Origin: a virus
Taxonomy: Duplodnaviria; Caudoviricetes
Direction: 5' to 3' (one strand)
Length of the DNA: 36,562 bases
Virus record (IMG/VR): IMGVR_UViG_3300024310_000019
Span: 1-36,562 of that record
Position 1 is the first letter of the stretch. Every line of letters begins with the position of its first letter. A model generated the notes under the pieces. That model saw only the letters and a list, made by a program, of their open reading frames with translations, was not told the origin of the DNA and searched no databases. The position numbers and the translations under genes are program-made. This document shows positions 1-36,562 of the stretch, one piece after another.

Positions 1-730
1 CGCCACTTATATCTGCCTGAATGGGTTGTACTTTGCTTTTGGCTGCTGACGATTGCATGTGCTTTTCGTAGGCTTCTAATACCCATCCACCTTTGCATAG
101 GCATAGATAGCAGCTGTCCTGAGTCTTTTTCTTCCTGCATAGGTAGTTACTTAGCTTATCGAGCATCCACTCGAGCTGCTCCGCACCATACAGATCGAGC
201 AGCTTGCCATGTTCCTCTTCAGTGAGATCCACCCTTTCACGATAAAAAATCTTAGGAGTGTGTGGAGCGTAAGCGCTCTCTTCTTGTTCTTTCTTTTTCT
301 TTCTTTTCTCTTCTTGATTGTGGCCCTTTGCTGGCCCTTTGCTGGCCCCTTGCTGGCCCTTTTGCTGGCCCTCATTTTCACAAAATGACTCTGTCAACCA
401 TCTGTAGACTGAAAACTTGCTGGTCGTTTTGCTGGCCACTTTTTCGAGCTTTTTTGCTTCAATGAGCTGAAACTGCTGGCCCCTAATCTCTTTATCTGTG
501 AGTCCAGTTTGCTCAGAACATATGGATCTTCCGAAGATAAATTCGAAAGGTTCGAGCTCAATTTCTTTGTGATCATGAAAAACTGTGCGTTTTTTGCAGC
601 TGCATCTTCCGAAACACCACCAGACAAACATTAGGCATTTCAAATGCCCTCCTCCCTTTCTTGGCTTAAACCACTCATGCTCGAGAAAGTATCTGGGGAT
701 AACGATAAACGGAAAATCTAGGTTAGACAT
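1..730 (-). CDS. Phage replication initiator (lambda O/DnaD-like), 3'-truncated at the window edge
   Basis: Not in the ORF track. Manual translation from ATG 730 (SD GAGGTG) is open to the edge: MSNLDFPFIVIPRYFLEHEWF...IELEPFEFIFGRSICSEQTGLTDKEIRG...LTEEEHGKLLDLYGAEQLEWMLDKLSNY; it contains iterons as O-type genes do. Confidence 0.85.
   Translation of the reverse strand, partial: MSNLDFPFIVIPRYFLEHEWFKPRKGGGHLKCLMFVWWCFGRCSCKKRTVFHDHKEIELEPFEFIFGRSICSEQTGLTDKEIRGQQFQLIEAKKLEKVASKTTSKFSVYRWLTESFCENEGQQKGQQGASKGPAKGHNQEEKRKKKKEQEESAYAPHTPKIFYRERVDLTEEEHGKLLDLYGAEQLEWMLDKLSNYLCRKKKTQDSCYLCLCKGGWVLEAYEKHMQSSAAKSKVQPIQADISG
277..483. repeat. Iterons plus polypyrimidine tract: putative replication origin inside the initiator gene
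   Basis: Tandem 11-12 bp (T)TTGCTGGCCC repeats at ~319-371, degenerate copies at 417-437 and 474-483, and an adjacent CT-rich tract at 277-315. Confidence 0.8.
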
Positions 731-771
731 TGGTCACCTCTTTTTTTTGTAGAGGTGCCGGAGGAAATGAC

Positions 772-875
772 TTGAGAATATATCCTAGGTATGATATAGT
801 GAGGATGTAAGAATCTCAAGTGTCCCGCCAGACACATCTGTTCAGCCCGAGTTAGTCGCTTGGGCTGTTCGTTTT
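772..875 (+). ncRNA. Antisense sRNA cassette A (promoter, ~70 nt RNA, terminator)
   Basis: TTGAGA(772)-N17-TATAGT(795) with TG extension; hairpin GTGTC/GACAC 820-835; stem CAGCCCGAG/CTTGGGCTG 843-867 followed by TTCGTTTT. Confidence 0.65.
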
Positions 876-932
876 CTACCCTATCACTTTCACCCGTTGA
901 AGTCCATGCTAGAATGCCTTGTGAGCTGATGC

Positions 933-1041
933 TTGAGTAAATACTTGTCATAGTGTATAGTGATCTTGTAATGGTCCTTCGTGAACTATGGCTATAGTTC
1001 CAAGGTGCAGCCCGGGTTCTTGACTCGGGCTGTTCTTTTTT
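933..1041 (+). ncRNA. Antisense sRNA cassette B
   Basis: TTGAGT(933)-N17-TATAGT(956); hairpin GAACTAT/ATAGTTC; stem CAGCCCGGGT/ACTCGGGCTG 1008-1032 followed by TTCTTTTTT. Confidence 0.7.
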
Positions 1042-1054
1042 ACTCCCAAACATA

Positions 1055-1372
1055 TCACTCACTAGCTTCCTCTTTCCCGTAGGTTGGGCAGAAGTAATAT
1101 ACTGTCTTGCTCTCTTCGTCTGAAGTCTCTATTGTGCAAACAGGCTTCACAAGAACATCAGAATCTGTTTCATGAGACACCAGGAACCCACGTTGCTCTA
1201 GAGTTCCGATCATGTCTATCAGGGGGACGTTATCCATGCTTTGGCTGATTACGATTGGGTTGTCTGTCATTGCGAATGACTTACAAACCATACGGTAAAC
1301 GTCTACCGCTGCACTTCCCCACGCCAATTTGATATGATCCATACAGGCATGGCAGTAGGCGATGTATTTCAT
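1055..1372 (-). CDS. Hypothetical protein (CxxC near N-terminus, possible winged helix)
   Basis: 105 aa ORF; start overlaps the upstream stop (ATGA). Confidence 0.7.
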   Translation of the reverse strand: MKYIAYCHACMDHIKLAWGSAAVDVYRMVCKSFAMTDNPIVISQSMDNVPLIDMIGTLEQRGFLVSHETDSDVLVKPVCTIETSDEESKTVYYFCPTYGKEEASE

Positions 1373-1617
1373 ATGAGCGCAACATAGATAGACTTTTCGT
1401 CTTTGTCATACTGTATTACACCGGCAGACGCGAGCTCCCTAAGGTGGTGGTTGAACTTGGCTTTAGATATGAGCAACTTTTCTGCAACGTCCCTTACATC
1501 TGACCGATACCTGCTATTATGGTCTCTATTCTCCCATAGAGTGATGTAGGTCTCCAATGCCTTGGGGCACATCTTAGCAATTGTTTTTAAAACAAATATT
1601 TGAATATTGTCGTTCAC
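1369..1617 (-). CDS. Winged helix-turn-helix DNA-binding protein
   Basis: VRDVAEKLLISKAKFNHHLRELASAGVIQY wHTH pattern; SD AGGAG before GTG. Confidence 0.75.
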   Translation of the reverse strand: MNDNIQIFVLKTIAKMCPKALETYITLWENRDHNSRYRSDVRDVAEKLLISKAKFNHHLRELASAGVIQYDKDEKSIYVALI

Positions 1618-1635
1618 GGACTCTCCTGTATTGTA

Positions 1636-1724
1636 TGGTATGATATAGCGGGAAAAAGGGAACTGTGGTATGCTGAGAGAAGTTTATGGCTCTCGTCGGG
1701 GGCCTGCAAGCCCTCGGCATCTTT
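1636..1724 (+). ncRNA. Antisense sRNA cassette C
   Basis: Extended -10 motifs TGgTATGAT (1636-1644) and TGgTATGCT (1666-1674); hairpin GAGAG/CTCTC; stem GTCGGGGGC/GCCCTCGGC 1695-1718 with G-U pairs valid only on +, followed by ATCTTT. Confidence 0.5.
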
Positions 1725-1743
1725 AAGTTTCCTTAATGAATCC

Positions 1744-1772
1744 TTTATACTAATTTCAAAAAATATTCGCAA
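1744..1772 (-). promoter_or_regulatory. sigma70-type promoter for the wHTH/replication genes
   Basis: TTGCGA-N17-TATAAA on the minus strand with AT-rich upstream sequence. Confidence 0.6.
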
Positions 1773-1909
1773 ACCATTTTTAAATTTAAATTCAAAAAAT
1801 ATGTGAGTTCTTGTATCCTTGAGTAAAATTCCATCGAGGTCTCATGAATACAGTCTTCAAAGAGCTTGTACACGCTCTCACACATGATCCAGAATTCGCA
1901 TTCACCTTC

Positions 1910-2239
1910 CTAGCCTTCACTCTTTTTTCCCTTTTCATAGTCGGTGCTTTTATTTGGGCAATACTTTGAGAGACGATTTTTTACCCTATTTTCTAGTCTT
2001 GGCCTACCTGCTTTTCTTGAACCTGGCAATCTCTCTTTTGGTTCTTCTGTCTCGTTGGTAGGCAGCATGTCCTTACAGGTGACAGCTCCTAACGTGGCAT
2101 TCTCTATCTTCAATGCGACACGCAATGTAGGTTCCTTGCCTGACATTACGTTGTGGATGGTCCCTAGAGATACTCCCGCTTTTGATGCGAAAAATGATAT
2201 CTTTGTGCCATTTGATAATAAATACTCTCTGAGCTTCAT
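1910..2239 (-). CDS. Cro-like (XRE/YdaS-type) HTH regulator with basic C-terminal tail
   Basis: MKLREYLLSNGTKISFFASKAGVSLGTIHNVMSGKEPTLRVALKIENATLGAVTCKDM; start revised to ATG 2239 with SD AGAGG. Confidence 0.85.
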   Translation of the reverse strand: MKLREYLLSNGTKISFFASKAGVSLGTIHNVMSGKEPTLRVALKIENATLGAVTCKDMLPTNETEEPKERLPGSRKAGRPRLENRVKNRLSKYCPNKSTDYEKGKKSEG

Positions 2240-2272
2240 GTGAGGCCTCTTTGCTTTTTTATGATTATCCTC

Positions 2273-2344
2273 TTGCGGAATATTATTCAATCCGCTATAT
2301 TTATGGATGTAAGCGATTGTAGCCTACAGAGTGAAAAACGTCAA
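2273..2344. promoter_or_regulatory. Face-to-face promoter pair with inverted-repeat operators
   Basis: + strand TTGCGG(2273)-N17-TATATT(2296); - strand TTGACG(2344)-N17-TACAAT(2321); IRs GCGGA-N11-TCCGC (2275-2295) and TGTAG-C-CTACA (2318-2328). Confidence 0.7.
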
Positions 2345-2362
2345 CATGTAACGGTAGGAAAT

Positions 2363-2566
2363 ATGCAAAATATGACAGAGATCGATGAAGTGATAGCCCT
2401 CTCAAGGATTATCAGTGTAAGGCTGGACAGGCTGTCTTCTGAAGAACAATATGACGTCACGCTACGTAACACCATGGAAATATATTCTTGGTACTACTAT
2501 AAGATGGAGAATGATTTAAAAGATATTTTTAAGAAAGGAGACGCAAATGTACGAAATGCTAGATAA
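2363..2566 (+). CDS. Hypothetical early protein
   Basis: Start likely ATG 2363 or 2372 after SD GGTAGGA; first gene of the + operon. Confidence 0.6.
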   Translation: MQNMTEIDEVIALSRIISVRLDRLSSEEQYDVTLRNTMEIYSWYYYKMENDLKDIFKKGDANVRNAR

Positions 2567-2840
2567 GGCCAGCAGAGATGATTATATCGCTCGTGAAATG
2601 TATGAGCGGAGAAAGATTATCCTAGATGAAGCTTCCCAGTATGTCCCACAACCTCTGTCGGAAGCACTCATTGACTTGCTAATCGCCGCTCATGACTGGG
2701 ATATACCAGAAGCAGATAAATTTATCAACTTGTTGCACCTAGAGGATAAAGACTGGGCTGCCCTTAAGGATGATAGACGCACCTACACCGATATACTAAA
2801 TCAGGAGGAATATGATGCAAGATCCATGTACTACGGATGA
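2547..2840 (+). CDS. Hypothetical protein
   Basis: 97 aa ORF with SD AAGGAG. Confidence 0.75.
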   Translation: MYEMLDKASRDDYIAREMYERRKIILDEASQYVPQPLSEALIDLLIAAHDWDIPEADKFINLLHLEDKDWAALKDDRRTYTDILNQEEYDARSMYYG

Positions 2841-3390
2841 GTTTCAAGGATGTACCAGGGTAACAACTGTGCTGGCTCCGTTCTCGGGGCTGGCCAATAT
2901 ACCTCTAAGCGTATTGAATAATGCGGCGGAGAGAGGCACTGTGGTGCATCGTATATGTGAGGGGTACATCATGGGTTATGGAGTATCTATACCAGATCAG
3001 TATAAGGGATATGTGGATAGCTTCTTACAGTGGTATGAGGGTAAGGACTTCCTGCCTAATCCAGGACGATTGTACGACAAGGTTAATATGATCACTGGTG
3101 AATGCGATGCCATATGGGATAGTGATGATGGCAATCACCTAGTAGACTTTAAGACATCTGTTCGAGAAGGAAAGACATGGCCTTTGCAGGGTGTGGCATA
3201 CAAAAACTTGCTAGAGTTAAATGGAATCTCTGTAGATAGAATTATATTTGTTAAACTAGATAAGAACGGTCTAGAACCAACGGTATACGAATACGACTAT
3301 GAACAGCATGAGGAGACATGGGCAAGATGCCTTAAGGTGTACAGAGACTTTTTTGATTGTAAGATCATCCCTTTCGAAGAAATTATTTAA
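2812..3390 (+). CDS. PD-(D/E)XK phage exonuclease (partner of Bet)
   Basis: RVTTVL...AAERGTVVH...GECD...LVDFKTS...QGVAY motifs; adjacent to the recombinase. Confidence 0.85.
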   Translation: MMQDPCTTDEFQGCTRVTTVLAPFSGLANIPLSVLNNAAERGTVVHRICEGYIMGYGVSIPDQYKGYVDSFLQWYEGKDFLPNPGRLYDKVNMITGECDAIWDSDDGNHLVDFKTSVREGKTWPLQGVAYKNLLELNGISVDRIIFVKLDKNGLEPTVYEYDYEQHEETWARCLKVYRDFFDCKIIPFEEII

Positions 3391-3402
3391 TTAGGTTTAA
3401 CA

Positions 3403-4182
3403 ATGAATGAATTAGTTGAGAATAAAAACACTGGACTTAATCAGTTCCCACAGGAGAAGATTGCACTTCTAAAGAGCACCATTTGCAAAGGAGCTAGTGA
3501 CTTGGAGCTGCAATTTTTTATCCATGTATGTGCTAAGACGGGACTAGATCCTTTCCTACGCCAGATATACTCTATACCACGTGGAGGCACTAGGACTATA
3601 CAGACGGGCATCGATGGCTATCGCGTTATAGCAGACCGTACAGGTCGCTATTCTCCTGGTAGGGATCCCGTGTATTCTTACGATGAGAAAGGTGGATTAT
3701 TATCAGCCACGGCGTACGTGAAGAAGATGACTCCTGATGGTGTATGGCATGACATATCAGCAACAGCATTCTGGGCTGAATACTCGGCCAAGACGTCCTT
3801 CTGGGATAAGATGCCACATAATCAGCTGGCTAAGTGTGCTGAAGCTCTAGCACTGCGTAAGGCATTCCCGGCAGAGTTATCGGGAATCTACACTGCTGAA
3901 GAGATGGACCAAGCTGACCATCCGGTCATTGAGGTGCAAAAACCTGTCAAAGCCATAGAGCCTAGCAGAGAGCATGTCAACAATGAGATGAGGATGTTCT
4001 TAGACCAATTCGATGCCAGGGATAAAGATCACATGAGAGAGTATCTTGAGAAGTATTCCAATCACTGGAAGAAGACATTATGGGAAGGGTTCTCAGAGTA
4101 TTCTAACGATCCAGAGAGATTTTGCAGGGACTTTAGTGTATGGAAGAATAAACACTATCCACAGACGAAGGAAGTTGTTTAG
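3403..4182 (+). CDS. bet: Phage recombination protein Bet (Red-beta/RecT family single-strand annealing protein)
   Basis: GLDPFLRQIY, GIDGYRVIADRTG, WDKMPHNQLAKCAEALALRKAFP, GIYTAEEM signatures. Confidence 0.93.
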   Translation: MNELVENKNTGLNQFPQEKIALLKSTICKGASDLELQFFIHVCAKTGLDPFLRQIYSIPRGGTRTIQTGIDGYRVIADRTGRYSPGRDPVYSYDEKGGLLSATAYVKKMTPDGVWHDISATAFWAEYSAKTSFWDKMPHNQLAKCAEALALRKAFPAELSGIYTAEEMDQADHPVIEVQKPVKAIEPSREHVNNEMRMFLDQFDARDKDHMREYLEKYSNHWKKTLWEGFSEYSNDPERFCRDFSVWKNKHYPQTKEVV

Positions 4183-4184
4183 AG

Positions 4185-4298
4185 GAAAGTGTCACGACGG
4201 GACTTATTGCCTGGCAGCATCCCGTCGTGGGTAGATACGAAGGTATCGTATCTGGGTGTAGATATACACATACTACCAAATACTATAAAAACTGTCAA
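4185..4298 (-). ncRNA. Antisense sRNA cassette D
   Basis: - strand TTGACA(4298)-N17-TAGTAT(4275) with TG extension; hairpin AGATACGA/TCGTATCT 4233-4253; perfect 10-bp stem CACGACGGGA/TCCCGTCGTG 4193-4229; U-tract weak. Confidence 0.6.
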
Positions 4299-4310
4299 CA
4301 TGGAGACGAT

Positions 4311-4508
4311 ATGATTGAATGGATACCAGCGGTAAGCATGTTTTTAGCTAGTGCCGCTCTAATATGTTGGTTTAGGCAAGAATCAAGATCAGATTATCGC
4401 CATATGGATGCTAAGATTGAAGCCAACTTGCAGGCGATTAGAGATGAAATGAAAGACTTTCACGGTCGTCTATGCGCCATAGAGGAAAGAAACAAAACTA
4501 AGGCTTAG
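4311..4508 (+). CDS. Small membrane-anchored coiled-coil protein (MKDFHGRLCAIEER type)
   Basis: ATG 4311 with SD GGAGA; N-terminal TM helix followed by coiled coil. Confidence 0.75.
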   Translation: MIEWIPAVSMFLASAALICWFRQESRSDYRHMDAKIEANLQAIRDEMKDFHGRLCAIEERNKTKA

Positions 4509-4683
4509 GACGCGTCTTCACTTCCACGTTGACCGTGACGTCTTTGTCTTTCTTGACGGCGTCACGATCAACTTTAACTACTATAGCATCGTCGGTCGCT
4601 ACATCATCTATAGCCTTGTACAGTTCAGGCATTGTTGCGCATCCACACGTTAGTGGAAGTAAGATCAGTAAAACAAATTTCAT
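4498..4683 (-). CDS. Putative small lipoprotein
   Basis: MKFVLLILLPLTCGC signal-like N-terminus with an imperfect lipobox. Confidence 0.6.
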   Translation of the reverse strand: MKFVLLILLPLTCGCATMPELYKAIDDVATDDAIVVKVDRDAVKKDKDVTVNVEVKTRPKP

Positions 4684-4880
4684 GAAGGCCACCGACATGG
4701 GAAACTGCCACCATCAGGACCTTGTACCCCACGGATATATTCTCTCTTAGCACGATCTCTATCCAATCTTTCTTGAACAGCTAATACATGCTCAAAGTGT
4801 GTTTGCATCATAGGGTTAGTGCCGAACTGGAATTGTTCGTGACGATGTTCGTATCCGTCTCTCTTAAATGGATCTCTCAT
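4680..4880 (-). CDS. Hypothetical protein
   Basis: 66 aa; ATGA overlaps at both ends. Confidence 0.65.
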   Translation of the reverse strand: MRDPFKRDGYEHRHEQFQFGTNPMMQTHFEHVLAVQERLDRDRAKREYIRGVQGPDGGSFPCRWPS

Positions 4881-5056
4881 TGCAGCTCTTCCTTTAATAT
4901 GTCTACGATTGCGTCTATTATCATCTCCTTGGAAATGCCATCCTTGAGATAATCCTTATGGATAAGTTCGATAACATCTCTCATGGAATCCAAAAGGGAT
5001 ACGGCATGGTCTAAGTCACATTTCCCATTGAACATCTGCAGAAATTCACTTAACAT
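4877..5056 (-). CDS. Hypothetical protein (59 aa)
   Basis: Manual translation [59 protein letters not shown]; SD GAGGGG; below the track cutoff. Confidence 0.7.
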
Positions 5057-5207
5057 TCTTACCCCTCTTCTTAGGTATGTGTGCGCCTGATTTTCTTGCT
5101 TGGTTTAGAGCTGCGGCAATCGCCTGCTTAGGAGGATGGCCAGAACTTTCCATTTCTTTTATATTTTCACCGATCACTTTTCGGCTTTTACCTTTGTGTA
5201 GAGGCAT
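5046..5207 (-). CDS. Small basic phage protein (MPLxKGKS...KQAIAAAL type, 53 aa)
   Basis: Manual translation [53 protein letters not shown]; TAATG coupling to the upstream gene. Confidence 0.8.
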
Positions 5208-5965
5208 TATGCAAACCTTATTCCTGTTACGTTTAAATTTCTTGTTGCTATACTTCCATTGTCAATCTGCACTAAATTTCCTGAACCGGCAAAAGCTACA
5301 GTGCCCGGGTTGCTATCTAGAGTGACAACATTAAATCCTCCTACACCATTTCCTAAGTACATGGCTACAGCATGAAAATTGTTGTCAGGAGTAGAATTGT
5401 TTGTTGACAGCATGAACATCCATTGGCTCTCTGCTATAAGTGCGGTAACATTCTCTAGCAGTCCTGCGTGGCTAACAAAGTTGGGCAAATTGAAAGTTCT
5501 GAAAGCACCTTTAGCTGTTATTTGAGCTACATTTTCAGTTGTATCGGAGAATGAAAATCCTCCAAGGAAAAATCCAGACAATTGTAGGCTTAACGTGTTT
5601 CCTGATGCAACAGTGACGACACCTAGATTAGCAGCTCCAGTGATATTCAGGTTGCCAGATGGCTCAGGAACTGCTGTTCCTATATTACCAGTTACCTCCG
5701 ATACAGCACTGCCGGTAGCGGCTATCCTAGTCCATGTTGCAGTGTTGTTTCCATTGTACTGAGATAGACACCACAGGTGCCCGTTAGACGTATTTGTCCA
5801 CAAGCTTCCTATAGGGTATTTACCTTGTTGTTCTTTTGGACGTATATCATTTATGGTGGGATCACGACTACGTAGGTATGAAGGGGTAAACCGATAATCT
5901 TGACCTAGGTATCTAGTGACATTTCTATAGCTATCCGAGGCTGTCGATCCACTGCCAGCTGTCAT
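5207..5965 (-). CDS. Tail fibre/virion appendage protein
   Basis: RDPTxND...YPIGSLWxN module shared with 11146-13611; beta-rich G/S/T/N composition. Confidence 0.7.
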
Positions 5966-6028
5966 GTCTATCCAAAATCTTGATTATGTTCTAAGATGCT
6001 CGTAACCGAAACTTTTAAGGATGGTACA

Positions 6029-6235
6029 ATGAAAAAGTATATTTTATTCCTAATATTGTCAACTTTCTCTGTTAATGCTGAAGAGATGAGCCCTGACGAG
6101 TATGCCTGGAGGTATCGACAAAGTGGAATACCAGGATATTTCATTTGTTACATGGGGCATATTTTTGAGGTGACTGATATATCCCATGCAGAGTGTTGCC
6201 CTTGTGGGAATGATATGTATAAAGACTCTAGATGA
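6029..6235 (+). CDS. Small secreted Cys/His protein, moron-like and opposite to the late operon
   Basis: Sec-type signal MKKYILFLILSTFSVNA; HAECCPC motif; SD AAGGA. Confidence 0.7.
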   Translation: MKKYILFLILSTFSVNAEEMSPDEYAWRYRQSGIPGYFICYMGHIFEVTDISHAECCPCGNDMYKDSR

Positions 6236-6344
6236 GTTAATTAGCTCATTACCACATTTAAGTGGTGTCCTAGGGTTTATCCTCTTGCGCTTAGACGAAT
6301 CTAGATCTGGGATATTGCGCCATCAAGTTTAAATGCAATATCTT

Positions 6345-6460
6345 GTTAAAATTCCTGCCTTTTTGCGAACAGGTGGCAGGAGACCCTGTCAATAGTAAAA
6401 TCAAATAGGGCATTTGAAAATACGCCAGGGAGTCGCTCTCACTACTTGCCCCTCCCTGGT
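6345..6460 (-). terminator. Tandem terminator-like hairpins after the fibre gene
   Basis: Stems CCAGGGAG/CTCCCTGG (6425-6459) and TCCTGCC/GGCAGGA (6353-6381), each followed by a T-rich run on the minus strand. Confidence 0.55.
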
Positions 6461-6508
6461 ATATGAAAGACATTATTGTGCATTCTCTCGATGAAATTTT
6501 ATCATATG

Positions 6509-8410
6509 TTAGAAATATTCTACTATAATTATTCTACCATCTGCGCCATTTCCACCAGCTCCAGATGCATTTGATGACAAGTTTCCTGCTCCACCGCCAC
6601 CACCACCTGAAGGAGTTCCGCCGTTTCCACCAGTGCCCGCAACTGTCGTTGCGTCATGTCCACCGCCACCACCACCAGTACCCCCAACTAATAATCCAGT
6701 GAGGCCAGGATTACCATTGCCGGCTGTATTACCAGCATTATCTCCTGCTAATCCTCCAGCTACAATAACGGTAGTTTGATCAGGTTGGGTAATAGATGCA
6801 GCAGCTGCTCCTATTCTTGCGGTTGTGGTGGCATATCCGCTTCCTCCCCCGCCCCCCCCCGACCATCCAAACACATAGTTATTGGCAGATGTTGCAACAG
6901 CGTTAGCACCATTCCCACCGTTCGCAGATCCTTGTATAGAGAATAATGAAAAGTATAAGCTTGTACCGCCTGTAGCAGTACCATTTACACCTCCAGCACC
7001 TCCAGCACCTCCGGGAACTACTATAAGAGCTCCAACAGAGGAAGGGTTCCCTTGTGTGCCTGGATTGCCATTGGTAGTTACTGCATTTATAGCTATTCCA
7101 CCTGCCCCACCAGTTCCCACAGTAATCGTGTATGGGCTACCTGTGATCAACGATGCTTGGCTCTTAAGATAATATAAATTTCCTCCTGCGCCACCAGCCC
7201 CTCCACCAGCAGCTCCGCTTACTCCACAACGCCCGCTACCACCGCCGCCACCACCACTCCAAACATAAAATTCTACAAATTTAGTTTTAGTGTCTATTGT
7301 CCAACTTCCGTTGCTGGTAAATGAGGTTATTTTAGACGCGCTAGTTCCCTGGAATGTGGGAAGAGCTCCGGCACCATTAGAGGTAAGAACCTGTCCTGAA
7401 GTGCCTACAGAGGCAATACTTTGTACAGCACCTGTTGATGTAGTGCCACCCGTTAATACGGCGTAAGCAGTTAGAGAGGTATCGCCTGTTCCGCCTTGAG
7501 AGACTGCTACGGGACCATATGCTGTGGGGGTTGCTGTTGATGTATTTATCGTACTGCTAGATCCTGTCCATGCTATTGGCGAATAATTTAGGGCTCCAAG
7601 ACCAGTAATAGCATTTGTGTTGCTCGAGTTGACCAGGCACTCATACATATTTAAAGTCGAACCGGTGCCAACGGACACAGCGCTAGCAGAGCCACCGACA
7701 AATAGGGTGTTCCATGCTGTGCCACCACCTGAACCACCGCAAGTAAGTGCCGTGGTATTAATTGCGTTTACAGTGCACCTGTCGAACGATATAGTAGATG
7801 TACTGGAAGTTGTAATAGGTGAATTTAATGTACAATCAAAGAACTGGGCAGCATTACTAGTCAGGGTGCTAGGTGTAACTGATGATCCACCATTCGAATC
7901 GACACAGTAGAACATATTAAGACCCCCACTATCAATGGAGAACAGTTTTATTCCTGTGGTCTGCTTGATAGCCTGGCATCGATATAGGTTTATTAATTGT
8001 GCGTTGCCACTTCCTGTGTTAGTGATAATGTCGTTGTTGGACCCTATTAGGAAACACTCAATAACATTTATCCTAGTATTTGTTGACCCGGTAACTGCAA
8101 TACAGGCATTACTATTGGTCTGAACCTGCAACCCTGAGATAGAAGCAATACCAGAGTACGAACATGCAAGGCTTCCTATGATAGTAACATTAGGAGTTAC
8201 CGCATCTGCCGTATATGCTACTAGGTTGACGCCAGCTTTCATCGTAAGATTTTCGGTGTAAGTACCAGGCATAATGAATATAGTCTCACCACTAGAGGCA
8301 CTAGTAATCGCTGCGGCAATCGTTGTATGTGTGCCTAAATAGGATGTAGAATTTACGATCCATTTGGCAGGACCGAAGTTGTTTGTAGATAACTGCTGAG
8401 CCATATCCAT
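6509..8410 (-). CDS. Tail fibre/spike with beta-helix-like N-terminal part and glycine-rich C-terminal domain
   Basis: TTIAAAITSASSGETIFIMPGTYTENL beta-helix cap; GQVLTSNGAGALPTF linker; FTSNGSWT...GGGGGGG...GADGRIIIVEYF glycine-rich domain. Confidence 0.85.
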   Translation of the reverse strand: MDMAQQLSTNNFGPAKWIVNSTSYLGTHTTIAAAITSASSGETIFIMPGTYTENLTMKAGVNLVAYTADAVTPNVTIIGSLACSYSGIASISGLQVQTNSNACIAVTGSTNTRINVIECFLIGSNNDIITNTGSGNAQLINLYRCQAIKQTTGIKLFSIDSGGLNMFYCVDSNGGSSVTPSTLTSNAAQFFDCTLNSPITTSSTSTISFDRCTVNAINTTALTCGGSGGGTAWNTLFVGGSASAVSVGTGSTLNMYECLVNSSNTNAITGLGALNYSPIAWTGSSSTINTSTATPTAYGPVAVSQGGTGDTSLTAYAVLTGGTTSTGAVQSIASVGTSGQVLTSNGAGALPTFQGTSASKITSFTSNGSWTIDTKTKFVEFYVWSGGGGGGSGRCGVSGAAGGGAGGAGGNLYYLKSQASLITGSPYTITVGTGGAGGIAINAVTTNGNPGTQGNPSSVGALIVVPGGAGGAGGVNGTATGGTSLYFSLFSIQGSANGGNGANAVATSANNYVFGWSGGGGGGSGYATTTARIGAAAASITQPDQTTVIVAGGLAGDNAGNTAGNGNPGLTGLLVGGTGGGGGGHDATTVAGTGGNGGTPSGGGGGGAGNLSSNASGAGGNGADGRIIIVEYF

Positions 8411-8458
8411 CCAATTTTTATTAATGCACCAAGGTATTACCCCTGGTGCGGGTATGAT

Positions 8459-9130
8459 TTATGCTAAAGATTTAACGCATTCAATGTTGATTGAAGCTAT
8501 CGTGATAGGGAATACACTGCCAGTGATATTTGGGTTTAGAACCACAGAGCTAACGCTAGTGTTTCTAAGCTTCAACACATCATTTGCTTGGATCTCAATG
8601 ATAACGTCTCCAGTACTGTGAGCAGCATCATCATTAGGGCTTTGAGTATACCCAGAGTATATCGATCCAAGCACCACACTTCCATTTAGAAACAATCCAA
8701 AACTCCATGATGGTACTGGCTGGGGAATTGGAGGGGTGATCCTAGCCTGAAGTTGCCATGAGATATGATATATGCCGTGTTTAAGGAATTTCAATGAACC
8801 GTCAACATTGGCCATTGTTAGGTCGAAGTCTGGAGCAGATACCTGGTTTTTCTTGTCAAATAATACCATATCTGTGGCAGATGAGTAAGGAGTAATTGTT
8901 TGCTGAATAGAGGCATATACGTTGCAATATCTAGTGCATGCACCTGTCTCTGAGCAGTCACAGTCTTTACCTGGAGTTCCTTGTGGTCCTTGAGGCCCTT
9001 GCATGCCGGATGGACCTTGAGCACCCTGAGCACCAGGTACGCCTTGAATACCTTGTGGGCCTTGCATACCAGCGGGACCTTGGGGCCCTTGGATACAGCA
9101 ATGATGCCACATTTGATCTTCTCTACACAT
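8459..9130 (-). CDS. Collagen-like protein with BclA-CTD/C1q-like head
   Basis: Start revised to ATG 9130 (SD AAGGAG); GXY triplet run; C-terminal GIYHISW...LFLNG...[14 protein letters not shown]...ASINI. Confidence 0.85.
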
Positions 9131-9162
9131 ACTACGCTCCTTGAAATATTCGTTCTTCACAG

Positions 9163-9981
9163 CTAAGTCACTGTGATATTCCCCACCGCATTTAAAATAG
9201 TCCAGGTAGTCGAGGCGCCTCCTACAGTGGCAAGGAGGTATACACAATCGTTTGCATTAGTAGATGCAACGCTACCAGTTATTCCTATTGTAGATGTTTG
9301 TGATCCGAAAATTATCTTTTGGTTTGCGTTTTGCGCTATTTTCCATCCTCCGCTGCCTCTACCAGCCACAACTATGACTGAAAATTGAGCGGCTGTTGCT
9401 GGAAGAGTAAGGGTTACTAGACCTGCGTTGTCTGCCAAATATCCATTTTGAATTGCCATTGATGCACTTGTTCCAGTGACATCATTCCATGTAAAACCCC
9501 CTGAAGACATGCTGACAAAACCATTTGCATCTACTGAGAATTGAGAGCTATTGAAAGCTGCTAGACCAATCTTAGTAGCATCCGTTGCTGCAATGGCTTG
9601 GGATATTTGTACTTCTACAGCTAATGTATTTGCTCCTGTCCCGTCAGTTCGAACTGGGTTTGTACCAGCAGCTACTGTAGCTCCGTTTATAGTTAGAGTG
9701 CCCGATGCCGGAACTACTGGGCTAGTACCAGTCTGCACAACAACTCTCTCTATTGCTGCAGCCCCACCAACTAAGTCTATCGTTATGTTGGGTGATGAGT
9801 AACCAATTGAAAGAGTGCCTAATGGAGATGTGAGAGTGCCTACTTTTATATTCGGAGTTGCCGTAGATCCTATTAAAAGCTGCCCGTTAGTAGTAACCTG
9901 AGGAGAGCCTGAAGTCAGCGAATTCCCGGTGAAATCCACGTTCAAGGCGTACATCACAGATCCGGTATCAAATCCTGGCAT
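9163..9981 (-). CDS. Tail fibre protein
   Basis: [30 protein letters not shown] and C-terminal [11 protein letters not shown]...[11 protein letters not shown] fibre-type motifs. Confidence 0.8.
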
Positions 9982-9988
9982 AAAAATC

Positions 9989-10549
9989 CTACGCTGAAAA
10001 TGTATAAGTTAGGAATGCTGTCCAATGTATAACGAATCCCGCAGCACCATCAGAAACACCGAGAACATCAATAAGTATATTATTACCACTAACTGCAAGC
10101 ACAGCTGATGATGCGCTAAGAGCTCCTTCTTCGAAATGGTCTACGACCTGCGTAGGAATCAATGTTGCAGTCGCTCCGTCTGTACGGACAGCACCCACAA
10201 TCGTAAATCCACATCCCAAAGGAGATCCGACGCCAGTAATGGCGAATCCTGCTACCGTGGCATCAATTGTATATACTCCTGGAAGTAGTGCTGCTAATGG
10301 GAATGTAATTACTGTACCCGTTACCGCTCCAGTAGTAATTGTGGATCCACTAATGGAACTTGGACTTAGGGCAATAAGTATTGTATTTCCCGATCCTGTA
10401 GTGCTAATTCCCTGCGTTCCGTCGCCAGGAGTCACCACCCTGACGATATTTGCTGCAGGTACGACCGGTACACCAAAATCCGTTATAAAAGTCGTTGGGA
10501 CTGAGGGTGGTAGAGACCCTGCAACGTTTGTTATTCCAGCTTGGCTCAT
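9989..10549 (-). CDS. Fibre/appendage protein
   Basis: Beta-rich; shares the 'VP-xx-ISTTGSGNT' module with neighbouring fibre genes. Confidence 0.65.
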   Translation of the reverse strand: MSQAGITNVAGSLPPSVPTTFITDFGVPVVPAANIVRVVTPGDGTQGISTTGSGNTILIALSPSSISGSTITTGAVTGTVITFPLAALLPGVYTIDATVAGFAITGVGSPLGCGFTIVGAVRTDGATATLIPTQVVDHFEEGALSASSAVLAVSGNNILIDVLGVSDGAAGFVIHWTAFLTYTFSA

Positions 10550-10891
10550 CTACTCTCCAAACGCATAAACACATGTGATAAATACTGATCCCGATGTAGG
10601 GGCTGTATTTTGCTTTACATATACTTGGGTACCTATCTTCAATACAAACTCTGTTGCTGTTACACCATTAGTGGTTAGGTCATACAGAGCAAAGGATGTA
10701 GCAGGGATATAATCATGATCGTTAGTGCCATCGAATGAGATAAACATGTCCGCATTCGTATTATTGACAATCTTCATCAGCCTAACTATGTGACCAAAAG
10801 CTGTTCCTATCGGTAAATAACTGCCTGTGACAGATCCAAATGCTATTGATCTTAGCGTATCGAATTTGACTGACTTTGCGAATCCGGACAT
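10550..10891 (-). CDS. Hypothetical virion beta-sandwich protein
   Basis: 113 aa; IVNNTNADMFISFDG motif; position in the structural operon. Confidence 0.7.
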   Translation of the reverse strand: MSGFAKSVKFDTLRSIAFGSVTGSYLPIGTAFGHIVRLMKIVNNTNADMFISFDGTNDHDYIPATSFALYDLTTNGVTATEFVLKIGTQVYVKQNTAPTSGSVFITCVYAFGE

Positions 10892-10899
10892 GTTTTTTC

Positions 10900-11109
10900 C
10901 TATTGTTCTGCAGGTGTTGCGACTTCAGTTTCCTCAGGTTCACCACAGGTCTGTGTTTGTTTCTGAGCTTCTAATAACCTTTCAACGATAAACCCCTTCA
11001 TCTTGTAAAGTACATCATGTACTTCACCTAAAGGGCTATCAGATGGCAGGCTAAGTTGGTATACCCTGCCATTCATTACAACTTCTAGTATAGATTGCTG
11101 CTTTAGCAT
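10900..11109 (-). CDS. Hypothetical protein (possible fibre chaperone)
   Basis: 69 aa, SD GAGG, directly after the long fibre gene. Confidence 0.65.
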   Translation of the reverse strand: MLKQQSILEVVMNGRVYQLSLPSDSPLGEVHDVLYKMKGFIVERLLEAQKQTQTCGEPEETEVATPAEQ

Positions 11110-11145
11110 TTTTCCTCTTGTGGTTAGGTTACGTCGTCAAGCATA

Positions 11146-13611
11146 TTATGTGGGGCGAACTATGAAATAAGCATAGGACGACACATCGGCAGTCTGAGTT
11201 GAAGCGGGCGTGCCCAATATCACACTTGTAACCGTAAAACTTGCGCCGTTCGATATCGTGTATGTCAATTCACCTAATGTTACAGATGCATTCACGGCCG
11301 TTCTGGTCAACAAGATCACGTCTCCCGTAGCTATGTTGGTGTTTGCTATTGTCTGAGTGCCAGCGGTTAACACACCTGTGCCGATAAAGTCTGTTACTGC
11401 ACCACCATTCACGAGTAGAGTTTTGGCAACTGTGGCAATAGATAAGTGACCACCAGATACGTTGAAATTACCTGTGCCTGTTGTTGCTGTAATACCGCCT
11501 GCGGTATCAGACGCAGTCAGCTGAATTGCCGTTGCTGCTGCTTGAGATGAGGCTATATTAGTCTGCAATGCGGAATCCATGTCGATACCACCTGCAGGAG
11601 CCTCTAGATTTATAGCATCTGCTGACGCCAAACCTGTTGCCCTGACAGTGATCCCACCGACATCAGAAAGAAGACCAATAGATGAAACACCAGTACCTTG
11701 ATCGGCATGCACTTGAATAGTTTCACTGGTGCCACCGTTAGCGTGTAAACGAATAGCAAGAGCTGCATTTTCTGTCGATTCAACTAAAATCGATCCACCT
11801 ACACTTAGTAGGTTTAAATCTGCTCCAGCTCCGGTGACTGTAAAGTTAGACGTTGCTGCAGAATCTAAAGACAAGACGCCTGTTGTATCAATTGTAATGC
11901 CGCCAGTCCCTGCATCTACATCAATACCCCCATCTGCGGCAGAAGCAAATATCCTAACTGAATTGGCTGCAGCAGCTTGTGATGAGGTAATATTAATTTG
12001 AAGGGCAGCATCCAGGTCAAATCCGCCTGTAGAATCTATATTGATAGCATCTGAAACCGCTTCACCAGCGTTTAATAAGATACTTCCTGCTGTAGACTGG
12101 ATGGTTATGTCAAATGCTCCGGTAGCAGTGAAATTAGAAGCTGCTGCAGCGTCTAAACTTATTGCGCCGGTTGTATCTACAATGAATCCAGCGGTGCCAG
12201 CATCAATATCAATACCGCCACCAGCTGCAGAGGTATTAATATTTACAGAGTCAGCTGTTCCCAATCCACCTGTTAGCGTTAATCCCCCAGCTGTAGATAC
12301 TAATTCGATAGACGTTGCTGCTGTACCTTGCTGGTTTCTAACTCTTATAGTTTCGGAGGTTCCGCCATTTGTGTTCAACGATATAGCTAGGGCAGCATTC
12401 TCTGTAGAACTAAGATTGATAGAGCTACCGGTTGCGATGATATCGATATCTTCTCCAGCTGAAGCACCAGAAGCTAAAATATCAATACCGCCGGCTGTAG
12501 ATTCAATGACTATAGAATCGGCAGCGCTTTGTGTTGACCTAATATTAAACTGCAGGGCAGCGTCCATATCTATGCCGCCTGCAGCTGCTTCTAGATTGAT
12601 AGCATCATTTGAGGCCAGACCTGTAGATCTTAGAGTAATTCCACCAACATCTGACAAAAGACCGATAGATGCGACGCCAGTTCCCTGGTCAGAATGCACT
12701 TGGATTGTCTCAGATGTACCACCATTAGCATGTAGACGGATTGCTAATGCTGCGTTTTCAGTGGAACTAACAAGAACAGAGCCTAGAACAGACGCTAGGG
12801 TTAAATCTATTCCTGCTCCAGTTGTAGTAATATTAGAAGCGGCAGCAGCATCTATAGAGATGGCTCCAGTAGAGTCTACGGTGATTCCACCTGTTCCGGA
12901 ATCAATGTCAATGCCGCCAGCGACATCATCGGCTTGAATTCTAACTGCATTTACAGCAGCCTCTCCACCTGTTAAAATTAACTGCCCTGCAGCACTATCA
13001 ACAGTTAGATCTATTCCTGCACCAGTAACACCTAAACTAGATGCTGATGTAGACGTCATTGATAAAGCGCCCGTCGCACCTGTAAAAGTAACGGCTCCTG
13101 TTGCTGTTAGATCTGTAAAAGACCCAGATCCACTACCGCCTGCAACATATGTAGCTAGCTTAAGAGGCGTAACTATCCTTGTGTCATCCAATCCTGCATC
13201 TGTTTCCGCTTGTGTTGCAATCTCAGCTATACCGGATTGAGTTTCACTTGCAGGAGGAACTGCTCCAACGACGATCCCTTGAATAACTGTAGCTACATCA
13301 TTGGATAGCGGAACATAAGCGCCTGCAGGAGCATTACCATTTTGCAGTTGGCTTAGAGTAGCTAACGTAACGATACCCGGTGTAGTGGTAGTAGCTTCCG
13401 CGTCTGAACCTGTTAGCCAATTGGCGCCAGAAGTAGAGACGCCAGCTAGTTGGAATAATGTGTTCGTAGGAACGTTTAACCATACCGTGCCAAGAGGGTA
13501 TTTCTTATCGTTGGCAGTAGGATCTCGGTTAGCTTTGATTAAATTCATCGGATTAGGAGCTGTTACCCCCTCATACGCTTGTGCGCTAGGAACTGGGTTC
13601 TTGCCGGACAT
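11146..13611 (-). CDS. Long repetitive tail fibre/adhesin
   Basis: 821 aa; GIAEIATQAETDAGLDDTRIVTPLKL fibre repeat; three STENAALAIxLxxNGGTSETI repeats; many GGID units. Confidence 0.85.
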   Translation of the reverse strand: MSGKNPVPSAQAYEGVTAPNPMNLIKANRDPTANDKKYPLGTVWLNVPTNTLFQLAGVSTSGANWLTGSDAEATTTTPGIVTLATLSQLQNGNAPAGAYVPLSNDVATVIQGIVVGAVPPASETQSGIAEIATQAETDAGLDDTRIVTPLKLATYVAGGSGSGSFTDLTATGAVTFTGATGALSMTSTSASSLGVTGAGIDLTVDSAAGQLILTGGEAAVNAVRIQADDVAGGIDIDSGTGGITVDSTGAISIDAAAASNITTTGAGIDLTLASVLGSVLVSSTENAALAIRLHANGGTSETIQVHSDQGTGVASIGLLSDVGGITLRSTGLASNDAINLEAAAGGIDMDAALQFNIRSTQSAADSIVIESTAGGIDILASGASAGEDIDIIATGSSINLSSTENAALAISLNTNGGTSETIRVRNQQGTAATSIELVSTAGGLTLTGGLGTADSVNINTSAAGGGIDIDAGTAGFIVDTTGAISLDAAAASNFTATGAFDITIQSTAGSILLNAGEAVSDAINIDSTGGFDLDAALQINITSSQAAAANSVRIFASAADGGIDVDAGTGGITIDTTGVLSLDSAATSNFTVTGAGADLNLLSVGGSILVESTENAALAIRLHANGGTSETIQVHADQGTGVSSIGLLSDVGGITVRATGLASADAINLEAPAGGIDMDSALQTNIASSQAAATAIQLTASDTAGGITATTGTGNFNVSGGHLSIATVAKTLLVNGGAVTDFIGTGVLTAGTQTIANTNIATGDVILLTRTAVNASVTLGELTYTISNGASFTVTSVILGTPASTQTADVSSYAYFIVRPT

Positions 13612-13622
13612 GAAGACCTCTC

Positions 13623-13667
13623 TAAACTTTTTAGTTTATTTATATGTCAAAAAAAAATCTAAATCAA
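13623..13667 (-). promoter_or_regulatory. Promoter for the fibre operon with palindromic operator
   Basis: TTGATT(13667)-N17-TATAAA(13644) followed by IR TAAACT-N4-AGTTTA (13623-13638). Confidence 0.55.
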
Positions 13668-13673
13668 CATTAA

Positions 13674-15143
13674 TCAGACTTCTTTTTCTGCTTCCTCGCT
13701 CTTTCGTGAAGCTTTCTTACCAGGATGAGTTGCTTTACCAGCTCCGACGCCTTTTCTTTTGGGCGGCTTGGGCTCTTTTGCCTTTCGTGGCTTCGGTTTT
13801 TCTCTGAGTTCTTCCCAAAAGTCATAGCCTGTCTCAAACTTTTTCCATGTTTTATTACGATTCTCCCTAGAAAACCTAGGATCTTTTATGATCTCTTGGA
13901 TTAGAGCTGCCCCTCTAGAATCTTGTATTCCCTGCTCCCACTTACCAAAGATATTCTGGCCACTAGTAACTGGAATGCCTAATGCTTCTGCTATCTTATG
14001 GATCTTTTCTGGATCTACACCTTGATAAGTGTACAGATTTCCATTGTGATATTGCACTGCTAACTCTTGAGATTCGGGTTCATAACCAAAGAAGGCCATA
14101 ACAGCAGACCGACGTGATTCAGGTATCTCTAATAGCTTGATTACAGATTCTTTTACATTTTCAGGTACTTGCTCTATCTTATTGGCATCAACATGTCGGA
14201 TCCTGCCATCTACATTTATCCTGGCTATGCCATCTTTTACCCTTTCAATTTCTCCTACACTGCCATCTGGCAGCTGGGCCATATTTCCTATAGGACTAGA
14301 TTGAGGTTTCTCTTCTGGTAATTTTTGTTCGATAGTTTCTTTGTTGATTTCCTGTACGGGTTGCTCTTCATTAACTTCAGGAGTAATTGAAAGATAGTCG
14401 GAAACAACCTGTTCTATAGGTGCTTTTGTTTGCTCTGACAGCCATTTCTTCTGACCAGGAGTCATTATAAAATCTGCTATTCTTGCTTTATCTTCATTGG
14501 ATAGATGGTTTTGGGTTTTCAATACATTCTTGATGTTGTCCATTTGTGAGATGATATCGAAATGCTTTCTGGGATCTTCAACTTGGGATCGGGGTTCTTC
14601 GGCAGCCTGAGGTTGCATAGGTTGCATAGGTTGTTGCACAGGTTGTTGCATAGGTTGCTGATTAGGCATTTGATTTGGTTGTGGGACTTGTACCCCTTGA
14701 CCACCAGGCATTGGCTGTGGCGCAGATCCGGGTTGAGTATGGGATAAACCCAGCTTATTCATTAACCCTTGAGCAAGAGGGTTCTGTGCAATCTGTGGCA
14801 GTCCACGTAGAGCTCTAGCTGCCAACATACCTCCGCCCACTCCCAACGCAAGGGGTGCCGCTTGCTTAGATGCTGCCGTTAGCGCTTCGCCTAAATGGCC
14901 ACCTCTCTCTGCTGCTTGCTGTCCGGCTATTAGTGGATTACCTCCGGCTCTGGATGAAGTCTTGGACAATTTCTCTAGTTCTTTAGGCTTAAGCTTAGAG
15001 ATATATTTGACCATTTCTTCAGCACTATACCCAGCTTGTGAAGCTGCTTCCAACTTAGATTGAAGGTCAGGGAATCTCTGAATGAGATTTCTAATGATAT
15101 CTCGAGCTGAGTAACCAATTGCTAGGGCATTTGATAAGTTCAT
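13674..15143 (-). CDS. Putative ejection (internal virion) protein with C-terminal KTSC domain
   Basis: SAVMAFFGYEPESQELAVQYHNGNLYTYQGV matches the KTSC pattern; SH3/KOW-like segment; Q/P-rich linker; third gene in the ejection cluster. Confidence 0.7.
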   Translation of the reverse strand: MNLSNALAIGYSARDIIRNLIQRFPDLQSKLEAASQAGYSAEEMVKYISKLKPKELEKLSKTSSRAGGNPLIAGQQAAERGGHLGEALTAASKQAAPLALGVGGGMLAARALRGLPQIAQNPLAQGLMNKLGLSHTQPGSAPQPMPGGQGVQVPQPNQMPNQQPMQQPVQQPMQPMQPQAAEEPRSQVEDPRKHFDIISQMDNIKNVLKTQNHLSNEDKARIADFIMTPGQKKWLSEQTKAPIEQVVSDYLSITPEVNEEQPVQEINKETIEQKLPEEKPQSSPIGNMAQLPDGSVGEIERVKDGIARINVDGRIRHVDANKIEQVPENVKESVIKLLEIPESRRSAVMAFFGYEPESQELAVQYHNGNLYTYQGVDPEKIHKIAEALGIPVTSGQNIFGKWEQGIQDSRGAALIQEIIKDPRFSRENRNKTWKKFETGYDFWEELREKPKPRKAKEPKPPKRKGVGAGKATHPGKKASRKSEEAEKEV

Positions 15144-15144
15144 A

Positions 15145-16551
15145 TCAATATCTTGGAGTGTAAAATGGTAACGGTCTCATCACTGCTTCCCAGAATCCTA
15201 GATTTTTTATAGGCTCCCTATTTAGCAAACCTAACTGGCTTACCTGAGTTGGATCCAACATAATCTTACCAGATTCTTGTAGACGTCTAAGTATGTCTCC
15301 GAATTCTTGCCAAGTTCCACCCTTATCTGTGAACTCTTTTTGCAATAGTAGGAGCGAAGTTCCAGGAGTAAACACATTTCCTTGTTTAGCGTTTTCTGTT
15401 CCCGGCTTAATCACATCGGCAAGGTATTTCTCATAAGATTTTATCTCTTTATTTCTCATGCCTTGAGCTTTTGTGAATTCTTCTTCGAATCCAGGTTGGT
15501 CAGGAAGGGTTTTTACTCTGGCTAGCACTTCAGGCATTTTAGGTAGATCTTTAAACCCTGATTTTACTGACTCGTCCAATGGATTTATGATATCGTCAAC
15601 CTCGCCAGGACCCCATCCTGCTTCTTTTAATATCCTTATTGCATGATCTCTCTGACCAAATTTCTCCATATTTTTAGCCATTGGTCTCATGTTTTTCTTT
15701 TGTCTTTGTAGTTCTAAGTCATCGAAATTTCTTCGGTCTGCTGACTTTGTAAAATTATCTTTAGCATATTCGTATTCATTGAACTTCTTCTTCGCTGCGG
15801 CTGCTCTAGCTTTCTCATTAGACAGTTTCAATATATCTGGCTCTTCAGCGATTTTTTCAGCTACTGTTAAGTCATCTTCACTGAGAGGCCTCCCTCCGGA
15901 CTCTAATTCTTTTTTTAGAGTCGCACGAAATCTCTGTTGTGCATCAGATCTCAATGACGCAATATCTGCCTGGGTCTTGGCTGCCTGTACGTAATCAGTT
16001 AGCTCGTCTCTTGCTCTCGTATTATAATCGTCCATCATCTTTGTAATGGGCGCGGGGTCTAATCCACGCTGTGCTGCCAGTTTTTGAGCTGTTTGGATCT
16101 CTTCAGGACTATAGATTTTTGGGGCCTTACCTAATCCCAAAGCAGTTGGCTCTAAAGCTCCTTCAAAAAGGTCATTCTTAGGTTCTCCAATCCAGTCAGG
16201 TAACTTCTGTCTCTGTTCTCCTATATTAGATGTACCTTGAGGCGCTTGCATTCCAGAGCCAGGAGGCTGGACACCAGACTGTTGTTTTAGTTGCATCTGA
16301 TTCATTAACAGAGGGAAAAGCTGACCAACGTATTTTTCACTTCCTGGAATCCCAGCTGTAGATGATATTAATGCTGAGGCTAAGTCAAATGGCGTTGCAT
16401 TTGGATCATTAGAAAGACCTTTAAGATCTTTCAAGCTATTTTGAACAAGTCCTCTTTGATATTGCTGTTGGAATGCTGGGATCAATGCATTTTGAAGTCC
16501 CTGACCAAAAAACTGTGCTGCCCCGGGGGTGCGTTGTACTACTTGAACCAT
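15145..16551 (-). CDS. Putative ejection (internal virion) protein
   Basis: 468 aa, helical Q/E/K-rich, FGQGLQNAL N-terminus; position after tail genes. Confidence 0.65.
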   Translation of the reverse strand: MVQVVQRTPGAAQFFGQGLQNALIPAFQQQYQRGLVQNSLKDLKGLSNDPNATPFDLASALISSTAGIPGSEKYVGQLFPLLMNQMQLKQQSGVQPPGSGMQAPQGTSNIGEQRQKLPDWIGEPKNDLFEGALEPTALGLGKAPKIYSPEEIQTAQKLAAQRGLDPAPITKMMDDYNTRARDELTDYVQAAKTQADIASLRSDAQQRFRATLKKELESGGRPLSEDDLTVAEKIAEEPDILKLSNEKARAAAAKKKFNEYEYAKDNFTKSADRRNFDDLELQRQKKNMRPMAKNMEKFGQRDHAIRILKEAGWGPGEVDDIINPLDESVKSGFKDLPKMPEVLARVKTLPDQPGFEEEFTKAQGMRNKEIKSYEKYLADVIKPGTENAKQGNVFTPGTSLLLLQKEFTDKGGTWQEFGDILRRLQESGKIMLDPTQVSQLGLLNREPIKNLGFWEAVMRPLPFYTPRY

Positions 16552-16560
16552 GATTGTCTC

Positions 16561-17328
16561 CTAGTAAGCAAATCCGAATTGATTCATCTGATCAAAGTTT
16601 GGCATTCCCATGCCAGGATTTTGGCTAGCCCATTGAGGTACAGGGCCCATTCCACCGTTTCCACCACTACTTCCGGATCCCCGACCGCCCCACTGATTAT
16701 TAGCACCAGCCATTAAGGCATAAGGAAGAGTCCCAGCCATATAATCGCCAGCTCCGGGTTGCCCTTGTTGATAGACATTTTCATATGGACTAACGCCGAA
16801 ACCTTGCATCATATTGCTATAGGGTTGTTGAGCATATTGCAGTGCTTGAGGAAGAGCCTGCATCTGTAGTTGTCCTCTTAATGCACCAATATTCGTTGAT
16901 AGATTTGTACCGGCTTGCCCCAATGAGTTATAAAGAGCACTACTACTTCCTGCCCCTGCTCCAGTTCCCATGCCAGCAAATCTCTCAGCTATAGCGGGTA
17001 CAGTTTGCTGCTGAAATTGTTGCATAAGAGGCGCTTCAAACTGCTGGTATGCGCTTGGATCTCCAGAAAGTAGATTCTGTAAATACTGATTACCTGCTTG
17101 GTAAGTCTGGTTATTCTGTACAGGATTCTTCCAATATTGTTCAAAAGCCTGCTGTTGCTCAGGAGAAAATCGATTTACTTGTTTGAATTTGTCTTTCTTT
17201 CCTCCACCGAATAATCCAGACACTAAACCTGCAAGTCCACCTACCCCAGCACCTATCCAACCTCCCGGGGCTCCTGCGGCAGCTCCAGAAGCAGCGCCGG
17301 ATAAGGCTCCTGACCAATTTAATCCCAT
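16561..17328 (-). CDS. DNA transfer/pilot ejection protein (P22 gp7-like)
   Basis: G/A-rich hydrophobic N-terminus GAAAGAPGGWIGAGVGGLAGLVSGLFG; Q/G-rich body. Confidence 0.75.
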   Translation of the reverse strand: MGLNWSGALSGAASGAAAGAPGGWIGAGVGGLAGLVSGLFGGGKKDKFKQVNRFSPEQQQAFEQYWKNPVQNNQTYQAGNQYLQNLLSGDPSAYQQFEAPLMQQFQQQTVPAIAERFAGMGTGAGAGSSSALYNSLGQAGTNLSTNIGALRGQLQMQALPQALQYAQQPYSNMMQGFGVSPYENVYQQGQPGAGDYMAGTLPYALMAGANNQWGGRGSGSSGGNGGMGPVPQWASQNPGMGMPNFDQMNQFGFAY

Positions 17329-17335
17329 ATTTCAC

Positions 17336-17839
17336 CTAAGTTTTCAAATATTCTAGAGTAATATAACACTGCGTTAGTGGTGATCCAAAATTATTGTCTA
17401 TGTTTATGTTTGAATCGTCAAAGTTAATTTCTATGTTGTTATTGGTGGCTGACGCATATGGCAGAGGCAGATACTTAGGCCCTGAAACGGTTGCTGTTCC
17501 GTAAATCCTAGTAGGTATTGTAACTAGTGATATGCCATGAGGTATCGTAGTTAGCCCAGCAGGGATATTTCCACCGTTTATTTCCACCATATCGACAACT
17601 TTTCGGTAAGAATATCTAGTGGTTTTGGCTGCTGTAGGCTGGGACGTGCTAAACCATTGTTGGGCATTTAATATTTCACTCTTTTCGTATTGACCATTTT
17701 CCTTAACATTCAAAATTGAAGCTGTTAGCCGCTCACGTTGGCTAATAAGATTTTGAAATTTACTCTGGTCTTCAGGAAAATCGACTTCAGGAGGTAGATA
17801 AGACGATTGGCTATTAGGAGGTCCGTATCCGTATGTCAT
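17336..17839 (-). CDS. Tail-associated structural protein
   Basis: TIPHGI...RIYGTAT...CYITLEYLK beta-domain motif; follows the tail hub gene. Confidence 0.65.
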   Translation of the reverse strand: MTYGYGPPNSQSSYLPPEVDFPEDQSKFQNLISQRERLTASILNVKENGQYEKSEILNAQQWFSTSQPTAAKTTRYSYRKVVDMVEINGGNIPAGLTTIPHGISLVTIPTRIYGTATVSGPKYLPLPYASATNNNIEINFDDSNINIDNNFGSPLTQCYITLEYLKT

Positions 17840-20088
17840 CCTCTAATTCTCCCTTCTGGTCTAGTCCAGATAACAAGTCCTTGCAGTTCAAATTGTACAG
17901 GGGCCTTAATAGGATCTGTCAAAAGTAGAGGATCAAAACCTATAGTTAGAGAGTGCATCCGGGCAATAGCACCCAGGTAAACCCTGGTATACCAAGACTG
18001 TCCTATTGTATTGTTCCCTTTGTATACAACGCCTCCAGGAAGAAACGTTCCGCTAGTCGGTATGGGGATAGTAAATGTATTCGGATCTATTACGATGACA
18101 GGAGAAGAAGCATTATTCAGTGCAAATCCTAAATCCCCTACGATACCACCAAAAGTCGCCCATTCATTGGTTACAAGATTGTGGATATTCTGCGTCGTTA
18201 TTGTTGTAGGAGTTCCTACAATGATATTTGTTATAAAATTGGCCCCTCTTGCATACAGATCGACCTGTTTTGTGTATATCGGATCGGCACCATCATCTAC
18301 AAAATGCTGTACGGTGATTTGCCCTCCATACATAGTTGTGATATATAGGTCAGCATATGCTAGTCGACATCTCACACCTTTACTGATATAAGGATTAAAG
18401 TCCTTGGTTTCTATCGTGAAAGGGAAATAGGTTCCATTATCACTTGTTGGAGAACGCATAAACTCGAACATAGTGTAAATGTTGCCGTTGGCATCGCCAC
18501 CTAAGATAAAGGGAAAATTAGCATTAGCGCCTAGATCGAAGAATCTCCATTGATCGCTTGCTGAGCTATAATTCTCCCATGAATCAGCAGGAGGAACAGG
18601 ACCTGGGTTTATTAAAGTAGACCAAGTGATGTTATTATTAGTCCTGTAGGTGCCAAAAGTTCGCATCGGCACGGTGGGATTGAATATGAACCACTTCCTA
18701 GTCAGATAGTCATAGGCGTAGATCTGATTGGCAGCTGTCTGACCAATACTAGGGTATGTCCAATAGGCGAACTGCCTATAGTAGTCTCGAATTCCCTGTA
18801 CTCTAGTAAGTCCTGATAAGTTACCGTCGGTTGATTCTACAGCGAAAGAATCATCTGGTATCTCTTCGTCTATTCTACCTACATCATTAGTATCCGCTGC
18901 AATCCATCCATAACGGCTGAAAGCAAGAATCGAATCATCAAATGCTATATTGCTATAGGTGCTTTCTGCTCCGTATTGAGTGTTCAATCTTTCCCAAATG
19001 AATGGTAATATCTCGTTGCCTGTGTAACGAAGTCGCCAAGTAGACCGTTGGAAAAATACTATCAGGGTATCTTTTACAATATCTGCACTGACGATCTGCT
19101 GTGAGGTGTCGGCATCGATAAATCCTCCCCGTCCAGGGATATCACTACGCCAAGCGGCTCCATCATTGAAAAATCCTGCGGGTGGCACTCCACAACCCTG
19201 CGCAAATCCCCCTGAGGTGTACGTTAGTCCTGTAGTGTCTATTGGAACAGAAAATGTATTAACCGTTAGTACTGTTGCAACGGAAGTAGTTTCATTTATT
19301 TTTGGTCCCATTGTGCCTTTCACGCCGGTTAGATATACGCTCTGACCATTATAAAGACCGTGATTAGCCGATGTAACTACTGCCGGATTGGCTGCTGTTA
19401 TGTTGGAAATTGAGGTGGGCTGTCTATCTCCTGCGTATGGTGTGCCAATTTGCGTCCATCTGGCTCGAGATTGATATTGAACACCTGCTTCGAACGTGTT
19501 TAGAACTACAAGCCTGCCTTTGTAAGGCAATATGATTAAGGCGCCGTCCAAAGTAGTAGAACCGCTGACAATGGGCCAGTTGGTACTCCATCCCCCACTA
19601 ACGTTTAGAACTCCTGGCGTACCATTCCAATATTTTATATGGTCATTAGGTCCGGAGTTGGAAATATTGGGAAGGTTATTGGTAGACCATAGAGAATTTG
19701 CATAATTGGAAGTCCAGAAATAGTCGTTATCACCATTAGACCAATTGAAAGCAGTGCCGGCAGGGGTAGCTTGGTCTTGTTGAGCTACAAACGTGATATC
19801 GTTGAAAACAGCTCCACCAACATTATACAAATAGCTCTTGGTTTTGCTGTAAGCTATAAGACTTTCCCCTAGTGTAATGGGGTTGATAAACACCTTAAGA
19901 CCCTGCACAGGCTTGTCGGAGTTTGGTAAAGAGGCAAAAAATGTATATCCCTCACGCTTCCTTAGAGTTCCTCTCCACGCATAAGCATCTTGGATATTAG
20001 GAAAAGCTTCCTCGCCAATGAGCCAAGGCTTGTAATATTTGTTTAACCCTGACTTACTGAAGGGTGCAATTAATCTAGGCTCGTACAT
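17836..20088 (-). CDS. Tail hub/tubular protein B (P22 gp10-like) with two inserted FCCH-like domains
   Basis: 750 aa; GTLRKREG N-terminus, YKGRLVV propeller-type motif; ISNITAANPAVVTSANHGL and ITNIIVGTPTTITTQNIHNL inserts. Confidence 0.75.
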   Translation of the reverse strand: MYEPRLIAPFSKSGLNKYYKPWLIGEEAFPNIQDAYAWRGTLRKREGYTFFASLPNSDKPVQGLKVFINPITLGESLIAYSKTKSYLYNVGGAVFNDITFVAQQDQATPAGTAFNWSNGDNDYFWTSNYANSLWSTNNLPNISNSGPNDHIKYWNGTPGVLNVSGGWSTNWPIVSGSTTLDGALIILPYKGRLVVLNTFEAGVQYQSRARWTQIGTPYAGDRQPTSISNITAANPAVVTSANHGLYNGQSVYLTGVKGTMGPKINETTSVATVLTVNTFSVPIDTTGLTYTSGGFAQGCGVPPAGFFNDGAAWRSDIPGRGGFIDADTSQQIVSADIVKDTLIVFFQRSTWRLRYTGNEILPFIWERLNTQYGAESTYSNIAFDDSILAFSRYGWIAADTNDVGRIDEEIPDDSFAVESTDGNLSGLTRVQGIRDYYRQFAYWTYPSIGQTAANQIYAYDYLTRKWFIFNPTVPMRTFGTYRTNNNITWSTLINPGPVPPADSWENYSSASDQWRFFDLGANANFPFILGGDANGNIYTMFEFMRSPTSDNGTYFPFTIETKDFNPYISKGVRCRLAYADLYITTMYGGQITVQHFVDDGADPIYTKQVDLYARGANFITNIIVGTPTTITTQNIHNLVTNEWATFGGIVGDLGFALNNASSPVIVIDPNTFTIPIPTSGTFLPGGVVYKGNNTIGQSWYTRVYLGAIARMHSLTIGFDPLLLTDPIKAPVQFELQGLVIWTRPEGRIRG

Positions 20089-20729
20089 TAATTACCGACT
20101 GCCATCCAATTTATTTGAGAGATGTTGGATCCTCCACTATTTACACTTCCCCAAGAAAACTGTGTCTGATCGTTAGGCCCTGCAAAATCTATCCAAGGTA
20201 ATCTTGCCGGTGTAACACCATTGCTTTCGCAACCTGTGATAACTACGGAAAATTGAGCATTTGGGAATGGTAGGGGAAAATCTGTAGTTCCAGAAGAGGC
20301 AGTGACAGTGAAAAATCCGTATTGAAAAATTAGTCCTCCCGAGAGGAAACACCAGCCTCCTCTTTGGTTTGGAGCATTATAAAGCGTTTCCGTACCAAAT
20401 ATTGCAAAACCAGCGGCATTAGAAGGGACAGGCCCAGTAAATTGGACCCCAGCAAAAGAACTATTCTGCCTAATATATAAATTTCCTGCGTTGGCCCACA
20501 GTAAAGCATTTGTTCCGTCCCCTGGCATGGGTACGTTATTCGTAGCTCTGTTGTTAAACGAAACCTGTTTATGCCTTCCTTCGAAGCTTGCAGTGCTTAG
20601 ATCTCCGATAGCTATCTGATGGTCTTTGCCCAAAGTAGATACTAGGTAATCGAAATTAGCCTTCAATTGAGGTTGGCTCTGTGACCCTAGAATATCTCCC
20701 GGGTTTGGAATGCTTAAATACGTGGACAT
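20088..20729 (-). CDS. Short fibre protein with gp53-like C-terminal domain
   Basis: GWCFLSGGLIFQYG...FPLPFPNAQFSV...WMAVGN signature. Confidence 0.8.
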   Translation of the reverse strand: MSTYLSIPNPGDILGSQSQPQLKANFDYLVSTLGKDHQIAIGDLSTASFEGRHKQVSFNNRATNNVPMPGDGTNALLWANAGNLYIRQNSSFAGVQFTGPVPSNAAGFAIFGTETLYNAPNQRGGWCFLSGGLIFQYGFFTVTASSGTTDFPLPFPNAQFSVVITGCESNGVTPARLPWIDFAGPNDQTQFSWGSVNSGGSNISQINWMAVGN

Positions 20730-20735
20730 TTTACC

Positions 20736-21812
20736 TCAATAAATTGGGAACACTGGGAATTGTGGTGCTCCAGCTTGGCCTTGACTATATGCTGTTCTTA
20801 TTCGTTTACCGCCTAACTGCTTTAGGCATTTTCGTTGAGCTAATAGCTTCTGCTCTTCGAAATACTGCTTGTATTTAGCGGCCTCTTCGTGCTCTCCGTC
20901 TTCTATAAAAATCTTTATAGAAGCTCCATAGGCTATTAATTGCCACCATTCATTAAAAAGTGGCACATCTGTTAGTGTTCCATCAAATTGAGACTTGGTA
21001 CCGGCGTTAGTAGCGCTAGACATAGCCACAGTAGGCTGAAAATAACCCAGAAGTTTCACAGAATAAGTGTCATTAGGGATAGGCCTAAGGAATAGTTGCT
21101 GCTGAAAGAACATAATATCTCTAGGCCTAGAAGCAACATATGGATGGTAATGGCAAGAACTATTTGCGCCGTTAGGAGGCGCGTTGACATATGTTATAGA
21201 GCAAACACCTGTCAGGTAGTCTACAGTTCCAGTGCCACCTAGATTACCAGTTAGAGTTCCAGGATTAGTGAACTTCATATTCAACGGTTGGTCTAATAAA
21301 CCTGGTGTATCTTGATCTGTAAAAGTCTCAAACTGAGGACTAGGGTTGCCATCTAAATTAGGCTGTAAACCTATTACAACAGTCCCCTGTTGCACTGGAG
21401 TCTGCGTCAGGGTAAATGTGAAGGTGGTGTCAGTTCCATTTGGTATGAATAGGTTTTGGTTTATAAAGTTAAATTCAGGCCAAATCCCGTAAAACACATT
21501 TGGCTCCCCATCATAGAAACTAAACTCGTAGTTGTCTATGTATATTGGGGCCTCCAGCTGGTAAATATTCTGAGGGATGTTATAAGTCCCGACGTTTGGC
21601 AAAGTCGTAAATGTAAAGTAGTCTTTAAGCTTTAGTGTCCGTAGGTGCTCTGGGAAGTCGTATAAATAGAAGTCGTTTATGTAGTCGTCGATGCCTGCCG
21701 GGTTAGATATTGAATTCTCACCCGTACTGCTGTCCGGCAACTGCGTAACATCATACTTACCGGTAATCTTCCTGATAGAATACCTTAGCCTACTTAGATC
21801 CCAGACAGTCAT
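20736..21812 (-). CDS. Head-to-tail adaptor (tail tubular protein A-like)
   Basis: LRYSIRKIT...DDYIND...LFLRPIPN...WWQLIAYGAS adaptor pattern; internal GTVDYLTG...ITY beta insert. Confidence 0.75.
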   Translation of the reverse strand: MTVWDLSRLRYSIRKITGKYDVTQLPDSSTGENSISNPAGIDDYINDFYLYDFPEHLRTLKLKDYFTFTTLPNVGTYNIPQNIYQLEAPIYIDNYEFSFYDGEPNVFYGIWPEFNFINQNLFIPNGTDTTFTFTLTQTPVQQGTVVIGLQPNLDGNPSPQFETFTDQDTPGLLDQPLNMKFTNPGTLTGNLGGTGTVDYLTGVCSITYVNAPPNGANSSCHYHPYVASRPRDIMFFQQQLFLRPIPNDTYSVKLLGYFQPTVAMSSATNAGTKSQFDGTLTDVPLFNEWWQLIAYGASIKIFIEDGEHEEAAKYKQYFEEQKLLAQRKCLKQLGGKRIRTAYSQGQAGAPQFPVFPIY

Positions 21813-21817
21813 ATCGC

Positions 21818-22189
21818 CTACGCTACTTGTTCTACAATGAATTTATATCTTGCGGTTGTCTTACTAACCTTCTGGGGATTTCCCTGTTCATCTAGAGAAT
21901 AGTGATGCTGTTCATACATGCATCGCTCGTTAATATAGCGGGACACAGAGTAAGGGATGGTAACGCGCTCATTGTCATTGATCACTTTCTCGAAATACTG
22001 CATGCCTCTGTAGTATCGACCACAGATCTTTGCAGGCTGGCCAGGGCATTCGATATTTACGAAGGTTCCCACTACATTCTTCTCCTTGTCGGGAGTCATC
22101 GCCTCGATGGAGGTGATGTTCACAGGAGTTTTGTTTGCTATAGGGGAAATCAGAGGTGTCCTGAAATCCACGTTTTTAATCATTTTCAT
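21818..22189 (-). CDS. Hypothetical virion protein
   Basis: 123 aa in the structural operon. Confidence 0.7.
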   Translation of the reverse strand: MKMIKNVDFRTPLISPIANKTPVNITSIEAMTPDKEKNVVGTFVNIECPGQPAKICGRYYRGMQYFEKVINDNERVTIPYSVSRYINERCMYEQHHYSLDEQGNPQKVSKTTARYKFIVEQVA

Positions 22190-22196
22190 AGTTAAC

Positions 22197-22607
22197 CTAA
22201 AAGGGTTGATTCACTGTTGCTACGTTTGTCCACGCATCGTCTATCTTCGTTTCACATGTATGCGATTCGAATTGAGATGGGGTATTAAATATTGGGGTTG
22301 GCCCAGATCCCACAGGCAGAACCTCAGCGGTTTTGCCTTGATTGGTGGCTGCTATAAATTCTGGATAATTCGTGCTGTCCACATTCCATCCAGGGGGAAT
22401 CTGCGAATATTGCAGGCTGAACGTGGTTGTAGACAGCACGGTTATTATTAACAGTAGATTGTTTAATGGTGTCATACCGAATGCCTGGGGCACATGTAAC
22501 CTGACTACGTTTCCAGTAGACAAATTGTGTGCTGAAGCTGTAGTGACAACCGCTGGTTTAGCTTGCGTTATTCCAGTAATTGCCACTCGATTCGGTGTGT
22601 AACTCAT
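22197..22607 (-). CDS. FCCH-like (ubiquitin-activating E1 FCCH-type) domain virion protein
   Basis: ITGITQAKPAVVTTASAHNLSTGNVVRL...GMTPLNN...TTFSL. Confidence 0.75.
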   Translation of the reverse strand: MSYTPNRVAITGITQAKPAVVTTASAHNLSTGNVVRLHVPQAFGMTPLNNLLLIITVLSTTTFSLQYSQIPPGWNVDSTNYPEFIAATNQGKTAEVLPVGSGPTPIFNTPSQFESHTCETKIDDAWTNVATVNQPF

Positions 22608-23734
22608 TACACATCACCTCTCCATGCGACATACGAGATGATATCTCCCGCAGTTACTCCAATTACTGTGGCACTGGCAGCTTGTAAGATGCTGGAACCT
22701 ACAGTAAACCCTTGGAAAGCCTGATTATCGGTTGCGTCATCCAAAACGTCTACGTTGTAAGTAACTATTGGAGGACCTGATGCAACGGAAGGACCGGATC
22801 CCATGGGTATTAACATCGCAGGGCTGTAGGGTACACTAGTTATTCCAGCCACACCACTATTGAATGAAAAAGCTGTGAACGCTGAAGAATTCACAAATCT
22901 AATTCCGCCAAGAGTTACCTGATTACCGCTAACTGCTGAAACAATACCAACCAAACCATCAGCTTGGGTCATGCCAAAGTACCTTGGAACCCTTAGCCTA
23001 ACTTGTTGCCCAACGGTAAGATTGGTATTTGTACTTGTAGTAACTACTGCAGGATTAGCAGCAGAGATGAATACAATCTGAGCGTTTTGAGGGTAGTACA
23101 GAGCTGGAGTAGTAACCAACTGAACGCTAAATGTTTGTGCCCCATCAGTAAAGCTAGCTGTATTTAACCAATTTCCACTATTAGCTATAGTGAAAGTAGT
23201 GGATGTTGGAACTGTATCCACAGTAAAGAACATCCCACCCAGTGCAGGGTTCACCACACCTAGCGAAGCAGCACCTGTGCCTCTATTGGTAATTAGAACA
23301 GTAGAACCAGGAAATAACGATGCTGTTGAGGACAGTGTAAATGTCCCTGTTGCTTTAGTGATCGTGGTACCGTTTATCTTAGGACCCAGGACTAACTGCG
23401 TAGGTGAAGCAGCGGCACCATCGTAGGGTGAAATCCCGTTAGCTGTAACTATACTAGCTGTAGAAACAGGCACGTTAGCTATAGACGCTGCTGGGGCTTG
23501 TGCCTCAACTAATGTCAACCCTGTCGAGAAATCATTGTTCCATGTCCCTCTATAAAACAGGTAATTCGCTCCAGGATTTATCAGAGGAGTACCTGATACC
23601 ATAGATAAAAGGGCTGTCTTATCAATAATCTCAACTTTTGTAGGTATGAAACCTAGGTTGATATTGACTTGAGCAGGTAAGGTTGCAGGTACTGTAAAAG
23701 TATTCTGTACCATGAAGTGTTCGGCGAAAGGCAT
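22607..23734 (-). CDS. Capsid decoration-type protein with FCCH-like domains
   Basis: INLGFIPTKVEI N-terminus and ISYVAW C-terminus; ISAANPAVVTT...LTVGQQVRL insert; immediately after the capsid gene. Confidence 0.65.
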   Translation of the reverse strand: MPFAEHFMVQNTFTVPATLPAQVNINLGFIPTKVEIIDKTALLSMVSGTPLINPGANYLFYRGTWNNDFSTGLTLVEAQAPAASIANVPVSTASIVTANGISPYDGAAASPTQLVLGPKINGTTITKATGTFTLSSTASLFPGSTVLITNRGTGAASLGVVNPALGGMFFTVDTVPTSTTFTIANSGNWLNTASFTDGAQTFSVQLVTTPALYYPQNAQIVFISAANPAVVTTSTNTNLTVGQQVRLRVPRYFGMTQADGLVGIVSAVSGNQVTLGGIRFVNSSAFTAFSFNSGVAGITSVPYSPAMLIPMGSGPSVASGPPIVTYNVDVLDDATDNQAFQGFTVGSSILQAASATVIGVTAGDIISYVAWRGDV

Positions 23735-23745
23735 ATTTACTCCTC

Positions 23746-24696
23746 CTATGAGTGGGTTGCGCGTAGGTTAAATATCCAAGCATCATTCAAAATGCGAGGT
23801 ACCTGAGCCATTTTAAATGCACCCAACTGCAACCTTCTAAGAGGGTCTGTAGGACCACCTGGAGGTGTGTAAATAAACGATGAAGTCGCTGTAGTTAGCT
23901 CCACAATGGCATATGCTTCTTGCCCGGTAATGAATACGTTATAAACTGTATTCCCGTTCAAAGATGCTCCTGTTGTGGTGCTTCCTCTTGAGCTATACAA
24001 GAATCTAACGTTACCAACGGAACCCCATTCGGAATTCAATACATTCATGTTGCTAGGATATTGTGCTTGTGATATAAATCCAGTAACAGCTTCTAAATCA
24101 TCTAAGATACCAGTATTCATCATAGCCCAGAAAGCTTCACGAACTGGCGCAGTTCCAAACTTCAAACTACCTTCTATATTATCTGAGATCATAATGGCAT
24201 CGTTTCCTAACAATGCTAAAACTACAGCATCTATATCAGGCCTTGATAGTTCTGTTGGGTTGTCTCCATTAGTCCCACCAGTACAGTTTATCACTGAGCT
24301 AGTAGAAGCTAGCATGTTTCTTATTAATTCATCCTCTGTTTCTCTCATTGACTGAGCTAGAAGACTTACTGTTTGGTTAAGAACTGGGTCCTGATTTATG
24401 AACATAACTTGATCTGTTATGGTAACGTAAGTACCATACCAATCAAGCCTTGCATCAATATCAGTGGCATTCAATACCTGCCCAGGAGGGGTCAACCCAC
24501 TATCTGGTAATGGCACTGTAGCGGTTTGTAAGTTAGTATAGCGACGATATCTCACGATTCGGCCGCTATTAGGGGGAAGTTCCTTCTTCATAGCCATTTG
24601 CTTATGAATAAGCTTAGGCATTGGCCTAGACAGCAATACGTTGTCAAACCATTGCTGTACTGGCGCTGGAAGGCTGTTTGTTGTGGTAATTGTCAT
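23746..24696 (-). CDS. Major capsid protein (N4-gp56 family, HK97 fold)
   Basis: LPPNSGRIVRYRRY, GLTPPG, WYGTYVTITD, EWGSVGNVRF, DPLRR...KM...ILNDAWI. Confidence 0.92.
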   Translation of the reverse strand: MTITTTNSLPAPVQQWFDNVLLSRPMPKLIHKQMAMKKELPPNSGRIVRYRRYTNLQTATVPLPDSGLTPPGQVLNATDIDARLDWYGTYVTITDQVMFINQDPVLNQTVSLLAQSMRETEDELIRNMLASTSSVINCTGGTNGDNPTELSRPDIDAVVLALLGNDAIMISDNIEGSLKFGTAPVREAFWAMMNTGILDDLEAVTGFISQAQYPSNMNVLNSEWGSVGNVRFLYSSRGSTTTGASLNGNTVYNVFITGQEAYAIVELTTATSSFIYTPPGGPTDPLRRLQLGAFKMAQVPRILNDAWIFNLRATHS

Positions 24697-24706
24697 TTAA
24701 ACCTCT

Positions 24707-25426
24707 TCAAGCACCCCTAGCATACCTCTGGGATTGCTCATAGATTGTCCTAGCATCAGAAGGATTTCTTGGGTCTAGTTTAGAAAACTGATCTGCTTGA
24801 CTACGTAAAGGGCTACCAACTGCCGAAGAACTTACAGGGCGATTAGCATTTTTCAATACTTTTTCTGCTCTGGCAGTAGATGGCTGCTTAGACATAGTTT
24901 CTCCATAGTTATCTGACATCTTTCCAAGTAAATATGCTGTCTCTGCTGGGTTCTTAGAGTTTTTCACCTGTATTGCTAGAGCTGGATTATTCTTTATCAA
25001 GGGTACAGCAAAGTTATCTACGACATAGTCATAGTCATCGTGTTTTGCTCGCAAACGCTGTTCATCTACCTGTATCTTCTGTTGTGTCATGTAGTCATCC
25101 ATTAACCTGGATGCTTCTTCTTTAGCGGTTTTAGCCGCTAGTTTCTGGGCTAAAGCTTTAGCCTGACCAACAGTTAAATAATCCCCAGGGTCTAGCTCTG
25201 AAAACTCATCAGGCTCTTCAGCAGGGGCATTTTTTTGCCCTACTCTAGATTCAAGTTCTTCAATCTTCTGTTTCTGAAATTGAAGAACCTGTCTGACTTG
25301 TTCCCAGTTGCGATCGGCATCATTCTTCTGAGTTTGTTGGGATACCTCTTCAGAAGATTCGACTTGTATTTCTTGCTGATCCTGTACAGGTTCTATTTCC
25401 TGCACTTCTTCTATTTCTTGTGTCAT
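24707..25426 (-). CDS. Scaffolding protein
   Basis: Acidic N-terminus, coiled coil, NPAETAYLLGK; directly upstream of the capsid gene; SD AGGAGG. Confidence 0.85.
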   Translation of the reverse strand: MTQEIEEVQEIEPVQDQQEIQVESSEEVSQQTQKNDADRNWEQVRQVLQFQKQKIEELESRVGQKNAPAEEPDEFSELDPGDYLTVGQAKALAQKLAAKTAKEEASRLMDDYMTQQKIQVDEQRLRAKHDDYDYVVDNFAVPLIKNNPALAIQVKNSKNPAETAYLLGKMSDNYGETMSKQPSTARAEKVLKNANRPVSSSAVGSPLRSQADQFSKLDPRNPSDARTIYEQSQRYARGA

Positions 25427-25496
25427 ATTCCTCCTACGCTAGGCGACAGCGCTATACGCCCTAATATTTTTACGCCCATAAGTCGGCGGCACTTTA
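25427..25496 (-). promoter_or_regulatory. Structured leader of the scaffold gene (candidate translational operator)
   Basis: GC-rich intergenic with two GGGCGTA copies pairing with CGCC; CCTA-GCG-TAGG hairpin overlaps the SD. Confidence 0.5.
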
Positions 25497-25901
25497 CTAT
25501 GATGGCAATAAGTCATCGTAGTGGTATCTAATTCCCGCTTTGTTTATTGATGCTATTGTCTCTGGAACAGGCTCATTTTTGCCTCCTACTGACCACGTTG
25601 GCCAATCTCCTGGCAATGCCCATTCTAAAGTTAGCTTCCCTTCTTCTGGGTTTACTCCAAAAAGCATGCACGACAGCATCATAGGTGGTTTTTGAGCCAT
25701 GATCATGATTACTTGTCGTATCTCTCTGGGGTTTTGCCAATTGGGTTTAGCGTGAACACAGATGTAGTACGATTCACCCCTAAAAGGTTTGCTGTTGATG
25801 ATATTTTCTATCTTCTTCATCAACCCTCTGGTCATCGCCTCTCTAGTTTCACCTAGTTCTTGCCCAGATGTTTCATAGGGCACTTGAATGTGCACGGTCA
25901 T
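25497..25901 (-). CDS. Hypothetical protein
   Basis: 134 aa; TGATG coupling to the His-rich gene. Confidence 0.75.
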   Translation of the reverse strand: MTVHIQVPYETSGQELGETREAMTRGLMKKIENIINSKPFRGESYYICVHAKPNWQNPREIRQVIMIMAQKPPMMLSCMLFGVNPEEGKLTLEWALPGDWPTWSVGGKNEPVPETIASINKAGIRYHYDDLLPS

Positions 25902-26257
25902 CAGGCTATCTTCGTGAATTTTTCTCTAGAAAGTTTCTTCGCATCTCTGCTCAAAATTTCATTCTGGTGCTTGAGATACGCATTACCTCTCATGTGATGT
26001 TCTGGGAAACCCCCATGAGACATCTCATGATCCGAATGGTAACCTTTATCATAGTGGTGAGCGCCTTCCATCATTGGAGGTCCCCTGTCGGGATTGCCAT
26101 GTGGTTCGTGTTCACTATGATGTGCATGGTGAGAATGGTGAGAATGATGATGGCCATGTACACTATGGTGTGTACTATGATGTTCGTGATGGCCATGATG
26201 AGCATGGTGAGCATGGTGTTTTCCATGCTTATGGTGATGCTCTTTTTTATGGTGCAT
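25901..26257 (-). CDS. Histidine-rich protein
   Basis: 38 His in 118 aa by manual count; SD AGGAGG; coupled to the downstream gene. Confidence 0.85.
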   Translation of the reverse strand: MHHKKEHHHKHGKHHAHHAHHGHHEHHSTHHSVHGHHHSHHSHHAHHSEHEPHGNPDRGPPMMEGAHHYDKGYHSDHEMSHGGFPEHHMRGNAYLKHQNEILSRDAKKLSREKFTKIA

Positions 26258-26272
26258 AACTCCTCCTGTATC

Positions 26273-26328
26273 AAAGAAAACAGTTTTCTTTACACTCCAG
26301 GAGTACAGTAGAACGATAAGTTAGTCAA
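26273..26328 (-). promoter_or_regulatory. Head-operon promoter with perfect palindrome
   Basis: TTGACT(26328)-N17-TACTCC (weak -10); AAAGAAAAC-A-GTTTTCTTT at 26273-26291. Confidence 0.55.
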
Positions 26329-26349
26329 TGATTTTTTAATTTGAAGTTT

Positions 26350-26529
26350 CTAAGAATCGATATACACGATATCGTTGAATATTTTTTGGAATTCCCTGAT
26401 TAGATACTGGATTTCTTGTTCGATGGCCATACCACATTGATCCATGCTTCTTTCTTGATCATGGCGTTGCTGGAGTATGTCGAAATATCGTTGGACTCTG
26501 GCGCATGTCTGCATTTCACTTTGATTCAT
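26350..26529 (-). CDS. Hypothetical protein (59 aa)
   Basis: Manual translation MNQSEMQTCARVQRYFDILQQRHDQERSMDQCGMAIEQEIQYLIREFQKIFNDIVYIDS; SD GGAG. Confidence 0.65.
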   Translation of the reverse strand: MNQSEMQTCARVQRYFDILQQRHDQERSMDQCGMAIEQEIQYLIREFQKIFNDIVYIDS

Positions 26530-26546
26530 GCATCATCTCCAGACTT

Positions 26547-26756
26547 TTAAGACTTTTTATATGACCGTAAGAAGCCATTCGAAGAATTTCTTCTGGCCCA
26601 ATGGACTAGCGGATCTTTTTCCCTGGATATCTTTCTCATCATCCTTCGGCATTCCGTGCAGACATTGCTATTTTTGGGAAAATCATATAATAATTTTTCC
26701 TCATTACACCTGGTACATATAGACTTTCTAGAATTAGGCTGAAGTGTTCCATTCAT
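26547..26756 (-). CDS. Zinc-finger protein
   Basis: CTRCNEEK...F...CTECRR; start revised to ATG 26756. Confidence 0.65.
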   Translation of the reverse strand: MNGTLQPNSRKSICTRCNEEKLLYDFPKNSNVCTECRRMMRKISREKDPLVHWARRNSSNGFLRSYKKS

Positions 26757-26832
26757 ATCCACATGTCCCACATCTGTAAGATCGGTGCCCAAATTTGACA
26801 ATGACAGACGAACCACATATAGGGCATATCAT
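26734..26832 (-). CDS. 32-aa zinc-ribbon microprotein
   Basis: Manual translation MICPICGSSVIVKFGHRSYRCGTCGYEWNTSA; SD GAGG. Confidence 0.7.
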   Translation of the reverse strand: MICPICGSSVIVKFGHRSYRCGTCGYEWNTSA

Positions 26833-26973
26833 GCAAAATCCTCATTGACTATTTTAATTTACAGCATCCTCCTCTAGATATTTTTTTTTCAACCTAATTT
26901 TCCAACATGAAGATGCATTGGTACCAATTTTCTACCAAAAAGTAACGAATTGGTAGACAGGGACAATGGAAAT

Positions 26974-27104
26974 ATGAAAGGACTGGACTTTTTTTATAGA
27001 ATTGTGGAAAATGAGTGCGGTTCGCAGCACGAATGACAGCCTGATTGATGCTATAAGGCTGTTATGAACTATCAGGAGGATTTTACATCCCTCCTGATCT
27101 TTTT
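26974..27104 (+). ncRNA. Antisense sRNA cassette F
   Basis: ATGAAA-N17-TAGAAT(26997); stem ATGACAGCCT/AGGCTGTTAT 27033-27065; terminator ATCAGGAG/CTCCTGAT 27071-27098 followed by CTTTTT. Confidence 0.5.
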
Positions 27105-27561
27105 ACAGAAGGATTATAGGGAGAAGAAGACAACCTGCAGATAATACACCAATCAATAATGCTACACCTACCCAAACCCCAATATCATGCCACTTCCTGT
27201 CTTTAGGAGTGCTCTTGTCATCAGGGGCAGACATAGCCTTCATTAAATCCATCTGCTTCTTTTCTTTAGCCTTGACGCGTTCTCTAGTTCGGTATTTTAC
27301 ACCCATATGCTCTGTTTTCCCTTTATTCGCTAATTCCAAGCATTTGGCATAACCGAAATTGGGAAATTCATGCCTGTTTATATATTTGATCCGGCACTCC
27401 TGCCACACGTGAATTCCAAGCCATGGAGAAGCTAAGCCACACGTCAGTATCGTGGCGATACAGGCCACCACAAGAATAATATTCCTTTTTATTCTTATAT
27501 TTACGTCTGCTTTGGTATTAAATACCACTCCAGAGTGGCGTGACAGAGTACCTGTGATCAT
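27103..27561 (-). CDS. Membrane protein with two hydrophobic segments, paralogue of 27590-27961
   Basis: IILVVACIATILTCGLASPWLGI and IGVWVGVALLIGVLSAGCLLLPIILL. Confidence 0.75.
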   Translation of the reverse strand: MITGTLSRHSGVVFNTKADVNIRIKRNIILVVACIATILTCGLASPWLGIHVWQECRIKYINRHEFPNFGYAKCLELANKGKTEHMGVKYRTRERVKAKEKKQMDLMKAMSAPDDKSTPKDRKWHDIGVWVGVALLIGVLSAGCLLLPIILL

Positions 27562-27589
27562 GATATTACCGTGTTATTACGTTCAACAA

Positions 27590-27961
27590 TTACTCTAATC
27601 CACCGCCCCATGACCCCGCACCAGCATCATAGGTAGGACGATGGACACATTCTTCTAACTTAGCTGCTATAGGATCCTGATAAAGCTTACCTTGATACTC
27701 TACTCTGCCATTCTTCTGTAGTAGAACGCATTTCGCGTATGGTAGCTCAGGGAAATGGTAAATGTTCAGATCTCTAATGTGCTTCTCTTTCTCTGCTTCC
27801 ACTAGAGGCCATGGAGTCGCTAATCCAGCGGTAAACACAGCAGTGCAAATGCTACCCACCCTTAAGCTCTCTCTTTGCTTCCTAGCCTTTACATCTTCTT
27901 GAGATAAGAGCAAAACTCCTTGCTCACACTTCATGCCAAATCTATTTGTGTGTACCGTCAT
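27590..27961 (-). CDS. Membrane-associated protein, paralogue of 27103-27561
   Basis: Start revised to ATG 27961; shares TxGLAxPW...FPxxxYAKC...GxxY with its neighbour. Confidence 0.75.
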   Translation of the reverse strand: MTVHTNRFGMKCEQGVLLLSQEDVKARKQRESLRVGSICTAVFTAGLATPWPLVEAEKEKHIRDLNIYHFPELPYAKCVLLQKNGRVEYQGKLYQDPIAAKLEECVHRPTYDAGAGSWGGGLE

Positions 27962-28019
27962 TTGGGACCTAAAATGTTTTTTGTATTGCAAGCTGTCTCT
28001 ACTGTGAGATTCTGGTAAG

Positions 28020-28048
28020 ACTCTAACATGTTAGCTTATTTATTGCAA
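28020..28048 (-). promoter_or_regulatory. Promoter for the paralogue pair
   Basis: TTGCAA-N17-TAGAGT with TG extension; palindrome TAACATGTTA overlapping. Confidence 0.55.
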
Positions 28049-28112
28049 CACAATTTAAACTATAAATGTATATTTTACTATCACATCTTGCATCCTAGGC
28101 ATTAATATCCAG

Positions 28113-28445
28113 TCATTCATATAATTCCATTTTATCAGGAGGTTTAGGTAGTGGCATCCAGTGGGTTATTGTGCCCAAGTTTCTAAAGTGAGGACTATTT
28201 ACAAATATATCTATGTCATCGTCATCATCTATACAATAATTTCCGTCAGGTTTTTTCTTGATAAACTGACATGAGCATAAATATTTATCTTTAAATTCTT
28301 CTTCTAGCTCTTCACGGAAATCTTCCAGCACCCAAAACCAAGCCACACCTACACCGTAGACCGTATGAAAAGCTAACACAAATGAATGCTCTCTACTTCC
28401 CTGATAAAGTGGCAACCTTTCTTTAATGCTGATCCACTTACCCAT
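28113..28445 (-). CDS. DUF551 family protein
   Basis: KWISIKERLP...ITHWMPLPKPP. Confidence 0.88.
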   Translation of the reverse strand: MGKWISIKERLPLYQGSREHSFVLAFHTVYGVGVAWFWVLEDFREELEEEFKDKYLCSCQFIKKKPDGNYCIDDDDDIDIFVNSPHFRNLGTITHWMPLPKPPDKMELYE

Positions 28446-28505
28446 CTTGATTCTTTCCCCATTTGGTTACCCCTATCATCATGTCAGGGTATTTCATTTT
28501 CTATA

Positions 28506-28748
28506 TTAAGGTCTTAAATGCATGTAAAGCGTAGCCACACGAACTCCCACTTCATTAGTCAATCTATTCTCTATATTGGTAAGGTTGTCCTCCAATTCCT
28601 TGTCACTATCCCATGATCGAGCTTCGTCTTGTAATTTCTCTAAATTTTCCAAGAACCATAATATATTTACCAGGTGTTCATCGTGTCTTAGTAGAAATCT
28701 CTTGAACTCGTCTCTTTCTACTAAATTAGCAAAGTTGTAATCTTTCAT
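28506..28748 (-). CDS. Hypothetical protein
   Basis: 80 aa helical ORF. Confidence 0.65.
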   Translation of the reverse strand: MKDYNFANLVERDEFKRFLLRHDEHLVNILWFLENLEKLQDEARSWDSDKELEDNLTNIENRLTNEVGVRVATLYMHLRP

Positions 28749-28773
28749 ATAATCTTAACCATATTTCTTAGTA

Positions 28774-28801
28774 GTGTCTGATAATATATGTTATGTTGCT
28801 T
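28774..28801 (+). other. dif-like XerC/XerD recombination site
   Basis: GTGTCTGATAA-TATATG-TTATGTTGCTT versus E. coli dif GGTGCGCATAA-TGTATA-TTATGTTAAAT; 11-6-11 layout; intergenic. Confidence 0.75.
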
Positions 28802-28900
28802 TTCAAGTGCCCTATAAGTCTTGTGAGGGCATCGACCATTTATTAAGATTAATACACCTCTCACAATGTATTGTAGAGACTTGACAAAATTATATATTAA

Positions 28901-29134
28901 TTATTTGTCTCTTAACAATTCATCTTTCACCTCAAGAGATTCTGGCAACGACATCCAATGCACTATACAACTACCACACTCATTACAACTTGATGACCAA
29001 AACCCCCTCTTATCATACCAGGCTATGAAGGGCTTGTGTTGAGTGCCTTTGCATTTTACCAAAACAAAATCTGATGTATTATCCTTACACACTATCTCAG
29101 GCAACCTATCCTCAACGCTTATCCACTCACTCAT
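28901..29134 (-). CDS. DUF551 family protein
   Basis: MSEWISVEDRLPE...HWMSLPE. Confidence 0.88.
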   Translation of the reverse strand: MSEWISVEDRLPEIVCKDNTSDFVLVKCKGTQHKPFIAWYDKRGFWSSSCNECGSCIVHWMSLPESLEVKDELLRDK

Positions 29135-29360
29135 CTTTGGTCAATCTCCATCTGTCACCCTCTAGCGGATAAATTGTAGGCTCATCTTTCACCATTAACT
29201 TCTCAATGTCGCTCGACAACCTCTCAACATTCTGAATCATTGGCGTCATTCTGGCATCTCTATTCAATTTATTTATGTCATGCAATATATTTATTATCAT
29301 AGAACAGCACCGACGGCATGCTCCTAGCAGATTACTGATTTTATCTATAGACATAGACAC
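29127..29360 (-). CDS. Hypothetical protein
   Basis: 77 aa, overlaps both neighbours. Confidence 0.6.
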   Translation of the reverse strand: MSMSIDKISNLLGACRRCCSMIINILHDINKLNRDARMTPMIQNVERLSSDIEKLMVKDEPTIYPLEGDRWRLTKDE

Positions 29361-29665
29361 GCTACCACTTCATTCTTGCAGCATGGGCAGAACTTATCTT
29401 TCACCTTAGGCAGTTCAGGTAATGGCATCCAATGGGTGATATGATCTACGTCGATACCCCACGCACAATAGTCAACCCTAAAACAACAGCTATTTCTTGA
29501 TATATCATTGAAGCATTCATCGTCCACATTTAGTCCTGATAGATGATGATATTCGTTTTGATTACTGGAGTTGTACTCACCAATAGCGACCTTACATCCG
29601 TCTGTGAACAGGATTACTTCTTCAAAGTCTGGCAAACTATCCTCAATACTTATCCATGCACCCAT
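29345..29665 (-). CDS. DUF551 family protein
   Basis: AWISIEDSLPD...ITHWMPLPELP. Confidence 0.88.
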   Translation of the reverse strand: MGAWISIEDSLPDFEEVILFTDGCKVAIGEYNSSNQNEYHHLSGLNVDDECFNDISRNSCCFRVDYCAWGIDVDHITHWMPLPELPKVKDKFCPCCKNEVVACLCL

Positions 29666-29904
29666 GCTTCTAGCTCTTTGCTGTTCAACAAATATTTTAG
29701 AATATCTGGTAATCCATCTATGAAACGGGTAATGGGCTCTTTCTCGCCATCACATTCCCATATTACTAGCTCGAATACCAAGGCTAGTAGCTCTGATGTA
29801 AGCTCTCGGCAGCACATACCTTCCATTTTGGCCAGACCTATGATCTCATTCCTCAAGTCTCTGATAGGCACAATCTTCCCCATATCTTCCTCAATCATTC
29901 TCAA
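29650..29904 (-). CDS. Hypothetical protein
   Basis: 84 aa, overlapping neighbours. Confidence 0.6.
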   Translation of the reverse strand: MRMIEEDMGKIVPIRDLRNEIIGLAKMEGMCCRELTSELLALVFELVIWECDGEKEPITRFIDGLPDILKYLLNSKELEAWVHG

Positions 29905-30088
29905 AACACTCTACACTGCAATAATTATTTACACCTTTCGTAGTGAAATATCGGTGAACCACAACATCGCACACCTTTTGACAGGCATGACATCTTCTCT
30001 TTTCTGGATCGGATTTCTCTTTCTCTGTCCATAGTAAGGCCGCGGGGCATGAATATATGCTCATATCATATTTCTTAGGCGGTGACAT
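29891..30088 (-). CDS. Small zinc-binding protein (CxxC...YCSxxC, TRASH/FCS-like)
   Basis: CHAC...YCSVEC; start revised to ATG 30088 with SD GAGG. Confidence 0.65.
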   Translation of the reverse strand: MSPPKKYDMSIYSCPAALLWTEKEKSDPEKRRCHACQKVCDVVVHRYFTTKGVNNYCSVECFEND

Positions 30089-30284
30089 GTTCCTCTTCCT
30101 TGACAATCGTAGACTTATCACTGCATGAGCCTACTTTCAACTCGTATATGGTGCTTATGAAGTCCTCATAATGCAGATCACAAACATATACCAGGCAATT
30201 TATCTTCAACATCGTTTCGCAATGCTTACCACATACGTAGCATTTGCCTCCACGCACACCATTTTGCCGATACCCCATTATCAT
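30075..30284 (-). CDS. Small zinc-binding protein
   Basis: CYVCGK...VCDLH. Confidence 0.6.
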   Translation of the reverse strand: MIMGYRQNGVRGGKCYVCGKHCETMLKINCLVYVCDLHYEDFISTIYELKVGSCSDKSTIVKEEEHVTA

Positions 30285-30312
30285 TTACCTATCCATAAAT
30301 TATTTAAGGCCC

Positions 30313-30341
30313 ACGATATATATTTTTGCAAAAACTTTCAA
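30313..30341 (-). promoter_or_regulatory. Promoter of the accessory island
   Basis: TTGAAA-N17-TATCGT with palindrome TTTTTGCAAAAA in the spacer. Confidence 0.45.
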
Positions 30342-30347
30342 ATGTTT

Positions 30348-32459
30348 TTACATCTGTGGCGACATGGCTTGAGACAAATTTGATTGCCCTTGTGGTTGTT
30401 GTGCAGGTGAGGGCCTAGTCTTCTGTTCAGCTTCATCACTCCCTGAAGATAGTCCAGAGGTCTTATTCTCTGAATCAACCTCTTCACCTTCTGCCATTGC
30501 TTGCTCGCGATCTTGAATACTCTGGACAAAGTTAGCCAAGGTGATCAGGTGATTAGAATCCATATCCCTAAGCTCTTTCAAGGCTTTGACTTGTGCTAAG
30601 GTGCCTGCTGCACGGTCCTGCTGGCTCTTACTAGCTACTTCCTTAGCCTTAGATACTTCATAGAATGCCCTAGCCTTTGATTCTGTAGCCTTAGCGAAGT
30701 CACTTTGAGCTTTAGCCTCAATAGATCTAGTGAGTATTTCTCCCTGCCTCAACTCTTGCATAGCTGCTGCTTGTTGCATCTGCTGTTGCTGTTGGTCCTG
30801 ACGATTGACGTCTTCTATGATTCCCTTCTTCCCTTGCAACGTAGACTTCTGGATAAGGTATTCATTTGATATAGGAATGCCAATACCCTTAAGATATATT
30901 GCCTGCTTAAACTGAAGCTGTCTCTGTGTGTCTGTAAGGGCTGCTTCTTCAACCACTGAATGATACTTAGTCAACCACTCTTGGCTAAACTCTGGTGATG
31001 GCTGCTCACCAATTATCTGAGCCACTTTCCCAGGTGAGAAATTATTCTGGATCAACTGCACCGCGATGTCACTTAGTGACTTCTGGCTATAGTTTAGACG
31101 GTCAAAGATGTTTTGCAATGACACTAATCCGGCGCCCATCTTCAGCTGCATCATGATGCCAGAATCATCATTACCATTCATGTCCTCACCGAACAGCTCT
31201 TCAGGAGTGCCAACAATGGACATTATCTCATTGTCTAAAGTCTGAATAAGCTCAGGCCATCCTTGTGCTACAGGAGGTGCTGGGATTGGCGCCACATCAG
31301 TAGCTAAATTGGCGCTATTCTTGAAGTAGAGAACCTTGCCAGGTCCTTGGAAGAATGCATCCTCCGGGTTTACCAAAGCATCTTCTTTGACCATGAAACC
31401 ACTTTGCACCTGTGCATCAAGGATATCTAACAGTCTGTTGCGACGCCTGTTTAGCTCTATCTGAGAATCACGAATATTACGGACTACTCCCTGGTACCTA
31501 TATGCATAGTTCTGCACCTCTGGGAAGTGATAGCAGATAAATGGAACGAAGGGAAATCTATCAAGGCCCCAAGGCGAGACTTCCTCGTACATCAGGTGGT
31601 TATTGACCAAAACATTCAGCTTTATCGTAGGAACATGAGCCGTGATTAGCTCAATGTTAGGGTTGATTGACCTAAACATCTGAAACTGATCTCTCGTTCC
31701 GTTCCAATCAACCACTTCACCGGTAGATTTATCGAGGATCTTCTTCTTTTTCTTGTAGTCCCTTACCCAATACTCATCATAAGCATACATCTGCTCCTGA
31801 TATTGATACCAATTCTGCGCCAAGAACTGAAATTTACCATCCTTCGCAGCATATCCACTACCCAAAGCCGGTATGTCCTTATCAATCTTAGGAAATATGC
31901 TCTGCAATTGCCTCTTGGTGATGTATCTCCTCGTCCATATGCGATCACAGTCACTTAAATCCTGCTTAGTCCAGTAGTTATCCATCAGAAAGGCGTTAAA
32001 TGGTATCCTCTCCGTTCGGATCGCTCCATTTTCTGGGTCTTCCCTATGATCAACCCAAACATGCAAAAGGTTGAGGCCACAAATATTAGAGCCGTCGAAG
32101 CATTCGGATATCTTTTCATACGTATTGTCCTGTCTATATACCCAACTCAGCACCTTAGTCAGTTGCTCAGCTGTCTGTCCCATGTCTTGGTCGTTATCCG
32201 AGGGGTACACAACAGATGCTAGCCTATTCTTACGCTGATATCCGCCTATCATGTTGATGATCCGCAATATCTTGTTGAACATCAGCACTTTCTGATTGCG
32301 ATAATTTACATTATAGAAAGAATTCCAATAGTCCTGCTGCCCAGTAGCCATTTTGGTGTCTAAGTCGGCTTCGAACCACCACTGTTGCCACAAGGATTGG
32401 CTCTCTTTCCAAAAATCGTCCAGCTCTCTAGATACTGGGTTGCTCGTTGGCCAAGTCAT
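30348..32459 (-). CDS. Portal protein (P22-like)
   Basis: 703 aa; GQQ...FNKILRIINMIGGYQRKNR, FPFVPF, GVVRNIRDSQIELNRRR; C-terminal coiled-coil barrel. Confidence 0.92.
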   Translation of the reverse strand: MTWPTSNPVSRELDDFWKESQSLWQQWWFEADLDTKMATGQQDYWNSFYNVNYRNQKVLMFNKILRIINMIGGYQRKNRLASVVYPSDNDQDMGQTAEQLTKVLSWVYRQDNTYEKISECFDGSNICGLNLLHVWVDHREDPENGAIRTERIPFNAFLMDNYWTKQDLSDCDRIWTRRYITKRQLQSIFPKIDKDIPALGSGYAAKDGKFQFLAQNWYQYQEQMYAYDEYWVRDYKKKKKILDKSTGEVVDWNGTRDQFQMFRSINPNIELITAHVPTIKLNVLVNNHLMYEEVSPWGLDRFPFVPFICYHFPEVQNYAYRYQGVVRNIRDSQIELNRRRNRLLDILDAQVQSGFMVKEDALVNPEDAFFQGPGKVLYFKNSANLATDVAPIPAPPVAQGWPELIQTLDNEIMSIVGTPEELFGEDMNGNDDSGIMMQLKMGAGLVSLQNIFDRLNYSQKSLSDIAVQLIQNNFSPGKVAQIIGEQPSPEFSQEWLTKYHSVVEEAALTDTQRQLQFKQAIYLKGIGIPISNEYLIQKSTLQGKKGIIEDVNRQDQQQQQMQQAAAMQELRQGEILTRSIEAKAQSDFAKATESKARAFYEVSKAKEVASKSQQDRAAGTLAQVKALKELRDMDSNHLITLANFVQSIQDREQAMAEGEEVDSENKTSGLSSGSDEAEQKTRPSPAQQPQGQSNLSQAMSPQM

Positions 32460-32662
32460 TTAGTCCTCACTACCTGGTAAGATTCTCCGACAGCCTTGTC
32501 ACACCTGTCTAAGGGCACCTCCATGTCTTCATCAGTCAGATTGAATGCTAGCTTGATGCAATCTTTTCTGTAACCCTTTTTAGCTACTAAAGCCGTATAT
32601 TCCAACTCATTTGACGGGCATTTGTACTTTTTAAACTCAAACATGTCTTCCCATCTCATCAT
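32456..32662 (-). CDS. Hypothetical protein
   Basis: 68 aa; ATGA overlap with the portal gene; SD GGAAGG. Confidence 0.65.
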   Translation of the reverse strand: MMRWEDMFEFKKYKCPSNELEYTALVAKKGYRKDCIKLAFNLTDEDMEVPLDRCDKAVGESYQVVRTK

Positions 32663-32688
32663 TGCACCTTCCTAAAGGAATTATTTAG

Positions 32689-32803
32689 TTGACAAGGTAC
32701 TCGGTAAAAATTATCTTGTCCATAGACAACAAGCCTTCATGTGTTGTTCATAATAGTCTTCCTGCTTTACCTCAGGGGCCTTAAAAAAGCTCTTGAGGGT
32801 TTT
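32689..32803 (+). ncRNA. Antisense sRNA cassette E
   Basis: TTGACA(32689)-N17-TATCTT(32712); hairpin ACAACA/TGTTGT; stem CCTCAGGGGC/GCTCTTGAGG 32770-32798 with + strand G-U pairs, followed by GTTTT. Confidence 0.65.
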
Positions 32804-32804
32804 A

Positions 32805-32987
32805 TCAATACTCGTGAGCCTTCTTAGCTCTGCTACTCATATCCTTCGCTGCTGATTTAGCCTCTTTCATCTCTATTTTCTCATGCTTTGCTTTGGTCTT
32901 AGTCTTGGCATGCTTAGCCTCAACAGCATAATGCTTGGCATCCTTATCCAATGCCTTAGCTGCCTTCTTCATGATCTTCTTATGCAT
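32805..32987 (-). CDS. Small Lys/Ala-rich basic protein
   Basis: MHKKIMKKAAKALDKDAKH...; SD GAGGTG; TAATG coupling. Confidence 0.75.
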   Translation of the reverse strand: MHKKIMKKAAKALDKDAKHYAVEAKHAKTKTKAKHEKIEMKEAKSAAKDMSSRAKKAHEY

Positions 32988-33172
32988 TAGGAACTCACCT
33001 CTAAAATTTTTATCGCTTCGTTGTACTTGTCTATCAACAAGTCCATGGTGGCTATTTCGGTATGCGCATTACTTATCCTCCTCTCATATGACTTGATATC
33101 AAATAGGAGAAGATCCCTTTTTGATTCCGCATCACGTATGTACATCTTGATCGTGCTAATGTTTGGTGTCAT
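32987..33172 (-). CDS. Small coiled-coil protein
   Basis: 61 aa with heptad pattern. Confidence 0.65.
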   Translation of the reverse strand: MTPNISTIKMYIRDAESKRDLLLFDIKSYERRISNAHTEIATMDLLIDKYNEAIKILEVSS

Positions 33173-33321
33173 AACTTACCCTTCAAAACTTTTAATATAT
33201 TCTCTATCTGCTCTACTTGTCGTCGTGCGATGCCCAATTCATACTCCAGATTCTCAATGACCTGCTGCGGTTGTGGAACATCAACGTTGACTTCGCTAAT
33301 ATCAATTATCGCACTCATCAT
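33169..33321 (-). CDS. Small coiled-coil protein (50 aa)
   Basis: Manual translation MMSAIIDISEVNVDVPQPQQVIENLEYELGIARRQVEQIENILKVLKGKL; fills the gap exactly. Confidence 0.65.
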   Translation of the reverse strand: MMSAIIDISEVNVDVPQPQQVIENLEYELGIARRQVEQIENILKVLKGKL

Positions 33322-33323
33322 TA

Positions 33324-33515
33324 TCAACACTCCGACTTGAGTTTTCTCATTTCTTCTACCAACCTATTCAAAACAATGTTTTGTCTGTCTATTTCAGACT
33401 GCAAGGCAGCGGAGCTAATGTCCTGCCACTCCTTTTGCCTAGTCAGAATCCTGATGTGGCTACGGATCCACTCTATTTCTTCCCAACACTTGCTTATCGT
33501 ATCTTCTGACATCAA
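33324..33515 (-). CDS. Small coiled-coil protein
   Basis: 63 aa, coupled to the TerL stop. Confidence 0.65.
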   Translation of the reverse strand: MMSEDTISKCWEEIEWIRSHIRILTRQKEWQDISSAALQSEIDRQNIVLNRLVEEMRKLKSEC

Positions 33516-34825
33516 TACCCCAGGTTACGTTGCCGCATTTCTTTGATCTTATCTGGTGTTAGAGTTCCTGATCCCTGTGAGTAGCTCTGCCTAGCCATGG
33601 CACAATACCTGAAGGCATCAGCACCATGCGAAGACCAATCATGCACAGGGGTATCACTATAACAATGCATCTTGTCGTTGAATTTCTTGTGGTAGCTCTC
33701 CAGACATTTGAGTAACATAACGCAACGTACCTCATCAAAGTAACAAACGTTTAGTAGCGTTCGTGCCGCTTCGATACCAATCTCTAAGTCGTCACGCTTG
33801 AGCACTGTAGTCCTTAATCCTAATTCTGCAGCAACCTGTTGCAAGGTCTTACCAGTCTGTATGCTTCCTGATCCAGCATCGTGAGGAAAGAAGTGCGTTC
33901 CATAGACATATGGCTTGTTCTGCAGCAGCTTAATATAGTGTGATAACCCTTCACCATGCGCTTCGTAGTAGTCGATAATCCTAAACTCAGTGCCAACCTG
34001 CTGGGCAAAAATGATAGAAGTGCTGTCGCCATAGCCTATGTCCCAGTAAGTATTAACCTGGGAGCGCGGTTCGTAGGGAACTTTCCCAACACGTTGGTCC
34101 TTTCGCACCTGGTCTAAGAGCCTGCCATAGTAAGAGCCCTCAACACCTCTATCGTAGCTACAATAGTACTCCTGCTGTATGATCTCTTCGCTCTTACCTT
34201 CCTTGCGCTCTTGCTCTATAGCCTCAATAGGTATTAGCTTGGTGTCGTCTATTGTTAGTCTCTGATAGAACCACTTTTCAGGATTCTCTCTAGCGACCTG
34301 GTCTAGCTCGTACTGATGATTCTTACCCCTAGGCGTTCCATTGAATACTGCCCATCCACCATTTTTTACCAAGATAGGACTTACAATGAGCGTCCAAACT
34401 GTAGGATCTTGTAAACTGTACTCGCTGAATACACAACCAACAGGATTAGTGCCAGCCACAGCATCGTAGTTATCAGTACCAATAAGTTGAAAAATCGATC
34501 CATTGATTAGCTTTATCTTCATCTGTGTTTCGTTGGGCTTGCCATCCACAAAGTTCTTAGGGAATGCCTCAATTAGTCGCTTCCCATCTTCATCGATGCC
34601 ATCCCATATCACTGCTCTCGCCTGCCTAAATGTAGGGAAGAAATAGTAGTAGGTGCCCACAGTCTTCAGCATCTCATTGACCATGAAGTTTAGCGTAGCT
34701 ACATCCTTGCCAGCTCGTCGATGCCATACTAATAGAGCGCGTTTCTTACCATCTAACATGGCTCTTTCGAATGTTTCTTGATAATCTCTAGGCTTATAAT
34801 TGATATTAACTTCGATCGTGGGCAT
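33512..34825 (-). CDS. terL: Terminase large subunit
   Basis: Walker A-like WHRRAGKD, Walker B VFSEY, GTPRG coupling motif, nuclease motifs WDIG and SHGADAFRY. Confidence 0.95.
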   Translation of the reverse strand: MPTIEVNINYKPRDYQETFERAMLDGKKRALLVWHRRAGKDVATLNFMVNEMLKTVGTYYYFFPTFRQARAVIWDGIDEDGKRLIEAFPKNFVDGKPNETQMKIKLINGSIFQLIGTDNYDAVAGTNPVGCVFSEYSLQDPTVWTLIVSPILVKNGGWAVFNGTPRGKNHQYELDQVARENPEKWFYQRLTIDDTKLIPIEAIEQERKEGKSEEIIQQEYYCSYDRGVEGSYYGRLLDQVRKDQRVGKVPYEPRSQVNTYWDIGYGDSTSIIFAQQVGTEFRIIDYYEAHGEGLSHYIKLLQNKPYVYGTHFFPHDAGSGSIQTGKTLQQVAAELGLRTTVLKRDDLEIGIEAARTLLNVCYFDEVRCVMLLKCLESYHKKFNDKMHCYSDTPVHDWSSHGADAFRYCAMARQSYSQGSGTLTPDKIKEMRQRNLGY

Positions 34826-35139
34826 TAGAATCTCACCCCATTGAAGACATATGTATTAGCACCCTCTCTGATTTCATCAGTATTCTTATCCCTTTGACCT
34901 AGCATTTGTTTGCCAAGCCAGATCTGCATAGGTATACTGCCTTGACATGCTGATTGCCATTGTAGCCTACGTAGAGAGCACATTCCTTTCATTCTACCCT
35001 TTTTTATCGCTTCCGCAAAACGTCTAGACAATGTATCTTCACTTATTCCCAACATAACAGCAATTTCTTCATTAGTAGGGCATAATTCTGCTAGATTAAC
35101 CACCATCTTTTCGTCTACTTCTGCTTTAGGTCTAGCCAT
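34825..35139 (-). CDS. terS: Terminase small subunit (HTH)
   Basis: MARPK...TNEEIAVMLGISEDTLSRR...SLRRLQW...MQIWLGKQMLGQRD; directly upstream of terL. Confidence 0.85.
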   Translation of the reverse strand: MARPKAEVDEKMVVNLAELCPTNEEIAVMLGISEDTLSRRFAEAIKKGRMKGMCSLRRLQWQSACQGSIPMQIWLGKQMLGQRDKNTDEIREGANTYVFNGVRF

Positions 35140-35505
35140 TTATTCACATCTGGTTAATATAGTGATTTTAGTGCATCTTTGAGATTGTTTCTCTTGTTCG
35201 TACACCCATTCTATTAGCTCATCACCATCTGCTCTTCCTGGAGCTAACCCTGGTATTATTAGATCAGCGATTGCATCTCTAATCCACTTAAATGCGCAGG
35301 GCAGATTGTCTGTATCTAGCGATCTTGGTGAGACTCTAGTTAGGACAATTTTGCAAGGAAGAGTTATTTCGGGCCTATCTTGCATGAAGACGGCCCTAAT
35401 AAAATTCCTTTGGATTACATGTCTTTTGTGTTTAGCTCGCCAGTGTTCAGAGGAGTTTGCCTCGCTGACGGTTTTCAACTCTAAGACTTTCTGCCAAAGG
35501 ATCAT
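35140..35505 (-). CDS. RusA-like Holliday junction resolvase
   Basis: LDTDNLPCAFKWIRDAIAD...ADGD catalytic pattern; start revised to ATG 35505. Confidence 0.75.
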   Translation of the reverse strand: MILWQKVLELKTVSEANSSEHWRAKHKRHVIQRNFIRAVFMQDRPEITLPCKIVLTRVSPRSLDTDNLPCAFKWIRDAIADLIIPGLAPGRADGDELIEWVYEQEKQSQRCTKITILTRCE

Positions 35506-35855
35506 CAGAATGGGATCTCTTCTTGTACGTTTTTGCCTAGTCCCCACGTAGGTTTATCTAGCGTAGTTTGAGCAGTTTTAGGGTATTGAACCAAATATTT
35601 ATCATAAACCTTGAAGAATTCCTCCTCAAACAGTTTTTTTACTGCTTGATCTTCGAACTCCATGAGAGGCATATGCTTTTTGACTCCATCCTTATCATAG
35701 GTTCGGTTGGGGAAGTTGATCCATCGTGCGCCATTATCTTTCTTCCATACTGTGAGCTCTTTTATTATGAAGTTTCCCCAGTTGGTGATTTTTACTGAGA
35801 CTACTGATTGTAGCACACCCTTATCGATATGCCTTGCTTCTATAATTTCTATCAT
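35505..35855 (-). CDS. SpoVG-fold ssDNA-binding protein with acidic EEIPF tail
   Basis: RWINFPNRTY...DG...PLMEF SpoVG-like pattern; SSB-type C-terminal tail. Confidence 0.7.
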   Translation of the reverse strand: MIEIIEARHIDKGVLQSVVSVKITNWGNFIIKELTVWKKDNGARWINFPNRTYDKDGVKKHMPLMEFEDQAVKKLFEEEFFKVYDKYLVQYPKTAQTTLDKPTWGLGKNVQEEIPF

Positions 35856-35856
35856 G

Positions 35857-36562
35857 TTAATACCCTGCAGGTGTTTGTGTGAATGAATCGCTTACTGGAT
35901 TGTAGTTTAGGTTTATTGTGAATTGCTTACCTAGCAATCTGTTTTTAACTACACTCAGCTGTACTTTGTTTTTCTGTGAAATATCTAGGACATCCATCCT
36001 GTGGAGTATGATTATGGCATCTGGATATTGTTTGATGGATGCGCTACCTTTTAGATCGTTTAGGGTGATGGCTCTGATTGCTCCTTGGACTTGCTTTATA
36101 TGGGCTACAAGAATTATGCCTACATTAAATTCCATAGCTATTGAGTGCAATTTTCTCATGCAATCGTCTATACTTTCCGTAACATTTTTTGCTTTTGGCG
36201 ACTGTATGTAGTCTAGGTGGTCAACGATCACGTACTCTATGCCATATGCTAGAGAGGCTATTTCTATGTCTGCTCTTAATGTGTCTATGTCTGATCCTTC
36301 ATTGCCTTGGTTGATGTGTAAGCCCTTTGGTGCTGCCCATTCTTTATATTCGTTTTTCTCTTTCTCCGTGAATGCTCTAATTTTCAGGTTCTTTTCAAGG
36401 ACTATTGAAGCTATTTTTCTATGTATAGTTTTCGGATTCATTTCATAGCTATTGATCCATACATTCTTACCTCTATTAACCAAGTTCACAGCTAGATTAA
36501 CGCACCATGTAGTTTTGCCACAACCTGTTTCAGCCGTAACGACAATTACCTCACCTTTTCTT
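35857..36562 (-). CDS. SF4 replicative helicase (DnaB/T7 gp4/Twinkle-like), 5'-truncated
   Basis: Frame is open to the edge with Walker A GEVIVVTAETGCGKTT; SYEM, IVDHL, LVAH, DLKGSASIKQ, VVKNR. Confidence 0.92.
   Translation of the reverse strand, partial: RKGEVIVVTAETGCGKTTWCVNLAVNLVNRGKNVWINSYEMNPKTIHRKIASIVLEKNLKIRAFTEKEKNEYKEWAAPKGLHINQGNEGSDIDTLRADIEIASLAYGIEYVIVDHLDYIQSPKAKNVTESIDDCMRKLHSIAMEFNVGIILVAHIKQVQGAIRAITLNDLKGSASIKQYPDAIIILHRMDVLDISQKNKVQLSVVKNRLLGKQFTINLNYNPVSDSFTQTPAGY

What the first reader, a model, noticed from the sequence alone, without database searches (positions are those of the whole stretch)
4311..4508. Indirect evidence that this is a tailed phage of environmental Chlamydiota
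Seen: a TM plus coiled-coil gene ending EMKDFHGRLCAIEERNK, a motif I recall (unverified) from hypothetical proteins of Parachlamydiales/Rhabdochlamydia-type genomes. Weaker support: no recognisable endolysin, Inc-like membrane genes, frequent CTAG. Established: characterised chlamydiaphages are ssDNA Microviridae. Inference: a dsDNA tailed phage of an obligate intracellular chlamydia, a poorly described virus-host pairing.
Basis: inference. Interest (0 to 1): 0.8.

Follow-up and report, generated by a model that had tools for sequence, protein, structure and literature searches.

The report
Tailed phage of environmental chlamydiae
This nearly complete genome of a predicted short-tailed DNA phage carries the chromosome-resolution (dif) site of chlamydial bacteria, and chlamydial CRISPR spacers match its relatives, so it likely infects environmental chlamydiae living inside amoebae or animals, a host group whose isolated phages in the papers read are small single-stranded viruses.

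Summary
The window is a near-complete podovirus-type phage with no recognised integrase or endolysin.

The 65-aa gene at 4311-4508 is real (1,012 homologs) but is a marker of this phage family. It occurs in only 5 of 250 Chlamydiota genomes, yet every solo chromosomal copy seen lies in a chlamydial genome.

Host evidence: a dif site at 28774-28801 whose motif is in 260 of 301 Chlamydiota versus 2 of 253 control genomes. 20 of 109 chlamydial CRISPR spacers match family proteins at 8 or more of 10 residues, versus 4 of 545 shuffled. The best plasmid hits of the Bet and tail genes are Simkania and Criblamydia plasmids.

No spacer matches the window itself, the dif motif also occurs in some other phyla, and no integrated close relative was found. 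'Inc-like' genes and CTAG give no support. Host Chlamydiota: about 0.9. Likely lifestyle: a circular episome using host XerCD.

The parts
4311..4508 (+). 65-aa single-pass membrane plus coiled-coil gene; family marker, also found singly in chlamydial chromosomes
   Evidence: one chlamydial spacer encodes its EMKDFH motif
28774..28801 (+). Intact intergenic chlamydial-type dif site (XerC arm, 6-bp spacer, XerD arm)
   Evidence: bridged without a joint by an 18.5-kb contig of run X1, which may be the window's source sample
3403..4182 (+). Bet/RecT single-strand annealing protein; best plasmid hit Simkania negevensis pSn, 56%
2812..3390 (+). Exonuclease (PD-(D/E)XK type); 34% to a gene of the Criblamydia plasmid
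1910..2290 (-). Cro/CI-like HTH regulator; 38% to the HTH gene near bet on Simkania pSn
2..730 (-). Replisome organiser, runs off the contig start
35857..36561 (-). DnaB-like helicase, N-terminus off the contig end
9163..9981 (-). Predicted tail protein (by position among tail genes) whose C-terminal module is shared with chlamydial plasmids and phage-plasmids
6509..13611 (-). Tail fibre/spike gene block (glycine-rich, collagen/BclA-like, collar-fibre-like)
13674..17328 (-). Three predicted ejection proteins (by position); no lytic domain recognised
   Evidence: role inferred
17836..21812 (-). Predicted nozzle/stabiliser (17836-20088), gp53-like fibre protein and SU10-like adaptor (20736-21812)
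23746..24696 (-). Major capsid protein (PF25209); up to 94% to uncultured relatives, under 29% to any record in the phage collection
30348..32459 (-). P22-like portal
33512..35139 (-). Terminase large and small subunits
27103..27991 (-). Two related small hydrophobic genes in the variable portal-capsid interval; not shown to be Inc-like

Best explanation
The window is a near-complete podovirus-type tailed phage genome that likely infects an environmental chlamydia (Parachlamydiales) and likely persists as a circular episome, using the host's XerC/XerD at its own dif site to resolve dimers. Shown: phage gene set, intact chlamydial-type dif, no recognised integrase or endolysin, gene sharing with named chlamydial plasmids, chlamydial spacers matching relatives. 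Inferred: the host of this exact genome (about 0.9); the episomal lifestyle (about 0.55, against about 0.3 for Xer-mediated integration); release without a classical endolysin. The 65-aa gene is likely an early or carrier-state membrane protein rather than a late lysis gene. My best guess is superinfection exclusion (about 0.4; holin-like about 0.25), which would explain why chlamydial chromosomes keep solo copies.
For: (1) dif: the motif is in 260 of 301 Chlamydiota genomes, mostly once; the reversed-pattern control matched in 3. Controls: 1 of 151 in the phylum of an Aquaspirillum MAG, 0 of 81 in the phylum of a Bacteroidales MAG, 1 of 21 in the order of a Legionellales MAG. 17 of the 150 listed sites equal the window's 21-mer exactly. 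All 14 Chlamydiae dif sites in PMC3025954 supplement 2 carry GTCTGATAA, and that of P. amoebophila differs from the window's at 4 of 28 positions. The site recurs in the portal-capsid interval of 16 of 37 relatives (14 after dropping two poor matches). (2) CRISPR: 109 spacers from 3 Chlamydiota genomes. 20 match family proteins at 8 or more of 10 aa and 10 at 9 or more, against 4 and 0 of 545 shuffled and 0 of 109 against unrelated phages. At DNA level 9 of 109 have at most 7 mismatches, against 0 of 109 in both controls. Targets include adaptor, nozzle, terminase and the small gene. (3) Small gene: 5 of 8 GTDB loci lie in Chlamydiota genomes; 7 loci from 5 such genomes are solo copies among bacterial genes. 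(4) Named replicons: Simkania pSn carries Bet (56%; next plasmid hits at most 41%), the HTH (38%) and a small-gene homolog (E 5e-8) side by side. The tail module hits Criblamydia and two Rhabdochlamydia plasmids, and 17 of 250 Chlamydiota versus 2 of 251 control genomes. (5) A decayed capsid (47%) and terminase piece sit among U-box, DUF4116, citrate synthase and malate dehydrogenase genes on a 223-kb contig of G178. (6) Lifestyle: among 293 cluster representatives from 130 related loci there was one tyrosine-recombinase domain, a serine resolvase cluster in 12 loci and ParA clusters in 6 and 2 loci. The small gene is antisense to the structural genes in 60 of 74 relatives.
Against: No spacer matches the window (best 9 mismatches). 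18 of the 20 peptide matches come from one genome (G263) and hit mostly more distant family members; only one best hit lies in a locus with a capsid over 79% identical. The unrelated-phage controls were 2.6 to 5 times smaller than the family set. The dif motif is not exclusive: GTCTGATAA also occurs in 5 non-chlamydial sites and GTCCGATAA 16 times in the table (the 15 rows shown are Firmicutes, Deltaproteobacteria, Actinobacteria and others), and only 16 of 80 IMG/VR loci with the motif share 3 or more genes with the window. Only three control groups could be searched; Babelota, Acidobacteriota, Desulfobacterota and Verrucomicrobiota were not. Family contigs also sit in Legionellales, Aquaspirillum and Bacteroidales MAGs. 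The best capsid in 401 Chlamydiota genomes is only 55% identical, and the G178 remnant falls outside the family on the capsid tree. The tail module also hits a cyanobacterial plasmid (46%) and a Microcoleus phage (37%). The window has no ParA, and 21 of 37 relatives lack the site in that interval. None of 61 chlamydial dif flanks held an integrated family prophage.
Confidence: 0.85

Rival explanations
1. Same chlamydial host, but the phage integrates at the chromosomal dif through host XerCD (IMEX-like), and the window is the excised or virion form.
For: No integrase. The central hexamer equals a common chromosomal one (17 of 150 listed sites identical over 21 bp). In G002 a small-gene copy lies 2.5 kb from a dif site.
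Against: 0 of 61 dif flanks held an integrated family prophage. None of the 69 IMG/VR or 59 metagenome contigs with a related capsid exceeded 43 kb. Some relatives carry ParA or a resolvase. The known chlamydial phage-plasmids carry the same kind of dif.
Confidence: 0.3
2. The host is another intracellular or soil bacterium (Legionellales, Babelota, Acidobacteriota, Desulfobacterota); the chlamydial links reflect gene exchange inside shared amoebae or concern only distant relatives.
For: Family contigs in three non-chlamydial MAGs. Similar dif arms in other phyla. No direct spacer. Several candidate phyla were not searchable.
Against: Those three contigs are 14-33 kb pieces made of phage genes, and none of the three MAGs has the chlamydial dif motif. 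The capsid matched only the seed genome among 51 genomes of the Legionellales MAG's class. All solo chromosomal copies of the small gene that were seen are chlamydial.
Confidence: 0.1
3. Chlamydial host, but a strictly lytic phage in which dif only resolves replication dimers, and the small gene is a holin working with an unrecognised lysin.
For: No ParA or integrase in the window. One near ESM Atlas cluster is auto-named 'Holin family protein' (score 0.94; an automatic name, a lead only). A possible lipoprotein gene (4498-4698, lipobox-like sequence read by eye) ends the late operon.
Against: A Cro/CI-like regulator and Bet/exo early region are present. The small gene is antisense to late genes in 60 of 74 relatives and is kept intact in host chromosomes. 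No holin family match.
Confidence: 0.15

Closest known systems
Chlamydiamicrovirus phages (Gokushovirinae, ssDNA) of Chlamydia
   Same: Host phylum; must reach a bacterium inside a eukaryotic cell (PMC5010888 passages; PMC3091885 abstract).
   Different: Those are small ssDNA microviruses of Chlamydiaceae; this is a 37-kb genome with terminase, portal and tail genes.
Prophage gene block on the Criblamydia sequanensis and related chlamydial plasmids ('phage group' of PMC7846284)
   Same: Tailed-phage genes in Chlamydiota, plasmid state, chlamydial dif, shared tail module (56%), exonuclease and small terminase.
   Different: Those are 73-98 kb elements with baseplate, spike and tail-assembly genes plus the chlamydial plasmid integrase and ParA; their capsid and portal gave no hit with the window's.
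P22-portal podoviruses with an N4-gp56/SU10-type capsid (Pagevirus Pascal, Pseudoalteromonas phage vB_Pun_Y3, Xanthomonas phage DES1)
   Same: Capsid family PF25209; P22-like portal and SU10-like adaptor in the window.
   Different: Capsid identity only 23-28%; the cultured ones form a separate clade; different hosts.
Integrative mobile elements exploiting Xer (CTXphi, TLCphi) and dif-bearing plasmids
   Same: No own integrase; a dif-like site for host XerCD (abstracts).
   Different: The named IMEXs are filamentous or satellite phages of Vibrio; integration is not shown here.
Phage WO of Wolbachia (Symbioviridae)
   Same: Tailed phage of an obligate intracellular bacterium (PMC9203015 abstract). 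One close relative of the window carries a U-box/RING gene whose best match among 70 Chlamydiota genomes is 33% over 176 aa.
   Different: Different host phylum; WO integrates by its own recombinase (recalled); no sequence comparison was made.

Membership tests
Caudoviricetes, podovirus-type | Large terminase, portal and HK97-lineage major capsid | tested here: met
Caudoviricetes, podovirus-type | Adaptor/nozzle tail genes, no tape measure, sheath or baseplate | tested here: met
   SU10 adaptor (below Pfam cut-off) and virion-protein hits; no sheath, baseplate or tape-measure hit, though two genes hit a PHROG labelled 'major tail protein' over 60-80 aa
Caudoviricetes, podovirus-type | Short-tailed virion by electron microscopy | not testable with these tools
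   no isolate
Phage of Chlamydiota | Host-type dif site | tested here: met
   the motif is not exclusive to the phylum
Phage of Chlamydiota | Host CRISPR spacers against the phage family | tested here: met
   20 of 109 vs 4 of 545 shuffled
Phage of Chlamydiota | Host CRISPR spacer against this genome | tested here: inconclusive
   best 9 mismatches of 32; only 3 of 20 screened genomes had Cas1
Phage of Chlamydiota | Intact close prophage joined to chlamydial chromosome genes | tested here: inconclusive
   only a decayed, more distant remnant in G178; whole-phage contigs in G156, G259 and G402 are binned, not joined
Phage of Chlamydiota | Infection shown in culture | not testable with these tools
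   none
Chlamydiamicrovirus | Small ssDNA genome with microvirus capsid and Rep | tested here: not met
Phage-plasmid | Partition and dimer-resolution functions | tested here: inconclusive
   dif present, ParA absent from the window; ParA or resolvase in some relatives
IMEX | attL/attR junction at the host dif | tested here: inconclusive
   none in 61 dif flanks; site intact in run X1
Inc proteins (27103-27991) | One long bilobed hydrophobic domain (PMC3048545 abstract; 40-60 residue length recalled) | tested here: not met
   two separate stretches of about 28 aa in one protein, none above threshold in the other
Holin (4311-4508) | Holin family match and place in the late lysis cassette beside an endolysin | tested here: not met
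   no family match; antisense to late genes in 60 of 74; no endolysin

The most novel reading that the evidence does not exclude
A large, widespread, undescribed podovirus family (over 1,000 homologs of its marker gene, many on 35-41 kb contigs) is a main dsDNA virome of environmental Chlamydiota. It lives as integrase-free, dif-bearing episomes, exits without a classical endolysin, drives CRISPR acquisition in chlamydiae, and moves genes (the membrane marker gene, tail modules, ubiquitin-ligase-like genes) among chlamydial chromosomes and plasmids.
Probability: 0.5. Interest if true: 0.88.

Novelty: new variant of a known kind. Interest (0 to 1): 0.78.

Why it matters
In the passages read, isolated chlamydial phages are ssDNA microviruses, the targets of Protochlamydia CRISPR spacers were unknown, and tailed-phage genes were reported only as a plasmid gene block or a lone terminase (PMC5010888, PMC7846284); PMC12644861 mentions unclassified viruses predicted on Chlamydiales. 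This work names a concrete, abundant tailed-phage family and gives markers (capsid, small gene, dif) to find it in amoeba single-cell data and cultures. [quoted passage not shown] It also raises testable questions: how a tailed virion reaches bacteria inside an inclusion, and how it exits without a recognisable endolysin.

Tried and rejected
CTAG frequency: at expectation, no host comparison made. Inc-like reading: rejected. Short XerD-arm pattern alone: 39 matches vs 50 expected. Host-like genes of relatives: an RNA polymerase alpha-CTD (37-43% to 5 chlamydial vs 36-42% to 5 other genomes) and GroES (24-38% vs 25-37%) did not discriminate. Cluster look-up gave no organism names. The small gene had no match in the plasmid or phage collections by tblastn, although its profile hits pSn. 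No promoter on the + strand upstream of the small gene, and no shared upstream motif was evident. No tRNA, no Rfam hit, no terminal repeat. No RNA holder listed. Chlamydial dif flanks: 0 of 61 with an integrated family prophage. The metagenome capsid scan gave no contig over 42 kb. Seven G242 spacers were cut with extra repeat letters, which inflates their DNA mismatch counts. PAMs were mixed: 3 type I-F hits had CC upstream (CC PAM recalled), others did not. The calls meant as Verrucomicrobiota and unknown-phylum controls returned Chlamydiota again. Earlier scan findings: nothing. No complex prediction or fold search was run.

Full report
What the window is. The 36,562-base record is a single virus contig. 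Pfam and PHROGs scans of 61 proteins show small and large terminase, a P22-like portal, a PF25209 major capsid, an SU10-like adaptor, virion and tail-fibre proteins, and a lambdoid early region with a Cro/CI-like HTH, exonuclease, Bet/RecT, replisome organiser and DnaB-like helicase. The contig starts inside the replisome organiser and ends inside the helicase, so probably only a short piece between them is missing (inference). No integrase, ParA, endolysin or holin was recognised. The closest capsids among 50,697 phage records are under 29% identical, while 69 IMG/VR and 59 metagenome loci reach up to 94%. The DNA is held by three soil metagenome runs, one possibly its source. Contigs of that run cover it at a depth of about 8-17, and an 18.5-kb contig bridges the capsid, dif site and portal without a joint.

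The observation. The gene at 4311-4508 is real: 65 aa, one N-terminal hydrophobic stretch, a predicted single helix, 1,012 homologs. The alignment of 53 of them shows the DFH and EE residues of the quoted motif invariant. It is a marker of this phage family: 63 of 77 IMG/VR loci that carry it share three or more other genes with the window. In GTDB a scan gave 8 loci. Three are titled Parachlamydiaceae or Parachlamydiales, and two more fall in the same GTDB phylum although titled 'Verrucomicrobia' and 'bacterium'. The other three are 14-33 kb contigs of phage genes in Legionellales, Aquaspirillum and Bacteroidales MAGs. Seven loci from five chlamydial genomes hold intact solo or tandem copies among bacterial genes at different places, one on a 998-kb contig (parB, ribonucleotide reductase and enoyl reductase by Pfam, other neighbours recognised by eye). 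Only 5 of 250 Chlamydiota genomes matched the profile (a floor). So the recollection was right, but the gene is sporadic in chlamydiae. CTAG is at expectation and the 'Inc-like' genes lack a long bilobed domain.

The dif site. An intergenic site at 28774-28801 has XerC-arm, 6-bp spacer and XerD-arm structure and is unique in the window, with 0 matches in 100 shuffles. Its motif occurs in 260 of 301 Chlamydiota genomes, usually once, against 1 of 151, 0 of 81 and 1 of 21 in three control groups. The dif table of PMC3025954 (passages and supplement 2 rows seen) lists GTCTGATAA in all 14 Chlamydiae; the P. amoebophila site differs from the window's at 4 of 28 positions. The motif is not exclusive: five other sites share GTCTGATAA and the GTCCGATAA variant occurs 16 times in other groups, and most IMG/VR contigs with the motif are unrelated to this family. 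The site recurs with a variable spacer between portal and capsid in 16 of 37 relatives, 14 after dropping two poor matches.

CRISPR. Cas1 was found in 3 of 20 large Chlamydiota genomes, and 109 spacers were extracted. Nine match family DNA with at most 7 mismatches (best 4), against none for shuffled spacers or unrelated phage loci. Translated, 20 match family proteins at 8 or more of 10 residues and 10 at 9 or more, against 4 and 0 of 545 shuffles and none against unrelated phage proteins (those controls were 2.6 to 5 times smaller). Targets include homologs of the window's adaptor, nozzle, ejection and tail proteins, a terminase of relatives, and the EMKDFH motif of the small gene (7 of 10). 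Eighteen come from G263, whose flanking genes I read by eye as a chlamydial-type uvrB-trpS-tyrP order (order recalled). No spacer matches the window itself.

Gene sharing with named chlamydial replicons. Bet's best plasmid hit is Simkania negevensis pSn (56%; other listed plasmid and phage hits at most 41%). There it lies near an HTH gene 38% identical to the window's regulator and a small-gene homolog. The C-terminal module of the tail protein at 9163-9981 hits the Criblamydia and two Rhabdochlamydia plasmids, one cyanobacterial plasmid and one weak other record, one Microcoleus phage, 17 of 250 Chlamydiota genomes, and 2 of 251 control genomes, one being the seed's own phage contig. The capsid matched 12 of 401 Chlamydiota genomes, best 55%, and only the seed among 51 genomes of the Legionellales MAG's class. 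G156, G259 and G402 hold contigs made largely of family genes, two with a dif site; these are binned, not joined. G178 holds a decayed capsid and terminase piece inside a 223-kb chromosomal contig, but that capsid branches outside the family.

How it likely works. Among 293 cluster representatives drawn from 130 related loci (150 of 152 recurrent clusters and the 143 remaining ones of 130 aa or more, of 538 clusters in all) there was no endolysin, one tyrosine-recombinase domain, a serine resolvase in 12 loci and ParA in 6 and 2 loci. None of the 11 resolvase loci listed showed the dif motif in the stretch held (partial contigs). With no integrated copy beside 61 chlamydial dif sites, I infer a circular episome that borrows host XerCD, as the chlamydial phage-plasmids with the same kind of site appear to do. 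Xer-mediated integration remains open. The absence of a recognisable endolysin fits a host with scant peptidoglycan (own knowledge), but an unrecognised lysin is not excluded. The small gene is antisense to structural genes in 60 of 74 relatives and follows bet in the window, so it is likely early or carrier-state. Superinfection exclusion is my best guess; a holin-like role is second (one search gives only an automatic cluster name).

Comparison and novelty. Ten literature searches (listings and abstract starts seen) showed no paper describing a tailed-phage family of Chlamydiota; the library lacks most subscription journals, and bioRxiv supplements were closed. Passages read: PMC5010888 (isolated chlamydial phages are Chlamydiamicrovirus; Protochlamydia spacers without matches; a lone terminase in an island), PMC7846284 (a phage gene group on two chlamydial plasmids), PMC12644861 (unclassified viruses predicted on Chlamydiales; its supplementary virus table was not read and may include family members), PMC8242063 (CRISPR in several lineages), PMC13229535 (no phage mention). 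Electron-microscopy reports of phage particles in environmental chlamydiae exist in my recollection and were not found. Tailed phages of intracellular bacteria are known (phage WO), and tailed-phage genes in chlamydiae are known, so this is a new variant rather than a new category.

Verdict. Host in Chlamydiota about 0.9 for this genome; episomal XerCD-dependent lifestyle about 0.55; interest 0.78.

Noticed in passing
Capsid genes of relatives, e.g. L053:10558-10757, L056:9243-9723, L340:791-1012, L350, L497: 18 of 69 IMG/VR relatives have the capsid gene split by inserts of about 200 to 1,500 nt at roughly ten different codons. The ten inserts inspected share a conserved core, most begin after a T and end in G, and several fold a hairpin with the upstream exon, as group I introns do (features recalled). 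12 of 69 loci carry one exact core motif and the window has none. Rfam gave no hit; LAGLIDADG and HNH genes occur in the family. This may be an undescribed compact intron class with an unusual hot spot; one literature search listed nothing on it by title.
   Followed up: partly
G252:C3, G137:C12, G186:C3, G266:C52 (L354-L371) and NZ_LK031773 (L410, L411): 73-98 kb elements in chlamydial genomes with a dif site. The ORFs of G252:C3 and the Criblamydia plasmid annotation show a largely complete head, tail and baseplate gene set with ParA, the chlamydial plasmid integrase (75% identical between the two) and cargo genes: a second, phage-plasmid lineage of chlamydial tailed phages.
   Followed up: partly
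L408, L409 (Rhabdochlamydia plasmids): Three to four tandem or scattered hypothetical genes per plasmid carry the window's tail-protein C-terminal module (29-47%): possibly domesticated phage adhesion modules.
   Followed up: no
L031:924-1652: A close relative (capsid 88%) carries a U-box/RING gene in the variable portal-capsid interval; its best match among 70 Chlamydiota genomes is 33% over residues 44-219 in G063.
   Followed up: partly
G263:C1 (L518, L520, L521): One chlamydial genome has two Cas1 loci; 18 of its 77 extracted spacers match this phage family at peptide level.
   Followed up: yes
window 4498-4698 (-) and 5996-6235 (+): A possible lipoprotein (lipobox-like sequence, read by eye) ends the late operon, overlapping the small gene's stop; a short gene with a signal-peptide-like start lies antisense among the tail genes. 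No Pfam match.
   Followed up: no
window 28113-29665 (-): Three DUF551 paralogs flank the dif site in a low-GC variable interval.
   Followed up: no
window 25901-26257 and 32805-32987 (-): A very histidine-rich protein upstream of the scaffold gene and a small lysine/alanine-rich basic protein near the portal.
   Followed up: no
IMG/VR loci L119-L234: About 1,500 IMG/VR stretches are estimated to hold this dif motif; 64 of the 80 examined share fewer than 3 genes with the window, many at high GC. dif sites seem common in unrelated phages and could serve as a host-prediction signal.
   Followed up: partly
whole window: CpG is depleted (0.62) and CGCG and CGAG/CTCG are the most avoided tetramers.
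   Followed up: no

Follow-up and report, generated by a model that had tools for sequence, protein, structure and literature searches.

A chromosomal dif-type site of Chlamydiota in a tailed phage without an integrase gene, and its likely use by host XerC/XerD

What is a dif-like site doing in a tailed phage that encodes no integrase? The question is raised by one locus in a linear phage genome of 36,562 nucleotides, a whole IMG/VR record, 97% complete (hereafter the window, meaning the entire stretch of DNA analysed). The initial annotation had described an intergenic 28-mer with the 11-6-11 dif layout at 28774..28801, and both its coordinates and its letters proved exact. The site lies on the plus strand, bounded by the end of the DUF551 ORF 28901-29134 (-) and the beginning of ORF 28506-28748 (-), and its two 11-bp arms show inner dyad symmetry around the 6-bp overlap. 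We take the left arm to be the XerC arm and the right one the XerD arm, by analogy with known sites. The features of the locus are as follows.

28774..28801, plus strand: copy of dif (likely attP), an 11-bp arm, a 6-bp overlap and an 11-bp arm, matching chromosomal dif of Chlamydiota
28774..28784, plus strand: left arm, ending at 28784, taken as the XerC arm by analogy; 9 of 11 bases equal the host consensus and the two outermost deviate
28785..28790, plus strand: overlap TATATG, more frequent than any other at dif in the family of genome G002 (16 of 70 sites)
28791..28801, plus strand: right arm, the presumed XerD arm; same sequence as in the host sites of G289, G293 and G256
28506..28748, minus strand: 80-aa orphan ORF just downstream of the site, without evidence for a role as Xer activator
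28901..29134, minus strand: DUF551 ORF upstream of the site, with two paralogues (28113-28445 and 29345-29665)

With a matrix of the arms only, derived from 33 chlamydial sites, the whole site scores 25.2. No other place in the window scores above 3.3, and the maximum over 300 Markov sequences is 19.0; the full site thus exceeds chance, the matrix being partly circular, as its host sites were fetched with a pattern derived from phage relatives. The 10-base inner core taken alone occurs once in the window and at least once in 12 of 100 shuffles, so it is not beyond chance. Promoter-like matches are at chance level (4 observed, 3.0 expected). No Rfam match at the gathering score was observed in the window or in the loci of five relatives. 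The E. coli KOPS motif occurs once in the window, which is uninformative. Contigs from four DNA sequencing sets show neither a joint nor a loose end at the site, and one 18.5-kb contig, from a set that may be the source sample, spans it; this is silent on integration, because contigs drop rare forms. The three DUF551 paralogues (28113-29665) surround the site within a variable island between the portal and capsid genes. An imperfect inverted repeat at 28821-28867, directly to the right of the site, was spotted by eye and is absent from the terminator calls.

The phage encodes a P22-like portal, terminase, capsid, tail genes, exonuclease, RecT and a helicase among its 64 ORFs. The best matches of capsid and portal to solved structures are weak. 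The genes to which we refer below are:

2..733, minus strand: likely replication initiator, truncated at the record's left end
1910..2290, minus strand: XRE/Cro-like HTH protein, where two early operons diverge
2812..4182, plus strand: exonuclease and RecT, an early operon without an integrase
23746..24696, minus strand: major capsid protein, the marker used for collecting relatives
30348..32459, minus strand: P22-like portal
33512..34825, minus strand: terminase large subunit, 43% identical over 192 aa to that of the G289 prophage
35857..36561, minus strand: primase-helicase, C-terminal half, truncated at the record's right end

Neither the 64 ORFs nor a six-frame search yielded a tyrosine or serine recombinase, in agreement with the initial annotation. 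It had also placed the missing part of the genome inside the replication module, and the record indeed breaks there. The ends of the record map to positions ~2,520 and ~3,395 of the complete sister genome G417, so that ~0.8 kb is missing. The corresponding interval of G417 holds the end of the initiator gene and the first half of a 498-aa primase-helicase, and no further gene; hence the missing segment hides no integrase. Neither a clear CI repressor nor ParA/ParB was found in the window. Two other proteins of the window are of some interest. One (25901-26257, minus strand; 118 aa) has a very histidine-rich N-terminus and is encoded upstream of the capsid cluster; a shorter histidine-rich protein is present in several relatives. 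The other (4227-4508, plus strand) belongs to a family of small membrane-anchored coiled-coil proteins, with up to three tandem copies in relatives, and a homologue sits 375 bp from the dif site of the chlamydial genome G091.

Comparison with dif sites by phylum pointed to Chlamydiota, the phylum being named from the titles of its records. Of 201 genomes in the phylum to which the Parachlamydia bin G002 belongs, 185 contain the pattern CYGATAA-N6-TTATGT (224 matches, mostly one per genome), against about 30 matches, counted by eye, of the reversed pattern. In the family of G002 a longer dif pattern was found in 61 of 73 genomes, with no control matches, and TATATG is the commonest overlap there. 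The host site of G057 deviates from that of the window at just one of the 26 bases printed for it. In G060, a complete chromosome, the dif site (1,112,442) coincides with the flip of GC skew: all 10 of the 20-kb stretches sampled ahead of the site have positive skew, and 10 of the 12 sampled beyond it have negative skew. A dif site has also been predicted for 14 of 14 Chlamydiae by Kono et al. (PMC3025954).

The candidate recombinases are present too. Two full Xer-like genes were found in four of five chlamydial genomes, the fifth, G002, having one full gene and one broken by a contig end. The XerD model scores above its cut-off in four of the five genomes and FtsK-gamma in all five. The XerC model stays below its cut-off of 335 in all five, with XerC-like matches close to it (280-325 bits).

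As judged from the sequence, the 28-mer is a copy of the chromosomal dif of Chlamydiota, matching both its arms and its overlap. The outer part of the right arm varies widely among hosts, and the whole right arm of the window equals that of 3 of 33 chlamydial sites (G289, G293, G256). The XerD arm had been called degenerate in its outer part, which holds only in comparison with proteobacterial dif. The host of the phage is likely a member of Chlamydiota, probably an environmental chlamydia of the Parachlamydia family. The left-arm motif alone cannot fix the host, because unrelated phages of 27-70% GC carry it too.

Prophage junctions at dif were sought in host assemblies, and a pair was found for a distant relative. 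The 137-kb contig G289:C1 contains two direct dif sites, at 41,986 and 77,697, which are 35,711 bp apart and have the same overlap:

G289:C1, 41,986: ACGTCTGATAA TGTATG TTATGTTGCTT
G289:C1, 77,697: GTGTCTGGGAA TGTATG TTATGTTGCAT

The interval codes for terminase, portal, capsid and tail proteins. In G060 the genes that border this region, ribH, ribAB and YihY on the left side and LemA and HtpX on the right, bracket an empty dif site. The site at 41,986 is the sole match in the genome with at most one mismatch, and the overlap TGTATG recurs in several relatives of G289. The arms of the second site score only 14.0, inside the upper tail of the null; its weight comes from the identical overlap, together with orientation, distance and flanks. 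Taken together, the overlap and the arms on the phage side of the two junctions match the site of the window at all but 3 of 28 positions. No PF00589 domain was found on the contig, and the 74 ORFs scanned in this region include no recombinase. At the sequence level, IMEX-type use of dif is demonstrated for this distant family member.

The G289 prophage is 43% identical to the window phage in the terminase, 29% in the capsid and 26% in the portal, forms a long branch in the portal tree, comes from a metagenome assembly, and appears to have a split terminase. The C-terminal and the likely N-terminal pieces of the latter (G289:C1:68,289-73,309; L474, L475) are separated by 3.4 kb that hold about eight small ORFs. 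A pair of Panacea (SocA-like) genes, 82% identical, has one member inside the prophage (G289:C1:75,694-76,668) and the other just outside the right junction (77,877-78,848). The ~1-kb repeat bearing the latter is possibly a remnant of an earlier element.

No such prophage was found for the close clade of the window phage. The capsid profile matched 10 of 401 genomes of the phylum (2 of 73 and 2 of 39 in two families) and the portal of G289 matched 8 of 400; among the genomes matched by profiles, only G289 has an intact-looking prophage. Close relatives were not seen within host DNA among the best 120 capsid clusters, where the longest contig has 41,342 bp, and no record among the 39 related ones from IMG/VR is labelled a provirus. 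The decayed remnants G175:C4 and G091:C1 lie away from dif, with no site nearby. Phage-like small genes occur within 1.5 kb of 4 of 68 host-site loci, compared with 0 of 18 control loci, a weak signal; one of the four is probably a phage contig. A candidate integrated copy, G004:C2:513,000-543,000 (L606-L608), was rejected as a likely chimera: it has 41% GC in an Actinomycetota contig of 73% GC, and no site. The phage in G004:C2 is close to G423 and lies at the end of the contig.

The site itself was sought in related phages. The capsid has 1707 relatives; a 34-row alignment was used to fetch 80 viral, 16 genome and 80 metagenome loci, and the portal added four. Three of the 16 genome matches are labelled as Simkaniaceae, Parachlamydia and Babeliales. 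The GenBank phage set contains only distant capsids (at most 28% identical). In a loose scan of the 180 loci, GTCYGATAA-N6-TTATG occurs once per close relative, in either orientation and with a changing overlap. A clear site, above the 99th percentile of the null, is present in 5 of 18 IMG/VR relatives that were at least 90% complete and had been picked by capsid alone: in 5 of 10 with capsid identity of at least 79% and in 0 of 8 with 56-58%. In a quick portal tree the clade of the window has eight members, of which six are clear site carriers. The presence of the site is patchy. Its position and orientation vary between relatives, and its flanks are conserved only in a few close pairs. G411 retains a weaker, decayed-looking intergenic copy directly after the portal gene, and G414 an intergenic half-site.

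The recombinase domain PF00589 was matched in 1 of 39 related records (29 of them selected through capsid or portal, the other 10 through motif and kinship), and a single record of 31 has PF00239. Both carriers lack a clear site, two being too few for a statistical claim on site versus recombinase. The tyrosine recombinase of one relative, G415, sits near the end of the exonuclease operon, and the equivalent place in the window has none. In many relatives (L049, L065, L092, L097, L101, L124, L484, L490, L611) the capsid gene is broken by inserts of 0.2-1.1 kb at differing codons; five loci gave no Rfam match at the gathering score, and the inserts may be unmodelled introns.

The overlaps bear on how the sites are used, since overlap homology is described as setting which att and dif recombine (10.64898/2026.06.12.731946). 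When 21 distinct phage sites were compared with 63 sampled host sites, a set that may contain a few phage contigs sitting in bins, five overlaps were equal to a host overlap, eight differed by one base and eight by two or three. Five exact matches compare with 0.32 expected, and none of 5000 shuffles reached five. We dropped the idea that variable overlaps rule out integration, since host overlaps vary too. In the bins G001, G002 and G256 the overlap of a free phage contig is unlike the bin's own dif, the binning of phage contigs being unreliable. The contig G001:C102 from a Simkaniaceae bin looks circular, with a 99-bp end repeat, and is equally consistent with a virion and a free circle.

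The initial annotation had suggested integration at the host dif or resolution of dimers by host XerCD. We consider it likely that the phage integrates at chlamydial dif by means of host XerC/XerD, with the 28-mer as the attachment site, because an integrase is absent, the site is a near-exact copy of host dif and a distant relative sits at dif. The linear phage genome would circularise after entry, and the circle would cross into the host dif through XerC/XerD. In normal resolution XerD acts first upon contact with FtsK and XerC second (10.64898/2026.06.12.731946), and in the FtsK-driven setting sites nearer to dif integrate better (PMC9226527). The same FtsK-activated order, XerD first and then XerC, might operate here without an activator from the phage. 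Of the two junctions, one would still function as dif. Excision would be easy from a pair of canonical junctions; G289 has one altered junction, and a mismatched second junction of this kind may slow excision. An altered second junction is described as stabilising LME-1 and the gonococcal genetic island (PMC9765430). The same site could also resolve dimers of the phage circle.

Given the overlap rule and FtsK-driven integration, canonical arms and a host-identical overlap imply that no activator would be needed. The initial annotation had proposed XafT-like activators among the small genes nearby, for instance 28506-28748, and this found no support: the ORF has no relative among 5.8 billion proteins, none of 5 records tested contains DUF3653, which is the XafT domain (PMC6744903), and the compared relatives share no gene family next to the site. 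All three observations fit integration with no activator. An activator of another kind is conceivable.

The most serious alternative, to which we give perhaps one chance in a few, is that the site is an XerCD target used only between copies of phage DNA, resolving dimers of a replicating or dormant circle, the match to host overlaps reflecting ancestry or drift and integration being a rare accident. It would account for the eight of 21 phage overlaps that are two or three bases off any sampled host overlap, for both arms being canonical, in contrast to the att sites of TLC or the gonococcal genetic island, and for close relatives never being seen integrated among the clusters and records searched. 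The wide occurrence of the motif with very diverse overlaps (see below) is in line with it as well. It is at odds with the location of the G289 prophage at dif, with exact overlap matches above chance and with the rarity of ParA, which exceeds the cut-off in 1 of 28 records. The plasmid-prophage lifestyle that had been suggested draws no support from partition genes; resolution of dimers is possible. The plasmid sites cer and psi are similar in that an Xer site on an extrachromosomal circle needs an overlap matching only itself, but they require ~180 bp of accessory sequence with PepA and ArgR (PMC5357621). No common accessory sequence of this type was seen at the phage sites, because the flanks are conserved only in few close pairs, and the phage family has an integrated member.

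It is improbable that the site is a relic, derived from a host terminus or a temperate ancestor and irrelevant to a phage that is now lytic. Its patchy presence, the decayed copy of G411 and the half-site of G414, the varying position and orientation and the lack of a clear CI repressor in the window would suit a relic, but in six of the eight members of the portal clade the arms are intact and the overlap and flanks are not conserved, a sign that the arms are under selection. A chance match, or a promoter or operator for another protein, is very improbable: the site is rich in AT, an ORF follows it, and its inner core arises in 12 of 100 shuffles, but its full score lies above the null maximum, the identical 6-bp spacing recurs in relatives in both orientations, and promoter-like matches are no more frequent than expected.

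Integration through host XerC/XerD, the reading we prefer, has several parallels among known systems. The use of XerCD had been said to be known mainly from filamentous phages, the TLC satellite, islands and plasmids. This list is incomplete: phages described as using XerCD include filamentous and tailless ones (PMC9966536, PMC12715192, PMC5357621, 10.1101/633727) and reportedly microviruses (PMC7062461, PMC3091885), and the tailed Legionella phage LME-1, which is short-tailed and 30 kb long, integrates at host dif via the host recombinase XerL (PMC9765430, PMC12407071). A tailed IMEX itself is thus not new, because LME-1 has been published at dif via XerL, and the principle is not new either, IMEXs being well known. 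LME-1 is the closest in kind, a short-tailed phage of an intracellular bacterium integrating at dif by a host recombinase, which leaves one intact and one modified dif (PMC9765430, PMC12407071). Its integration disrupts the repO locus; the right junction in G289 is directly upstream of a likely initiator gene. It differs in relying on a single recombinase, XerL, and in a 22-bp att with perfectly symmetric arms unlike Xer motifs, whereas the window has a full 28-bp site of XerC/XerD type and relates to Chlamydiota.

TLC-phi of Vibrio cholerae and the dif-type double jelly-roll phages resemble the window phage in having a double-stranded att with a host-like left arm and overlap, and no integrase (PMC6744903, PMC9226527, PMC12715192). 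However, they are small and tailless, unlike the window phage. TLC has a highly divergent XerD arm and XafT (DUF3653); the site of the window is not TLC-like, because its XerD arm is a normal chlamydial arm. The gonococcal genetic island is similarly large, has a 28-bp dif copy with the host overlap and is integrated in an FtsK-driven manner with no known activator of its own (PMC5357621, PMC9765430). It is not a phage and its XerD arm is the divergent one; in G289 the alteration affects the second junction's left arm, which is of XerC type. The IMEXs VGJ-phi and CTX-phi also employ host XerCD at dif (PMC5357621, 10.64898/2026.06.12.731946), but they are filamentous and their overlap blocks XerD exchange, whereas the window phage is tailed and its overlap fully matches the host. 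Relatives with mismatched overlaps could use a one-exchange route like that of VGJ or CTX.

Our literature search, which covered few subscription papers, found no description of tailed phages using XerC/XerD at dif and none of tailed phages of chlamydiae. Unclassified viruses predicted to infect Chlamydiales are mentioned in one paper (PMC12644861), and another (PMC11338181) has nothing further on the subject. The present data point to tailed temperate phages of Chlamydiota, and would extend the hijacking of dif by tailed phages from the single-recombinase case of LME-1 to the ordinary XerC/XerD system. Integrase-based tools score such phages as lytic. If a 28-bp site suffices for integration at the chlamydial terminus, it could offer a tool for the genetics of chlamydiae that live in amoebae, and dif copies on phage genomes could be of use in assigning hosts to uncultured phages. 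A broader reading, which we put forward tentatively, as possible, is that the window belongs to a large undescribed family of 35-41 kb podoviruses of Chlamydiota with a canonical XerC/XerD dif site as the lysogeny module, lacking integrase and activator. Its members would tune only the 6-bp overlap, those matching the host integrating and the others staying free and resolving their own dimers.

Sites of this kind extend beyond the family. From partial scans with one arm variant, we estimate that the motif with a 6-bp spacer occurs in ~1500 IMG/VR stretches, compared with ~270 for a 7-bp spacer, that is, an approximately fivefold excess. In 120 sampled motif stretches (L196-L315) the outer bases, which the search left unconstrained, follow a dif-like consensus, and the overlaps are very varied. 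Most of 80 sampled stretches with long flanks are outside the family of the window, and dif-like sites with 6-bp spacers occur in many unrelated dsDNA phages of 27-70% GC. Integrases were found in 1 of 19 unrelated motif carriers and in 5 of 28 controls with the 7-bp spacer, which is no signal (Fisher p 0.38). If the wider excess holds, borrowing of Xer would be a common and overlooked route for tailed phages and the site a tag for host prediction. Finally, the 25-kb contig G003:C14 from a Babeliales bin (L609) has two direct dif-like sites with unlike overlaps, at 366 and 18,551, with a phage-type helicase in the 18 kb between them; it is possible that this contig is a further IMEX.
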